Part shown: in pieces, positions 1 to 64,000 of the stretch | How positions within the stretch are numbered: position 1 is the first letter of the stretch | How the letters are laid out: every line of letters starts with the position of its first letter | Origin: Paramecium tetraurelia | Lineage: Eukaryota | Direction: 5' to 3' | Length of the DNA stretch: 64,000 nt | NCBI GenBank assembly: GCA_000165425.1 | Contig: CT868070.1 | Span: 1 to 64,000, forward strand | Translations under genes and position numbers: made by a program | The notes under the pieces: generated by a model | Told to the model about the DNA's origin: nothing | Databases searched by the model: none | Seen by the model: the letters and a program-made list of their open reading frames with translations, nothing else

Positions 1-3000
1 CACAAATGTGTTGTATCAATCACTGTAATTAGACCAATTATAGTACTTATGTCTGGTTTACACAAGTAAATTGTTTCAGTCTCAAATGGTTGCGAATATT
101 TATTGTTTAATTGTGCTTACTGTTTCTAAAGTATATGTTTATTTTGTTTTCCTGGATATTATAATGAATTAGCTTCTGGCTAATGCATTGCATGTCCATA
201 AGAGCTGAATTGTTATAAATGTGAATAGCGATCAAAGTAATGGAAGAATGGTTGGAAAATTTGGTCTTAAATAGATGTCTTTCATGGATTTTAATTAAAC
301 TTTTAAAAAATTACCTTGAAACTTTAAGCGCTAAAATTAAATGTAATTATCATTCTTTTGATTTTTTGACTATGGTTCAACAATTAAATTGCATAAGCAT
401 TTTTAATGCAAATAATTATTAGTGCCTCAAAAATAGCAAGAATAGTTCTTTTAATTAAAATTTGCAATCCAATAGTTGAGCAAATGCAAACTGTATTTTT
501 ATTCTAGTTTTATCAAATTAAATTCTTCATTAACTAGTGTTTTTTATCTAACTTCATTTAAGATTGTTCTATAGAGCTACACTCTTACATTTTCACTACT
601 TTAACCTAAAACATCTATTTGTCACTACATGTAAATTACTTTAATTGGTAATGGTTACACATTATTCCTTAACTCTAATCTAGAAATACTGAATTTCAAA
701 TCTATTTCAATATAAAATATAGTAATTTAGCCTTAATCAAATGTGAACATTCATTTATAATCTTTAAGTGCTTTAAAAGTATTATTTAATTCAGTAGTTT
801 TAAAATCCTATAACCTTTTATTATTTTATCAATAAATCTTTAGGAATTATAGATCCAATAGTTATCTTTACAGAATTTTAATCTACAATCTGTCAATAGC
901 TTGTTTTACTTCGAACATACAGTTTAATAACAATATATTGACATTAATATTGATATATTTACTATTATAAATTCAATGATTCACAATTCAAATATAATCT
1001 TACTTGATAATTAGTTTTAAAAAACAACAAATTGTTACTTTAATAACATTCTAATCTCAAATTCCAATCTTTATTCTAGCTCATTTATGAAAATTAAAAA
1101 TAACTAATATCTAGTTATGTAAGGATCTATATCATAAATATCGATCGTTTTCTCCTTGTTATCTAATATTCAGCCTTTATTCTAGACTTTTTGTTATAAA
1201 AGTTTAATTATAAGCAGAATCTCTTTAACAAATTCAACATTCTAAAATTTCATTCTATTTTAAACAACAAATGAATAAATTAATAAGGACTATTAAATTT
1301 AGTTTTGTAGTTTAAAGAATAGCTCAATTATTAATTTTGTTTAAGATTACTAGTTTCAATCTATCATTTTTGAGAATATTGAAGTTAATTAGATTTAACA
1401 CGACGATAAAACAATTCTTATAAATTTAGTATCAAATGATTTGACTAGTACTGTTAAGATGTCAAATATTATTTTAGATACAATCACTCTTTATGATAAT
1501 ATTTAATTGGTTTCCAATTTATAGTCAATTTCCTCTATTATTCTAATATAATCCAACATAATTGAGATATCTGATATTAAGATCATCAGATCAATTGGTA
1601 TTACAGAATTTTTACTATCTTCAGCCATTAACTTAGTACTTTCAAATTTTACTATTTCATTAAACTCAAAGTACTTCTTTAAGAGCATTATTGCAGATGA
1701 ATAATGTTCATGACTTAATCCATATTCGAAATATACATCTACTTTGATCATTTAAGAGGCATAAGATATTAAAATATAAAACTTTTATGTATCTAATCTT
1801 ATTCTTTTGGATTTCCCTATGATCTACATAATCTCTATTGCAACCTAAATTATTAGAAGATCTGAATCTATTGTTATAGATTCCATGAATTTAGATAATT
1901 GCATCATCTAAGAGAGTTAGACTATTAATTAGATATCTGGAATTCTTATATGATCAGAATAATAATGAGATATCTAAATTCTAAATTCTAAATTTAATAA
2001 TAACATTTTACTATTCATACTATGAAGGATCTGAGTCTGACTCAGCTTTAATATTCTATATAATTGCATAAGATTCGAAAATATAGTTGATCAATTGCTA
2101 GTTTAACCAAAATTATGTCTCTTAAAGTGAAAATAGTTTATTATATATAAGTGCTGAATAAGTTAATCTAATTGATTCATCTTTTGTTTCAACTAATTAC
2201 ATCTTTGATAGCCTTTTGAAGCACATAAATTGGAAATACCAACCGTTTTATTTAACATTGGAATAAATCAAAAGTTAATATTAAGTACTATCTAAGAGTG
2301 GTAATGGTTAACTTATATCCTCCTCAGTATAATTTAGAAAAATAAATATTGAAGATAGTTTTTCAACTTCCGCGGGATGTTTTAAAATTACATTACACAA
2401 TGAAGGGTAGTTGTCTGTCAGAAATTCTGTATTCAAAAATATCTACACTAAAATATCTGAAGAATAATCATTTTGTGGTTGCCTGTATATTATTGATAAA
2501 AGCATTAATATCTAAATTGATATATTAGATTCTATTTATAATACAATTATTGGAACTGCTGAAGGTGGTGTTATTTATCTCAAGACAATTGCTTAATAAG
2601 TTAACTTTAACTTCACTAATGTGACATTTTAGGATGTCTTTTCAAATGATTGTAATATTGCCAAACTTAATTTCATAAGCTTTAATCAATTACTCTATAT
2701 ATAGAATTGCAGAATTTTATAAACGATATAGGGTTATTCCAAATTTAGGTCTTTGTTTAGTCCACTTCAAAAACATGAAACTACAATGATTTCAATATAG
2801 TGAGGTTATCTTGTTTTTCGAGATAAAAGCAAAATCAGTTTGACATCAATCGAAATAGACTATTCTTATTATTATCAGAATTCTATAATTTAAATTAGAT
2901 TTTCAGAAGGTATTATAATAATATTATTTTTAATAGATTAACAATGCAAAATTGAAATTACAGGTCTTAAAATCAAAAACTTTAAATGGTACAAAGATGA

Positions 3001-6000
3001 TTCAAAATTGGTAGCAATCTAAATTAAGGAAGCAATTGATGATTAGTTAATACTGTCATAAAGCTGTCAAAACGAATACATATTAAAATTGAAGAACTCG
3101 ACTTATGAATTAATAAATTTATCAGATTTTATTATATGAACCCTAAAATTAGATTGAAAATTTAGTTTAAATAATTAATGTAAAAAATACAGATTCAATA
3201 TCAATTAAATCAAGCTAATTTTTAAATAATTAGTGCCTATTGTGTTAATAAGTACTTATTTTAATTAAATTAATTGAGTTGCAATCGGACAATATTATTT
3301 TATCAAAACATATGGTTAATGGATAATTAATGTGGTTAAAATGGATGTTTATGCATCGTTTAAGAGTTTCAAAGCTAAGATCAAAAGCAAATGTCTAAGT
3401 TAACACTTGACACTATGTTTTGTTATAGAAATTAAGCAAAGAAAGGAGGATGCATAGTTAGCCAATAGATTGGTCTTTAAATAACAAATAGTATTTTAAG
3501 TGAAAAACTCACAGAATAAGGAGAAAGTATTTATTATGATGGAGAAATTACAAATCTTTTATTTCAAAATAATCTTATAGTGTCAAATACAGCATAAGAA
3601 GGAGGTGCAATATATCTAGGCAGCCAAAGTTTACCTGAATTAAATAAAACAGTAAACTATTTGAGTAATAATACTGCACATAGATATGGTAATATTAGTT
3701 CATCTCACTCAACTTAACTTACAATATATACAAAAATTTGTAGTTTTAAACTTTAGTATATTAATGCTTACTTAACTAATTAATCCAATCCATCAGAATT
3801 ATTAGTCTTAAAATTGCCGAGTGGTTAATAAATTTAGACGTATTAGTATATTGATATCGATAAATAAAAATACTAGCATTAACAAATAAAATTCAGAGTT
3901 TTAGCTTTAAACGCTTATCACGAATAACAATTTCATCTTAATAATAGTGAATGTTTAATTTAAAGTGGCCTCCAGTAAGGTTCCTAAGAAACCGTTTTTA
4001 CAAATAATATACAAATTATAATCGAAAAGTGTTTGATGAAGAAACTTAAGATTATAATTTAGATGATTTAATTATTTTTTACGGAACTGAGAATAATGAA
4101 AAGTTGTAATAGTGTCTAAATCCCCAAATATGAAGATACTTTTCCTTATTAGATAATGGATTACAACTCTAAATATTAATTAATTTTATACATTCAAACA
4201 TATCCATGTGAATTGGGAGAATATAAGAACCTCACTGATAATGCTTGTTATTTATGTGACATTAACAAGAAATAATATTCAGTAACTATCAATGCAACAA
4301 CCTGTTAATTTATGGATGAAGATACAATAGTTTCAATAACACCTGCCTAACTTTATTTAAAGCTAGATATTGGAATAGTGAAATTATTGAGCATTGTTAA
4401 AATAGAATAGAGAACTGTTTAGGTGGATGGAAATAAGGAACGAGACTTGTGAAATTGGCTAATTAGGAGCTTGTTGTGAAGCATGTGATAATACAATACC
4501 GAGGAAATGTTTAATATAGCCTTAAGAAATTGTATTAATGTTAAAAACGAGAGGATTTGGATGAATAAATTATTTATATCATATTGATAATCTTATGGTA
4601 TTTTATACTTATTTAATTTTAAGAATTTGTTTTCTATCTATTTATCAACAAATGGAGTTGAGAAATTGATATTAGAATTATAGAAAAATAAAGTAGGATC
4701 AAGACAATTAATAATTAACAATAATAACCAAACTGGTCCACTTATGAAAATGCTTACAAATTATTTACAAATCTTGGCCAACATAATACATTTTAATGTT
4801 GAAATTCCATAAGCATTTAAGGATTATAATAATATTACTGGGAACTCTTAAACAATGTTATTAGTAACCACGGATTACTTTTTAGCTGAGAATTTTCATG
4901 AGGGAATTATTTATGTGAAAATGATTTATAGTATCATTTGTCCACTGTTTTATGGATGGATCTTCCTATTTATATCTGATTAAATAAATAATTTATAAAC
5001 ATTATACTTCTTATTGAGAGTCCTAAATAAGATCATTTATAATGAAGCAGTACCAACTTCTTGTGATTTATATTTATTTTGTAATTATAGGTGATATAAT
5101 TATTGATATCTTCATTATCATTTAGAACATTATCCGGCATAAAATGGATCCAGTGTGATTTGGCTTATTAATTTGATACACCACTTCATCAATAATGGAT
5201 CCCTTATCTAACCTTACTAATAATCATTACTGGATCTATTGTACCAGGAATATTTATAATATACTTAACCAAATTTAGAAATACCCTTTAAAAATATGAT
5301 GTGAGAAGATAATGGGGATACTTATATTTAGAATATTAACCTAAAGCCTATTATTGGGAAATAATTAGGATTGTCAATAGAGAGTTGATAATGATTGCCA
5401 TTACATTCTACTAAGATAATATTGTCATTAAGTGCACTCTTTTATTTATTGTATAATTTACCTATTTATTTATAAACTAAATAGTTTTGCCTTTTCAGAC
5501 AAAAAATTTAAATTAATTAGAATAAAATAGTACTTTGTTATGCATTTTTACCTTATTTGCAGTTCTTTCATTATCATTAACAAGTAGTTTTTCTACTATT
5601 GTTATATTATCTATCATTATAACAAATATTTATTTATTAATTACCTTTATATAAAGTTTAATAAATGGATATTTATAATCAACGGAGGAGTTAATGGACA
5701 AGATCAAGGATATTATTAGAGAAAAACTTAGAACAAAATTACAATAATATCCATCTTTGAATAGTTGGCTTGTAAATAAAGGTTAGAGGAGAAAAATCGT
5801 GATTGAAAGATATAAAAAAATAAGGAAACATCTTTTTGGAGTGATATAAAGACTCAGTAGAATAGAGAGATAGAAATGTAATTTATTAGATTTTTATCTA
5901 TTTCAGTTTCACAAATTTCTCCAAACTGCACTAATAGTGATTTACAAAAACCCAGAGATTTCACTTTAATATTGTTGAGACCATAATAGATTTTATTTAC

Positions 6001-6070
6001 AAGTAGTGAATACAACACTATCAATGACCCTTTCACTAATTTGATTAAGAAAATAAAATCTAAAGGATGA
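1..6070 (+). pseudogene. Gene A: 3' part (runs off window start) of a giant Cys-rich / beta-helix (GGAI-FxxN) / multi-TM surface protein gene; decayed inverted paralogue of gene B
   Basis: Ciliate-code translation gives Cys-rich repeats (1-260), GGVIYL/GGAIYL motifs (~2560, ~3601), a Cys-rich CLGGW..CEIGQLGACCEAC stretch, a TM region and C-terminus ...NDPFTNLIKKIKSKG-TGA (6068-6070). It aligns by eye to the reverse complement of 35706-~42250. Lesions: in-frame TGA at 1711, 1951, 1966; +1 T at ~2008; deletions versus B at ~270, ~2815, ~4100, ~4373. Confidence 0.85.
4973..5004. other. Candidate retained IES (TA-bounded 30-bp insertion)
   Basis: TA-tctgattaaataaataatttataaacat-TA is present in A and absent at the homologous site of B (~36765). 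Removal leaves one TA and restores the TM helix CPLFYGWIFLFIYFLLRV. Confidence 0.5.
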
Positions 6071-7479
6071 AAATTAATTTTAAATATATGAAGGATTTTT
6101 ATAAAATATTATAATATAATAAATTAAATATTATACATTTTCCCATGTTTTCAAATACAATTTATAATCCATTATTTTAATGACAATATGGGAATCAAAA
6201 TATTTTGAATTGTCATTTAATTTTTGTATTAGAAATTTAACAATAGACAAAGTATTATTAATATATTTCTTTTTTGTAATTAAATTAATGAAGCTTTATA
6301 TGCTTATCATTACAATTAATCATGAAGTTCGATAATTTTCAATCCGAATGTAAAATCACGCAGATGTGAACTAGCCAACCAGACAATTATAAATTTACAG
6401 ATAGCAACTCTCCAAAGAATTCTTTGGAGGAAGGTTTCGAATTGGTTTGAAAGTAATAAAGCTTCAAATATTTTGTGCTGCCTTAAATCTTCGATAAACC
6501 ACCCATAGAATTTATTAAATAACTGGGGAAAAAGCAATCAATTATTTATTCTATCAATCACAAGGACTAATAATTTAAAAATGTATTTTAACTTATACCT
6601 TTTACTTTATATTTTTTAGTACTATATCATTTACATTTGAGTTTGGAGAACAGATCTATTTAGCAATTAAGGTTTTAATTACATCACTTGTGTTACGTCT
6701 CATGATTTCACAAATTTAAAAATATATTTTTGGCAATTAAGAGAGAAGACAGATTGACATAGAAATTAAATGGCTAAAATGAATTCTTATATGAACAAAA
6801 ACAAGATAAGTTTGATTCTTTAGATGAAAATCAGGAAATATTTTGGTATTTCTTAACTTTAAATGAAAGTTCAGAATTGTTGAAGGATAATCTTAATGAT
6901 TATTTCAAATTGGAATTAAGAATAAGTTCCTCTAAGGCCTATTCCCACTAAAGAAATAAGAGAATTGGACCTTGAGTGGGTGCAATGACATCTAGAGAAG
7001 TCGTACAATAATAAGGGGAAAGAGGGTGGGGTTTAAAAATGATGGAGGCCCAAGACACAGTGGAACCTGGTTGCCAGAAGGAGATGTTGAATCGAATTGT
7101 GGTTAGGAAAGATTAAAATGACACATAAAACCATTCAGTTTTAAAATACTCATCCTGCTTAAATGAAATATTCTAATTGTAAAATCATTTTAATTATAAA
7201 TGAATATTGAACATATTTTATTAATTAGTGCATCTACTGAAAAAAATTATAAGGCATTTCTCTCCCTAACAAAACCATTTCATATCTTCTTTGATTTTAG
7301 GTTTTACAACTTTGGAGGCAGAGATAATTATAGATATTTTTATACATTATTAAATTAAGATAAGTATCTAAACAATACCGATTAATTGCCCATCGCATTC
7401 ACAATATAATAGCTAATAATGCTTCTAATATTTGTATAACTGAGGATGGAATCAGTAAACATATATACTCCTGAACTTT

Positions 7480-7720
7480 TTCACGTTTTTGATTGTAATA
7501 TAAGATTCCATACCCATCCTTTTTCAGCGTTTCCATATCTGGTTAATCAGCAATCCTCTTTTTACACCTGAAATTCGATTTAATTAATTTTAATTAATAC
7601 AATCAAGCAGCGGCGAATAAGAATTAGGAAATACAAAGAGAATACATGTTTTTATCTAGCTAATTTCTCTCTAATTTAATCTAAGATTTCTTCACTTTTA
7701 CTTTTTCCCTAGCAAAAAAT
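7480..7720 (-). pseudogene. Degenerate remnant of a K+ channel (CNBD/EAG-like) S5 region
   Basis: Nucleotide similarity to 20140-20350 in the same orientation, whose translation is channel-like; this copy is frameshifted. Confidence 0.35.
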
Positions 7721-7779
7721 GAATATTGTTTATATTGCTTCATTTTATTTTCGAACTATCATTGCAATCATATTAGGAT

Positions 7780-8290
7780 ATGAGAATTTGTTCCATAAAT
7801 CTTTTTTGAAATAATGACAGCATTAATTACATCATCTATTTTTTATTATAGCAAATTTTACATACAATATGATCAATATTTATTGATTATATAATCGTTA
7901 ATTTGTTATCTAATTTTGTAAAATTTACATATATGGCTTGGTTTTCTAATGGAGTAAATAATCAATTTAATGATCCTTTTTCAAAAATGAAAAATGCCAT
8001 CTATGAATTATAATATTCAAGAATTCTTATTCAGCTATGATTTTTACTCAGAGGGAATTATATTAATTATCATTCATTTTAGGAATTTTGGAATTATGTA
8101 AAAATAATTAAAACTTTTGTTATAGAATAACTTTTTTGATTGAATCTCTAACTGTGAAGCAACATACTTTTGTTAAAGATAAAGAGAAGTAGATATACGT
8201 ATTATTCAATATAAATATTGATTAGGTATCGAAAAGTAATAAGAAAATAATAGTCAATTAAACAATCAAAACGATATGAGATTGAGTAAT
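7780..8290 (+). repeat. Degenerate copy of the region upstream of C-type genes
   Basis: Resembles the reverse complement of 53930-54520 and 18880-19250 (e.g. tagcaaattttacata; tttgttaaagataaagaga; tgagattgagtaat). Confidence 0.6.
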
Positions 8291-8341
8291 TAAATTCTTA
8301 TCATCCTAAATTAATTAAAAAGTTTTTTTTTGTTATCATAA

Positions 8342-9580
8342 ATGCTTTGGATATTTTATATTTTAACATTAGCCTAATCAACATGTTAATACACCGATTT
8401 TGATTAATTCTAATTGCGTAGTGACAACTTTTATCTAGAAAAGAGTTATGTAAGAGGAAATACATATGCATTTGGTGTATGGACATAATATGCAGCTCTT
8501 AGAAAAAATTATCATAACTAAAACTCAAATGAGGATTTTGAAAGAACCCTTCCTTCTTCTTTTTTTCTTCTCCTTTCTTTTCCCTCTTTCTGTAGAATTC
8601 CCTCGTTCCTTTTAAGGTAGCCTCTTCGTACTACTCTTTTTCCTAGTCCTCTAAAGGGGTAAAATTCANNNNNNNNNNNNNNNNNNNNNNNNNNNNNNNN
8701 NNNNNNNNNNNNNNNNNNNNNNNNNNNNNNNNNNNNNNNNNNNNNNNNNNNNNNNNNNNNNNNNNNNNNNNNNNNNNNNNNNNNNNNNNNNNNNNNNNNN
8801 NNNNNNNNNNNNNNNNNNTTGTTAGGGTCTATTTTATGGTTACAAGAGGATACTATTATTATGAGGGATATTGGGGTTTTTACCTATTTTAGCTTTAACT
8901 ATGATAACAAATACAATTTTGCATCATATAATACTATGGATGGTCGTTTTTATAATCTCTTGGTCACAAATAGAAGATTGATAAAATAAACAACAAATGC
9001 TAAATTATAATATGGAGGTTAGGGATTATATGTCATAGGGGCTTATAAATTCAACCTAAATTCTTTTGTAGGGAGGATTTCAATAATTACAACATTTGAA
9101 AGTTCAATTACTTTTTTCTAAAATACGGATAAAGCAAAATTTATTTCGTTTGTTTCTTAATGCTCAGTGCCTCCAACCTGTCTAAATCCTGTTGAATTAC
9201 ATTTTTTTAATTAACCTTATAATTAACATAACTTGACCATTCGCAATTATCAAGTAGATATTAAAGGGGTAATCTGTATGTTTGATTTTTGGATAAAGAG
9301 AGATTCTTATAAAATAAAATCACAAGAAGAAATCATATTAACATTTGGAGGTCTTTTTTCAAATTTAGATATATATTACTAGTTATAATTGTTTTGGACA
9401 TTTTTAAACCATGATGCTATATTAAATCAGAGAGTGGAGATTTATAATTTAGTACCTGAAGATATGAAAACAACTAATATTTATTATGCAATCATATAAG
9501 TTGTAAAACCTATATAAAATTTTGAATAATGGAGCTACTTAAAATATTAATTTTGGAAAGTTCACAATTATCAATATATT
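8342..9580 (+). pseudogene. 5' fragment of a C/D-type giant surface protein gene (interrupted by gap 8669-8818)
   Basis: ATG at 8342 gives MLWIFYILTLAQSTCQYTDFDQFQLRSDNFYLEKSYVRGNTYAFGVWTQYA, matching the N-termini of C and D. Homology continues after the gap (YYYEGYWGF) and stops at ~9580. Confidence 0.8.
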
Positions 9581-10652
9581 CATCTTATTTTAGAGTATGG
9601 AAAAGAATACAGTCTGTGACTAAAAATTGACTATCTGTATAATAAAAGTCTGGATCAATCTAATTGTAGTTTAGAAATACACTCCATTTCCTAAACCACT
9701 TCTCCATGCTTAAAGAAGACAATACTATAAATCGACTATCTTTTACAAGAGAGTGCCAAAAGTAGGCAGAGCCTGTATATCAATTACAAAAACACTTGTT
9801 GTTATGTCTAGATTCTATGATAAAATAATGTTACATATTCATAATCAATCTTAACCCACGATTCTAGTTAAATTAATCCAAAATGATATATATAACTTGG
9901 TAATTAAAGAAGAATCATAAGAAGATGTTTAACAAAATGGTTTTGGGATAAATTATTATTCAACTAATATTTTAAATTCTTCAACTGTGTTAAAAATTAT
10001 ATTATTTGAATTGAAGTTAAACTCTACTTTCGAAAATCTGCCAGATTAATAACCTAATGGTTTTACTTGATCATTTTAATTTAATTATAACTGTAATTCT
10101 CCTCCTTGAGTAATTATTGTCTCCTTTATTTATAAATTAGTACTAGATTAATAGTTTATGATTTAGCAGTTATCGTTCCAAATATATCATAAATAATTAC
10201 TTATCTTTTATAAGAAAATTAATATGAAACATATATTTAAATCCATTTTTCATCATAATCGAATGCATCAAATACGAATTTCGCTATTTGAATCAATTAG
10301 TCTTCTGATTGATATTAGAAATATAAATATTTTTCCTAATTAACATTTCTGTTTTTCCAATCTTAATAAAAAATACTCTATATTTAGAAGTATCAGGGTT
10401 TATCTCCCTTAATATCAAGAGCCCTTCAACTTTAGCAGATGTTTTAGAGTTCAAAAATATTGTAGTCTGTATGGATAAATATTAGAACCAGAAGCCATAT
10501 CCATAGGCCGGATAATCTAAAAGTGACATCTTCGTTGTCTCAGTAATGCCATCTAGAAGGCATCCTTACAAAGTAGTTGTATTACACTGGATTGTAGGTC
10601 TAATTAATCCTATCAATAGGATGTTGGCTGCCCAAATGTAGAAATTAATCAT
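9580..10652 (-). pseudogene. 5' fragment (~1.07 kb) of a B-type giant surface protein gene
   Basis: ATG at 10652 gives MINFYIWAANILLIGLIRPTIQCNTTTLQGCLLDGITETTKMSLLDYPAYGYGFWFQYL. Collinear with B 43690-44762 and truncated at ~9580. Confidence 0.8.
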
Positions 10653-10721
10653 TCTATTAATATAAAAATTATGAAAATATATCTTAATCACTTGGAAATT
10701 TTCAATTTTTAATTCAAATCA

Positions 10722-13700
10722 TCAAAGTATATTCTAATTTTGAGAACTTTAATATTCTTTTTTAATTAATAATTATGTTTTAATTCTTGTTTTAAAAAAA
10801 GCTTTTATTAATTCAAATCACTTTTTTCTTAGTTTTATGGAGCCACTCGAATGAGCTTAAAACATATTATAACTTATAAATATTTAATTAAATTATCCTA
10901 AAGTTTCAAATACTTTACAACACATCCTTCTTATATATTTAGAATTCAATTTCCATAAATGAAGGATCATGAACACTCCACCCAAAATGAATATAGAATT
11001 AATGAAGATCAAAATTAAATTTTTATATATGGAATCTTAGTCCTATATTGAAAATAGTGAGTGCGATATTAGGATTATGATACTGATTATATTTAGCTAA
11101 ATTTCAAATCTATTCATTTACTTATGATAATAGATATTATTATCTTAACAGACTTTAGTATGTATGATTAATAGAGAATATGAGAATACTCCTTTTATTA
11201 CAGCATTTGCATCAATCATTATGATTATGCATATCAATCCATTTACCAATAAGAATTTATAAAATTCCCAATGTTGATAATTGTATGAGTAAGATGTAAA
11301 CCAGAATCCAAAGTCTTTAAAATGAATTGGCTTTGATAAAAATAAGGTTGACTTTGACTTTTTGTAATAATAAATAAGGTAAAACTATCCAAAGGCAAGT
11401 AACAGCGGGTAAAAATAAGAAAAATACTAATCTAAGATGATTTGTATTTTTGTAGTTATTTGAAATATTTTTGTAAATCCAATACATATCTTAAATATCT
11501 CTAAAAGCAATAAGTTGAACCATAGATCTTATAAAACTTCCAAAAATGATATATATTAGATATATGAAATTATATAATTCCATCATAGTGATTTTTGGTT
11601 TAGAGATAAAAGTCTTAGCAAAACAAAAACAAATAAAAAATAGCCATCAATATTATCATACATATCAAATTTTATAAGATTTATAAGTAAAGCACACTAA
11701 CTTCTAAGACTAATAATTGACATATATTAAATATTTCTAAAAATGTAAAAGGATCTCCTAAAAAATGAATTAATTATTAGACTTAATCAGAAAATACAGA
11801 AGATAACTCTTATGTGTAACTTATGATTTGAAAATAGAACAATATAATTTTTATGCTCTAACCAATAAGTGCTACCCCTAACTTAAAAATACCTTATCTA
11901 TAAGGTACTTTAAACTGGTTAATATTCAAACGAATAAATTAAAGTCTTTTTTCGACAAATAATTATTATAAGAAGGTAGGCACACAAATCTTAAATTAAC
12001 AACATTTTTACATTAAAATTGTGATCAATAAATTAAACAGCTATTGTTAATTATCATTTTAGCATATTTAACTAAAAAAATCCCTCTCTTTAGTAATTTC
12101 CTCCTCCTCTCTCATTATAATAATCACATTATTCACAAAGAGCCCCTATATAACCCTATTAGCATAGATCATTTCCAACTCCCCATCCTCCTATACAATT
12201 TTGCTGATTATTTAAGCACAAGTCAATGGTTGAAGTAGTCACCTTCATTCTCCAATAACCCTAGATATAAGAAGATGATTAGAATACCTATTTTAAGAAT
12301 ATTTAAGCTTAAGTTATTTCCTAAATCTTTTGACCATCTACAATTTGGCAACTAGTTGCTCCTACAATTACAGAGTATTATTTCTATCTACAATGCATTA
12401 GTGACAATAATCCTCTTTTGATTAACTATATTCTCCCATTTAACATTCATTAGGCTTAATCAATAAACTCAAAACATAGTTTTAGTGATATCTAATTTAA
12501 AATATAATTATACCCTTCTATTAAATGACTTATATTGTTGATTATTGGAATATAAATGCTATTACATTTAATAGTAAGTTCAAAGGTTTGATTTGAATCT
12601 GAAGGTATATAAAAGATTAAATCATCTAAATTATATGAAAATGTTGATTAATTAAAGATAATTTTATTTTTATTTAAAGATAAATTTTGTTCTTATCTAC
12701 TGTTCATATTATTTATTTGTAATTCACAATAGGTATTTGTAAGATTTCTAACCATTTCTAATTATGAATTATATGCACGTAATCTCATTTACATAGTTTT
12801 TTAATTATATCTATTCTTTTCTTTTTCAAATTTCATGTATTTTGATAATGGAATTCCAGTAGGTATATGAATAATTGATATTTATCCTGATTTACTAATG
12901 ATTTAAGACTTTTAACTATTTTTAGAATTTTATACAATAGTTGGTTTTATTATTTCGTCTTGAAAAATTTATAAATAGAGCTATTAAGGTTGCTCATCAA
13001 TTTGATTCAATCCATAATTGGCAATCAACTCGATTCCTTTAATATTTCTATTCAAGTTGTTTTCACTATAGATGCCACTTCCAAATTAAGCTGAATTATT
13101 TGTAATAACTACATTCTCTGAAATTAATGTTGAATTATTTCCTTTTGTAAAAATAGCTCCTCCATATACTGCCTTATTGCCAACTATCAAACTTCTTATA
13201 ATTGAAATGATTTAATTTTAAATAAACAAACAACCTCCGTATTAAGCTTAATTGTTGATGCATTACATATCCTCTATTCTGATAGCAGATTTAGCTTTAG
13301 AGAAATTAGAATCTTAACTTTAAAGAATATGGCTATCTTATGATATGAAAGAAATGCAACCTTTTTCTCCACAATACGAATTAGAAATAGCTATTTTTTA
13401 AATAATTATGGATGTTTTCGAGCACTTGCTGCACTTGTTATTTTACAGAATAATATCAGAAAGTTATATTTTTTGTTATTGATATTAATCTATAAATTAA
13501 AATGATATCATAGTTACTGTTGATGATTATATCTAAGAGAATAAAGTTTCTAAAAGTGTTATTTGATTAATATTAGAGAAACTCTCATTAAATTTAAAAA
13601 AGTTGAAGGAGCATCTATTAAATTATTATTACAAGATGTTTTTACGCTAATGTTTAAAATTTTTGCATTTCTTTTTGAAGGAATACTGTTTTCAGTAATA

Positions 13701-16700
13701 TGAATTCGAGTGCAATTGTAAAACTCTATATTGTCAAGATTTATTTAATCAGACTATCTTACTGGAGAAAATAGCATTAATTGATTAGAAAAAATAAAAT
13801 TTTGTATTGAAATATTCTTGAGATTTGCACTTCCATATAATTAGAATAGGGGTATAGGTGGATAATTTGTTACATGTAAATGTCTTATTTAAAATTAACA
13901 ATCATAACAGTGTATCAGTGAATATTCTTATGTCAAAGTAGTTAGTTCATTATTTGATACATATCCTTGTCCATTCAAAATCATATTTTTTTGAATTATG
14001 CAATTGTTTATCTTACTTTTTGCTTATGATGCTTCCACGATTAAAATTAGGCTTTGTTTTTTAGGATTGCTTTCTTTTAATAAATTCAATAAATTCTAGG
14101 AGAATGAGACTTTTGTTAAATTCAAATTAAGATAATAATTAGGATTAATTGATGTTAAAGATACTTTTTCATATTTATTTACTTGATGTAAAATGTTAGA
14201 GGAAAAATTGCAATTGATAAATACAAATTATGAGCTAATTTATGACAGCATTTGAATTTCAAATAAAACTGAATCATATAATATAATATCAGTGATATTT
14301 GTATTTGAAACATAAGTAAATTAGCTATTTTATAAATTCATAAGGGTATTGTACATGAACTAATTGAATAGTTGTATATTACATTCTTAATTATTAAATA
14401 GACTTTTAAAATAATACTTTTCATGCAATATTATTACAGAGTTTAAAAATTTAAAGGTATTCGCATTCTTAATAGTAAATTCAGAGTAGCCTATTCCTCT
14501 CTGAATCATCAAAGTATCAAAAATAACAGTATTAGACTCAATATTGATTATGGACAATTCAATGTTCTTATCAAGAGAATCTTTTTAATCATCAATATTA
14601 ATAGCATTGTTGATAAATTCTATATTATTAAGATATACAGAATCTGAATTCAATAATAGGATTAAAGCATGTTTGTTTGAATAAACATTCTCTATGAACT
14701 TACCATTTTTAATTTATATTAATTCAATAAATCTTTAGCTTTGATTGATTAATAATGTGGATTATCCTAAAAATGAGAGTTTTGAATTTTGAATTCTATC
14801 AAAAACAGAATTTTAGAACTTGATATAAAATTTGAATTTTATAAAGTTGAATCTAAAATTGGGAATCCATTTAATTCAGCTTTTTAAATTTACTCAAAAT
14901 TTAAAAAACTTGTAGTGTTTAATAGGATTGAATTTTCAAAAATAAAATTATCTATCCTTAAAATTTCAGTTTATAAAAATTACTCAATTAGAGCAGTATT
15001 TATGAATTAGGAATTTTATATATACAAATTTAATATTTTAGTTTCTACTTTTTAAGATGTGTTATAATTGATTATGGATGTATTCAAAATTTTAACATGA
15101 TTTATAATGAGATCTAATGCTATTAATTTAGAATTTCTTTTTTGATTAGTAATTACAAATAAGCCATATTTAAATTGAACATTAATGTTATGTATCTATA
15201 ATTTCGAAATATTAATTTCGGACGATTCACTAATTTAGATTAAATACTCTTAATAGAATATATCAGTTTAATCTTGATAGATTTTAATGGATTAAAAATC
15301 TACAGTATAACGATTGACATTATCCATTGATACATATCCAGTCTACATTTGAAGATCAATGTTTTCAATTCTTATGTGTGTAAAATTTGAAGGGATAAGC
15401 GATTGTTTAAATTAAGGGTATTGCCAGATCCTTTTAAAATTAAGTTTAATTCAATCAAGCTAAAAGTGTTTGTTTATAAATTTGATTAGATCTTTAGTTC
15501 CTTATTAAAAGAACATAGTTAATTATCTGCAATCGTAAGTTAATAAGTAACTATCTTAACAAAATTTTGATTAAGATAGAGAAAATAGTCATAATACTCA
15601 TATAATGATAAATCCAGATTTTCTAAAAGAATATGAAACTTTCTTTAAATTACCTTTTATTCTTCATTTAATTAATTGAGATAGTTTTCTAAATCAATTT
15701 AGCTACAATAAATTTGAATTTGTATTACAATTTCTTTTTAGAGTTCCTAAATATTATCACATTTGATAAATTAGTGAATATCCTAATCGTAAAATAAGTC
15801 ACTAGATAATGGTGCTATGCATTTATGAGAAAAGTGTTCCAAATCTTTATTATTAAAAAATGGATTGATTATTAATTTCTCATTATCAGTTCTTGGATGA
15901 CATATATTACAATTTTAAGGACATTAAATGCATCTTCCATTATAAACATGGTAATGTGAATCATTAAATTAAATGCAAGAAAGACATACTTATTAATCAT
16001 CAATGATTTTGCATTCCTTACAATTACTAGGACATTTTTAGATACATTTATCATAATATTTAATATAGCCATCTTAACATTCAGTACATATCATCTCAAT
16101 CTCATTATTATTAAGGTTTTAAGTTAAATACGAATAATTTTCTATATAAAAATCAGATAAAATTGTGTAAATAGGCATAAGTGAGTGTTTTTGCATTCTG
16201 GATGAATCAACTTAAATGCAAGTTTTGCATTCTGAATTGCATGCTTGCAAAAGCTTGAATAATAATCATTATAATAACCATCTTCACATAAAAAGCAGCG
16301 ACTATAAATTTCCCAATCCTTTCTGTAACAAATAAGACAGTGAGGAATAAATTGATTGCAGAATCCAGATCCAAGCGGCATTACATAATTGACACCAAGA
16401 GCGCAATAAAAGAGATTTTATATATGAATTGCTTGATAGCATCCACTTAATCTTTACTCAACTGTTGTAGGAGTACAAGTATATTAATATTTTCAGTTTC
16501 TAATATGGAGGCAGCTAAACAATAGATACAACCTGTTAGAATATTTTTCAATTCTTAAGGTTGAAAATCATAAATTAGGGTATTTATAGAAGTAGATCTT
16601 ATGGAAAATTGAAAAGGATATATACAAAGATCTATATTATTAAGGTAACAGCTTTCCCCATCAAGAGATATATACGCATTATGATTACATTTTAAACACT

Positions 16701-18823
16701 TCATATATTCTTTACCAGTATATTTGTTCAATATCTTTTTACAAATTTAACAAAGTTCACCACATTTTTAACAACTTTCATTAAATAAAGAGTGTCCTTA
16801 TTAACAATCTAAACATCTTACTTACTCTAATTGTTTATCTAAAGTACATGATAAGCAACCCTAAGGACATTGTTAACAATGATTATTTTTTAAATAAAAC
16901 CCTTGATTACACTCTATACAGATTTCTGTATCTTTTCACTTAATGCAATTCAATTCACATAACTCACATGTATTATCCTTAGGATATAAATACTATTTGC
17001 ATTGATAATATGTATTTAATCCATTCACATTCTTAATAATTGATTACGAATTTTTGGTTTCAGTAAGATGTTCGCATCCAGAACACAGTTCTGTGACCAT
17101 CAAATCAAAATTGATGATAAATATTTCTTAGGATTGATAGTCTAATTATGGTTATAATAGAATTTAGAGTCATCAGTTCTGTAATCAATATTCCAAATTG
17201 GGTTTAAGTACCAATTTTGAGAATTTAATATACAATTTATTCAATTTACTGAATTATGACCTTGGCCGAAATAAGGGCTCCAAATTAACAATATAAATAC
17301 CATTTAATGCATCCCAAGAATTTCAAGTTCTTCCATACTTCAAAGTAGCCATAACTGTACTTTTTATTGTTTTTTACTTCAATGATATTGAACTCTTTAT
17401 AAAACTTTTTTTACTCGGAAACAGAGTTTAAAAAGGTTTCTAATTATTAAAATACATTACTTTGGCATATTAAACCACCTGTTTCCTCGTAGTTAGATTT
17501 ACACTAACATTAATGAAGATCAGTTTACAAATATCTATTTATTCATCGTAACATGATGCACAATCATATTAGGTAGGCCCTGTGCAAATTTTACAGCGTG
17601 CATTGCAATCTATTAGATAATTATATCTTCTCATGTTAGAATCTTTTCCAAAATGATATTCTATATTTTAACACTATTTAAATCTTAAATTTGAAATCAA
17701 ACCTTCAAAAGGCAATATTTGTACACTTTACTAATCTGTGAATAATGTTATTGTGGCATGATAATTAGAAAATTATTGGTAATTGTTAATATTCATCAGA
17801 AGATATTATTCTCATGTGTCCCAGCAAGATTGATACAATGAAATGTAAATGTATTGCTTATCATAAAACTTCTAAAATTAATATTTGAAGTAGCTCCATT
17901 ATTCAAAGTTTTATCTAGGTTTATAAAATTATGTATGCAAGTTAAAACCTATTCGTTCTCATTTCTTCAGGTATAAGATAATTGAATATTGTCTTCTTTT
18001 ATAATATAACAAATCTCTCTTTATCCAAAAATCAAACATATTGATAAACCCTAGAATATCCGCTTGATAATCGCGAACACTACAATTTCGCTAATAATAT
18101 GTTTCATTAAAAAAATATAATTCAACAGGTTTTCGACTTATTGGAGGTTAACATTTTGACATAAATTAAATAAATTAATTTTTCCCCTTATCATCAAAAA
18201 ATATAATTGAACTTTCAAATGTAATAATTATCGAAATTCCCCAAAAATAATTTGAGATGGAATCCATAAGGTCCTATAACGTAATATCCCTAACCTCCAT
18301 GTTGTAATTTAGAATTAGTATTTAATGTTTTCAATCCAAAATTAGTTTATAAAAAATTATAATAAGCACTATTCGCTGTATTAAATTAAGCATAATTGTA
18401 TTTTTTATTGGAATTAAAACTAAAATATGTAAAAATCCAACATCCCTCATAAATAAAGTCACCATATTAAATCTCATAATAGGCGACCCCATGCATTGTA
18501 TTGAACATTATGGCTAGCACTGGTTACTGTGTATAATAAATTGGAAATTAAAAGAATAAAGTTTGTATTTTTCCATCAATTTGTAAATTTAGGATATGAA
18601 ATCCATCAACAATAAGGCTTGAATCAAAATTTGGATTTGATTTATCTAAATAGTAATTTTTTCTTTGAGGAGCATATTGAGTCCATACACCAAATGCATA
18701 TTCATTTCCTCTTACATAACTCTTTTCTTGATAAAAGTTGTCACTTCTCAATTAGAATTAATCAAAATCGGTGTATGAACATGTTGATTAGACTAACCTT
18801 AATATATAAAATATCCAAATCAT
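10722..18823 (-). pseudogene. Gene D: full-span paralogue of gene C (giant Cys-rich/beta-helix/multi-TM protein), probably pseudogenised
   Basis: ATG 18823 (MIWIFYILRLVQSTCSYTDFD...), TGA 10722-10724, collinear with 44825-53733. Lesions versus C: -1 nt at ~12385, -2 nt at ~12072, 30-nt deletion ~13419, 627-nt deletion ~13960, ~110-nt deletion ~18010. Confidence 0.75.
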
Positions 18824-18879
18824 ATATTTATGATAATCTAATTAATATAATGGGATAATCATTAAAATAATGCTGGAAA

Positions 18880-19250
18880 ATGTTGTATACAGATAATAAA
18901 TAATACAATTCCTCATCGATTTAGATCGTCTAGCTGAACAAGAATACTATAACATTATATATAATAGGCCATATCTTTCTTTCTTTCTTGAAAAGGATCA
19001 TTAAATACATAAAGATGTATTAATTTAAAATGATCAATATTGTTAAAACTATTATAAAATGGATAGATTTTACCATTTATTCCATCAGAAATAGAAGCAA
19101 TATCTGCACACTCTAAAATCTTATCAAAATAAATGATTAAATAACGAAATAAATTTATTAATGAAATTGTTGAAAATTTCACTCGAGTATTGCAACTATT
19201 CTAATATGGATTTTGTTTGCTAAGAAATAGAGGTTATATCTTACCATTAA
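18880..19250 (-). repeat. Degenerate copy of the C-type upstream region
   Basis: Similar to 54240-54480 and 35250-35460 in the same orientation, and to 7900-8100 inverted. Confidence 0.55.
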
Positions 19251-20139
19251 TTTAAATAGTTAATTATTTTAATAATTAAATTAAGAAATTTTGATAATTT
19301 TCCATATTAATAATAATATTAAATCGTTTTATTTCTTTTATAAACTTTAATTTTATTGTAATTATGAAAAAAATTACTACTAAATTGCCAATTTAGAAAT
19401 AATTTATTAGAAGTTATTTATTCAATGTAAATAAGTAAAGAAAAAATACATACTTTTTCAGTGTAGAGATCATAATTAGGATGCGATATTATAACATTGA
19501 TGTTTGTGCCTCTAAAAAGACTATCCTATTCTATAAAAGGTTTTAATCGTTCTAATACTTCCATTTAAAATTAAGTAGTCTTGCCGTTTATATTTCTTAT
19601 ACATTTTAAAAATTTCAGTTTTATTTGGTAATTATATAATTTGTTATATAAATAGAGATTAACCAAGGTTTTATATGTTGATTATAATTAATTTTTTTTA
19701 TATGAGATTCCTTGTCTAATACAAATTTACCTATATTTGGACTATAAAATACAATCTGAAAATCCAGAAAGTTGTAAATTGTCAAAACATACTTGAAATA
19801 ATATGGGAAAGAGATTAAAATGTAAATGATCTCTTAATACAAAATATTATTCAAAACTGTGTAGGCTACCTTTTTACTACTTCAATGAAGTCTTCAAGAG
19901 TTATTTCAGCAATTTCAGAACATTTGGACAGTACTCAGTTAGAATTTTCGATTCCTAAAGAGCCTTGTTTTTACTTCCTTATATTCCTTATAGAGACCTT
20001 TTAATAAAAAAATCAATCTCTTCAATATCATGCTACAAAAATTATATGATGTAATTAATTTTTCTAAATCACAAATATTTATTCAAACTAATTTTATAGA
20101 ATAATATATCCATATCTTATTTTGAATATAATGATTATA

Positions 20140-20350
20140 TAATCAGGCAATATACTTTACAGCCAAATCCTTTTTTTAGCGTAGTGATATCTGGTTTAAT
20201 CAGCAATTCTCTCAGTTTATCTAAAACTCTATTTAAAAAAATTCCAAGCACAACCAAGCAAATGGGAAACAAGAATTAAGAGATGCAAGAATTTACGTAT
20301 ATCTATGGCTGATGCAAATTTCTATGTTATTAATATGATTTTCTTACATG
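20140..20350 (-). pseudogene. Remnant of a cyclic-nucleotide-binding-type K+ channel (S4-S5 linker, S5, pre-pore)
   Basis: Minus-strand translation QKFASAIDIRKFLHLLILVSHLLGCAWNFF resembles the S5 'HxxxCxW' motif, followed in a shifted frame by KYIA*LY. Confidence 0.5.
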
Positions 20351-20589
20351 AAATATTAAATTGAGTTAAAAGAAAAGGATTACTATTAAACTTACAAAAA
20401 ATACCATAAAAAAATGAATCATTCATAATATATTCAAATTCATAACTCCTTATTCAAAACATCCATATGGCATTATGCTAAATAACAAGTCGAAAAAAGG
20501 TCAAGGCATTCATTTACAAGTAGAATGTATATATTTATTCATTACTACTAAGATTAACATTTTACAATTAACAAAGGGCTTAAATTTAT

Positions 20590-20981
20590 TTATTATGATA
20601 GCCAATATTTGTAAATAATTTTTAAACATTTTCATTATTGGACCTGTTTGTTTATTATTGTTAATTATTAATTGTCTTGCTCCTACTTTATTCTTCTATA
20701 ATTCTAAAATCAATTTCTCAACTCCATTTATTGATAAATAGATAGAAAACAAATTCTTAAAATTAAATAAGTATAAAATACCATAAGATTATCAATATGA
20801 TATAAATAATTTATTTATCCAAATCCTCGCGTTTTTAACATTAATACAATTTCTTAAGGCTATATTAAACATTTCCTCTAGTATTGTATTATCACAAGCT
20901 TCACAACAAGCCCCTAATTAGCCAATTTGACAAGTCTCATCTCCTTATCTCCATCACTTAAACAAAATTCTATTTTAACAA
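20590..20981 (-). pseudogene. Internal ~390-bp fragment of an A/B-type gene (Cys-rich stalk to first TMs)
   Basis: Reverse complement matches A 4395-4790 closely and B 36950-37350 less closely. Confidence 0.8.
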
Positions 20982-23799
20982 TTATTGAATTGATTGATTA
21001 AAAATAATAATTCATTTTGTTTTCTGGTTTTACATTATATTAATGCTTAACTAAGAAATGTTAATGTTAAAATATATAGGAGTTATTCTTATCTTATCTT
21101 GAATATAATATAAATTGATTGAGAGTCCTACTTTTTCAATTAAAATAAATGAATATTAATCAAACAATATCTTCATAAAATTTTAATTAAGCTCTTTTTA
21201 TAACTTTGATATCTTAACAAGAGTAATACACTCTCAAAAATACCCTCTTCATCTGCCTGAAAATCTTGGGAAGCTTATTATTAGATTTAGGAGTAGCTAT
21301 ATTATACACAATATATATATATCTCTGCAGGGCTTTATGTGTATAAATGTTTATGCTTGATTCACTTGTGATCTTTTTGCATCATGCCTAATATGCCGGT
21401 TGTATGCAAGTTCATGAGATGCTGGTCTCTATAATTGCTTTTCTTTTTGTGATATATTCTTGATTATAGTATAATTTTTGATCAAAAAAATACATTTGAT
21501 TTTATTAATTTTAAATTCTGAACAATTTCACATTTCAGAAATGGGTATTGTAAACTAAATTTCAGCCCTTCATCTTATGTAGTATATTTCTAACTACCTT
21601 TAATGTTCAACCATTGATATCCTTCTGAACTAATATTACCCTAATATTTATTCTATGTTTCCTAAAAAGTATACCACTAGCAATACTTTTAGTGATGCAC
21701 TCCCTGAATTGTATGACCTTTATTGTTTTTCTATTGATATGCTCTAATTTTTTCTACTTTGAATTCTTTGGAATATCGTAATTTAAACCTTAACCCTTAA
21801 GCACATTCGCAGAAGATTTTGTGATGGCTTCCTTGTTTCGACTATTATAAACGTTATTCTTCCTTAAAAAGTGTTCAGGATAAGCAAATGCTTGTGCTGA
21901 AAGCATAATTTGAGGCCAGCTACCTTGTAATTCATCTAGTAAACAATATACTGAAATTGGATTTCATGCATATTCTTCTACTTTCCTCAATATCAATTAC
22001 TTAGAACAGCATCTTCAAATATTGCTCTTGCAAGTAAATTCTAAACTCCTATTTATCATTTATTATAATTTTTTATTAACTTGCACTTAAACACTTTTTA
22101 TCTTATATATCAAGGTTTTTATGATAGTTTAATACATATTTCCAGTCATTTTTGTTCTTAGGATTAAAAAGGTGGCTTTGTACTACCTGCAATAAGTTTG
22201 TTTAACTACTTAATTAAAGGGTTTATTGCTTGAAGAAGTTTGAGCCATTATTACTATTACATGAGCCTTACAATTAAATATTCTGGTAAATTCATATTTT
22301 ACATATATGTAGGTGGTGACACTGCCAATTGAGTTGGCCACTTTAATGCTGGCCTAAATACAGAGGATTAATGATGCTCCCTCCTATGCAAATTGAAATT
22401 CTTCTTGCAAACATACTGTAAATAAAACCAAATTATTGCTTAACCGATTTTGACACCCTACCTATTTCTCCTATATCCATCTTATAAATCATTTCGCTCA
22501 ATCCTGTAAATTACTCTCTTAGCTTCTTTTTTAACAATAATCTTCGAAGCTTTTGGATTTAGTTACAATCTTGACAATAGCAATGTATACTAATAATGCC
22601 TTGCAATTATCATTGGTAAAGGATTTATTTATTCAAGACAATTTCAAAGGGAGTAGTGGATTTATTAAAACTAATGAAGTAATTTCCCTTACAAAACTTT
22701 TATATTAAAATTGCGATTTATGAAGCTTGGACATTATTTTTAATTACCTGATTCATAATATGGCTATACTTTCATTCAAAAAAGGAATCTTGAATATTAT
22801 ATTAGCATGAGGGTTACTACCAAAAGAAAATAAGTTGTAATAGAGAGATGAATCAATTTCTAAAGTATGGCAATCTACTAACGTACTTATGGGTATTATT
22901 ATGACGCTTCCCAAAATCTTGCTGCTAGACTTAATATCCAAGTCTATATTCGTGTTTCGACAAACTTGTGTAAAGTTTGGTGAAAACGATTTGAAGTATT
23001 ATTTTTTAAGCACATTGAATCCTCTAAGTTCAATATGTGAAAATCCTTTAAATTTGGATAACCTGAATTCCATGATGTTTGATATCCATATTTTAGTACT
23101 TATGGGATTCCTGATTTCTCTGGTTTTACGTTGTTTCTTTCCTTCGATTCATAATGTCACTTCCTACGTCATTCGTGGTGGATTAACGTATCGGAAAATC
23201 TTCTTGTTCTCTATATTATAGGGTAATTAATCCTTCTCCTGAGGAGTCACCCCAAGTTAGCTTATAGACAGACCGAGTTTCATCTGATTTCTTATCCGTC
23301 TATGTGTGGACATCTATTTTTTGTCACATTGATATTATAGCCGTTTATAAGAGACTTTTAGACTTTGCCCGTCACATCTAAGGGTGTAGATTGATTATGA
23401 CCCATGTCCTAGGTCAACTTTTATTTTGGGACCAAAAATTCCCTAACTAAATAAAGGTAAATTTAATTTAATCAAATTTGTTTTGGATAGAAAAAAAAGA
23501 AATTAAAATGGTTGGATTAGGAGTTTGTTCTTAAAGGCTTTATGTTAGCTTCAAGTAAGAATAATCTTAAACAGTTTTTCTTAAATCATTTAATAGTAAT
23601 TTAAAAGAACCTATACTGTGCTTTAACAGTTTAATCTGAATTTACAAAGAATATCAAACATAGGCAACAGAGGTGGTAAAAATTTTGGCATGTTGATCAA
23701 AGCACACCTCGTGAGATGAACAGAGCTCAGCAACATAACACTTGCGAATATGCCAAAACAAAACTATGAATTTTACTACCACCATAGCTAGCATTGATA

Positions 23800-26666
23800 A
23801 TTTTATTGAGTATATCCCAATAATGTTCAGGTATTAATCAAATCCTTAATTTAATCTTGGAACATTTCTAATTTGTGTAAGTGCATAAAGTGTTGATTCT
23901 GGCATTTGCAATTTATAGCTTAGACTATTTGGTTTGAAATCTTCTGCATAAACTTTAGAGTTTTAGTGAGATAATCACTATCACATCTAGTGTTCCTCTA
24001 AATATATATTGACTATGATAATTATGATGATTAAGAAAAATGCAAATTTACAAAATAATCAAAGTAAAGATACTTTTATTCTAATCTTCATTAATAGATT
24101 AACAATTTGTTTACTCAAAGAAGTGGTGTTACTTTTTCATGTTTCTGCTAGTTCGAAGTTTTGGCAGTCAATATATCAACCTCCTTTCTGACTAACTAAG
24201 AATAACCAACTCAATAATCTATTTGTATAATGCCGAAGTCAATGGAAATTTTGAAATTTATAAGAAATATAGCATGTAAATGCACTACAATGCGAAATAT
24301 CAAGCAAACTTTAAGCTTAAATAATGCATTAGAGACGATATTAGATTATAAGTCTTAAATGCCATTTAAGTGCACATAAAAGATTTAAATAGTTTTGAAA
24401 ATTCTCGATTAGCTTTTAATATGCATAAATGGTATGCGAGTAAGTTACATGGTGAAATATCACGTGGCTCAAGATTCTACAAAATTTTGTTTCTGCATCT
24501 TTATTCTAGTGCTGACTCACTAGTAAAAACGTCAGCATAAGAAAGCCAAATTAGACAATGAAAAATAAATCGGGAACAACATTTTATTATCCCATATTTA
24601 TCTTAGAATAAAATATATATAGTTCTATGAGGAGAAGGATTTATATAATTTATCAATAACCTTTTAGTTGGGCAAATTAGAAACACTAAACGATTTACAA
24701 GATTCACCTTTATTAATCTAGAATTAAATATCAATTCATAGGTATTTATTCTTTATAGTCATAGAACTCAATATTTTTATATGGTTATTAAGTAAAATAC
24801 CTTTTGATTATATTCAAATAAAAATGGGAATAAATATCTTTAGGATAAAGGCTGCTTCTGTACTTTCTATCCCATTTACAGAAAGTAGAAACTGCCTGAA
24901 TTCAAATTCAATGAATAAATTATCTTCTTTTGATTAGAACAGTATTAGTTATGATGCAGTTGGTTGGAGTGTACTTCCAATAAACAGGGCAGAAATAATA
25001 ATTTCTAATTGTAAATAGCGGCTTTACTCAACAATTTTATTACAAGACAGATATCATCAATAAAGAATAGAATGTACGGGAAAAATTAGCTATAAAAATT
25101 GTGAGAAAGCAAGCTATCAGATAAATAATCTTAATTGTTTAACTATAGTTAATATTAAGATGCAGGACTCAAAATTTATTCCCAAAAAAAAATCTATAAT
25201 TCAGTTGCATTTATTTATGATAATCCTCTGAGATTTTCCTCTCTTTATCGAATTAGATCATCAAAATAAAGAAATACAAAAACATGGACCTCTAGAATTA
25301 AGAAAAAGTTGAGTATGACGAGCAATATCTAACTTAGAAGAATGCAATTAAGGTTATTTAGTTTGAGGTCCATACACCATTTGGAACTAAATAAAATAAC
25401 TTTACAAATTAAGAAAAATTTTCATTAGAGAGCGTAATCTTATTTGGAAAAGCATATTATCTAAAACTCTTGTGCAGCAGTTTTTTTCAAATACTGGGTA
25501 AATTTTTTACACTATAATTATTAGAATGTAAAAACACCTCACCATGAATTTTTTTAAGCGAGATTCATGAGGCATTCTATTACTAGGCCTAAACTTTGAA
25601 AAAATTTACTTTACCCCCTAAATCACTACAACAGGGATATTTGATTTCTTAAGGATCTGTATTTTGTGACCAGAATTTAAGCGAGGCAACGCGATTATCA
25701 CTTTCTAAATGTAATTCATTTAATTCATAATAAATAATTTACAATTTACAATATAAATTAGACTTCATTGATACAGCTATGTCTTTTCTTTTTATATTTT
25801 TCTTTTTCAACGCTATTATTATCATATTTAAGAAAATAATCAATTAATTGATTTATTCCTTTTTAATGGATTATTGAATCATGAATTTATTGTAGTAATT
25901 CCCTGCACTGCAAAAATTCATTTAAATTTTATAGTGTGAGCTAAATTACTCCATTTACCAAATGAGATAATGTTTAAATTTTATAAAATTAAATTATAAA
26001 TTCCATAATGATAATTTAAGAACGGCATATAAAGTTAAATTTTAACATAAAAACAGTTAGATCCATAAAGGGCAGCGCTTTTTTGAAAAACCGTATTCTT
26101 TATCTTGATAATAATTAATTTAATCTTCATATGTGATATGCTGATATTGATAATAAAAATTTTAGGTTCAAAAGATTATATTACCATTTAGTATACAAAT
26201 CTGAAATTTCAATTAATGCATGATAAGTTTTTAGCAAGTACGATAAATGTACTATATTAGCTGACAACTGCCTGATAGATTTTATAAAGTTATTCTTTTA
26301 ACTTAAAAAACAATAATCATCATAGGATTCATATTTAGTGTAAAGTAAAATTTTGCTAACTCAATCTAAGTGAAATCAAATTACCAAAACACTGCTCAAA
26401 TGATACTCAAATCTACGCTTATTAAATGATTAGTTGGAAGACCTAAACTTGACATTCGAAACTTTGCCATTATGAATGATGATTTAATAACATCCAAAAT
26501 ATTATTATGATTTACCATTCCTTAACTATTTATTCCTATGAGATATTGAATTGTGCTATTGAAGTTACTTAAGATTTTCAATTTCATTTATGATTATGAA
26601 GGTTTTCAAAATAAAATAATCGATATTATTAATTAAATAAATTCCTGGTTGGAAAATGAATGATTT
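23800..26666 (+). pseudogene. Heavily decayed coding-like sequence, possibly a distant member of the Cys-rich/beta-helix surface protein family
   Basis: Patchy Cys-containing and I/N/F-rich reading segments broken by many TGA codons and frame changes; no continuous frame found and boundaries are approximate. Confidence 0.3.
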
Positions 26667-26901
26667 NNNNNNNNNNNNNNNNNNNNNNNNNNNNNNNNNN
26701 NNNNNNNNNNNNNNNNNNNNNNNNNNNNNNNNNNNNNNNNNNNNNNNNNNNNNNNNNNNNNNNNNNNNNNNNNNNNNNNNNNNNNNNNNNNNNNNNNNNN
26801 NNNNNNNNNNNNNNNNCTGGCCTGAGCCCGGGTGGGTGCCAGAGCGATCTCGAAAATGATAAGAAATATAAATTAAAAAATGAAACTTTGAATTAATAAC
26901 A

Positions 26902-27430
26902 ATGGGAAACTGTTTTTCATAATCTGCATCTTGCTAAAGACCTTTATTAATTATGATAGGATTGGATGCCGTAGTAAAACTACTATATTATACAAATTAA
27001 GATTAGGAACAGTGGAAAGCTCAACTCCAACAATAGGATATAATTTAGAATAAATATCAAGTAAAAAGTTTGACATAATTTCTTGGGATATTGGAGGAGC
27101 AGATAATTAAGAAACCTTTGGAAACATTACATGAAGAATAGTAAAGGAATAATTTATATTATTGATTGTTCTGATAAAGAACGAATGGATGAGACGAAGT
27201 CCGAATTATATCGAATGTTGCTTAACCCTTTAATGCTTGGATAACCCCATTTAATATATTCAAATAAATAAGACTTAGTAAAAATGAAATCAGAAGAATT
27301 AGAAGTTGAATTAAATATAAACAAAATTTGTAAAAATTGGCATATATAACCAAGTAGCTCAATTACTGGTGAAGGACTTTAAGAAGGATTGAACTGGATT
27401 TAAGAATAACTATAATTATAGCTAAAATGA
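26902..27430 (+). pseudogene. ARF: ADP-ribosylation factor (ARF/ARL) family small GTPase with two -1 frameshifts (pseudogene or read errors)
   Basis: MGNCFS (Gly2), GLDAV[G]KTTILYKL (nt missing ~26974), PTIGYN, WDIGGAD[K]LRNLWKHY (nt missing ~27105), IIDCSDKERM, NKQDL, SSITGEGLQEGLNWI, TGA 27428-27430. Confidence 0.85.
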
Positions 27431-30400
27431 AATACATAATATATGTTTCCTTTAAAAACTATTTCTCCATTTTGATTATTTACACCTTATAAGCTGCCAA
27501 TGATTTTATTTACAAAATTATTAAGAAAATTTTTCTTGTTAGAATTGAGAATTTCTTAAGGCTTCATCAAATTTAATCTAGATTATTTAAACTAACTCTG
27601 ACTATATTTTTACAAAAAATGATAATAATACTTTGAACTGAGCAATAATGGTTAAATTAACTATTTTATTTATTCCTGTTAGCTCTAATTGTTATTATAA
27701 TTATTTTATCTCCGCTTTCTTATTCAAGCTTTTAAAGTTAAATTATTATTCTGAACATTCCATGCATAAATCCAGGCAGATATTAGTATAAGCAATTAAC
27801 TATTTTTCTTTTTTAGATAGAATTTTCTTCAATGTTTAATTTGAGATAAGGATAGTAAATCCAGAATGAAAAGAATTGCTTGGATAATGGAGGTAAAAAT
27901 CGCATGAAACGTAGTTCTTTGATTTTATCCTATTGATAAAATCAGACTACATATAAACTTGCCTAAATTTTCATTTATTTTTGTATTACAACTCAAACGT
28001 TAAATCAGTATTTGGCAGTTAAAAATTATTTTTTCATAACTCTGATAAAGAATGGTTTTAGATAAATAATTAAAGTTGTATCAGGAATTCATCTAACTAA
28101 GGTTTTTGGACAAAAAATAATGAATACTAACTTTCCTTGATACAAGTGCTTCGAAATTAATATCCTCTAACTTTACTCGTGTGTAGCGGGAGGATAATCT
28201 TGCTTATAAGAGTCATAAATTTTGCAGCGTAGCAAAATTAGTATTTAAAAAGAATATATGTATGACCATAAAAACTATAGAAGTAGTAAAATTTGTACTT
28301 ATACAGTTAGAGTAACTACTTAGTGAATCAATTATGAAAACTTTTAATCTTTTCATTAAGATAAACACACAAACTATAATATTTTCATTTTTCTGGTAAG
28401 TAATTGCCTTCTGAGCTCTCCAGTGTACTTTTTTATGTAGAGACTTGATGAAAGCTTATCTAATGGTTGAAGTGTAGTTTTAAAGGGTAGGGCTGAGAAA
28501 TCTTTATGTGAGTAAGGAATTCATGACTAAAATAAATAAGAATTTGAAGATAGATTTGATAGTGATATTATTATTTAAGGGATAGGCTTTATTGATGAAG
28601 ATCTTACCAGCATTTGGTGTATAAATATTCTTGTTATACATGTTCTTTAAGAAACTTAGATAAAGTTCAAAATTTTTGAAAAGCTTATTTTTGGCATTAA
28701 GAAGTTGGTTCTCTATATCTGAATAATCATCTTTACTGTTCAGTACAACAAGTTCTCAGTTCTCAACATGTTAAGTATTTTTCATGTAAAAACTACAATA
28801 GTGCAGTACAAGCAATATACTTATCATTTTCATGGCTTGAAGATTTTTTATGTCTTACATTTATAAAATGATTTTTTTGATCTGTGAACACTAATATTAA
28901 TTTCGTGATAGATGTAGTGCTGGGAAGGTTATGAGAAATAGGTGTAGCAGTACGAAAGAGATGAAGAGTATTTATTGGAGAGAATATGAGGAAATGATCA
29001 GTATCATCTTTTATTAACTTAGAAATTGACGATTTCTCTATTTCCCTTTGAAGGGATTTTAATTTATTCAATATAGATGTGCCAAAATAGACATATTTAG
29101 AGTAAAATAAGCTTGGATTATAATAAAATAGTAGTAATATAAAGGTCAAGTTCTAACGAAAATCTGTATCTAAATTAATATATATTTATTTATTTAATTC
29201 TCATGCTTTGGAACTAGTTAGCATAATAAAAATTACGAGATTAAATAGTCTACTAATATACTTATATGTTAAAATCAGTTATATATTTTTTTTCTTTAGT
29301 TTGATTTGACCATACAGAAGATGACTAAAATATGAGATGTATAAGTTATGCTGGTAATAAATTTTATTATTTTATTGAGATCATTCGAATTATGATAACT
29401 GTAAAAAATCAATGAATCACATGTCAATTAATTTTGTTATTTATTTTAATCGTCAGTTTTTGCTTTACAATATTTATTTATAATGTTTGTTTACAAAAAT
29501 TTATCCATGCCGATTGAAATAATGATAAAAGGTTATTTTTACAGATAAAAGATCTAAAGATGAAGATAGAAGTATTTTATAGAATCAGTAATGTAAAACA
29601 TATTGCTTTGCAACATTGGCATATGGACCATATAGAAAGTGATTGTCCCTCAAATAATGATAATGGTGGTGTAAATATATGCTGTTTGAAGTTGGAGCTT
29701 AGTCATTCCAATTACTTTGATAATTTCACTCATACCTTTTTTCTAATCCTTAATCTAAGTTTCAACTTTTTTTAATCTGAATAATTAGAGATGAACCAGA
29801 GCACAAATGAAGCGGTGTATGATCTCTGAAATCTCTACACACTAAATTGAAAAAATACGGATATTTTTGTAAATGGAAAAGTGAGCAAGCCAATTACGAT
29901 GATATACAGTGCTCTAAGAAGTAAAATGCTATTGAAAAAAATAGGAAAGGAGATGGATGAACTTCATCTAAATATTAAAAAGAATAGAAAAAGGTAAGAA
30001 TCTGACTATCTTTTCGAATAGTCTAAGCCAGGATATTGGTCTCTGGTAAGATAAGTACCCTAGTCTAATTGTTTGATATATATATCATTAGTTTAATAGA
30101 GTACCCTTGATTAAAAATTAGTTTACATTTCTTTCAGTTTTTGTTAAATGAGTGGTTTTACTGCTTGTTTAGAATGATATTTTTTTGATTAGTACATTGA
30201 ATAAATCATAGTGAGAACTCTAAAGCTAATGAAAAATAATTGTTTTTTTATTCTGAATAAACAAAACCATAATAGATATTATTCTATTCAAACCATTTTT
30301 CACAAATTCCATAAGTATTATTACATTAAGTTTTAATTGAGATATCAATTATGACTTAAAAGTGGAACCAAATTTACTTAACAGCTACCTTAAAGATAGC

Positions 30401-30459
30401 ATTGCTATTATTCATTAACAGAAAACGAAGGGCCTCATTCTTTATTTTATGCTAAATGT

Positions 30460-31122
30460 TAAATTTTGCATCTATCCGATCACTGGATTGTAGAATATTT
30501 ATTATTTCATAAAAACACCATATGTCCTGCCGAATAGTGTATAAATGAGTATAAGATAGGGTTTCAGAAGTAGTTATGCTTTTTAGTTAGATTAACTGAT
30601 AATAATGATAACTTCATCCGGTCTACATTAGCATCTGTAGTAATGATAAGTTTATCCGTTTATGGGTGTTAGAACAGCAAACTCTTATCAAGATAATTTT
30701 TATAAAGATTTTTCTTTGTTTCAAATGACTTTTAAAGTCCATCCATTTAGAAAATGGTTATTACTTAAGCGGAATTGATCATACAATTCCAAGAATATGT
30801 CAAAATTCGAAATTGGAAGCTTAAGGAGCTTTAATGTTGAAAAGAGAATTTCTCAAAATTAAGTTATTGATTTGCGATAATTATTCAAATCTAAAGGCAG
30901 CTGCATTTTGGAATCTTTATAAAGTGAAATGTATTACAATTTAAATACATTCTAAATATCTCCTAAAATTGTTAATTAATCTGGTCTTTCCTTTCTTAGT
31001 TTCTCTGCTTTTTCATTTCTACAATCAAAAGTCATGAGTCAATTTAAAGATATGCCTGAATTTGTTATTTTTTCTTTGTCTAACTATTTATGTAAATTAT
31101 CAATATTGAAATCTATCAACTC
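30460..31122 (+). pseudogene. Inverted, decayed copy of the 3' end and downstream flank of the WD40 gene at 32.7-34.5 kb
   Basis: TLAS..DKFIRLW and LEAQGALMLKREF..DLRQLFKSKGSCILES segments; reverse complement matches ~32628-33160. Confidence 0.75.
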
Positions 31123-32691
31123 AGAAATTCTTTTTTAGAATATGTGTGACAATCTGTTTTCAAAATTATTCTCCTTCATAAAATTTGTTTAATTAAAACA
31201 ACGTCAACTTTCCACCACAGCTATCAAAATTTAGTACCTTATATTTTTTATATTTACCAAATGAGAATTTTCTTGATAAAAAAGTCAAATACATGAATCT
31301 CTTTAAATTAGCAGTTTATGAAGTTTCTATTGTGTATATTAATAACGGCTGAAAAACAATAAGAATAGAAGGGGTCAAGTGAGTGGAAATTAAGTTAATT
31401 TAGTCTAACATCCTTCCAGTAAAGTCTTCAATTATTTTCCCAGTCCAAAGAGTTCCAAATGCAACAATCCTTCAAAATCCTTATTCATCTAATCAAGAAT
31501 CAACAGATATACAAGGATCTAGTGAGGAGAATTTTATGCTAGCAGAAATAATTCTTCTTTACAATTGAGGAATCAAGGATTAAAGTAATCTTTAATGATT
31601 TAAATTAAAGGATGAGACAAATTTTTAGGCATCATCCTAAAAATATCTTAGAACATATGAAAAAAGTTACAAATGTCATGAAGTGGAGGAGGGACAACTT
31701 AAAGTAAGAAAAAATGAAGACAATATTTTAAATATTCTCAAAGATAAAGTGAAAAATCATTAAGAAGCAGCGATAGTACTGCATGGATTGAGAGTAGAGA
31801 GAGAAAGATGCCCGAATATTTGATGCCTAAACTAGGAATCTAAAAGAGATTCAAGTACTTCAATAATACAAAAATAATATTCTATAGAATATAAAGAAGG
31901 TAAAATAATAATAATCATAATAGTAATTATTTTGTTTCAGCCTCAAAATTTATTTTTAAATAATTCTCTTAAAGAAATTTTCTTGTAAACTCTAAGGAAT
32001 TTTTCTTTTAATTCCANNNNNNNNNNNNNNNNNNNNNNNNNNNNNNNNNNNNNNNNNNNNNNNNNNNNNNNNNNNNNNNNNNNNNNNNNNNNNNNNNNNN
32101 NNNNNNNNNNNNNNNNNNNNNNNNNNNNNNNNNNNNNNNNNNNNNNNNNNNNNNNNNNNNNNNNNNATCTCTAAAAAATAAAAAATTGAGAAGTTGTGAA
32201 TTTTCTAGAATTCGGTAACTGCTTATCCATTAACTATAAGGCTTTTTCATAAAAGAAATTTTCCTAATCATTTTTTTTGCATGAAAGAAAATTATGAATC
32301 TTTATAGTAAGGGTAGATTCATTTATTTTCTTAATAATAACTCAATAAATAAAAAAGTAAAAACGAAAAAATCATGTAAAGCAGTTACTTTTCAACCTTT
32401 AAGAATAATTATATTTATAATAATAGTCTATAATATAATTTATCTAATAGAATTAAGATGTAATTTTAATTATTTCAGTTTTAAGGAGTAATAGGTATTT
32501 TTTTCTAATTTATTTAATATTTTAAAAGTTAAGAAATATAATTTCTTGGAAGTGAAGTTAATTTAAAAATATAATAAATTAATTATTTGGCAATAAATAA
32601 TTAAGAATGTAAAAATTTTGAAAAATAGAGAATTGATTGATTTCAATATTGATATTTTTCATAATTAGTAGACAAAGAAAAAATAACAAAT

Positions 32692-34469
32692 TCAGACAAA
32701 CCTTTTAATTGATTCATGATTTTTGATTGTGGAAATGAACAAGCAGAAAAATTAAGAAAGGAAAGTCCAGATTAATTAACAATTTTAGGAGATATTTAGA
32801 ATGTATTTAAATTGTAATACATTCCCTCCTTATATAGATTCCAAAATGCAGCTGCCTTTAGATTCAAATAATTATCGCAAATCAATACCCTAATAATTGG
32901 CAAATTTCTCCTTTCAAGATTAAAGCTCCTTAAGCTTCTAAATTGGGATTTTAAGAAATTACCAAAATTATAATATTAGAAATTGCTATAGTATGGTTAA
33001 AAAAAATACCGTTTCTAGAGAACTTAATTAAGAATTGTTGAAGTTTAAAATTAAGCTAGAACATCTTTATAACGATTATCTGAAGATAAGATATATTATC
33101 CTGTCTTAACATCCCATAGTAGGATAGACTTATCTGAACTACCAGATGCTAACGTAGTACCATCAGGAGAGAAATAGATTGAATAAACAGCTTCTGAATG
33201 ATCATTCAATTTGGCTTATTATTATCCTGTTTTTACATCCCATAATCGGATAGAAGCATCATTACTACCAGATGCTATTGTTTTACCATCAGGAGAGAAA
33301 CAAACTGTATATACGCAATCCTCATGACCATCTAATTTGGCTTTTTATTATCCTGTCATTACATCCCATAAACGGATAGATTCATCTACATTGCCAGATG
33401 CTATCGTCGCACCATCAGGAGAGAAACAGACTGATATGACATAATTTGAATGACCATCTAATTTGCCTTGTTATTATCTTGTCATAACATCCAATAATCG
33501 GATGGAAGCATCATCACTACCAGATACTATTGTAGTACCTTTAGGAGAGAAACAGACTGAATTAACATCATTATTATGACTAATTAATTTTGATATTTAT
33601 TTCCCTGTTTTAAGATTCCATTAGTACAAAAATTCTCTTCCGCTGAATGCTAATGTAGTATTCTTAGGTGAGATACATACGGATTTCCCTCTCTCTTTAC
33701 TCTTCTTATAGACTTTATTTTTCCTTTTTTCACATCCCACAAACGAATAGATTTATCATTACTACAAGAAACTATTGTCTTACCATCTGGAAAAAGCAAA
33801 CTTAATAGATTTTATTACTATGACCAATTAACTTAATTCCCTCATGCAAACCTATATTTCCCCACCTACAATTAAATAATTTGGCTTAATTCAAATTCAC
33901 TCCACTAATAATGACGTTGTCCAGTTCGGATCCACTTAAGTCACATCTTACCAGGTTAGCTCCTATTAAGGAAATATTTTTAATTCTAATATTCTCAAAA
34001 CATTATTCCTTCAAATCAACTTTCATTTAAATTAGTAAATGAAGAGAATTAGATCAATCTCTCATCTAAGGCTGTAAGGTGAACTAAAAATTTTAGTAAT
34101 TATATAATCTTCTTAACTTAAAATATTTTTATGAACAGATCTTTTTTTAATTTCTTCATATTCATCTATCGAGAAATTCTGTTCATTAAATTCTTGATCC
34201 TTAATATTTAAGAACATCTGTAATCCTATTAATATCATTCTTTCAGCATTTAGCAATTATTCCTTTTCAAATAGTAAAGAATTTTCTAATTACTATATTT
34301 CCAATTCGACTTGGCTTAGATTTTGATATTATGAGAGGAATACTAGACAGTCCTGAATTTTCTCTCTCTTGAAGATTTTAATAAGAATAGGTATGACTTA
34401 TTTATCAACATCTTTAGATAATGCCAAAACCCCAGATAAATCTTCATCATACTCATTTTTACAATTCAT
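32692..34469 (-). pseudogene. Pentapeptide-repeat + WD40-repeat protein, frameshifted
   Basis: ATG 34469 (MNCKNEYDEDLSGVL...). Frameshift near 34055 at LTALDER/SNSLHLL, then FENIRIKNISLIGANLVRCDLSGSELDNV pentapeptide-like segment, about six WD40 units (VCFSPDGATIASGNVDESIRLWDV) and tail LEAQGALILKGEF..SKGSCILES. The first in-frame TGA is at 32692; the original stop was probably nearer 32826. Confidence 0.8.
33110..33830 (-). repeat. Tandem ~126-bp WD40-coding repeats (about 6 units)
   Basis: ccagatgcta..accatcaggagagaaa-like motif recurs at ~33141, 33267, 33393, 33519, then more degenerately at ~33642 and ~33764. Confidence 0.85.
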
Positions 34470-35249
34470 TTTTTTTTAATAGATATTATTGAATTTCTAT
34501 TACTTGATTTTGAGTTTTATCCACCACACAAATGATGAAAATTATCAGTCAAAACATCAATACCATAGCTTGCATTAATGATTCAATTAGGGAATGAAAT
34601 AGGTGATGAAATAAATTAATGTGATTTTTAATGCTAGCATACAATGGTGTCTAAATAAAATTCTCAAACTTGATAAAAAATACGATTTGATTTAAAATAC
34701 CATTTAAGCATTTTATTAAACCCTATGCTTTTCAATATCACATAAAAAAGTTAGTATGAAGTAGTTAAGTAGTTGAAAAAAAAATAATATCTTGTCCCTT
34801 TCTAAAAGCATTCTCCCTTGAAAACAAGCCAGCTCCGATAGCTTAATAGACATTTTCAAATATTACACTAAGAATTGTAGAAGAAAAACAAAATTAAATT
34901 TTATATAAACAATCACCTGCAGACTTTCCAGTTTCTCAAATTAAGGATGAGCTACTTGCAACTATCATTTTTTTTATTTTTTTTAAGGAAATGTTAGATA
35001 AGCAGCACAGATACCATCATTGACATGCATGTGAAATCAATTTGAACTTTAATTGTTGTAATAAATTAAGTGGAAAAATAGTTTAGGCATTATTAGCATT
35101 AATACCCCAACATAATAATATCCCACCAACCAAATTTACAATATTTTGAATTGTGATTGCAAGGATAGAAACATAATCTACCAATAAGTCCATGCAAAGT
35201 GCGGTGTTAGAAAATTTTGTAAACGAATGATAAGTAGAACAATTCTCCA

Positions 35250-35590
35250 CCAGTTCAAAGTGTTCGAGCTGAGTAAGATTTTTATAACGTTATAACTAAT
35301 AGGCTGAATCTTTCTTTTCTTGAAAATAATAAATAAATATTTAAGTGAAATAAAATTTAAAAAGATGAATATTTTTATATTATTATATTATGATTTTACA
35401 ATTGATCTATAAAAAATGAGGCAATATATGTAAACTCTATAAATCTTATAACAATCAATAATTAAATAGTTTATTCCAACAATTGTAATATGGGTTATGG
35501 TTTTTAAGGCGAGGCTATACTACAAGGATTTTCTAATATATAAAGATGTTTTATCAATAAGCAAGTATTCAAAATATTTTGTTTGCCAAC
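35250..35590 (-). repeat. Degenerate copy of the C-upstream region plus a piece of the 54671-55317 gene
   Basis: agttcaaagtgttcgagctga ~ 54251; gattttacaattga ~ 54378; atgggttatggtttttaag is identical to 54843-54861. Confidence 0.6.
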
Positions 35591-35705
35591 AATAATTGAA
35601 ATAATCGATTCTAAATTGCATTTGACATGATGTAAAAATGAAGAATATTATATTTATTATATTATATCACTTAATTTAATATGATCAAATTATTAAAATT
35701 TCTAT

Positions 35706-38700
35706 TCATTCTTAAGATTTTTTTTTTATCAAATTAGTTAAGGGATCATTGATAGGGTTGTTTTCACTATTTGTAGATAAAATCTATTATGGTTTCAATA
35801 ATACTAAATTGAAATCTCTAGGACTTAGAAAACCACTTGAAGAGCGATAAGTTGAAATTTGAGAAACTAAAACAGATACAAATCTAAATTACATTTCTAT
35901 CTTTCTATTCTACTACATTTTTATCTTACTTCAAAAAGATACTTCTTTATTTATTTAAATCTCTCAATCACGATCTTTCTCCTCTAGCCTTTATTTACTA
36001 ACCAACTCTCTAAAAATCGATGATACTACACTTTTTATTTCAGTTTCTCTCTAATATGATCCTTAATATTATCTATTAACTCCTCCTAAGATTCTAGATA
36101 TCCTTTAATTAAACTCTAAATAAAAGTCATCAATAAATAGATATTTGTTATAATTATAGACAATACGACAAGAGTATAAAAACTACTTGTTTGTGATAAT
36201 GAAAGTACTGCAAATAATGTAAAAGTGCATAACAACGTACTCTTTTATTCTAATTAATTTAAAATTATTGTTTTAAAAGGTAAAACCATTTAGTTGTAAA
36301 GAAATAGGCAAATTAAATAATAAATAATTAGTATANNNNNNNNNNNNNNNNNNNNNNNNNNNNNNNNNNNNNNNNNNNNNNNNNNNNNNNNNNNNNNNNN
36401 NNNNNNNNNNNNNNNNNNNNNNNNNNNNNNNNNNNNNNNNNNNNNNNNNNNNNNNNNNNNNNNNNNNNNNNNNNNNNNNNNNNNNTATATTTGGTTAAGT
36501 ATATTATAAATATTCCTGGTACAATAGCTCCAATAATGATTATTAGTATTATCAGATAAGGAATCCATTATTAATGAAGTGATGTATCAAATTAATAAGC
36601 CAAATCACCCTGTATCCATTTTATGCCTGATAATGTTCTAAATGATAATGAAGATATCAATAATTATATCACCTATATTTAGTAATAACAAAACAAATAT
36701 AAGACACAACTTTTTGGTACTACTTCATTATAAACGATCTTATTTAGAACTCTCAAAAAGAAGTATATAGATAAGTAGATCCATCCATAAAACAGTGGAC
36801 AAATTATACTATATATTATTTTCACATATATGAGTCCTTCTTAAAAATTCTAAGCCAAAAAGCAATCTGTTGTAACTAATAAAATAGTTTGAGAATTTCC
36901 AGTAATATTATAATAATCTTTAAATGCTTATGGAATTTCAACATTAAAATTTATTATGATAGCCAATATTTATAAATAATTTGTAAGCATTTTCATAAGT
37001 GGACCTGTTTGTTTATTATTGTTAATTATTAATTATCTTGTTCCTACTTTGTTTTTCTATAATTCTTATATGAGTTTTTCAACTCCACTTGTTGATAAAT
37101 AGATTGAAAGTAAATTCCTAAAATATTAAATATAAAATACCATAAGGTTATCAATATGATATAAATAATTTGTTTATCCAAATCTTCACACTTTTAACAT
37201 TAATATAATTTCTTAAGACTATATTAACCATATCCTCTTATATTGTATTAATCACAAGCTTCACAACAAGCACCTAATTAGCCAATTTCACAAGTCTCAT
37301 CTCCTTATCTCCATCCACCTAAACAGTTCTCAATCCTATTTTAGCAATATTCAATAATTTCACTATTTATATATGGTCTCCAATATCCAGATTTTAATTA
37401 AAGTTAAGCAGGTGTTATTGATGCTATTGTATCTTCATCCATAAATTAACAAGTTGTTGCATTGATAGTTACTGAATATTATTTCTTGTTAATGTCGCAT
37501 AAATGACAAGCATTATCTGTTAGATTCTTATATTCTCCATATTGACATGGGTAAGTATGAATGTATAAAATTAACTAATATTTAGAGTTGTAATCCATAA
37601 TCTAATAAGGAAAAATGTCTTCATAAATTGGGATTTAAACACTATTACAACTTACTTATAAGATTAGATTAGATTAATCATTTTCAGTCCCATAATAAAT
37701 AATTAAATCATCTAAATTATAATCTTATGTCTCTTAATCAAAATCTTTTCTATTATAATTTGTATAATTATTTGTAAAAACGATTTCTTAGGAGCCATAC
37801 TGGTACCCACTTTCAATTAAACATTCACTATTACTAAGATGAAATTGTTATTCATTATATGCATTTAAAGCTAAAACTCTCAATTTTAAATGTAAATGCT
37901 AGTATTCTTATTTATGTATATCAAAATATTAATAATTTTTAATTTATTAACCACTCGGTAATTTTAAGAACTATAATTCTGAGGAATTGGATTAATTAGT
38001 TAAGTAAGCATTAATCTGCCCATTTCTCAAAGAATTTAAAGTTGAAAATTACAAATTTTTGTACATTACTGTAAGTTAAGTTGAGTGAGATGAACTAATC
38101 TTACCATATATATATGCAGTGTTATTATTGAAATAGTTAAATGTTCTATTTAATTCAGGTAAACTTTGATTCCCTAGATATATTGCACCTCCTTCTTACG
38201 CTGTATTTGACATTATAAGATTATTCTGAAACAAAAGATTTGTAATTTCTCCATCATAATAAATACTTCCTCCTTATCGAATTGCTAGATTTTCACTTAA
38301 AATACTATTTGTTATTTTAAGACCAACTTATTTGCTAACTATGCATCCTCCTTTCTCTGCCTAATTTCTATAGCAAAACATATTGTCTAGTGATAACTTA
38401 GACATTATCTTTTATTCTTAACTTTGGAACTCTTACACGAAGCATAAGCATCCATTTTGACCACATTAATTATCCATTAACCATATATTTGATAAAATAA
38501 TATTTTCTGATTGCAACTCAATTAATTTAATAAAAAGAAGTCCTGATTAACATAATATGCACTAATTATTTGAAAATTAGCTTGATTTAATTGATATTGA
38601 ATCCTTATGTTTTACATTTGTTATTTAAAGTAAACTTTCAATCTATTTTTAAGGTACAGCTAAATGATCCTATAAATTTATTAATTCATAAATAGAATTT

Positions 38701-41700
38701 TTCAATATTAATATTTATTCAATTTGACAGTCTTATGACAGTTTTAATTAATCATCAATAACTTACTTTATTTAGATAGCTTACAGTTTTGGATCATCTT
38801 TGTACCATTTAACGTTTTTGATTTTGAGATCAGTAATGTCGATTTTGCATTTTTAATCTATTGAATATAATATTATAATAATACCTTCAGAAAAGCTAAT
38901 TTACATTATGGAATTCTAGTAATAAAATGAATAGTCTATTTCGATTGATGTCAAACTAACTTTGCTTTGATAATTCAACTATAAGAATATATTTAAATAT
39001 AACTGAACGAATAAATGTCTTAAAACAAGATATCCTTATTACATTGAAATCAAAGTAGTTTCATAATTTTAAAATAAACTAAACAAAGACCTAAATTTGG
39101 AATAACCCTCTATTGTTTATAAAATTCTGCAATTCTACATATAGAGTTATTAATTGTAGTTTAGGAAGTTAAGTTTGGCAATATTACCATCGTTTGAAAA
39201 GACATCCTAAAATGTCACATTAGTGAAATTGAAGTTAATTTATTAGGCAATTGGTTTCAGATATATAACACCACCTTCAGCAGTTCCAATAATTGTATCA
39301 TAAATAGAATCTAATATATCAATTTAGATATTAATGCTTCCATCAATAACATACAGGCAACCACCAAATGATTATTCTTCAGATATTTTAGTGTAGATAT
39401 TTTTAAATACAGAATTTCTGACGAGTAAATATCCTTCATTTTCTAATGTAATTTTAAAACATCCTGCAGATGTTGAAAAACTACCTTCAATATTTGTGTT
39501 TCTAAATTACACTGAGGAAGATATTAGTTAACCATTTCCACTTGTGTGATAGCACTTAAAATTAATTTTTGATTTATTCTAATGTTAAAGTATAAGGTTG
39601 ATATTTCCAATTTATGTGCTTCAAAAAGCTATCACCAATCTAATTATTTGAAGCAAAAGATGAATCAATTAGATTAACTTATTCAGCATTTATATATAAT
39701 AAACTATTTTCACTTTAAGAGACATAATTTTGGTTAAACTAGCAATTGATCAACTATATTTTCGAATTTTATGCAATTATATAGAATATTAAAGCTGAGT
39801 CAGACTCAGATTCTTTATAGTATGAATAGTAAATGTTATTATTAAATTTAGAATTTAGAATTTAGATATCTTATTATTATTCTGATTATATAAGAATTCC
39901 AGATATCTAATTAATAGTCTAACTCTTTTAGATGATGCAATTATCTAAATTCATGGAATCTATAACAATAGATTCAGATCTTCTAATAATTTAGGTTGCA
40001 ATAGAGATTATGTAGATCATAGGGAAATCCAAAAGAATAAGATTAGATACATAAAAGTTTTATATTTTAATATTTTATGCCTTTTAAATGATCAAAGTAG
40101 ATGTATATTTCGAATATGGATTAAGTTATGAACATTATTCATCTGCAATAATGCTTTTAAAGAAGTACTTTGAGTTTAATGAAATAGTAAAATTTGAAAG
40201 TACTAAGTTAATGGCTGAAGATAGTAAAAATTCTGTAATACCAATTGATCTGATGATTTTAATATCAGATATTTCAATTATGTTGGATTATATTAGAATA
40301 ATAGAGGAAATTGACTATAAATTGGAAACCAATTAAATATTATCATAAAGAGTGATTGTATCTAAAATAATATTTGACATCTTAACAGTACTAGTCAAAT
40401 CATTTGATACTAAATTTATAAGAATTGTTTTATCGTCGTGTTAAATCTAATTAACTTCAATATTCTCAAAAATGATAGATTGAAACTAGTAATCTTAAAC
40501 AAAATTAATAATTGAGCTATTCTTTAAACTACAAAACTTAATTTAATAGTCCTTATTAATTTATTCATTTGTTGTTTAAAATAGAATGAAATTTTAGAAT
40601 GTTGAATTTGTTAAAGAGATTCTGCTTATAATTAAACTTTTATAACAAAAAGTCTAGAATAAAGGCTGAATATTAGATAACAAGGAGAAAACGATCGATA
40701 TTTATGATATAGATCCTTACATAACTAGATATTAGTTATTTTTAATTTTCATAAATGAGCTAGAATAAAGATTGGAATTTATCATTAGAATGTTATTAAT
40801 ATAACAATTTGTAGTTTTTTAAAAGTAATTATCAAGTAAAATGATATTTGAATTATGCATCTTTGAATTTTGAATAGTAAATTGATCAATATTAATGTTA
40901 ATATATTGCTAGTTAACTGTATATTCGAAGTAAAATAAACTAGCGACAGATTATAGATTTATATTCTGTAGAGATAAGTTTTAAATCTATAATTCCTAGA
41001 GATTTGTGGATAAAATATTAAATGTTATTGGATTTAAATCTTCTTAATATTATTGTATAACTACTGAATTAAATAGTACTTTCAAAGCACTTAAAGATTA
41101 TAAATGAATATTCACAGTTGATTACAACTAAATTATTAGATTTTGTATTGAAATAGATTCGAAATTCAGTATTTCTAGATTTGAGTTAAGGAATAATGTG
41201 TATCCATTACCAATTAGAGTAATTTTTGCTGATGTGACAAAATAGATGTTTTAAATTAAAGTAGTGAAAATGTAGGAGTGAAAATCTATTGAGCAATCTT
41301 AAATGAAACTAAATTATAACTCAACTTCTTAAATTTGTTATATATTTAGATATGTATACAAATTTAGATTTTCGATTCTTCCAAAATTGCTTTAAGATTT
41401 ATTATTGGTTAATAGTTCATCAATTTTAACATTTTACTGTAGAAAATGCTATTTGTCTAAGGCCAATTCATGATGTTAATTAAATAGCTCTGTGTTACAA
41501 TAAAGGTTGAAATTCAATATAATTGAATTAGGATCTGTTCCAGTTTCACTCAATTTAAAGAATTATTAAAATTTAGTGTCATAATAATAGTCTTAAAAGC
41601 TTAACTAAGATTATAACATTAAACAAGCATGCGTAGAAGATTAGACATTAGAATTTGAGAAATATGGATTAGCACTTAATAATTAAGAATTAGTTTTAGG

Positions 41701-44700
41701 TTTACAAATCTGACAATACCTTGGACAATCAATGCAATCCCCATCATATAAGGACAGACGTCGACCTTCGTACATTTTGCATTTAACACATTTATTTTAT
41801 CCATTACTTTTTATACAGAGTGCGCAATTCTCTGGGCATTTCTTGATACATTTATCTTAGTAAAATTCAAAATCTACTGTACAAGTCTTACAAATAACTT
41901 CTAATTTATCTTATGTTTCATTTCCAAAAATATCATCATAGAAGGTTCCTCTTTTCATCATGAAATGAATAATACCATACCAAATTTTCCAACCATTCTT
42001 CCATTACTTTGATCGTTATTAACATTTATAACAATGCATCTCTGATGGACACGCAATACACTAACCAGATGCTAATTCAGCATAATATCCAGGATAGCAT
42101 TACAAACATATATTATTGAAACAGTAAGCACAATTTAACAAAATAAAATCACAACCATTTGAAGCTGAAAAGGTTTGTTAAAATTCGTTTGTATAAACAA
42201 GACATTAGTATTATAACAAATTTAATTACAATGATTGAAAAACCTCCATTTCATACATTTGTATACAATATTCCTTATTTTGTATATTATCAGGAATTGA
42301 ATCTATTTTAACACATGATCCTGAGAGTAATGAAGCATATCCTTCAGCACACAAAGCACAATAATTCAGAAGTTAATTAGAGTTATAATCTCCTTTTTCA
42401 TACATATGAAATATAGTATTTACTTTATTTCTCATAAACCACGATTTATGAAATTAGATTTCAGATTTGCAATGAACATCTAAATTTTCAAGACAATCAA
42501 CTGCATTAATTGATAAATAATATTTTTAATTATCTATGCAATTAATGCATCTATTATAATACGATCCATCTTTAGGATTTTAAACATACAAGCATTCTAA
42601 ACAATATTTACTACAAGGGTAGCATTATCCTTAAAACACTGAGTATTTTCCTATGCATTATTTGCATTGAACTCCAGAATTATATTCACATTCTAAACAT
42701 TCCTTTGGACATTCAAGGCATACATTATTATTAGGATTCAAAATCATTTAATTATAACAAGATGTGCAAATTGAATAATCTTCACATGTCTTACAATTTG
42801 AATTACAAACAACACATTCTCCATTTTTATAATAGAATTGAGATTGACATTAAATATATACCTTTAATAAGGTATGAAAATGACAATTTGAATCAATATT
42901 TTAGTTACATAACGTTTTGCATCCAACACACAAGGTAAGAGAAGATGTTGACGTATCAAGAACATATAATTCAATATCTTTATCTTCTCGCTAGACTAAT
43001 TCATATTGACCATAACTATTAAAAACATAATCAGATTCGCATTTCAATTTTGTAGCAAAGGTTTCTGGTTAAGTCAAACATTCTATGCAACTTATCTTTT
43101 CCAATTAAATTTCATTAAATTAAGGACATAGTATATAAATGACTTCATTATCGACTTCTTTAATTGGAAAATAACCAAATTAAGATAGAGTTTAATTCTT
43201 TGCATTATAATCTTATATTGAAGTGGGATAGAAATCCAAGAATTCTAATTTAAGATATTGATATTACATATACAATTTCCACTATTACTTTCAATATAAC
43301 CTAGAGTACATTTACAATAGCTATTTTCTAGATATCTATTAGAGTTCTAATCACAACTTATGCACTAATTAAAATATGGACCATTACAATCTAAACAACT
43401 GAAATGACACTCTATTATAAATGTAAAATAACCATACTTTTCAAGAGAACAAAAGACTCAGGTAAACAAACAGTTATTTTACTGCTCTCTGATTTTACAT
43501 ACAATCCATCAGAGGCGCCAATAAAAAGAAATCCACTTCTAATTCTTAGGTTGGCTCCATTGAAATGATAAGTTCTATTATGATATTGAGCCTCATAGAT
43601 ATCCCCATCATTGAACCACATTTTCAAATTTGAAACAGGCACTTCTGCTTTATCAAAACCGTACATAATAGAAACATAATGCCATTATCTTAAATCTTAT
43701 GTTAAAGTATGGAAAGCAACATCAGCTTAACCCAAAAATTAAGCAGTATTTTCAGAAAAATCTGGATCTTTTTAATTATAAGTTTAGAAATACACTCCAT
43801 TAGCTAAATTATCTAGCCATGCTTAAAGAAGACAGTATTATAAATCGACTAATTTTTAATAGACGTTAACATAAGGCAGAAATAGTATTTCAACTCCAAA
43901 AACGCTAGCTGAATAATTTAAATTCTAAGATATAAAATAATGTTACTAAATTATAATCAACCTTAATCCAAGATTCAAGCTAAATCAATCCAAATTAATA
44001 TATGTAACTTGATATTAATGTCTAATCATAAGTTGAAGTTTAACAAAATGGTTATGGGATAAATTATTATTCAACAAATACTTTAAATTCTGGAGCTGTG
44101 TTAAAAATTACATTATTTTTATTTAAGTTAAACAATAGTTTCGTAATTCTGCCAGGATAATAAGCATATTGTTTTACTTCATCATTTTAATTTAATTATA
44201 ATTTTAATTCTCCTCCTTGAGTAATTATTGTCTCCTTTAATTCTAAATTAGCACTTGATTTATAGTTTATGAGTTAGCAATTATCATTCCAAATATCATA
44301 GAGAATTATTTATCTTTAATAAGGAAATTAATATGAAACATAAATATGAATCCACTTGCCATCAAAATCGAATGCGTCAAATACGAATTTTGCTAATTAG
44401 ATCATTTAACCATCTGATTCATATTATAAATATAAATATTTTTCCTAATTAGCATTGTTGTTTGTCCAATCTTAATAAAAAAATACCCTATATTTAAAAT
44501 TATCAGGATTTATCTCCCCTAATATTAAAAGCCCTTCAATTTTAGGGAATGTAGTTTTGCTCTTATGTAATGTAGTCTGTGTAGATAAATATTAGAACCA
44601 AAAGCCATATCCATAAGCAGAATAATCTAATAGTGACATCTTGGTTGTCTCAGTAGTGTCATCAAGAAGACATCCTTGCAATGTATTTGAATCACACTGG

Positions 44701-44762
44701 ATTGTAGGTCTAATAAATCCAATTAATATGATGCTGGCTGTCCAAATATAAAAATTAATCAT
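35706..44762 (-). CDS. Gene B: ~3000-aa signal-peptide surface protein with furin-like Cys-rich repeats, a pectin-lyase-like/POMP (GGxI, FxxN) beta-helix and a multi-pass TM C-terminus
   Basis: ATG 44762 gives MINFYIWTASIILIGFIRPTIQC..YGYGFWFQYL. CxxC repeats at 41.6-43.4 kb, EGGVIYL (~39270), EGGAIYL (~38185), GYWRPY..CLGGWRQGDETCEIGQLGACCEAC (~37250-37390), TM helices, TGA 35706-35708. A 24-nt intron lies near 37117-37140 and a gap at 36336-36485. Open in every segment checked. Confidence 0.85.
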
Positions 44763-44824
44763 AATATTAAAATGAAAAATTATTAAAATATATCCTATTT
44801 AATTTGGACATTTCAATTTATAAA

Positions 44825-47800
44825 TCAAAATCTTAAAGTCTAATTCTTTTCTTCTGAGCTTTAATATTCTTTTTTAATTAATAATTATGTTTTGCTTTGC
44901 TGTTTTAAAAAAGCCCTTAGTAATTCAAATCGCTTTTTTCTTAATTTTATGGAACTTTTTGAATGAGATTAGAATATGTTATGCTTAATAAATAGCTGAT
45001 GAAATTTTCCTAATAATTCAAATACTTTGCAGAATACCCTTTTTATGTATTAGGAAGTTAATTTCCATAAATGTAGAAACATGAATAATCCACCAAAAAT
45101 AAATAGAGAATTTATGAAGATCAAAATTACAGTTTTCAATATGGAACCTTAATTTTCCTATATTGAAAATAGTGTACAAGATATTAAAATTATGATGCTG
45201 ATGATATTTAGTTAGGTTTCAAATCTATTCATCTATTTATGATAATAGATTTTATTGTCTTAACAGACTTTAGTATAAATGATTAATAAGGAATAAGATA
45301 ACACTCCTTTTATTGTAGCATTTGCATCAATCATTATGATTATGCATATCAATCCATTAACCAATAAAAATTTATAAAATTCCCAATGTTAATGATCGTT
45401 TGAGTAAGATGTAAACCAGAATCCAAAGTCTTTAAAGGGGATTCGCTTTGATAAAAATAAGGATGACTTTAACTTTTGTAGTAATAAATAAGGTAAAACT
45501 ATCCCCAGGCCTATTACCAATAGGTAAAAATTAATTAAATACTAATCTCAGATGATTTGTATTTGTGTAATCATATGAAACGTTTTTGTGAATCCAATAC
45601 ACATTCTAAATATCTCTAAAAGCTATAAGTTGAATCATAGATCGTAGAAAACTTCCAACAACGAAAACATATATTAAATAGATGAAATTAAACAATTCCA
45701 TCTATGTGATTTTAAATTATGAGATGAAAATCTTAGCAAAGCAAAAACAGACAAATGTAGTCATCAATATCAACATGCAAATAAAATTTTATAAGATCTA
45801 TAAATACAGCACACTAACTTCTAAGTTTATTAATTAACATTCTTTATATATTCCTAATAATGTAAATGGATCTCCTAAAAAGTGAATAAATTATTAGACT
45901 TAATCAGAAAATACAGAAGATAACTCTTATGTATAACTGATAATTTGAAAATAGAACAATATAATCTTAATACTCTAACCCATAAGGGCTTCTTCTGACT
46001 TAAAAAAACCTTATCGAAAAGGTATTTTAAACTGGTTAACATTCAAACGAATAAATTAAAGTCTTTTTTTAGACAAATAATTAATTATTAGAAGTAGGCA
46101 TACAAATCTTATATTAATAACATTTTTACATTAAAATCGTAATCAAGAAATTAAATAGCTATTTTAGGCTATCATTTTAGCAGATTTAACACATAAAAAA
46201 TCCCTCTCTTTAGTAATTTCCTCCTCCTCTCACATTAAAATAATCACACTATTCACAAAGAGCTCCTATATAGCCCTATTAGCATAAATCATTTCCAATT
46301 CCCCATCCTCCAATACAATTTTGCTGATTATTTAAACACAAGTCTATAGTAGAAGTAGTCACTTTCATTCTCCAATAACCCTAATATAATAAGAAGATTA
46401 GAACACCTTTTTTAAGAATATTTAAGCTTAGGTTATTTCCTAAATCTTTTGATCGTCTACAATTTGGCAACTAGTAGCCCCTACAATTACAGAGTATTAT
46501 TTTTAATCTACTCTGCATTAGTGGCAATAATCCTCTTTGGTTTAACTGTACTCTCCCACTTAACAGTCATTAGGCTTAATCAATAAACTCAAAATATAGT
46601 TTTAATGAAATCTAATTTAAAAATATAATTATACCCTTCTATTAAATGACTTATATTGTTTATTATTGGAATATAAATACTATTACATTTAATAGAAAGC
46701 TCAAAGGTTTAATTTGAATCTGAAGGAATGTAAAAGATTAAATCATCTAAATTATAGGAAAATGTTGATTAATTAAAGTAAATTTTATTTTTATTTAAAG
46801 ATAAATTTTGTTCTTATCGGCTGTTCACATTATTTATTTGTAATTCACAATAAGTATTCGTGAGATTTCTAACTATTTCTAATTATGAATTAACTGCATA
46901 TAATTTCATTTACATAGTTTTTTAATTGTATCTATTATTCTCTAATTCAAATTTCCTATATTCTGATAATGGAATTCCAGTAGGTATATGAATAATTGAT
47001 TTTTATCTATCTTTGCCAATTATTTAAGATGTCTGGCCAACTTTAGAATTTTATACAATTGTTGGTTTAATTATTTAGTCTTAAAAGATTTATATATAAA
47101 GTTATTAAGGTTGCTCGTCAATTTGATTCAATCCATAGTTGTCAATCAACTCGATTCCTTTAACATTTCTTATCAAGTTTTCTTCACTATAGATTCCACT
47201 TCCAAATTAAGCTGAATTATTTGTAATAACTAAATTCTCTGAAATTAATGTTGCATTAATCCCTTTTGTAAAAATAGCTCCTCCATATACTGCCTTATTG
47301 CCAACTATCAAGCTTCTTATAATTGAAATGATTTGATTTTAGATAAACAAACAACCTCCGTATTAAGCTTAGTTGTTGATGCATTACAAATTCTCTATTC
47401 TGATAGCAGAATTAGCTATAGAGCTATTATAATCTTAACTTTAAAGAATACGGCTATCTTATGAAATGAAAGAAATACAACCATTTTTCCCACAATACGA
47501 ATTAGATATAGAGATTTTTTAAATAATTATGGATGGTTTCTTTCTATTCTCAAAATTCAATAGACCATTTGAGCACTTGCTGCATTTGTTGTTTTAGAGA
47601 ATAATATCAGAAAGTTATATTTTTTGTTATTGATATTAATCTGTAAATTAAAATGATATCATAGTTACTGTTGATGATTATATCTAAGAGAAAAAAGTTT
47701 CTAAAAGTGTTATTTGATTAATATTAGAGAAACTCTCATTAAAACTTAAAATTGTTGAAGGAGCATCTATTAAATTTTGATTACAAGATGTTCTTATGCT

Positions 47801-50800
47801 ACTATTTAAAATGTCTGCATTTCTTTTTGAAGGAATATTGTTTTCAGTTATCTGAATTTGAGTGGAATTGTAAAATTCTATATTATGAAGAATTATTTAA
47901 TCAGACTATCTTACTGGAGAAAAGAGCATGATTAGATTAGAAAATATAATATTTTGTATTGAAATATTCTTGAGGATTGTACTTCCATATAATTAAAATA
48001 ATGGGGTAGGTGGATAATTTATTACACATAAATCACTTATTTAAAATTAGCAATCATAACAATAGATAAATGAATAATCTTATGTCAAAGTTGTTAATTC
48101 ATTATTTGATATATCTTGTAAAGAATTAATGAATGTATTAAATTTATCCAAATTTTAAGATAACTTACATTTTTCCATCTGAACAATTTGTAATTAATGG
48201 ATAGATTTTTCTATGTATATTAAGCCTCCTTAAATTGAAAAAATATTTTCAAATGTAGAGTTGAGTAAAGAGATATTGAATAATTTTGTTGAAGGTATAA
48301 TATAAATTATACTCCCGCTCTTTCTGGAGGAAATATCCATAAATATTGTATTCATTATCTCAATTCTTAAGTATGATGATTAAGATTAGATATGAAAGGC
48401 TCCTCCTTATGAAGATTCAAGTAATTCTGCTTGCAAATTTTCAAAGTGTGAATTTTTAATCTGTAAATTTCCATTTTCTATCATTTTCAATGAAAATGCA
48501 GCACCTTAGACTGAGATAGAGTCTTTTAATATAATCATGTTTAATATAATTTATCGGGCTTAAAAATTTCCATTTCCTCCACTGCTAGAACTAATATATA
48601 ATTTCTACAATTCTTCTAAATAGATTTCTCCTGTCAAACCCCATCTGAGGAATTACTTTAAAGTATCATAGACAAATGCTGAATTCTGAAAAAACTTTGT
48701 ATTGTTCAAAATAATTAAGTCAGCGTCAATATACATAAGAGATCCTTGACCATTCAAAATCATGTTCTTTTGGATTAAACAACTACTTATAGTACTTGTG
48801 GCTTAATATGCTTCCACTAATAAAATCAGGCTCTGTTTTTAAGGGCTACTTTCTTTTAATAAATTTAATAAATTCTAGGAGAATGTAACTTCTGTTATAT
48901 TCAAATTCAAATAATAATTAGAATTAATTGATATTAAAGATACTTTTTCATATTTATTTACTTGATGCAAAATGTTTGAGGAAAAATTGCAGTTTATAAA
49001 AAAAAATTATGAGCTAATTTATGACAGCATTTGGATTTCAAATAAAACTGAATCATATAATATAATATCAGTGATATTTGTATTTGAAAAATAAATAAAT
49101 GAGCTATTTTATAAATTCATAAGAGTATTGTACATGAATTAATTGAATGGTTGAAAATTGCATTCTTAATTATTAAATAGACTTGTAAAATAATATTTTT
49201 AGTGTAATGTTATTACAGAGTTCATAAATTTAAAAGTATTCGCATTTTTAATAGTGAATTCAGTATATCCTATTCCTCTTTGAATGATCAAAGTATCAAA
49301 TATAACAGTATTAGATTCAATATTGATTATGGACAATTCAATGTTCTTAACAAGAGAATCTTTTTAATTATCAATATTAATAGCATTGTTGATAAATTCT
49401 ATATTATTAAGATATACAGAATCTGAATTTAATAATAGGATTAAAGCATTTTTGTTTGAATAAATATTATCAATGATCTTACCATTTTTAATTTAAATTA
49501 ATTCAAGAGATAAGTTTTCTTGATTAATTAGTAATGTGGATTATCCTAAAAATGAGAGTTTTTATAAATTGAATTCTATCAAAAACAGAATTTTAGAGCT
49601 TGATATAAAATTTGAATTTTATAAAGTTGAATCTAAAATTGAGAATCCATTTAATTCAGCTTTTTAAATTTACTCAAAATTTAAGAAACTTGTAATGTTT
49701 AATAGAATTGAATTTTCAAAAATAAAATTATCCATCCTTAAAATTTCGGTTTAGTAAAATTACTCAATTAGAGCAGTATTTATGAATTAGGAATTTTAAA
49801 TATACAAATTTAATATTTTAGTTTCTACTTTTTAAGATGTGTTATAATTGATAATTGATGTATTCATAATTTTAACATGATTTATAATGAGATCTAGTGC
49901 TACTAATTTACAATTGCTTTTTTTATTAGTAATTAAAAATAAGCCATATTTAAATTGAACATTAATGTTATGTATCTATAATTTCGAAATATTAATTTTG
50001 GACGATTCACTAATTTAGATTAAATACTCTTATGAGAATATATCAGTTTAATCTTGATAGATTTTAATGGATTAAAAATCTACAGTATAACGATTGACAT
50101 TATCCATTGATACATATCCAGTCTACATTCGAAGATCAAGGTTTTCAAATCTTATGTGTGTAAAATTTGAAAGGGATAAGTGATTATTCAAATTAAAGGT
50201 ATTGCCGGATCCATTTAAAATTAAGTTTAATTCAATCAAGTTAAAAGTATTTGTTTATAAATTTGATTAGATCTTTAGCTCCTTATTCAAAGAACATGGT
50301 TAATTATCTGCAATCGTAAGTTAATAAGTAACTATCTTAACAAAATTTTGATTAAGATAGAGAAAATAGTCATAATACTCATATAATGATAAATCCAGAT
50401 TTTCTAAAAGAATATGAAACTTTCTTTAAATTACCTTTTATTCTTCATTTAATTAATTGAGATAGTTTTCTAAATCAATTTTGCTACAATAAATTAGAAT
50501 TTCAATTACAATTTCTTTTTAGCATTCATTACTATAATCACATTTGATAAATTAATGAATATCCTAATCGTAATATAAGTCATTAGATAATGATGCTATG
50601 CATTTATGAGAAAAGTATTCTAAATCTTTATTGTTGAAATATGGATTCATCATTAATTTTTCATTATCCGTTCTTGGATGACATATATTACAATTTTAAG
50701 GACATTAAATGCATCTTCCATTATAAACATGGTAGTGTGAATCGTTAAATTAAATGCAAGAAATACATATCTACTAATCATCAATGATTTTGCATTCCTT

Positions 50801-53733
50801 ACAATCACTAGGACATTTTTAGATACATTTATCATAATATTTAATATAGCCATCTGAACAGTTAGTGCATATAATCTCAATTTCATTCTTATTAGGGTTT
50901 TATGTGAACAATTAGTACTCCGCATTTCCTTTAATAGACCACAAAATTATAAAAATAAATTCAATTGATGATTTCACAACTTAGGATGAATCAACTTAAT
51001 TACAAGTAGCACATTCTGGATTGCATGGTTTGCAAAAACTTGTATAATAATCGTTATAATAACCATCTTCACATAAATAACATATACTATTATATTCCCA
51101 ATTTAACCTGAAACAAACAAGACAATGTGGAATAAATTGAGTACAGAATCCAAATCCAAATACCATTAAATGATTGGTACCAATAATGCAATTTATGGTA
51201 CTAGAATAAAGGATTGCCTAATAACATCCACTTTAAATTTAATCAGATCCTTAAGCACCACAATTAAACAAATTATTGTCTGTATTTAAGTAGGAGACAG
51301 GTGAACAGTAGATACAACCTGTTCGAATGTTTTGAGATTCTTAAGGTTGAAAATCATAAAATATAGTATTTATAGCACTAGAAACAATGGAAAATTGAAA
51401 AGGATATATACAAAGATCTATATTATTAAAGTAACAGCTTTCCCCATCAAGAGATATATATGCATTATAATTACATTTTAAACACTTCATATATTCTTTA
51501 CCAGTATTTTTGTTTAATTTCATGTTACAAATTTAGCAATGTTCACCACATTTTTAACAACTATCATTAACTAAAGAGTATCCTTGCTAACAATCTAAAC
51601 ACTTTACTTACTCTAATTGTTTATCTAAAGTACATGATAAGCAACCTTAAGGACATTGTTAACAATGATTATTTTTTATATAAAACCCTTGATTACACTC
51701 TATACAAGTTTCTGTATCTTTGCACTTAATGCAATTCAATTCACATAAATCACATGTATTATACTTAGGATATAAATACTATTTGCATTGATAATATGTA
51801 TTTAATCCGTTCACATTCTTAATAATGGATTACGAATTTTTTGTTTCTGTAATATATTCGCATCCAGGACACAATTCTGCAGCCATCAAATCAAAATTGA
51901 TAATAAATATTTCTTTGGATTGATAGTCTAATTATTGGTTATAATAGAACTTAGAATCCTCAGTTCTGTAATCAATATTACAAATTGGGTTTAAATACCA
52001 ATTGTGAGAATTGAGTATACAATTAATGCAATTTACTGAATTATGACCTTGGTCAAAATAAGGGCTTCAAATTAACATTATAAATACCATTTAATGCATC
52101 CAAAGAATTTCAAGCCCTTCCATGCTTCAAAGTAGCCATAACTGCACTTGTTATTGTTCTATACCTCAATTATATTGAACTCTTTATACAACTCCTTCTT
52201 CTAGGAAATAGAACTTAAAAAGGTTTCTAAATTATTAAAATACATTACTTTGGCATATTAAGCTACCTGTTTCTTCATAGTTAGATTTACACTAACATTA
52301 ATGAAGATCAATTTATAAGTATCTATTTTATTCATCATAACATGATGCACAATCATATTAGGCAGGCCCTATGCAAGTTTTACAAAGTGCATTGCAATCT
52401 AACAAGATAAAATTATATATACTTATGTTAGAATCTTTTCCAAATTGATATTCTAAATTGTAACAGTATTTAAATCTTAAATTTGAAATCAAACCTTCAA
52501 AAGGAAGTATGGTTGCATCTTTCTATTCTGTGAATAGTGTTATTGTGGCCTAATAATTAGAATATTATTGGTAATAAGGAAAATTCAGCACATAAAATTA
52601 CTCCCATGTATCACAGCAAGATTAATACAATGAAAGGTAGACATATTGATAGATTCCAACCTTCTAAAATTAATATTTTAAGTAGCTCCATTATTCGAAG
52701 CTTTATTTAGGCTTAAATAATTATATGAGATAGTCATCATTATACTAAGTTATTTATTCTCCAGGTACTAAATAATAAACATCTAAATTGTGAAGCAATA
52801 TAACATCTTGACTTAATACTCTCCAATATACTGCTAATTAGTAAAATCGCTCTAAAGTTGAAAAAATACCACCAAAAGATAGTAAGATTTCTTTTTGTGT
52901 GTTTACTTTATAAGAATCTCTCTTAATCCAAAAATCAAACATATAGATCAACCCTTTCATATCCACTTGATAATTGCGAGCTGTATAATTTCGTTAATTA
53001 TAGGTTTCATGAAAAAAATATAATTCAACAGGATTTTAACATGCTGGAGGAACAGAGCATGATGAAATAAATGAAATAAATTTTGCTTTATCTGTATTTG
53101 AGAAAAAAGTAATGGAACTTTCAAATGTAGTAATTATCGAAATCCTACCCATAAATATATTTAGATTGAAATAATTTATTCCTATGAAGTATAATCCCTA
53201 ACCTCCATATTCTAATTTAGCATTTGTTGTTTATGTTTTCAATCTTCTATTTGTGACCAAAAAATTAAAAAAACGATCATCCCCTGTACTGTATGATGCA
53301 AAGTTGTATTTGTTATCGTAGTTAAACCCAAAATAAGTAAAAACCCAATATCCTTCATAATAATAGAGTCCCTCCTGAATCTTATAGGAAAACACTCCAG
53401 ACTATGTATATTACAGAATCATTAGTGTTGGGTATCCTGTAACATAAAGTGGCTATTAATAGAACAATGTTTGAATGTTTCCATCACTTTGATAATTAAG
53501 GATATGAAACCCATCAAGACTATAGGCGCTGAATCAAAATAAGGTTTTGATTTGTCTGCAAAGAAATTTTTTCTAATTGGAGCAAATTGAGTCCATACAC
53601 CAAATGCATATGGATTTCCTCTTACATAACTCTTTTCTTGATAAAAGCTGTCACTACTCAACTAGAATGAATCAAAATTGGTGTACGAACAAGTTGATTA
53701 GACTAATCTAAATATATAAAATATCCAAAACAT
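44825..53733 (-). CDS. Gene C: ~2950-aa giant surface protein with the same architecture as B (distant paralogue); one apparent frameshift near 53518
   Basis: ATG 53733 gives MFWIFYIFRLVQSTCSYTNFD..NPYAFGVWTQFAP. Cys-rich repeats at 50.6-52.4 kb, YGGCLFI and YGGAIFT motifs (~47355, ~47280), a 26-nt intron before GYWRMK (~46381-46406), TM region, TGA 44825-44827. Confidence 0.75.
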
Positions 53734-53929
53734 CTATTTATATTAAATTTAGAAAGTATGGGTATCAAAGAATATTAATTAATATTAGTAATTTAAGGGA
53801 TTGTTAAGATAATTCAAAAATGAGTCTAATATTAATCATAAAATGAATTTTAAATAAAGGAATCTAAAAATATTAATTAAAACAAATAAACTGCTTAATT
53901 AAATAATTATATATATTTATGATAAAAGT

Positions 53930-54625
53930 ATTATTACTCAATCTCATTTGAAAAAACTCATCATTTAATGATATCGATATCGATTTCCATTGTTTATTGG
54001 CCTAATTATTTTCTTATTATTTTGTAATGCTTATCAATATTGTTATTGAAGAATGAGTAAATTTGCATCTCTTTATCTTCAACAAAGTATTTTTCTTCCC
54101 AGTCTTAGAATTCAATCCATATATTTATACAATAACAGCAGAAATGATAATTTTTCAATATTTATATTAATTTTTGTATAATATGATCATCATTCATCCA
54201 ATATTTTCAAAATATTGTGTAAAAATCTCAAATAATACAATATCCTTTTCAGTTCAAGTGTTCAAGCTGAAATAAGCCAAATCTTTCTTTCTGTAAAAAT
54301 AGATCATGAGGTAAATAGATTCTTAAATATCAAATAAAATGATGATTATTATTTTAACTACTGTATATGGATTAAAAGATTTTACAATTGACTCCATCAA
54401 AAATTGAGACGATCTTCATAAACTCTAAAAAGTCCTTTAATAAATATCATAAAAAATAATAAATATTGATAAATATCTATGTAAAATTTGCTACTGCATT
54501 GGTAATGATTTTTCTAGCATTTGCTTTTTAAGGATATTTGAACGCCACTTGAGTTGAAATGGACTTTATACCTTCACTTTGAGATAACTCCTTTTTTGGA
54601 TGGTGCCGGCGTACTTCTAAGCCAT
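53930..54625 (-). other. Coding-like or decayed region upstream of gene C; template of the repeated upstream element
   Basis: A short ATG-initiated frame (MAQKYAGTIQKRSYLKV...) ends at TGA ~54403. Homologous degenerate copies lie at 7780, 18880 and 35250. Confidence 0.35.
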
Positions 54626-54670
54626 ATAGGAAATTAATAAATTGTGATTAGCTGATATAAATGAATATAT

Positions 54671-55317
54671 TCATCTTTTAATATATTTTAAAGATCTTGT
54701 TATGGTCTATGATAATTGGAAAAGTTCGTTGACATATCCTTTGGATAATTATTGTATCTCTTCTGGTTTAGCCGAATCTAATTATCTTGACAACTCTAGC
54801 AAATCTCTTAAAGGAACAGATTGATCTAATTTTCTTGTTAACATGGGTTATGGTTTTTAAGTTGCTGAGACCTTACTTTAAGTATTTTAGGATTGATTAG
54901 CAACAGGAGTGCTATTGAATTACCAACTTCCTAAATTTCCTAATGATTAGTTTTTTCTTCTGAAACTTGATAGAAGATCATCATTTTGAGTGTTCTAACG
55001 TCGACTATTGAAATAGAAAGTAAAATTAACCTTTCCGTCAAACCGAAAATTTTACTGGGAGATGCCAAATTAGGATTATGCTCAGCCTTACTTTAATTAA
55101 GGATGACATGATGAAACCTATTGTCGGTTTTATTATCTACCTATTCAGCCCATTCAGTAGGATATCTAATAAGAGATTAAATGTACCTTCTGAGTTCTTT
55201 CTTTTCGAAAGTATTTACAAACGATTACTAAGGTCTGGCTGAATTTAGAATAGAGACTGATTCAGTCAGATAAGAAGTTCGCTTGTAAACTTGGGATTTT
55301 TGTGAGCTTGATAACAT
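54671..55317 (-). CDS. Hypothetical protein (~200 aa), 2 introns
   Basis: MLSSSQKSQVYKRTSYL...; removing introns 55166-55186 (21 nt) and 55005-55030 (26 nt) gives one frame ending ...ITRSLKYIKR-TGA. Confidence 0.8.
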
Positions 55318-55543
55318 TAAAATAATTTTTATTTATTTGCATTATTTCATAAAGATTGATATCAAATCCTGATGAATATTTTAAATGTTTTATTGTTAAA
55401 TATTTTGTAGATATGCTGAAATTCTTTGAATTCATTAAATATCTTAAGGTTGGAATTGATTTATAGAATATTATTAATGATTTAAATTAAATTTGCGTAA
55501 AGACTGATATATAAGTTATGATAACTATAGATAAGATAGTAAT

Positions 55544-56318
55544 TCACTTTTCAGCAAAGTCTATAGGTTCTTCCATAATGACATTATGCATTTTAACTGC
55601 TGCAGGATCATTGCTGTTTTGGACGCATTAATCAATTTTCGTTAATAACCCATACAAAACATCTCTTTAATATTATAGATCATCTAGCGCATAAATCAAT
55701 TTCCAATTGTAATCCATTTTTGTTTTGATATCTATTTCCAATTCTTTGATTGCATCTTCAGCTTATTAAGCTTTAGTGGATTCAACTTTTAAAAATGTTC
55801 TGCCATCAATATCTGTCTATTTAAATTTTAAAAATTCAGTATTTGGAATCAAATGAGCACTCATTTGTGTATAACGACCATGATGCTATTTTTCAAAAGC
55901 TTCTAATCTTCTTGAATAACCACGATAGTTTTTAACAAATGGATTAACTTTAGAAGCGTAATTGTACATCCACTGCAAAAATGCCATATTATCTTAAAAT
56001 TTGCATTTACTTAATTTATCAATTGGAACGACTTTGTCAATTTTAAGTTTTGAAAATGCATCATCAAGAACCTGCGTTAATTATTATTATGTACTTTTAG
56101 ATTCTTAGTGTATTCATCCGGGAATCTGGCCATAAAATTTAATTTTGAAAGATATATGGCTCCTGGATGCAATGCGTCTATTATTTAACAATAACCAATC
56201 CCATCAGATAATAACTAATTTAAAATTTTAAGGTTACCTCGATTTTAGGATAATCACATTCAGTTAGTTCATTTATCCATTGTAAGAAATCTTATCTACC
56301 TTGGTTATGAGATTTCAT
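55544..56318 (-). CDS. EB1: EB1/RP family microtubule plus-end-binding protein (calponin-homology domain + coiled coil)
   Basis: GRQDFLQWINEL..KIELLSDGIGYCQIIDALHPG..NLKVLDDAFSKLKIDKVVPIDKLSKCKFQDNMAFLQWMY; introns 56215-56237 and 56072-56094 (23 nt each). Confidence 0.9.
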
Positions 56319-56593
56319 ATAAAAAATATTGTTAATTATTTATAAATATTCTCAGTTTATTTGCTATTCCTCATTAATTTTATAATGCTCTCTTTTTTCG
56401 AAAAAGCGTAGTGATACATTAAGGTAGATGACAAAAGAAAGAGAGTAGGAATTAGAAATCTTGGCATTTTAAATATTCTTATTTATTGACGTTTAAGATC
56501 CTTGTAGATATCTTTCTTTTGAAAGAAATTATATATGGAATATTCCGGAATTGATACTAAATTTCTTGTTGTTAGTTGAAATTTAGACTCCAT
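56315..56593 (-). CDS. Possible small (92 aa) single-TM protein
   Basis: Intronless ciliate-code ORF MESKFQLTTRNLVSIPEYS..RFLIPTLFLLSSTLMYHYAF..; its TGA overlaps the EB1 ATG. Other frames are also partly open. Confidence 0.3.
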
Positions 56594-56833
56594 CTTTGGT
56601 CACTATTAAGTATTAAAATTAATAATAAATAATACAAATTTATTGAATCATTATTTTTCATTTCAGAATATGCCATCAGTTAAATTTGATATTATGTATG
56701 ATAATGTTGAAAAACTTATCTTTTATAACAACATGGAAAAGCATCGTCCTTCTAGAGTGCTGATTTGCAATTTATCAGTAAAATTTTGACTTGAATTAAT
56801 CAATTTAAAAAAATAAAAAAGATTCCCTTAATC

Positions 56834-57632
56834 ATGCATCTCTAAACTTTCTTAGAAGAGCCCTAAAAGTTATCCTCTTATAAGTAATTACAACATTAAG
56901 GTAATGTATGCTTAACTACTCTTTCAGTTAATGAATAAAAGGAACAGAAAGTTAAATCCGATATTCAGAGCTTAGAGCACATTTGGGTAGAATGGTTAGG
57001 CCAACAATAAATGTCTCAAAAATAAAATGACGAAAATTAAAAGAAAAATGAGTCCATAGATGTAGAATGCACACAAGAGACAAATGTATTTGTATACATT
57101 ATAAGATAGATAGGTGAAAAGAGTGCTTAACTTAAAACCTTCTTCGAAATACTTAAATCAAGGATAATAAATGAGAAATTGTATTCTACTATGACTCAAA
57201 CATAAATGACTCAATTTTTTGAAGAGGCCTCTACCTAAATTTAAAACAAAATCAAACTCTATGAAGACATCTAGAAATTAAAATTACTCTAAAATTATCC
57301 AAGTATAAGACAAATTAGATATTCTTTTTAGCAAATACTAAGAGGACTTATTCAAAATCTGCTAATATGATACTCAAAAAATGGTTGATGGAGAATTACA
57401 ACAATCCTTATCCAAAACCTAATTAAGTAGAGTAGCTGGTCTAATAAACAAATTTAACTAACAAACAGGTATCTATTTTAATGATTTCTTCTAGGTCTTA
57501 AATTGGTTTATAAATGCCAGAAACAGTCTTAAAAATAAATCAAACTAAGAGAAAAAGTTTAAACACATTGTTGAGTGTAAATTCAAGGAATTTGCTATAA
57601 TGAAAAAAAAAAAATTAGAACAAAGTATTTGA
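56834..57632 (+). CDS. TALE-class homeodomain (Homeobox_KN) transcription factor
   Basis: KRTYSKSANMILKKWLMENYNNPYPKPNQVEQLVQQTNLTNKQ|VLNWFINARNSLK has the PYP loop and WFINAR. Four tiny introns (~56901, ~57086, ~57303, ~57469); TGA 57630-57632. Confidence 0.9.
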
Positions 57633-57964
57633 TTTTTTAGATAAAATCACTGAATGTAAATTTGTTAATTATTATCCTTATTTATAAAATTTTAATTTAT
57701 AATTCATATTATATTGACATATTTATTGTATCAAGTGAAATTTATTCGTATAATTTTGAATTATATTAATATTCAATCCAAATGGCTTAGATTTGCAGAT
57801 TGAAATTGAAATCATTTAGAAATCTTCTTTTTAGGTGTTACTTAATTAATTAAATCATTTACTCAAAATTTTCATTCTAAAACAATTACATAAACTAATT
57901 TTGTATGCAATTCTGTATTAGTGATTAAATTTATGGTTAAATAATATTGCAAAATTTGATAATA

Positions 57965-58430
57965 TCATAAATTTACCAGAATTTAAATTTATGTATTAAT
58001 CCAACTAATTACCCAAAAAAATATTATCTGAGTTATAGACACATGGATTCTACCTATAGATTTTGTTATATCTCTGAAATTTGATTCAATTTTGTGAATG
58101 ACAAGTTTGAAAAGTAGCATATATTGTCTATCTAAATTAAAAGATTTAAGTCTACTTATATTAAATGCTAATTCCAAATTATTTTTTTTAATTATTACCA
58201 ATAAAAATTTGAGAATAGATTCAATGAATAGTTTTTCAGATAGGCTAAATAAAATATAAAATATAATCCTGAATTCATAAACTAATTTAAAATGATTAGC
58301 CGCGTTTGTAAAATCGTTATTAATTGAAATCTTCAAATTCTCATATAGATTATCTATTCTAACAAAAGGGTAATCAGCTTCCTTCATTTTCTCATCTTTA
58401 GCACCCCATCCTTCTCTTTATTTTGTTCAT
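57965..58430 (-). CDS. Hypothetical coding segment; 5' structure unresolved
   Basis: About 150 codons open on the minus strand (includes the supplied 132-aa ORF); no convincing upstream exon path or motif. Confidence 0.25.
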
Positions 58431-59032
58431 AAATAAACAATTATTGTAGTAGACATGTTGAGTAAATCATTTTTGGAAAACTGATAGTTAATTAGTGGTA
58501 CCATCGATGCTCTCAATTAATACTAAAACCATAAATTTATTTATTCTCTTGGACTTTATATCTAATAATTTGTCATAAATTTAAATTAAATTATAGTGAT
58601 TGATTTTGAGCTATCATGAATAAACTTTCAAACAATTTCTGTATATTTATTGCATTTTTAGTTGATAATTCGTACACAAAAGAATATTAGCACAAACTAC
58701 TGACTATTATAAATGAGATATTGAAGGATTAATTACTTTTATTGTTATTTAAGAGTAGAAGATAATTTGAGAGTGGGAGATTATGATTCAAAATTTTGAT
58801 CACCTTTTTTAAGTATCTTACGGTAATCAAAAAGAATTTCATTAGTTTCTATAATTTATGATCTAGGTTGATTTCGCCGTACCATTATTTATTATAATAA
58901 GATGAAGATTCATATTTAAATATCAAAAAATAATATAATGCCCAATCCTTAACTAATCTTAGTAAAAAAAGTCTCAGTATCCCTTAATATATTCTAGCAT
59001 AAAAATAAATAAAATAATTATTTATAAAATAA

Positions 59033-60381
59033 ATGAAATCGATGCTTCATATTTTGCAGAAACGAGGTTCAATGGTGTTGATGGAGCCGTACAAAATTTA
59101 TCATATTTGCTAGCATCAATGATGGAATGGATAAAGTGTAGGAGAAACATCAGGTTGTTCAAACTTATGTGGAATAAGTGAATCCTAAAACTGGCATTGC
59201 AATAGAAAAAGAGGTATCAAATAATGGGAGTAAATTAGGAAGAAAGATTAAATTAGAGATATTTTCATTTAATGAATCAACTTGAGAGATTAAAATTTTA
59301 AATAATAAAATTAGAAGAGAAGAAGAAATCATAAGAAGAGTATATAAATTGATTAATAATATTAGCCTTGAGAATCATCCTTCGGTTAAGGAAGTGGTTG
59401 GGGAATTGCACAAGATTTCTAAATATGAAAAGGCTTTGAGTGAAAACCATAGCAAAATGGTTGATGAGATTAAATTAAATAAAATGACAATTAATCAGTT
59501 GAAACAGACTGTGTACTAAAAAAGAATAGAAATAAGAGATATTGTAAGAGATTCGTTCAGAATCCAAGAGGAGATGATTAAAATAAAGCAAGAGAAGAGA
59601 ACTGTTTCCAGTATATATATAGTTCTTAATAAGTCGACAGAAATAGTGTTGATATGTTTTTAACAATTCCGGAAACTTCCATTCCCAAACCATAGATTTT
59701 GCCGTCTATTCCATTAAAGTAGAAATCTAAAAGCACTCTGCTTCACATAATGAAAAATGTGCAGTCAGAAAATTAATAAGAAGTATAAATGAATATATTC
59801 CTTGAATAGAAAATTAATGATATTGTGTTTATTTATCGTCAAGTGTAAGAATTAAGATCTAAAACATAATAATCTACTCGTTTCATTTAGAAAGTGACAA
59901 ATAGATATTGCTAAATTAAAAGTTTATTATAAGAATGTGCTAATATTTCTATTTAAAGTTTCAAAAACAAGCAAAAGATCACTAATAAAAATGGTTATGC
60001 CAATTCTATTTATTTTGATGTAAGTACTCTCAATAACAGTAAAAATGAAAGCAGCATCATTAAAGAAAGGAAAATTCAAAACATCTTATATGATACTTTA
60101 TAACAAATAATGATTGATTTGATAGATTCATAATAAAAGACTGATTTGAATGGGTCATCTATTGCAGATTCAATGTATATTAAAATCTTATATTTAGCAT
60201 TCGTAATTCAGTAAGTTAGGAGTAATTTATGCAATTCACATCAGTTTAAATTTTAGGTTTGATGGCCTTGCAACCTAGATTACTGACAGAATTGTTAGGA
60301 ATATTCGATTTAAAGCAAAAGTAGGTTGGGCTGTTGTGCAATAAGACTAGATAATTGCAGAAATAATTAGATATTCCATGA
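59033..60381 (+). CDS. Hypothetical coiled-coil protein with several tiny introns
   Basis: MKSMLHILQKRGSMVLMEP..; successive 23-26-nt GT..AG introns keep a K/E/Q-rich frame ending ..QLDIP-TGA (60379-60381). One junction near 59930-59960 is unresolved. Confidence 0.7.
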
Positions 60382-61034
60382 TTCCTCTTAAAATTTTTAA
60401 TAATATAATTTAAATAGTTAATTATTCTAGATTTTAATAAATCTGTATCAAATTCTATTTACATTGTTCTTTTTGTTTATAAGTTTGAATTTCATATTGC
60501 TTAATCTGTTTTTATTTAACAATCTTAGCCCTATTATATTAATTAGTTGTTTTGATTTAGCAATCAATCTGATTCTATAATTTAATGCAAATAGAATTGG
60601 CCTTCAATTAATTACAATATAATTTAAGCTGATTGTACAATAATTAATTAAATGGATTCAGTACAGTTGTTAGGATTATAGTCAAAATCATGGAATTCTA
60701 ATAGTAATTGAATATCTTAAATTTTCAAAGTTGGGGTTCCAGTAAATGATCCTCTGTGTAATTTAGGCATCTTCTTAGATACTTTGTAACCAAGATTATT
60801 AAAAAGTATATAGGGTAATACAATTGAAAAAAACTAGTAGATACAATTATAGAGAAGAGAACTATTCAGAATTGCATTTCAACAAGTCGAAAAATCATTG
60901 TGTAGTATAGGGTTTTATGGTCTTTTAGTTTTGGGATTCGATCTCATAAATAGATATTAAAATTTATAATTTCATATGGAATCATAATAATATAAATTAT
61001 AATATCAATTAACCACTTTTATAAATTATATAAT

Positions 61035-62572
61035 ATGAAAAAGAAAATGCTGAAGATGCACAGACACAAATTGTTATATGAGGATGTATTGAAACAAGTG
61101 GAGAAGGAGGACGTATTATAATTTGATTTATTTAAGGTGGCATTTTTTAGTAAATGCACAAAGTTCAGAGACCAAGCACCTCATCCAATCACTTTGGATA
61201 GGGCTCTTCAATTCTTGTGGTTGAAGGAGAAGGTAACAGATGTTTAATTACAAGGGTGTTAGAAGATTGATAGAAAGGTAGCTTTGCAATTTGGGTAGAG
61301 GAGAGTGTGTAAAATAGACTCTACTTTGAAACATGATGGACCATCAAGCGCTCGTATTATTAAGACGTCGAGGATTAATTAAGGGGTGATTAATGGTTGG
61401 CATAATGGTTCTGGAGATTCTAAATTCGATTTGGGTGCATAGTATAACCCAAAAAAACTGGAAAGAAATGATGAAGAAATTGAGTATGAAGAATTACTAA
61501 AGTAAGATCAACAGAGTCCCAGTGAATACAAGATGAAACTTAATCATTTAGATCTGTACAATAATGAGATAAATGAGAAATACGCATTCAGTAATTTGGA
61601 AACAGTACAATTGTTTTAAAAATTAAATGAATTGAAACAAATTAATAGGTAAAGGAGTGAATAGCCTCAAGAGTATGTAGAACTGGAAGGATAAAGGTTT
61701 TATCATGTCTTAAGTGATCTGCAGGATTATTTGGATAAAAAGGTAGACAAAAAGACATTGATACATGAAATGAGGGCATTCTAGGCATTCTATCCAATAA
61801 GAAGAAAACTGTAAGTTAAATAATTAAATCCAGGGGATTCTCTATGTTAAGGAACTGAATCATAAACAGATATCACATAGAAAGCGACCTATAGATTATT
61901 TGATAGGGCTAGAACATTGGCAAACATGAAATGCGAAGTTTTTAATACTAATAACTATGTGTTTAATGTTAAGGAAGTCCCTAACTTTGGGTAGCAATTG
62001 AGGAGAAATCACTTTTCATAATTGATAGAAGAGTTAAGAGAGAATGGGTTGAAAACCCCTAGAGAAATAAATGAGGTTTCTCCAGAAAATTCTATTAAGG
62101 CCTCTCAAGTGGAATCCAGTGAGAACGATGTGAAACCGATAAGGAAGTTTTATTTGAAGTTACCAAAACAAAAAGGGGAATTGAGTCAAACCACTTCTTG
62201 TACAAAAAGTCTAAGGATTGGAACTTTGTAATCGCAGATATCACATTAATATCAATAACAACCTCTCAAGGCTTTTATCAGTAACTTGCATGGAAGCAGC
62301 ACAGAAATACGATTAGATAATGGTGGGAAGTTTAAGAATAGATTGGATTCCAGAATTGATAAGTATGTAAAACAGTATTTGAAGAAGTAAAATGTTATTT
62401 AACAAAATTAAAATGTTGATATGACAATATTAAGGGAAAAATATAAGGTAATAAATCGATTAAATAATTTAAGTCTTTGAAATCTGAAAGGGAGAAGGAA
62501 ATTACAAGGATGTATAAAAGTTAGTAAATTGATGGAATTAATAATAAAACCGTGCATTTAATAGTAAATTGA
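61035..62572 (+). CDS. Hypothetical protein with introns
   Basis: MKKKMLKMHRHKLLYEDVLKQVEKE..; introns at ~61113, ~61233 and ~62448; contains the supplied 62022 ORF; TGA 62570-62572. Confidence 0.65.
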
Positions 62573-62601
62573 TATTACTCTACTTTTATATAAATTTATT
62601 C

Positions 62602-63440
62602 ATGAAATATTTTGTTGTTCTTTTGGCATTGGCAGCAGCATTTGAGTATGATGAACAATTGGCAAATCAACTGACAGCATTTTCCTTTGGTGCCTATTGT
62701 GAAATCAATGACATCAACAATTGGAATGTGGGAGCCATAAGTCAAAAATATCCAAACCTGACCAAAGTCTAGGTGTTCGAAAACGTTGAAATGGTAGTCT
62801 TGACATTTTATTTTAGAAAACAAGAGGATACATAGCATACAATTCTTAAACTTAGGCCATTACGGTAGTATTTAGAGGATCGGACAACATCAAGAATTTC
62901 ATTGCAGATATTGATACCAAGAAGACAAGTTTCAACACAGCTTGTAGATGCCAAGTGCATGAGGGCTTCTTGGCAGCATACTCATCACTCAAAATCCATT
63001 TGGATGGGTTACTTGGTGAATATAGAGTGAAATATCCATATGCAAAATTCCACGTAACAGGTCATTCATTAGGAGGTGCCATGGCTACTCTATTCGCTAG
63101 TGAATTATCTTTAACTGGAGTAAAGGTGACTCTCGTTACTGTTGGAGCTCCAAGAGTTGGTGATTCTGATTTTTATGATTGGTTTTCTAAATTACCAGTG
63201 ACACACACAAGATTAACAAACAAGAAGGACATAGCTCCACATCTACCTCCTTTCAGATTTGGATTTGAGCATGTGAACAATGAGGTTTGGTACTTTGATG
63301 GATTAAATTACATTGTATGTAAAGAAGTCAAAGGTGAGGATCAATAATGTTCTGTGTCAGCAACACGAACAAATTTGAATGACCATCATGAATATTTGGG
63401 TTGGTCTGTTGAAGCTTGCAATGCTGCATAGGTGGAATGA
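62602..63440 (+). CDS. Secreted class-3 (fungal-type) lipase
   Basis: Signal peptide MKYFVVLLALAAA, VVFRGS, VHEGF, GHSLGG nucleophile elbow, GAPRVG, DIAPHLP, DHHEYLG; 23-nt intron 62794-62816. Confidence 0.95.
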
Positions 63441-63671
63441 ATTACAAATTGATTTTTATCATGACATCATTACAATTCTAAAAATATACAAATTAAATTT
63501 CATCATAAAACATGTTATTTTAAATAATGTGATGTAAATTATTTATAAAAGATTTTATATACTTTCATTCTCGAGTTTTCCATATATTTAATATTATCAA
63601 AATAATTGGTATTTACAATACATAAATAGTTTGATTTGAATTATTCTATATAAATAAAATAATAAAATCTA

Positions 63672-64000
63672 ATGAGACCATCATCTGTTATTTTGGTTGT
63701 TTTGGCAGCCACAGTCAGTGCAACTTTTATCTATAATGAAGATTTGGCTAAGGAGGAAGCTGCTCTCTCCTTTGCTGCTTATTGTCCTAATTCAGCTATA
63801 ACTAATTGGAAATTGGGCTATGTGAGTGGCAACTATCCCAATATTTAAAATCCTCAAGTCTTTGAAAATATCATTTAAGTAAGAAAATAAAAACATATTA
63901 TTTTAGGGAACAAAAGGATATATCGCTTTCAATCCCACTTACAATGCCATAACAGTTGTCTTCAGAGGTTCAAGCAACATCTAAAACTGGTTGGACAACA
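63672..64000 (+). CDS. Second class-3 lipase (5' part, runs off window)
   Basis: MRPSSVILVVLAATVSA..SFAAYC..QVFENIIQ|GTKGYIAFNPTYNAITVVFRGSSNIQNWLDN; 28-nt intron 63879-63906. Confidence 0.9.

What the first reader, a model, noticed from the sequence alone, without database searches (positions are those of the whole stretch)
1060..2186. Near-identical tract between inverted paralogues A and B carrying a one-directional A->G mutation cluster
Seen: A 1060-2186 and B ~39655-40780 (reverse complement) are almost identical, while both flanks are clearly diverged. In 1060-1565 there is one difference (A->T at 1300). In 1566-2151 there are 13 substitutions, all sense-strand A(B)->G(A): 1566, 1581, 1683, 1712, 1756, 1765, 1912, 1952, 1967, 2024, 2028, 2072, 2151, plus one extra T at ~2008. 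Twelve of 13 have a 5' A/T and 12 of 13 have a 3' A. Three convert TAA(Gln) to TGA (1711, 1951, 1966), so B is the ancestral state. Known: clustered strand-biased A->G is the signature of A-to-I deamination of RNA and of Pol-eta-type synthesis at WA motifs. Inference: a recent gene conversion or templated repair event with mutagenic copying (error-prone polymerase or edited-RNA template) acting on a surface-protein family. The 5' A/T context is weak evidence in DNA this AT-rich.
Basis: partly seen in the sequence, partly recalled or inferred. Interest (0 to 1): 0.8.

Follow-up and report, generated by a model that had tools for sequence, protein, structure and literature searches.

The report
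Real gene conversion, probable sequencing errors
A dead gene copy in a Paramecium genome really did receive a 1.1-kb patch from a sister gene, which is ordinary, but the striking row of 13 A-to-G changes in that patch is most likely a run of sequencing errors in the reference.

Summary
In detail: A 1059-2186 matches B 40780-39654 except for 13 A>G in 1566-2151, one A>T (1300) and one extra T. The genome has five copies of this gene; the four others have A at all 13 sites. The tract is a real conversion patch in a pseudogene: 52 of 52 diagnostic sites are B-type, and contigs from independent runs join both A flanks to it without a difference. The G cluster has no support outside the reference. 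All 4 runs read A and lack the extra T. No listed run holds more than 0.46 of the words; 0.475 is expected without any G. Depth fits three G-free copies in 8 of 9 contigs. The cluster spans 586 bp and hits 6 of 8 TAAAA sites inside, 0 of 4 just outside, as one faulty capillary read would. Caveats: these contigs drop minority variants, the depth test is weak, the best-documented Sanger artefact runs G>A, and no traces were seen. Verdict: ordinary conversion plus probable base-calling error (about 0.8); real hypermutation about 0.15.

The parts
546..6620 (+). Copy A of a five-member gene family; pseudogene regardless of the tract
   Evidence: Matches three C34 copies over 546-6620; about 20 A-specific indels outside the tract, many not multiples of three; A-specific TGA at 2801 in the family frame
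1059..2186 (+). Conversion tract in A, B-type sequence, 1128 bp
   Evidence: 52 of 52 diagnostic sites B-type; flanks 1 of 7 and 9 of 36 B-type; junction contigs 739-1088 (3 of 4 runs) and 2157-2464 (4 of 4 runs) with no differing letter
1566..2151 (+). Cluster of 13 A>G, 586 bp, probably base-calling errors in the reference
2006..2009 (+). Extra T in a T run (frameshift), probably an error of the same read
   Evidence: Absent from the four other copies; left out at full depth in 4 of 4 runs
1300..1300 (+). A>T in A, possibly a real mutation after the conversion
   Evidence: Run X4 shows no other letter here (0 of depth 110.2); X1, X10, X12 read A
36993..43290 (-). Copy B coding frames (ciliate code): 39487-43290 and 36993-39620; uncharacterised cysteine-rich protein
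   Evidence: 21 CxxC motifs in the first frame, 5 GG[ASCV][IVLF][YFV] repeats and a hydrophobic stretch near residue 818 in the second
39654..40780 (-). Part of B that matches the A tract (likely donor)
   Evidence: at A position 1917 A agrees with B, not with the C34 near-twin
38878..40907 (-). 2030-bp core in which B is nearly identical to the copy at G000:C34 about 256.6-258.6 kb; the A tract lies inside it
   Evidence: 2 substitutions (40783, 39922) and 1 indel (39547)
39547..39547 (-). Single extra base in B that splits its reading frame; not in the other four copies
   Evidence: not tested with reads

Best explanation
Two layers. (1) Real: copy A, already a decaying pseudogene, had 1.13 kb overwritten by non-allelic gene conversion from a B-type copy. 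This family of scaffold-end duplicates is a patchwork of such tracts. After the event A picked up at most about one change (1300). (2) Artefact: the tract is now an identical three-copy repeat, longer than a capillary read, so an assembler would have had few anchored reads there (inferred). The right-hand 586 bp was taken from one faulty read that called G for A in a fixed context, mostly the second-last A of a run, and added one T. Shown: sequence content, polarity, real junctions, no G in four runs' contigs. Inferred: capillary origin, single-read depth, the trace defect.
For: Four other copies have A at all 13 sites. At 12 of 13 sites every laid contig reads A in 4 of 4 runs, and the extra T is left out in 4 of 4. 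Best share of words among 24 listed runs is 0.46, none reaches half (20 holders, 11 studies); words free of G and the extra T make up 300 of 631 = 0.475. Depth model: 8 of 9 tract contigs lie closer to three G-free copies; mean log residual 0.02 vs 0.21; likelihood ratio 1.5 as one observation, 4.9 per run, 76 if all were independent. Run X4 keeps A's T at 1300 yet reads A at the G sites. Near-deterministic context: TAA[A]A hit 6 of 8 inside, 0 of 4 in the left half of the tract; second-last A of a run 11 of 13 vs 41 of 215. Single capillary traces with long runs of one mismatch type in one motif are a documented artefact that can enter references at low coverage (PMC2873906, passages). A published 13x Sanger macronuclear draft of this species needed 13,758 substitutions and 10,339 small insertions corrected (PMC3464196 section 27).
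Against: The contigs drop minority variants: A-specific flank letters at 2540, 2890, 2899 and 2907 are also replaced at full depth in 4 of 4 runs, so absence of G from contigs is weak on its own. The depth test is noisy (residual sd 0.22); X1's longest contig fits the G-real model better, and with calibration on multi-copy contigs only the values fall between the models. The documented Sanger artefact is G>A (AGA to AAA), the opposite direction; a search for an A>G one found nothing relevant. No second such cluster in 161,562 aligned columns from 405,941 bases. At 1566 some depth in X4, X10 and X12 does not read A; X4 and X12 have a loose end at 1558 whose source I could not place in G000. The runs may be other strains or cultures than G000 (X4 has private letters at 1727 and 3044). 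I did not establish how G000 was sequenced.
Confidence: 0.8

Rival explanations
1. The G letters were real in one molecule or one lineage only: a single macronuclear molecule, the sequenced culture, or one library clone, hypermutated on one strand by an error-prone polymerase, by damage, or by copying an A-to-I edited RNA, and taken into the consensus at single-read depth.
For: One strand, one type, sharp borders. 3' A enrichment matches the downstream preference reported for invertebrate and amphibian ADARs (PMC5625713, passages). Y-family polymerase genes exist in G000 (6 matches at 4 loci). Runs from other cultures cannot exclude it. On the minus strand 12 of 13 are TT>TC, which I recall as the mutagenic outcome of a UV TT photoproduct (memory, not checked).
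Against: No ADAR-type gene: one deaminase-domain match, no dsRNA-binding domain in 5 frames scanned around it, and the only dsrm match lies on another contig (these searches give lower bounds). 5' G is not depleted (1 of 13 vs 26 of 215). WA is not enriched (p=0.13) and there is no A>C, while the Pol-eta-linked signature is A to C/G at WA (PMC4686820, passages). The extra T needs a second process. A 75% hit rate at one pentamer looks systematic rather than enzymatic (inference).
Confidence: 0.1
2. One reading: the conversion itself was mutagenic, the G letters are fixed in A in living stocks, and contig simplification hides them.
For: Short A-specific variants are demonstrably dropped from these contigs. 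The cluster lies wholly inside the tract and ends 35 bp from its right border. One of 9 depth comparisons favours it.
Against: 8 of 9 depth comparisons favour no G. No listed run keeps any G-bearing words beyond the G-free share. X4 keeps T1300 but no G. The left 507 bp of the same tract has 0 of 25 AN[A]A sites changed. The 2030-bp B/C34 tract of the same sequence and 24 other high-identity tracts show no such bias.
Confidence: 0.06
3. The whole tract is a mis-assembly: B-derived reads were laid into A, whose true sequence is about 10% diverged.
For: The tract lies inside a near-identical B/C34 repeat. The junction contigs reach only 30 letters into the tract, one short of the tool's 31-letter rule for bridging.
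Against: Those 30 letters hold B-type diagnostic bases (1077, 1082; 2162, 2168, 2186) joined to A-specific flank with no differing letter; ending 30 letters in is what a merge in a 31-mer graph gives (inference). None of the 20 loose ends shown (4 not shown) lies at 1058 or 2186. Tract contigs are about three times as deep as A-unique contigs.
Confidence: 0.03

Closest known systems
Gene conversion between paralogues in Paramecium aurelia species (PMC4199370, passages read)
   Same: Patches of near identity between otherwise diverged paralogues; here a patchwork across five copies.
   Different: The paper's median identity tract in P. tetraurelia is 108 bp and concerns whole-genome-duplication pairs. 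This tract is 1128 bp, lies in a pseudogene, and the two scaffolds share only this gene cluster.
Systematic capillary-sequencing error with runs of one mismatch type (PMC2873906, passages read)
   Same: Many changes of one type, one strand, one motif, spread over more than 100 bp and within a read length; can enter a reference where coverage is low.
   Different: Documented direction is G>A in AGA and AGG; here it is A>G, 7 of 13 AAA>AGA. No chromatogram was seen.
ADAR hyper-editing (PMC5625713, passages read)
   Same: Clustered A>G on the sense strand; 3' A preference as in invertebrates and amphibians.
   Different: The record is genomic DNA; no ADAR-type gene found; no 5' G depletion; only one arm of the inverted pair is changed.
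Pol-eta-linked (non-canonical AID) mutations at WA (PMC4686820, passages read)
   Same: Clustered changes at A, 12 of 13 with 5' A/T.
   Different: WA is not enriched over this AT-rich background; no A>C; the informative context is at +1 and -2.

Membership tests
Non-allelic gene conversion tract | Donor-type bases at diagnostic sites inside, recipient-type outside | tested here: met
   52 of 52 B-type inside; 1 of 7 and 9 of 36 B-type in the flanks
Non-allelic gene conversion tract | Both junctions exist in DNA independent of the assembly | tested here: met
   Contigs 739-1088 in 3 of 4 runs, 2157-2464 in 4 of 4, no differing letter; 30 letters into the tract, one short of the tool's bridging rule
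Non-allelic gene conversion tract | One molecule carries both flanks (non-reciprocal, flanks not exchanged) | tested here: inconclusive
   No listed piece spans the whole tract; B's flanks in G000 stay B-type
Single-read base-calling artefact | Variants absent from independent sequencing of the locus | tested here: inconclusive
   Absent from contigs of 4 of 4 runs and from the index, depth leans the same way, but contigs drop minority variants
Single-read base-calling artefact | One type, one strand, one motif, within a read length | tested here: met
   13 A>G in 586 bp; TAA[A]A 6 of 8; capillary read length of 600-900 bases is recalled
Single-read base-calling artefact | Defective chromatogram or low quality at the sites; one read covers them | not testable with these tools
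   No trace data available
AGA-to-AAA Sanger artefact (PMC2873906) | Trace reads A where the truth is G | tested here: not met
   Direction is A>G: four paralogues and all runs have A
ADAR A-to-I hyper-editing | Deaminase domain joined to dsRNA-binding domains in the genome | tested here: not met
   One A_deamin match, 397-aa frame without dsrm; single dsrm match on another contig; lower-bound searches
ADAR A-to-I hyper-editing | 5' G depletion; 3' G or 3' A preference | tested here: inconclusive
   5' G 1 of 13 vs 26 of 215; 3' A 12 of 13 vs 73 of 215; 3' G 0 of 13
ADAR A-to-I hyper-editing | A>G in RNA of B at these sites | not tested
   No listed holder is on record as RNA; none laid
Pol-eta WA signature | Enrichment at WA over background, A to C/G | tested here: not met
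   12 of 13 vs 161 of 215, p=0.13; no A>C
Pol-eta WA signature | Pol eta orthologue present | tested here: inconclusive
   6 IMS matches at 4 loci, not assigned to subfamily

The most novel reading that the evidence does not exclude
The G letters are real, in one macronuclear molecule or lineage or fixed in A: a Paramecium process, either an A-specific error-prone repair synthesis or copying from a deaminated RNA template, put 13 strand-polarised A>G changes at an (T)AN[A]A motif into a freshly converted tract. That would be an undescribed hypermutation signature in an organism recalled to have one of the lowest known mutation rates.
Probability: 0.12. Interest if true: 0.8.

Novelty: not a real feature. 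Interest (0 to 1): 0.12.

Why it matters
As it most likely stands, it is a caution: identical repeats in older assemblies can rest on one read, and its systematic miscalls mimic RNA editing or polymerase-eta mutagenesis, even creating stop codons. The conversion tract is real but of a kind already described in Paramecium. If the G letters proved real, they would point to an unknown localized hypermutation or RNA-templated process in ciliates.

Tried and rejected
Treating absence of G from contigs as proof: rejected, since short A-specific flank variants are dropped too. Filing it under the AGA-to-AAA Sanger artefact: rejected, wrong direction. Looking for more such clusters: all-against-all of 405,941 bases (C87 whole, nearly all of C34) gave 51 alignments; apart from the 3 rows for this cluster, 8 rows had runs of 5 same-type changes, each within 38 bp; no second cluster. 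Assuming C87 and C34 are whole-genome-duplication partners: rejected, they share only this gene cluster among alignments over 2500 columns. Seeking a protein from another assembly that crosses A's tract: the search of longer proteins returned one hit, a C34 copy. Placing the loose end at 1558 in G000: no match. No RNA holder listed; this says nothing on expression or editing. Family identity: 0 Pfam families for 3 proteins, 0 NCBIfam families for 3. Papers holding ciliate, A-to-I, RNA editing, ADAR and Paramecium together: 0. Papers on an A>G capillary artefact: 2 listed, neither relevant by title and abstract start. Earlier findings of this scan: none returned. No supplements were read; those of PMC2873906 (spectra by quality) could bear on how common A>G runs are in traces.

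Full report
Observation. A self-comparison of the window finds A (553-5277, +) and B (41307-36486, -) at 87.6% identity. The bias is far beyond chance: A>G makes up 16 of 168 A-specific flank substitutions, P = 7e-13 for 13 of 14.

Setting. The window is G000:C87:1-64000; open frames appear under the ciliate code, and a homologue is labelled Paramecium tetraurelia, uncharacterised. G000 holds three more copies on C34, at about 200, 222 and 257 kb. All four other copies have A at the 13 sites and lack the extra T, so G is the derived or erroneous state. The family is a patchwork: B and the 257-kb copy are nearly identical over 2030 bp (2 substitutions, 1 indel), and the A tract lies inside this core. 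A is a pseudogene independently of the tract, with about 20 indels and a TGA at 2801 outside it, so the three new stops met no selection and tell nothing about function. The protein has many CxxC motifs, GGxxY-type repeats and a late hydrophobic stretch but no Pfam or NCBIfam match; 'surface protein' stays an inference.

The tract is real. At sites where B-type and other-type copies differ, A is B-type at 52 of 52 inside the tract, and at 1 of 7 and 9 of 36 in the flanks. I laid 4 of the 24 listed runs, from four studies, on 301-3300. Contigs 739-1088 (X4, X10, X12) and 2157-2464 (all four) match the window without a difference and end 30 letters inside the tract. None of the 20 loose ends shown lies at a junction. 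Tract contigs are about three times as deep as A-unique ones. Conversion between paralogues is described as widespread in Paramecium, with a median identity tract of 108 bp (PMC4199370, passages); this is a long example.

The G cluster is unsupported. At 12 of 13 sites all laid depth reads A in all four runs, and the extra T is left out in all four; at 1566 a part of the depth in three runs does not read A, and X4 and X12 have an unplaced loose end at 1558. In the run index, queried with 1540-2200, the best share of words is 0.46 and none of 24 rows reaches half; words free of the G letters and the extra T are 0.475 of the query, words shared with other copies 0.453. This evidence has a clear limit: the contigs drop minority variants, and A-specific flank letters (2540, 2890, 2899, 2907) are replaced in all four runs as well. 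I therefore modelled depth from k-mer copy number, calibrated on 27 contigs that do not depend on the question. Eight of 9 tract contigs lie closer to three G-free copies; the likelihood ratio is 1.5 as one observation, 4.9 per run, 76 if all were independent. Three of the depths used (2110-2186 in X10 and X12, and the neighbouring other-type contig) had coordinates inferred from table 3, not listed. Calibrated on multi-copy contigs alone, the values fall between the models. One internal contrast helps: X4 keeps A's T at 1300 but none of the G letters, though X4 also has private letters and may be another strain.

Anatomy of the cluster. It spans 586 bp with sharp borders. The 5' A/T context is background (p=0.13). 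The signal lies at +1 (A, 12 of 13 vs 73 of 215) and -2 (A, 12 of 13 vs 74 of 215); 11 of 13 are the second-last A of a run. TAA[A]A is hit at 6 of 8 sites inside and 0 of 4 in the left half of the same tract. One type, one strand, one motif at a very high rate, a read-length span and a slipped homopolymer fit a faulty capillary read. Such runs are documented in single traces and can enter references at low coverage (PMC2873906, passages), but that paper's artefact is G>A, the opposite direction, so this is a resemblance and not membership. A published 13x Sanger macronuclear draft of this species needed 13,758 substitutions and 10,339 insertions of 1-2 nt corrected (PMC3464196, section 27 read whole). 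I did not establish that G000 is such a draft; B's lone frame-breaking extra base at 39547 would fit one.

Biological rivals. For edited RNA: the 3' A preference matches invertebrate and amphibian ADARs (PMC5625713, passages). Against: G000 gave one adenosine-deaminase match without a dsRNA-binding domain, most likely a tRNA deaminase (inference), and 5' G is not depleted. For Pol eta: Y-family genes exist; against, WA is not enriched and A>C is missing. If conversion here were mutagenic, other tracts should show it: the 2030-bp B/C34 core and 24 other high-identity tracts have mixed spectra. The same scan found no second error cluster either, so recurrence of the artefact is not shown. A real event confined to one macronuclear molecule or clone cannot be excluded by runs from other cultures.

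Verdict. Ordinary paralogue conversion into a pseudogene, overlaid by a probable base-calling artefact (about 0.8). Real hypermutation in one molecule or lineage about 0.10, fixed and hidden about 0.06, whole tract mis-assembled about 0.03. Raw reads or the original traces would settle it.

Noticed in passing
window 39547 (B, minus strand): One extra base found only in B splits its reading frame into 39487-43290 and 36993-39620; it lies in the core otherwise nearly identical to the C34 copy and may be another assembly error.
   Followed up: partly
window 9582-17932 vs 43694-52724: A second paralogue pair (85-89% identity, same orientation) with further copies on C34; a 1825-aa frame at 46589-52066 (-) with no Pfam match, about 25% identical to the A/B family protein.
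   Followed up: partly
window 20588-20990: An isolated 400-bp inverted fragment of the A/B family, 88-92% identical to the copies.
   Followed up: no
window 33094-33834: Tandem 126-bp units (3.9 copies) on the minus strand, the period of WD40-type repeats (the family label is recalled, not tested).
   Followed up: no
window 30794-31122 vs 32960-32630: Inverted repeat of about 330 bp, 87.7% identity, with an assembly gap (32017-32166) between the arms.
   Followed up: no
window 611, 2823-2826 and 1558: Recurring loose ends: at 611 in three runs, at 2823-2826 in three runs (site of A's 45-bp deletion, so probably paralogue contigs), at 1558 in two runs (unplaced). The one at 611 could be a germline insertion or an unrelated locus.
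   Followed up: partly
window 1727 and 3044: Run X4 alone reads C>T at 1727 and T>A at 3044 at full depth; the 1727 letter is in none of the five G000 copies.
   Followed up: no
G000:C34 207342-208028 vs 253187-252500: Another near-identical patch in this cluster, 689 columns with 6 differences of mixed type.
   Followed up: no
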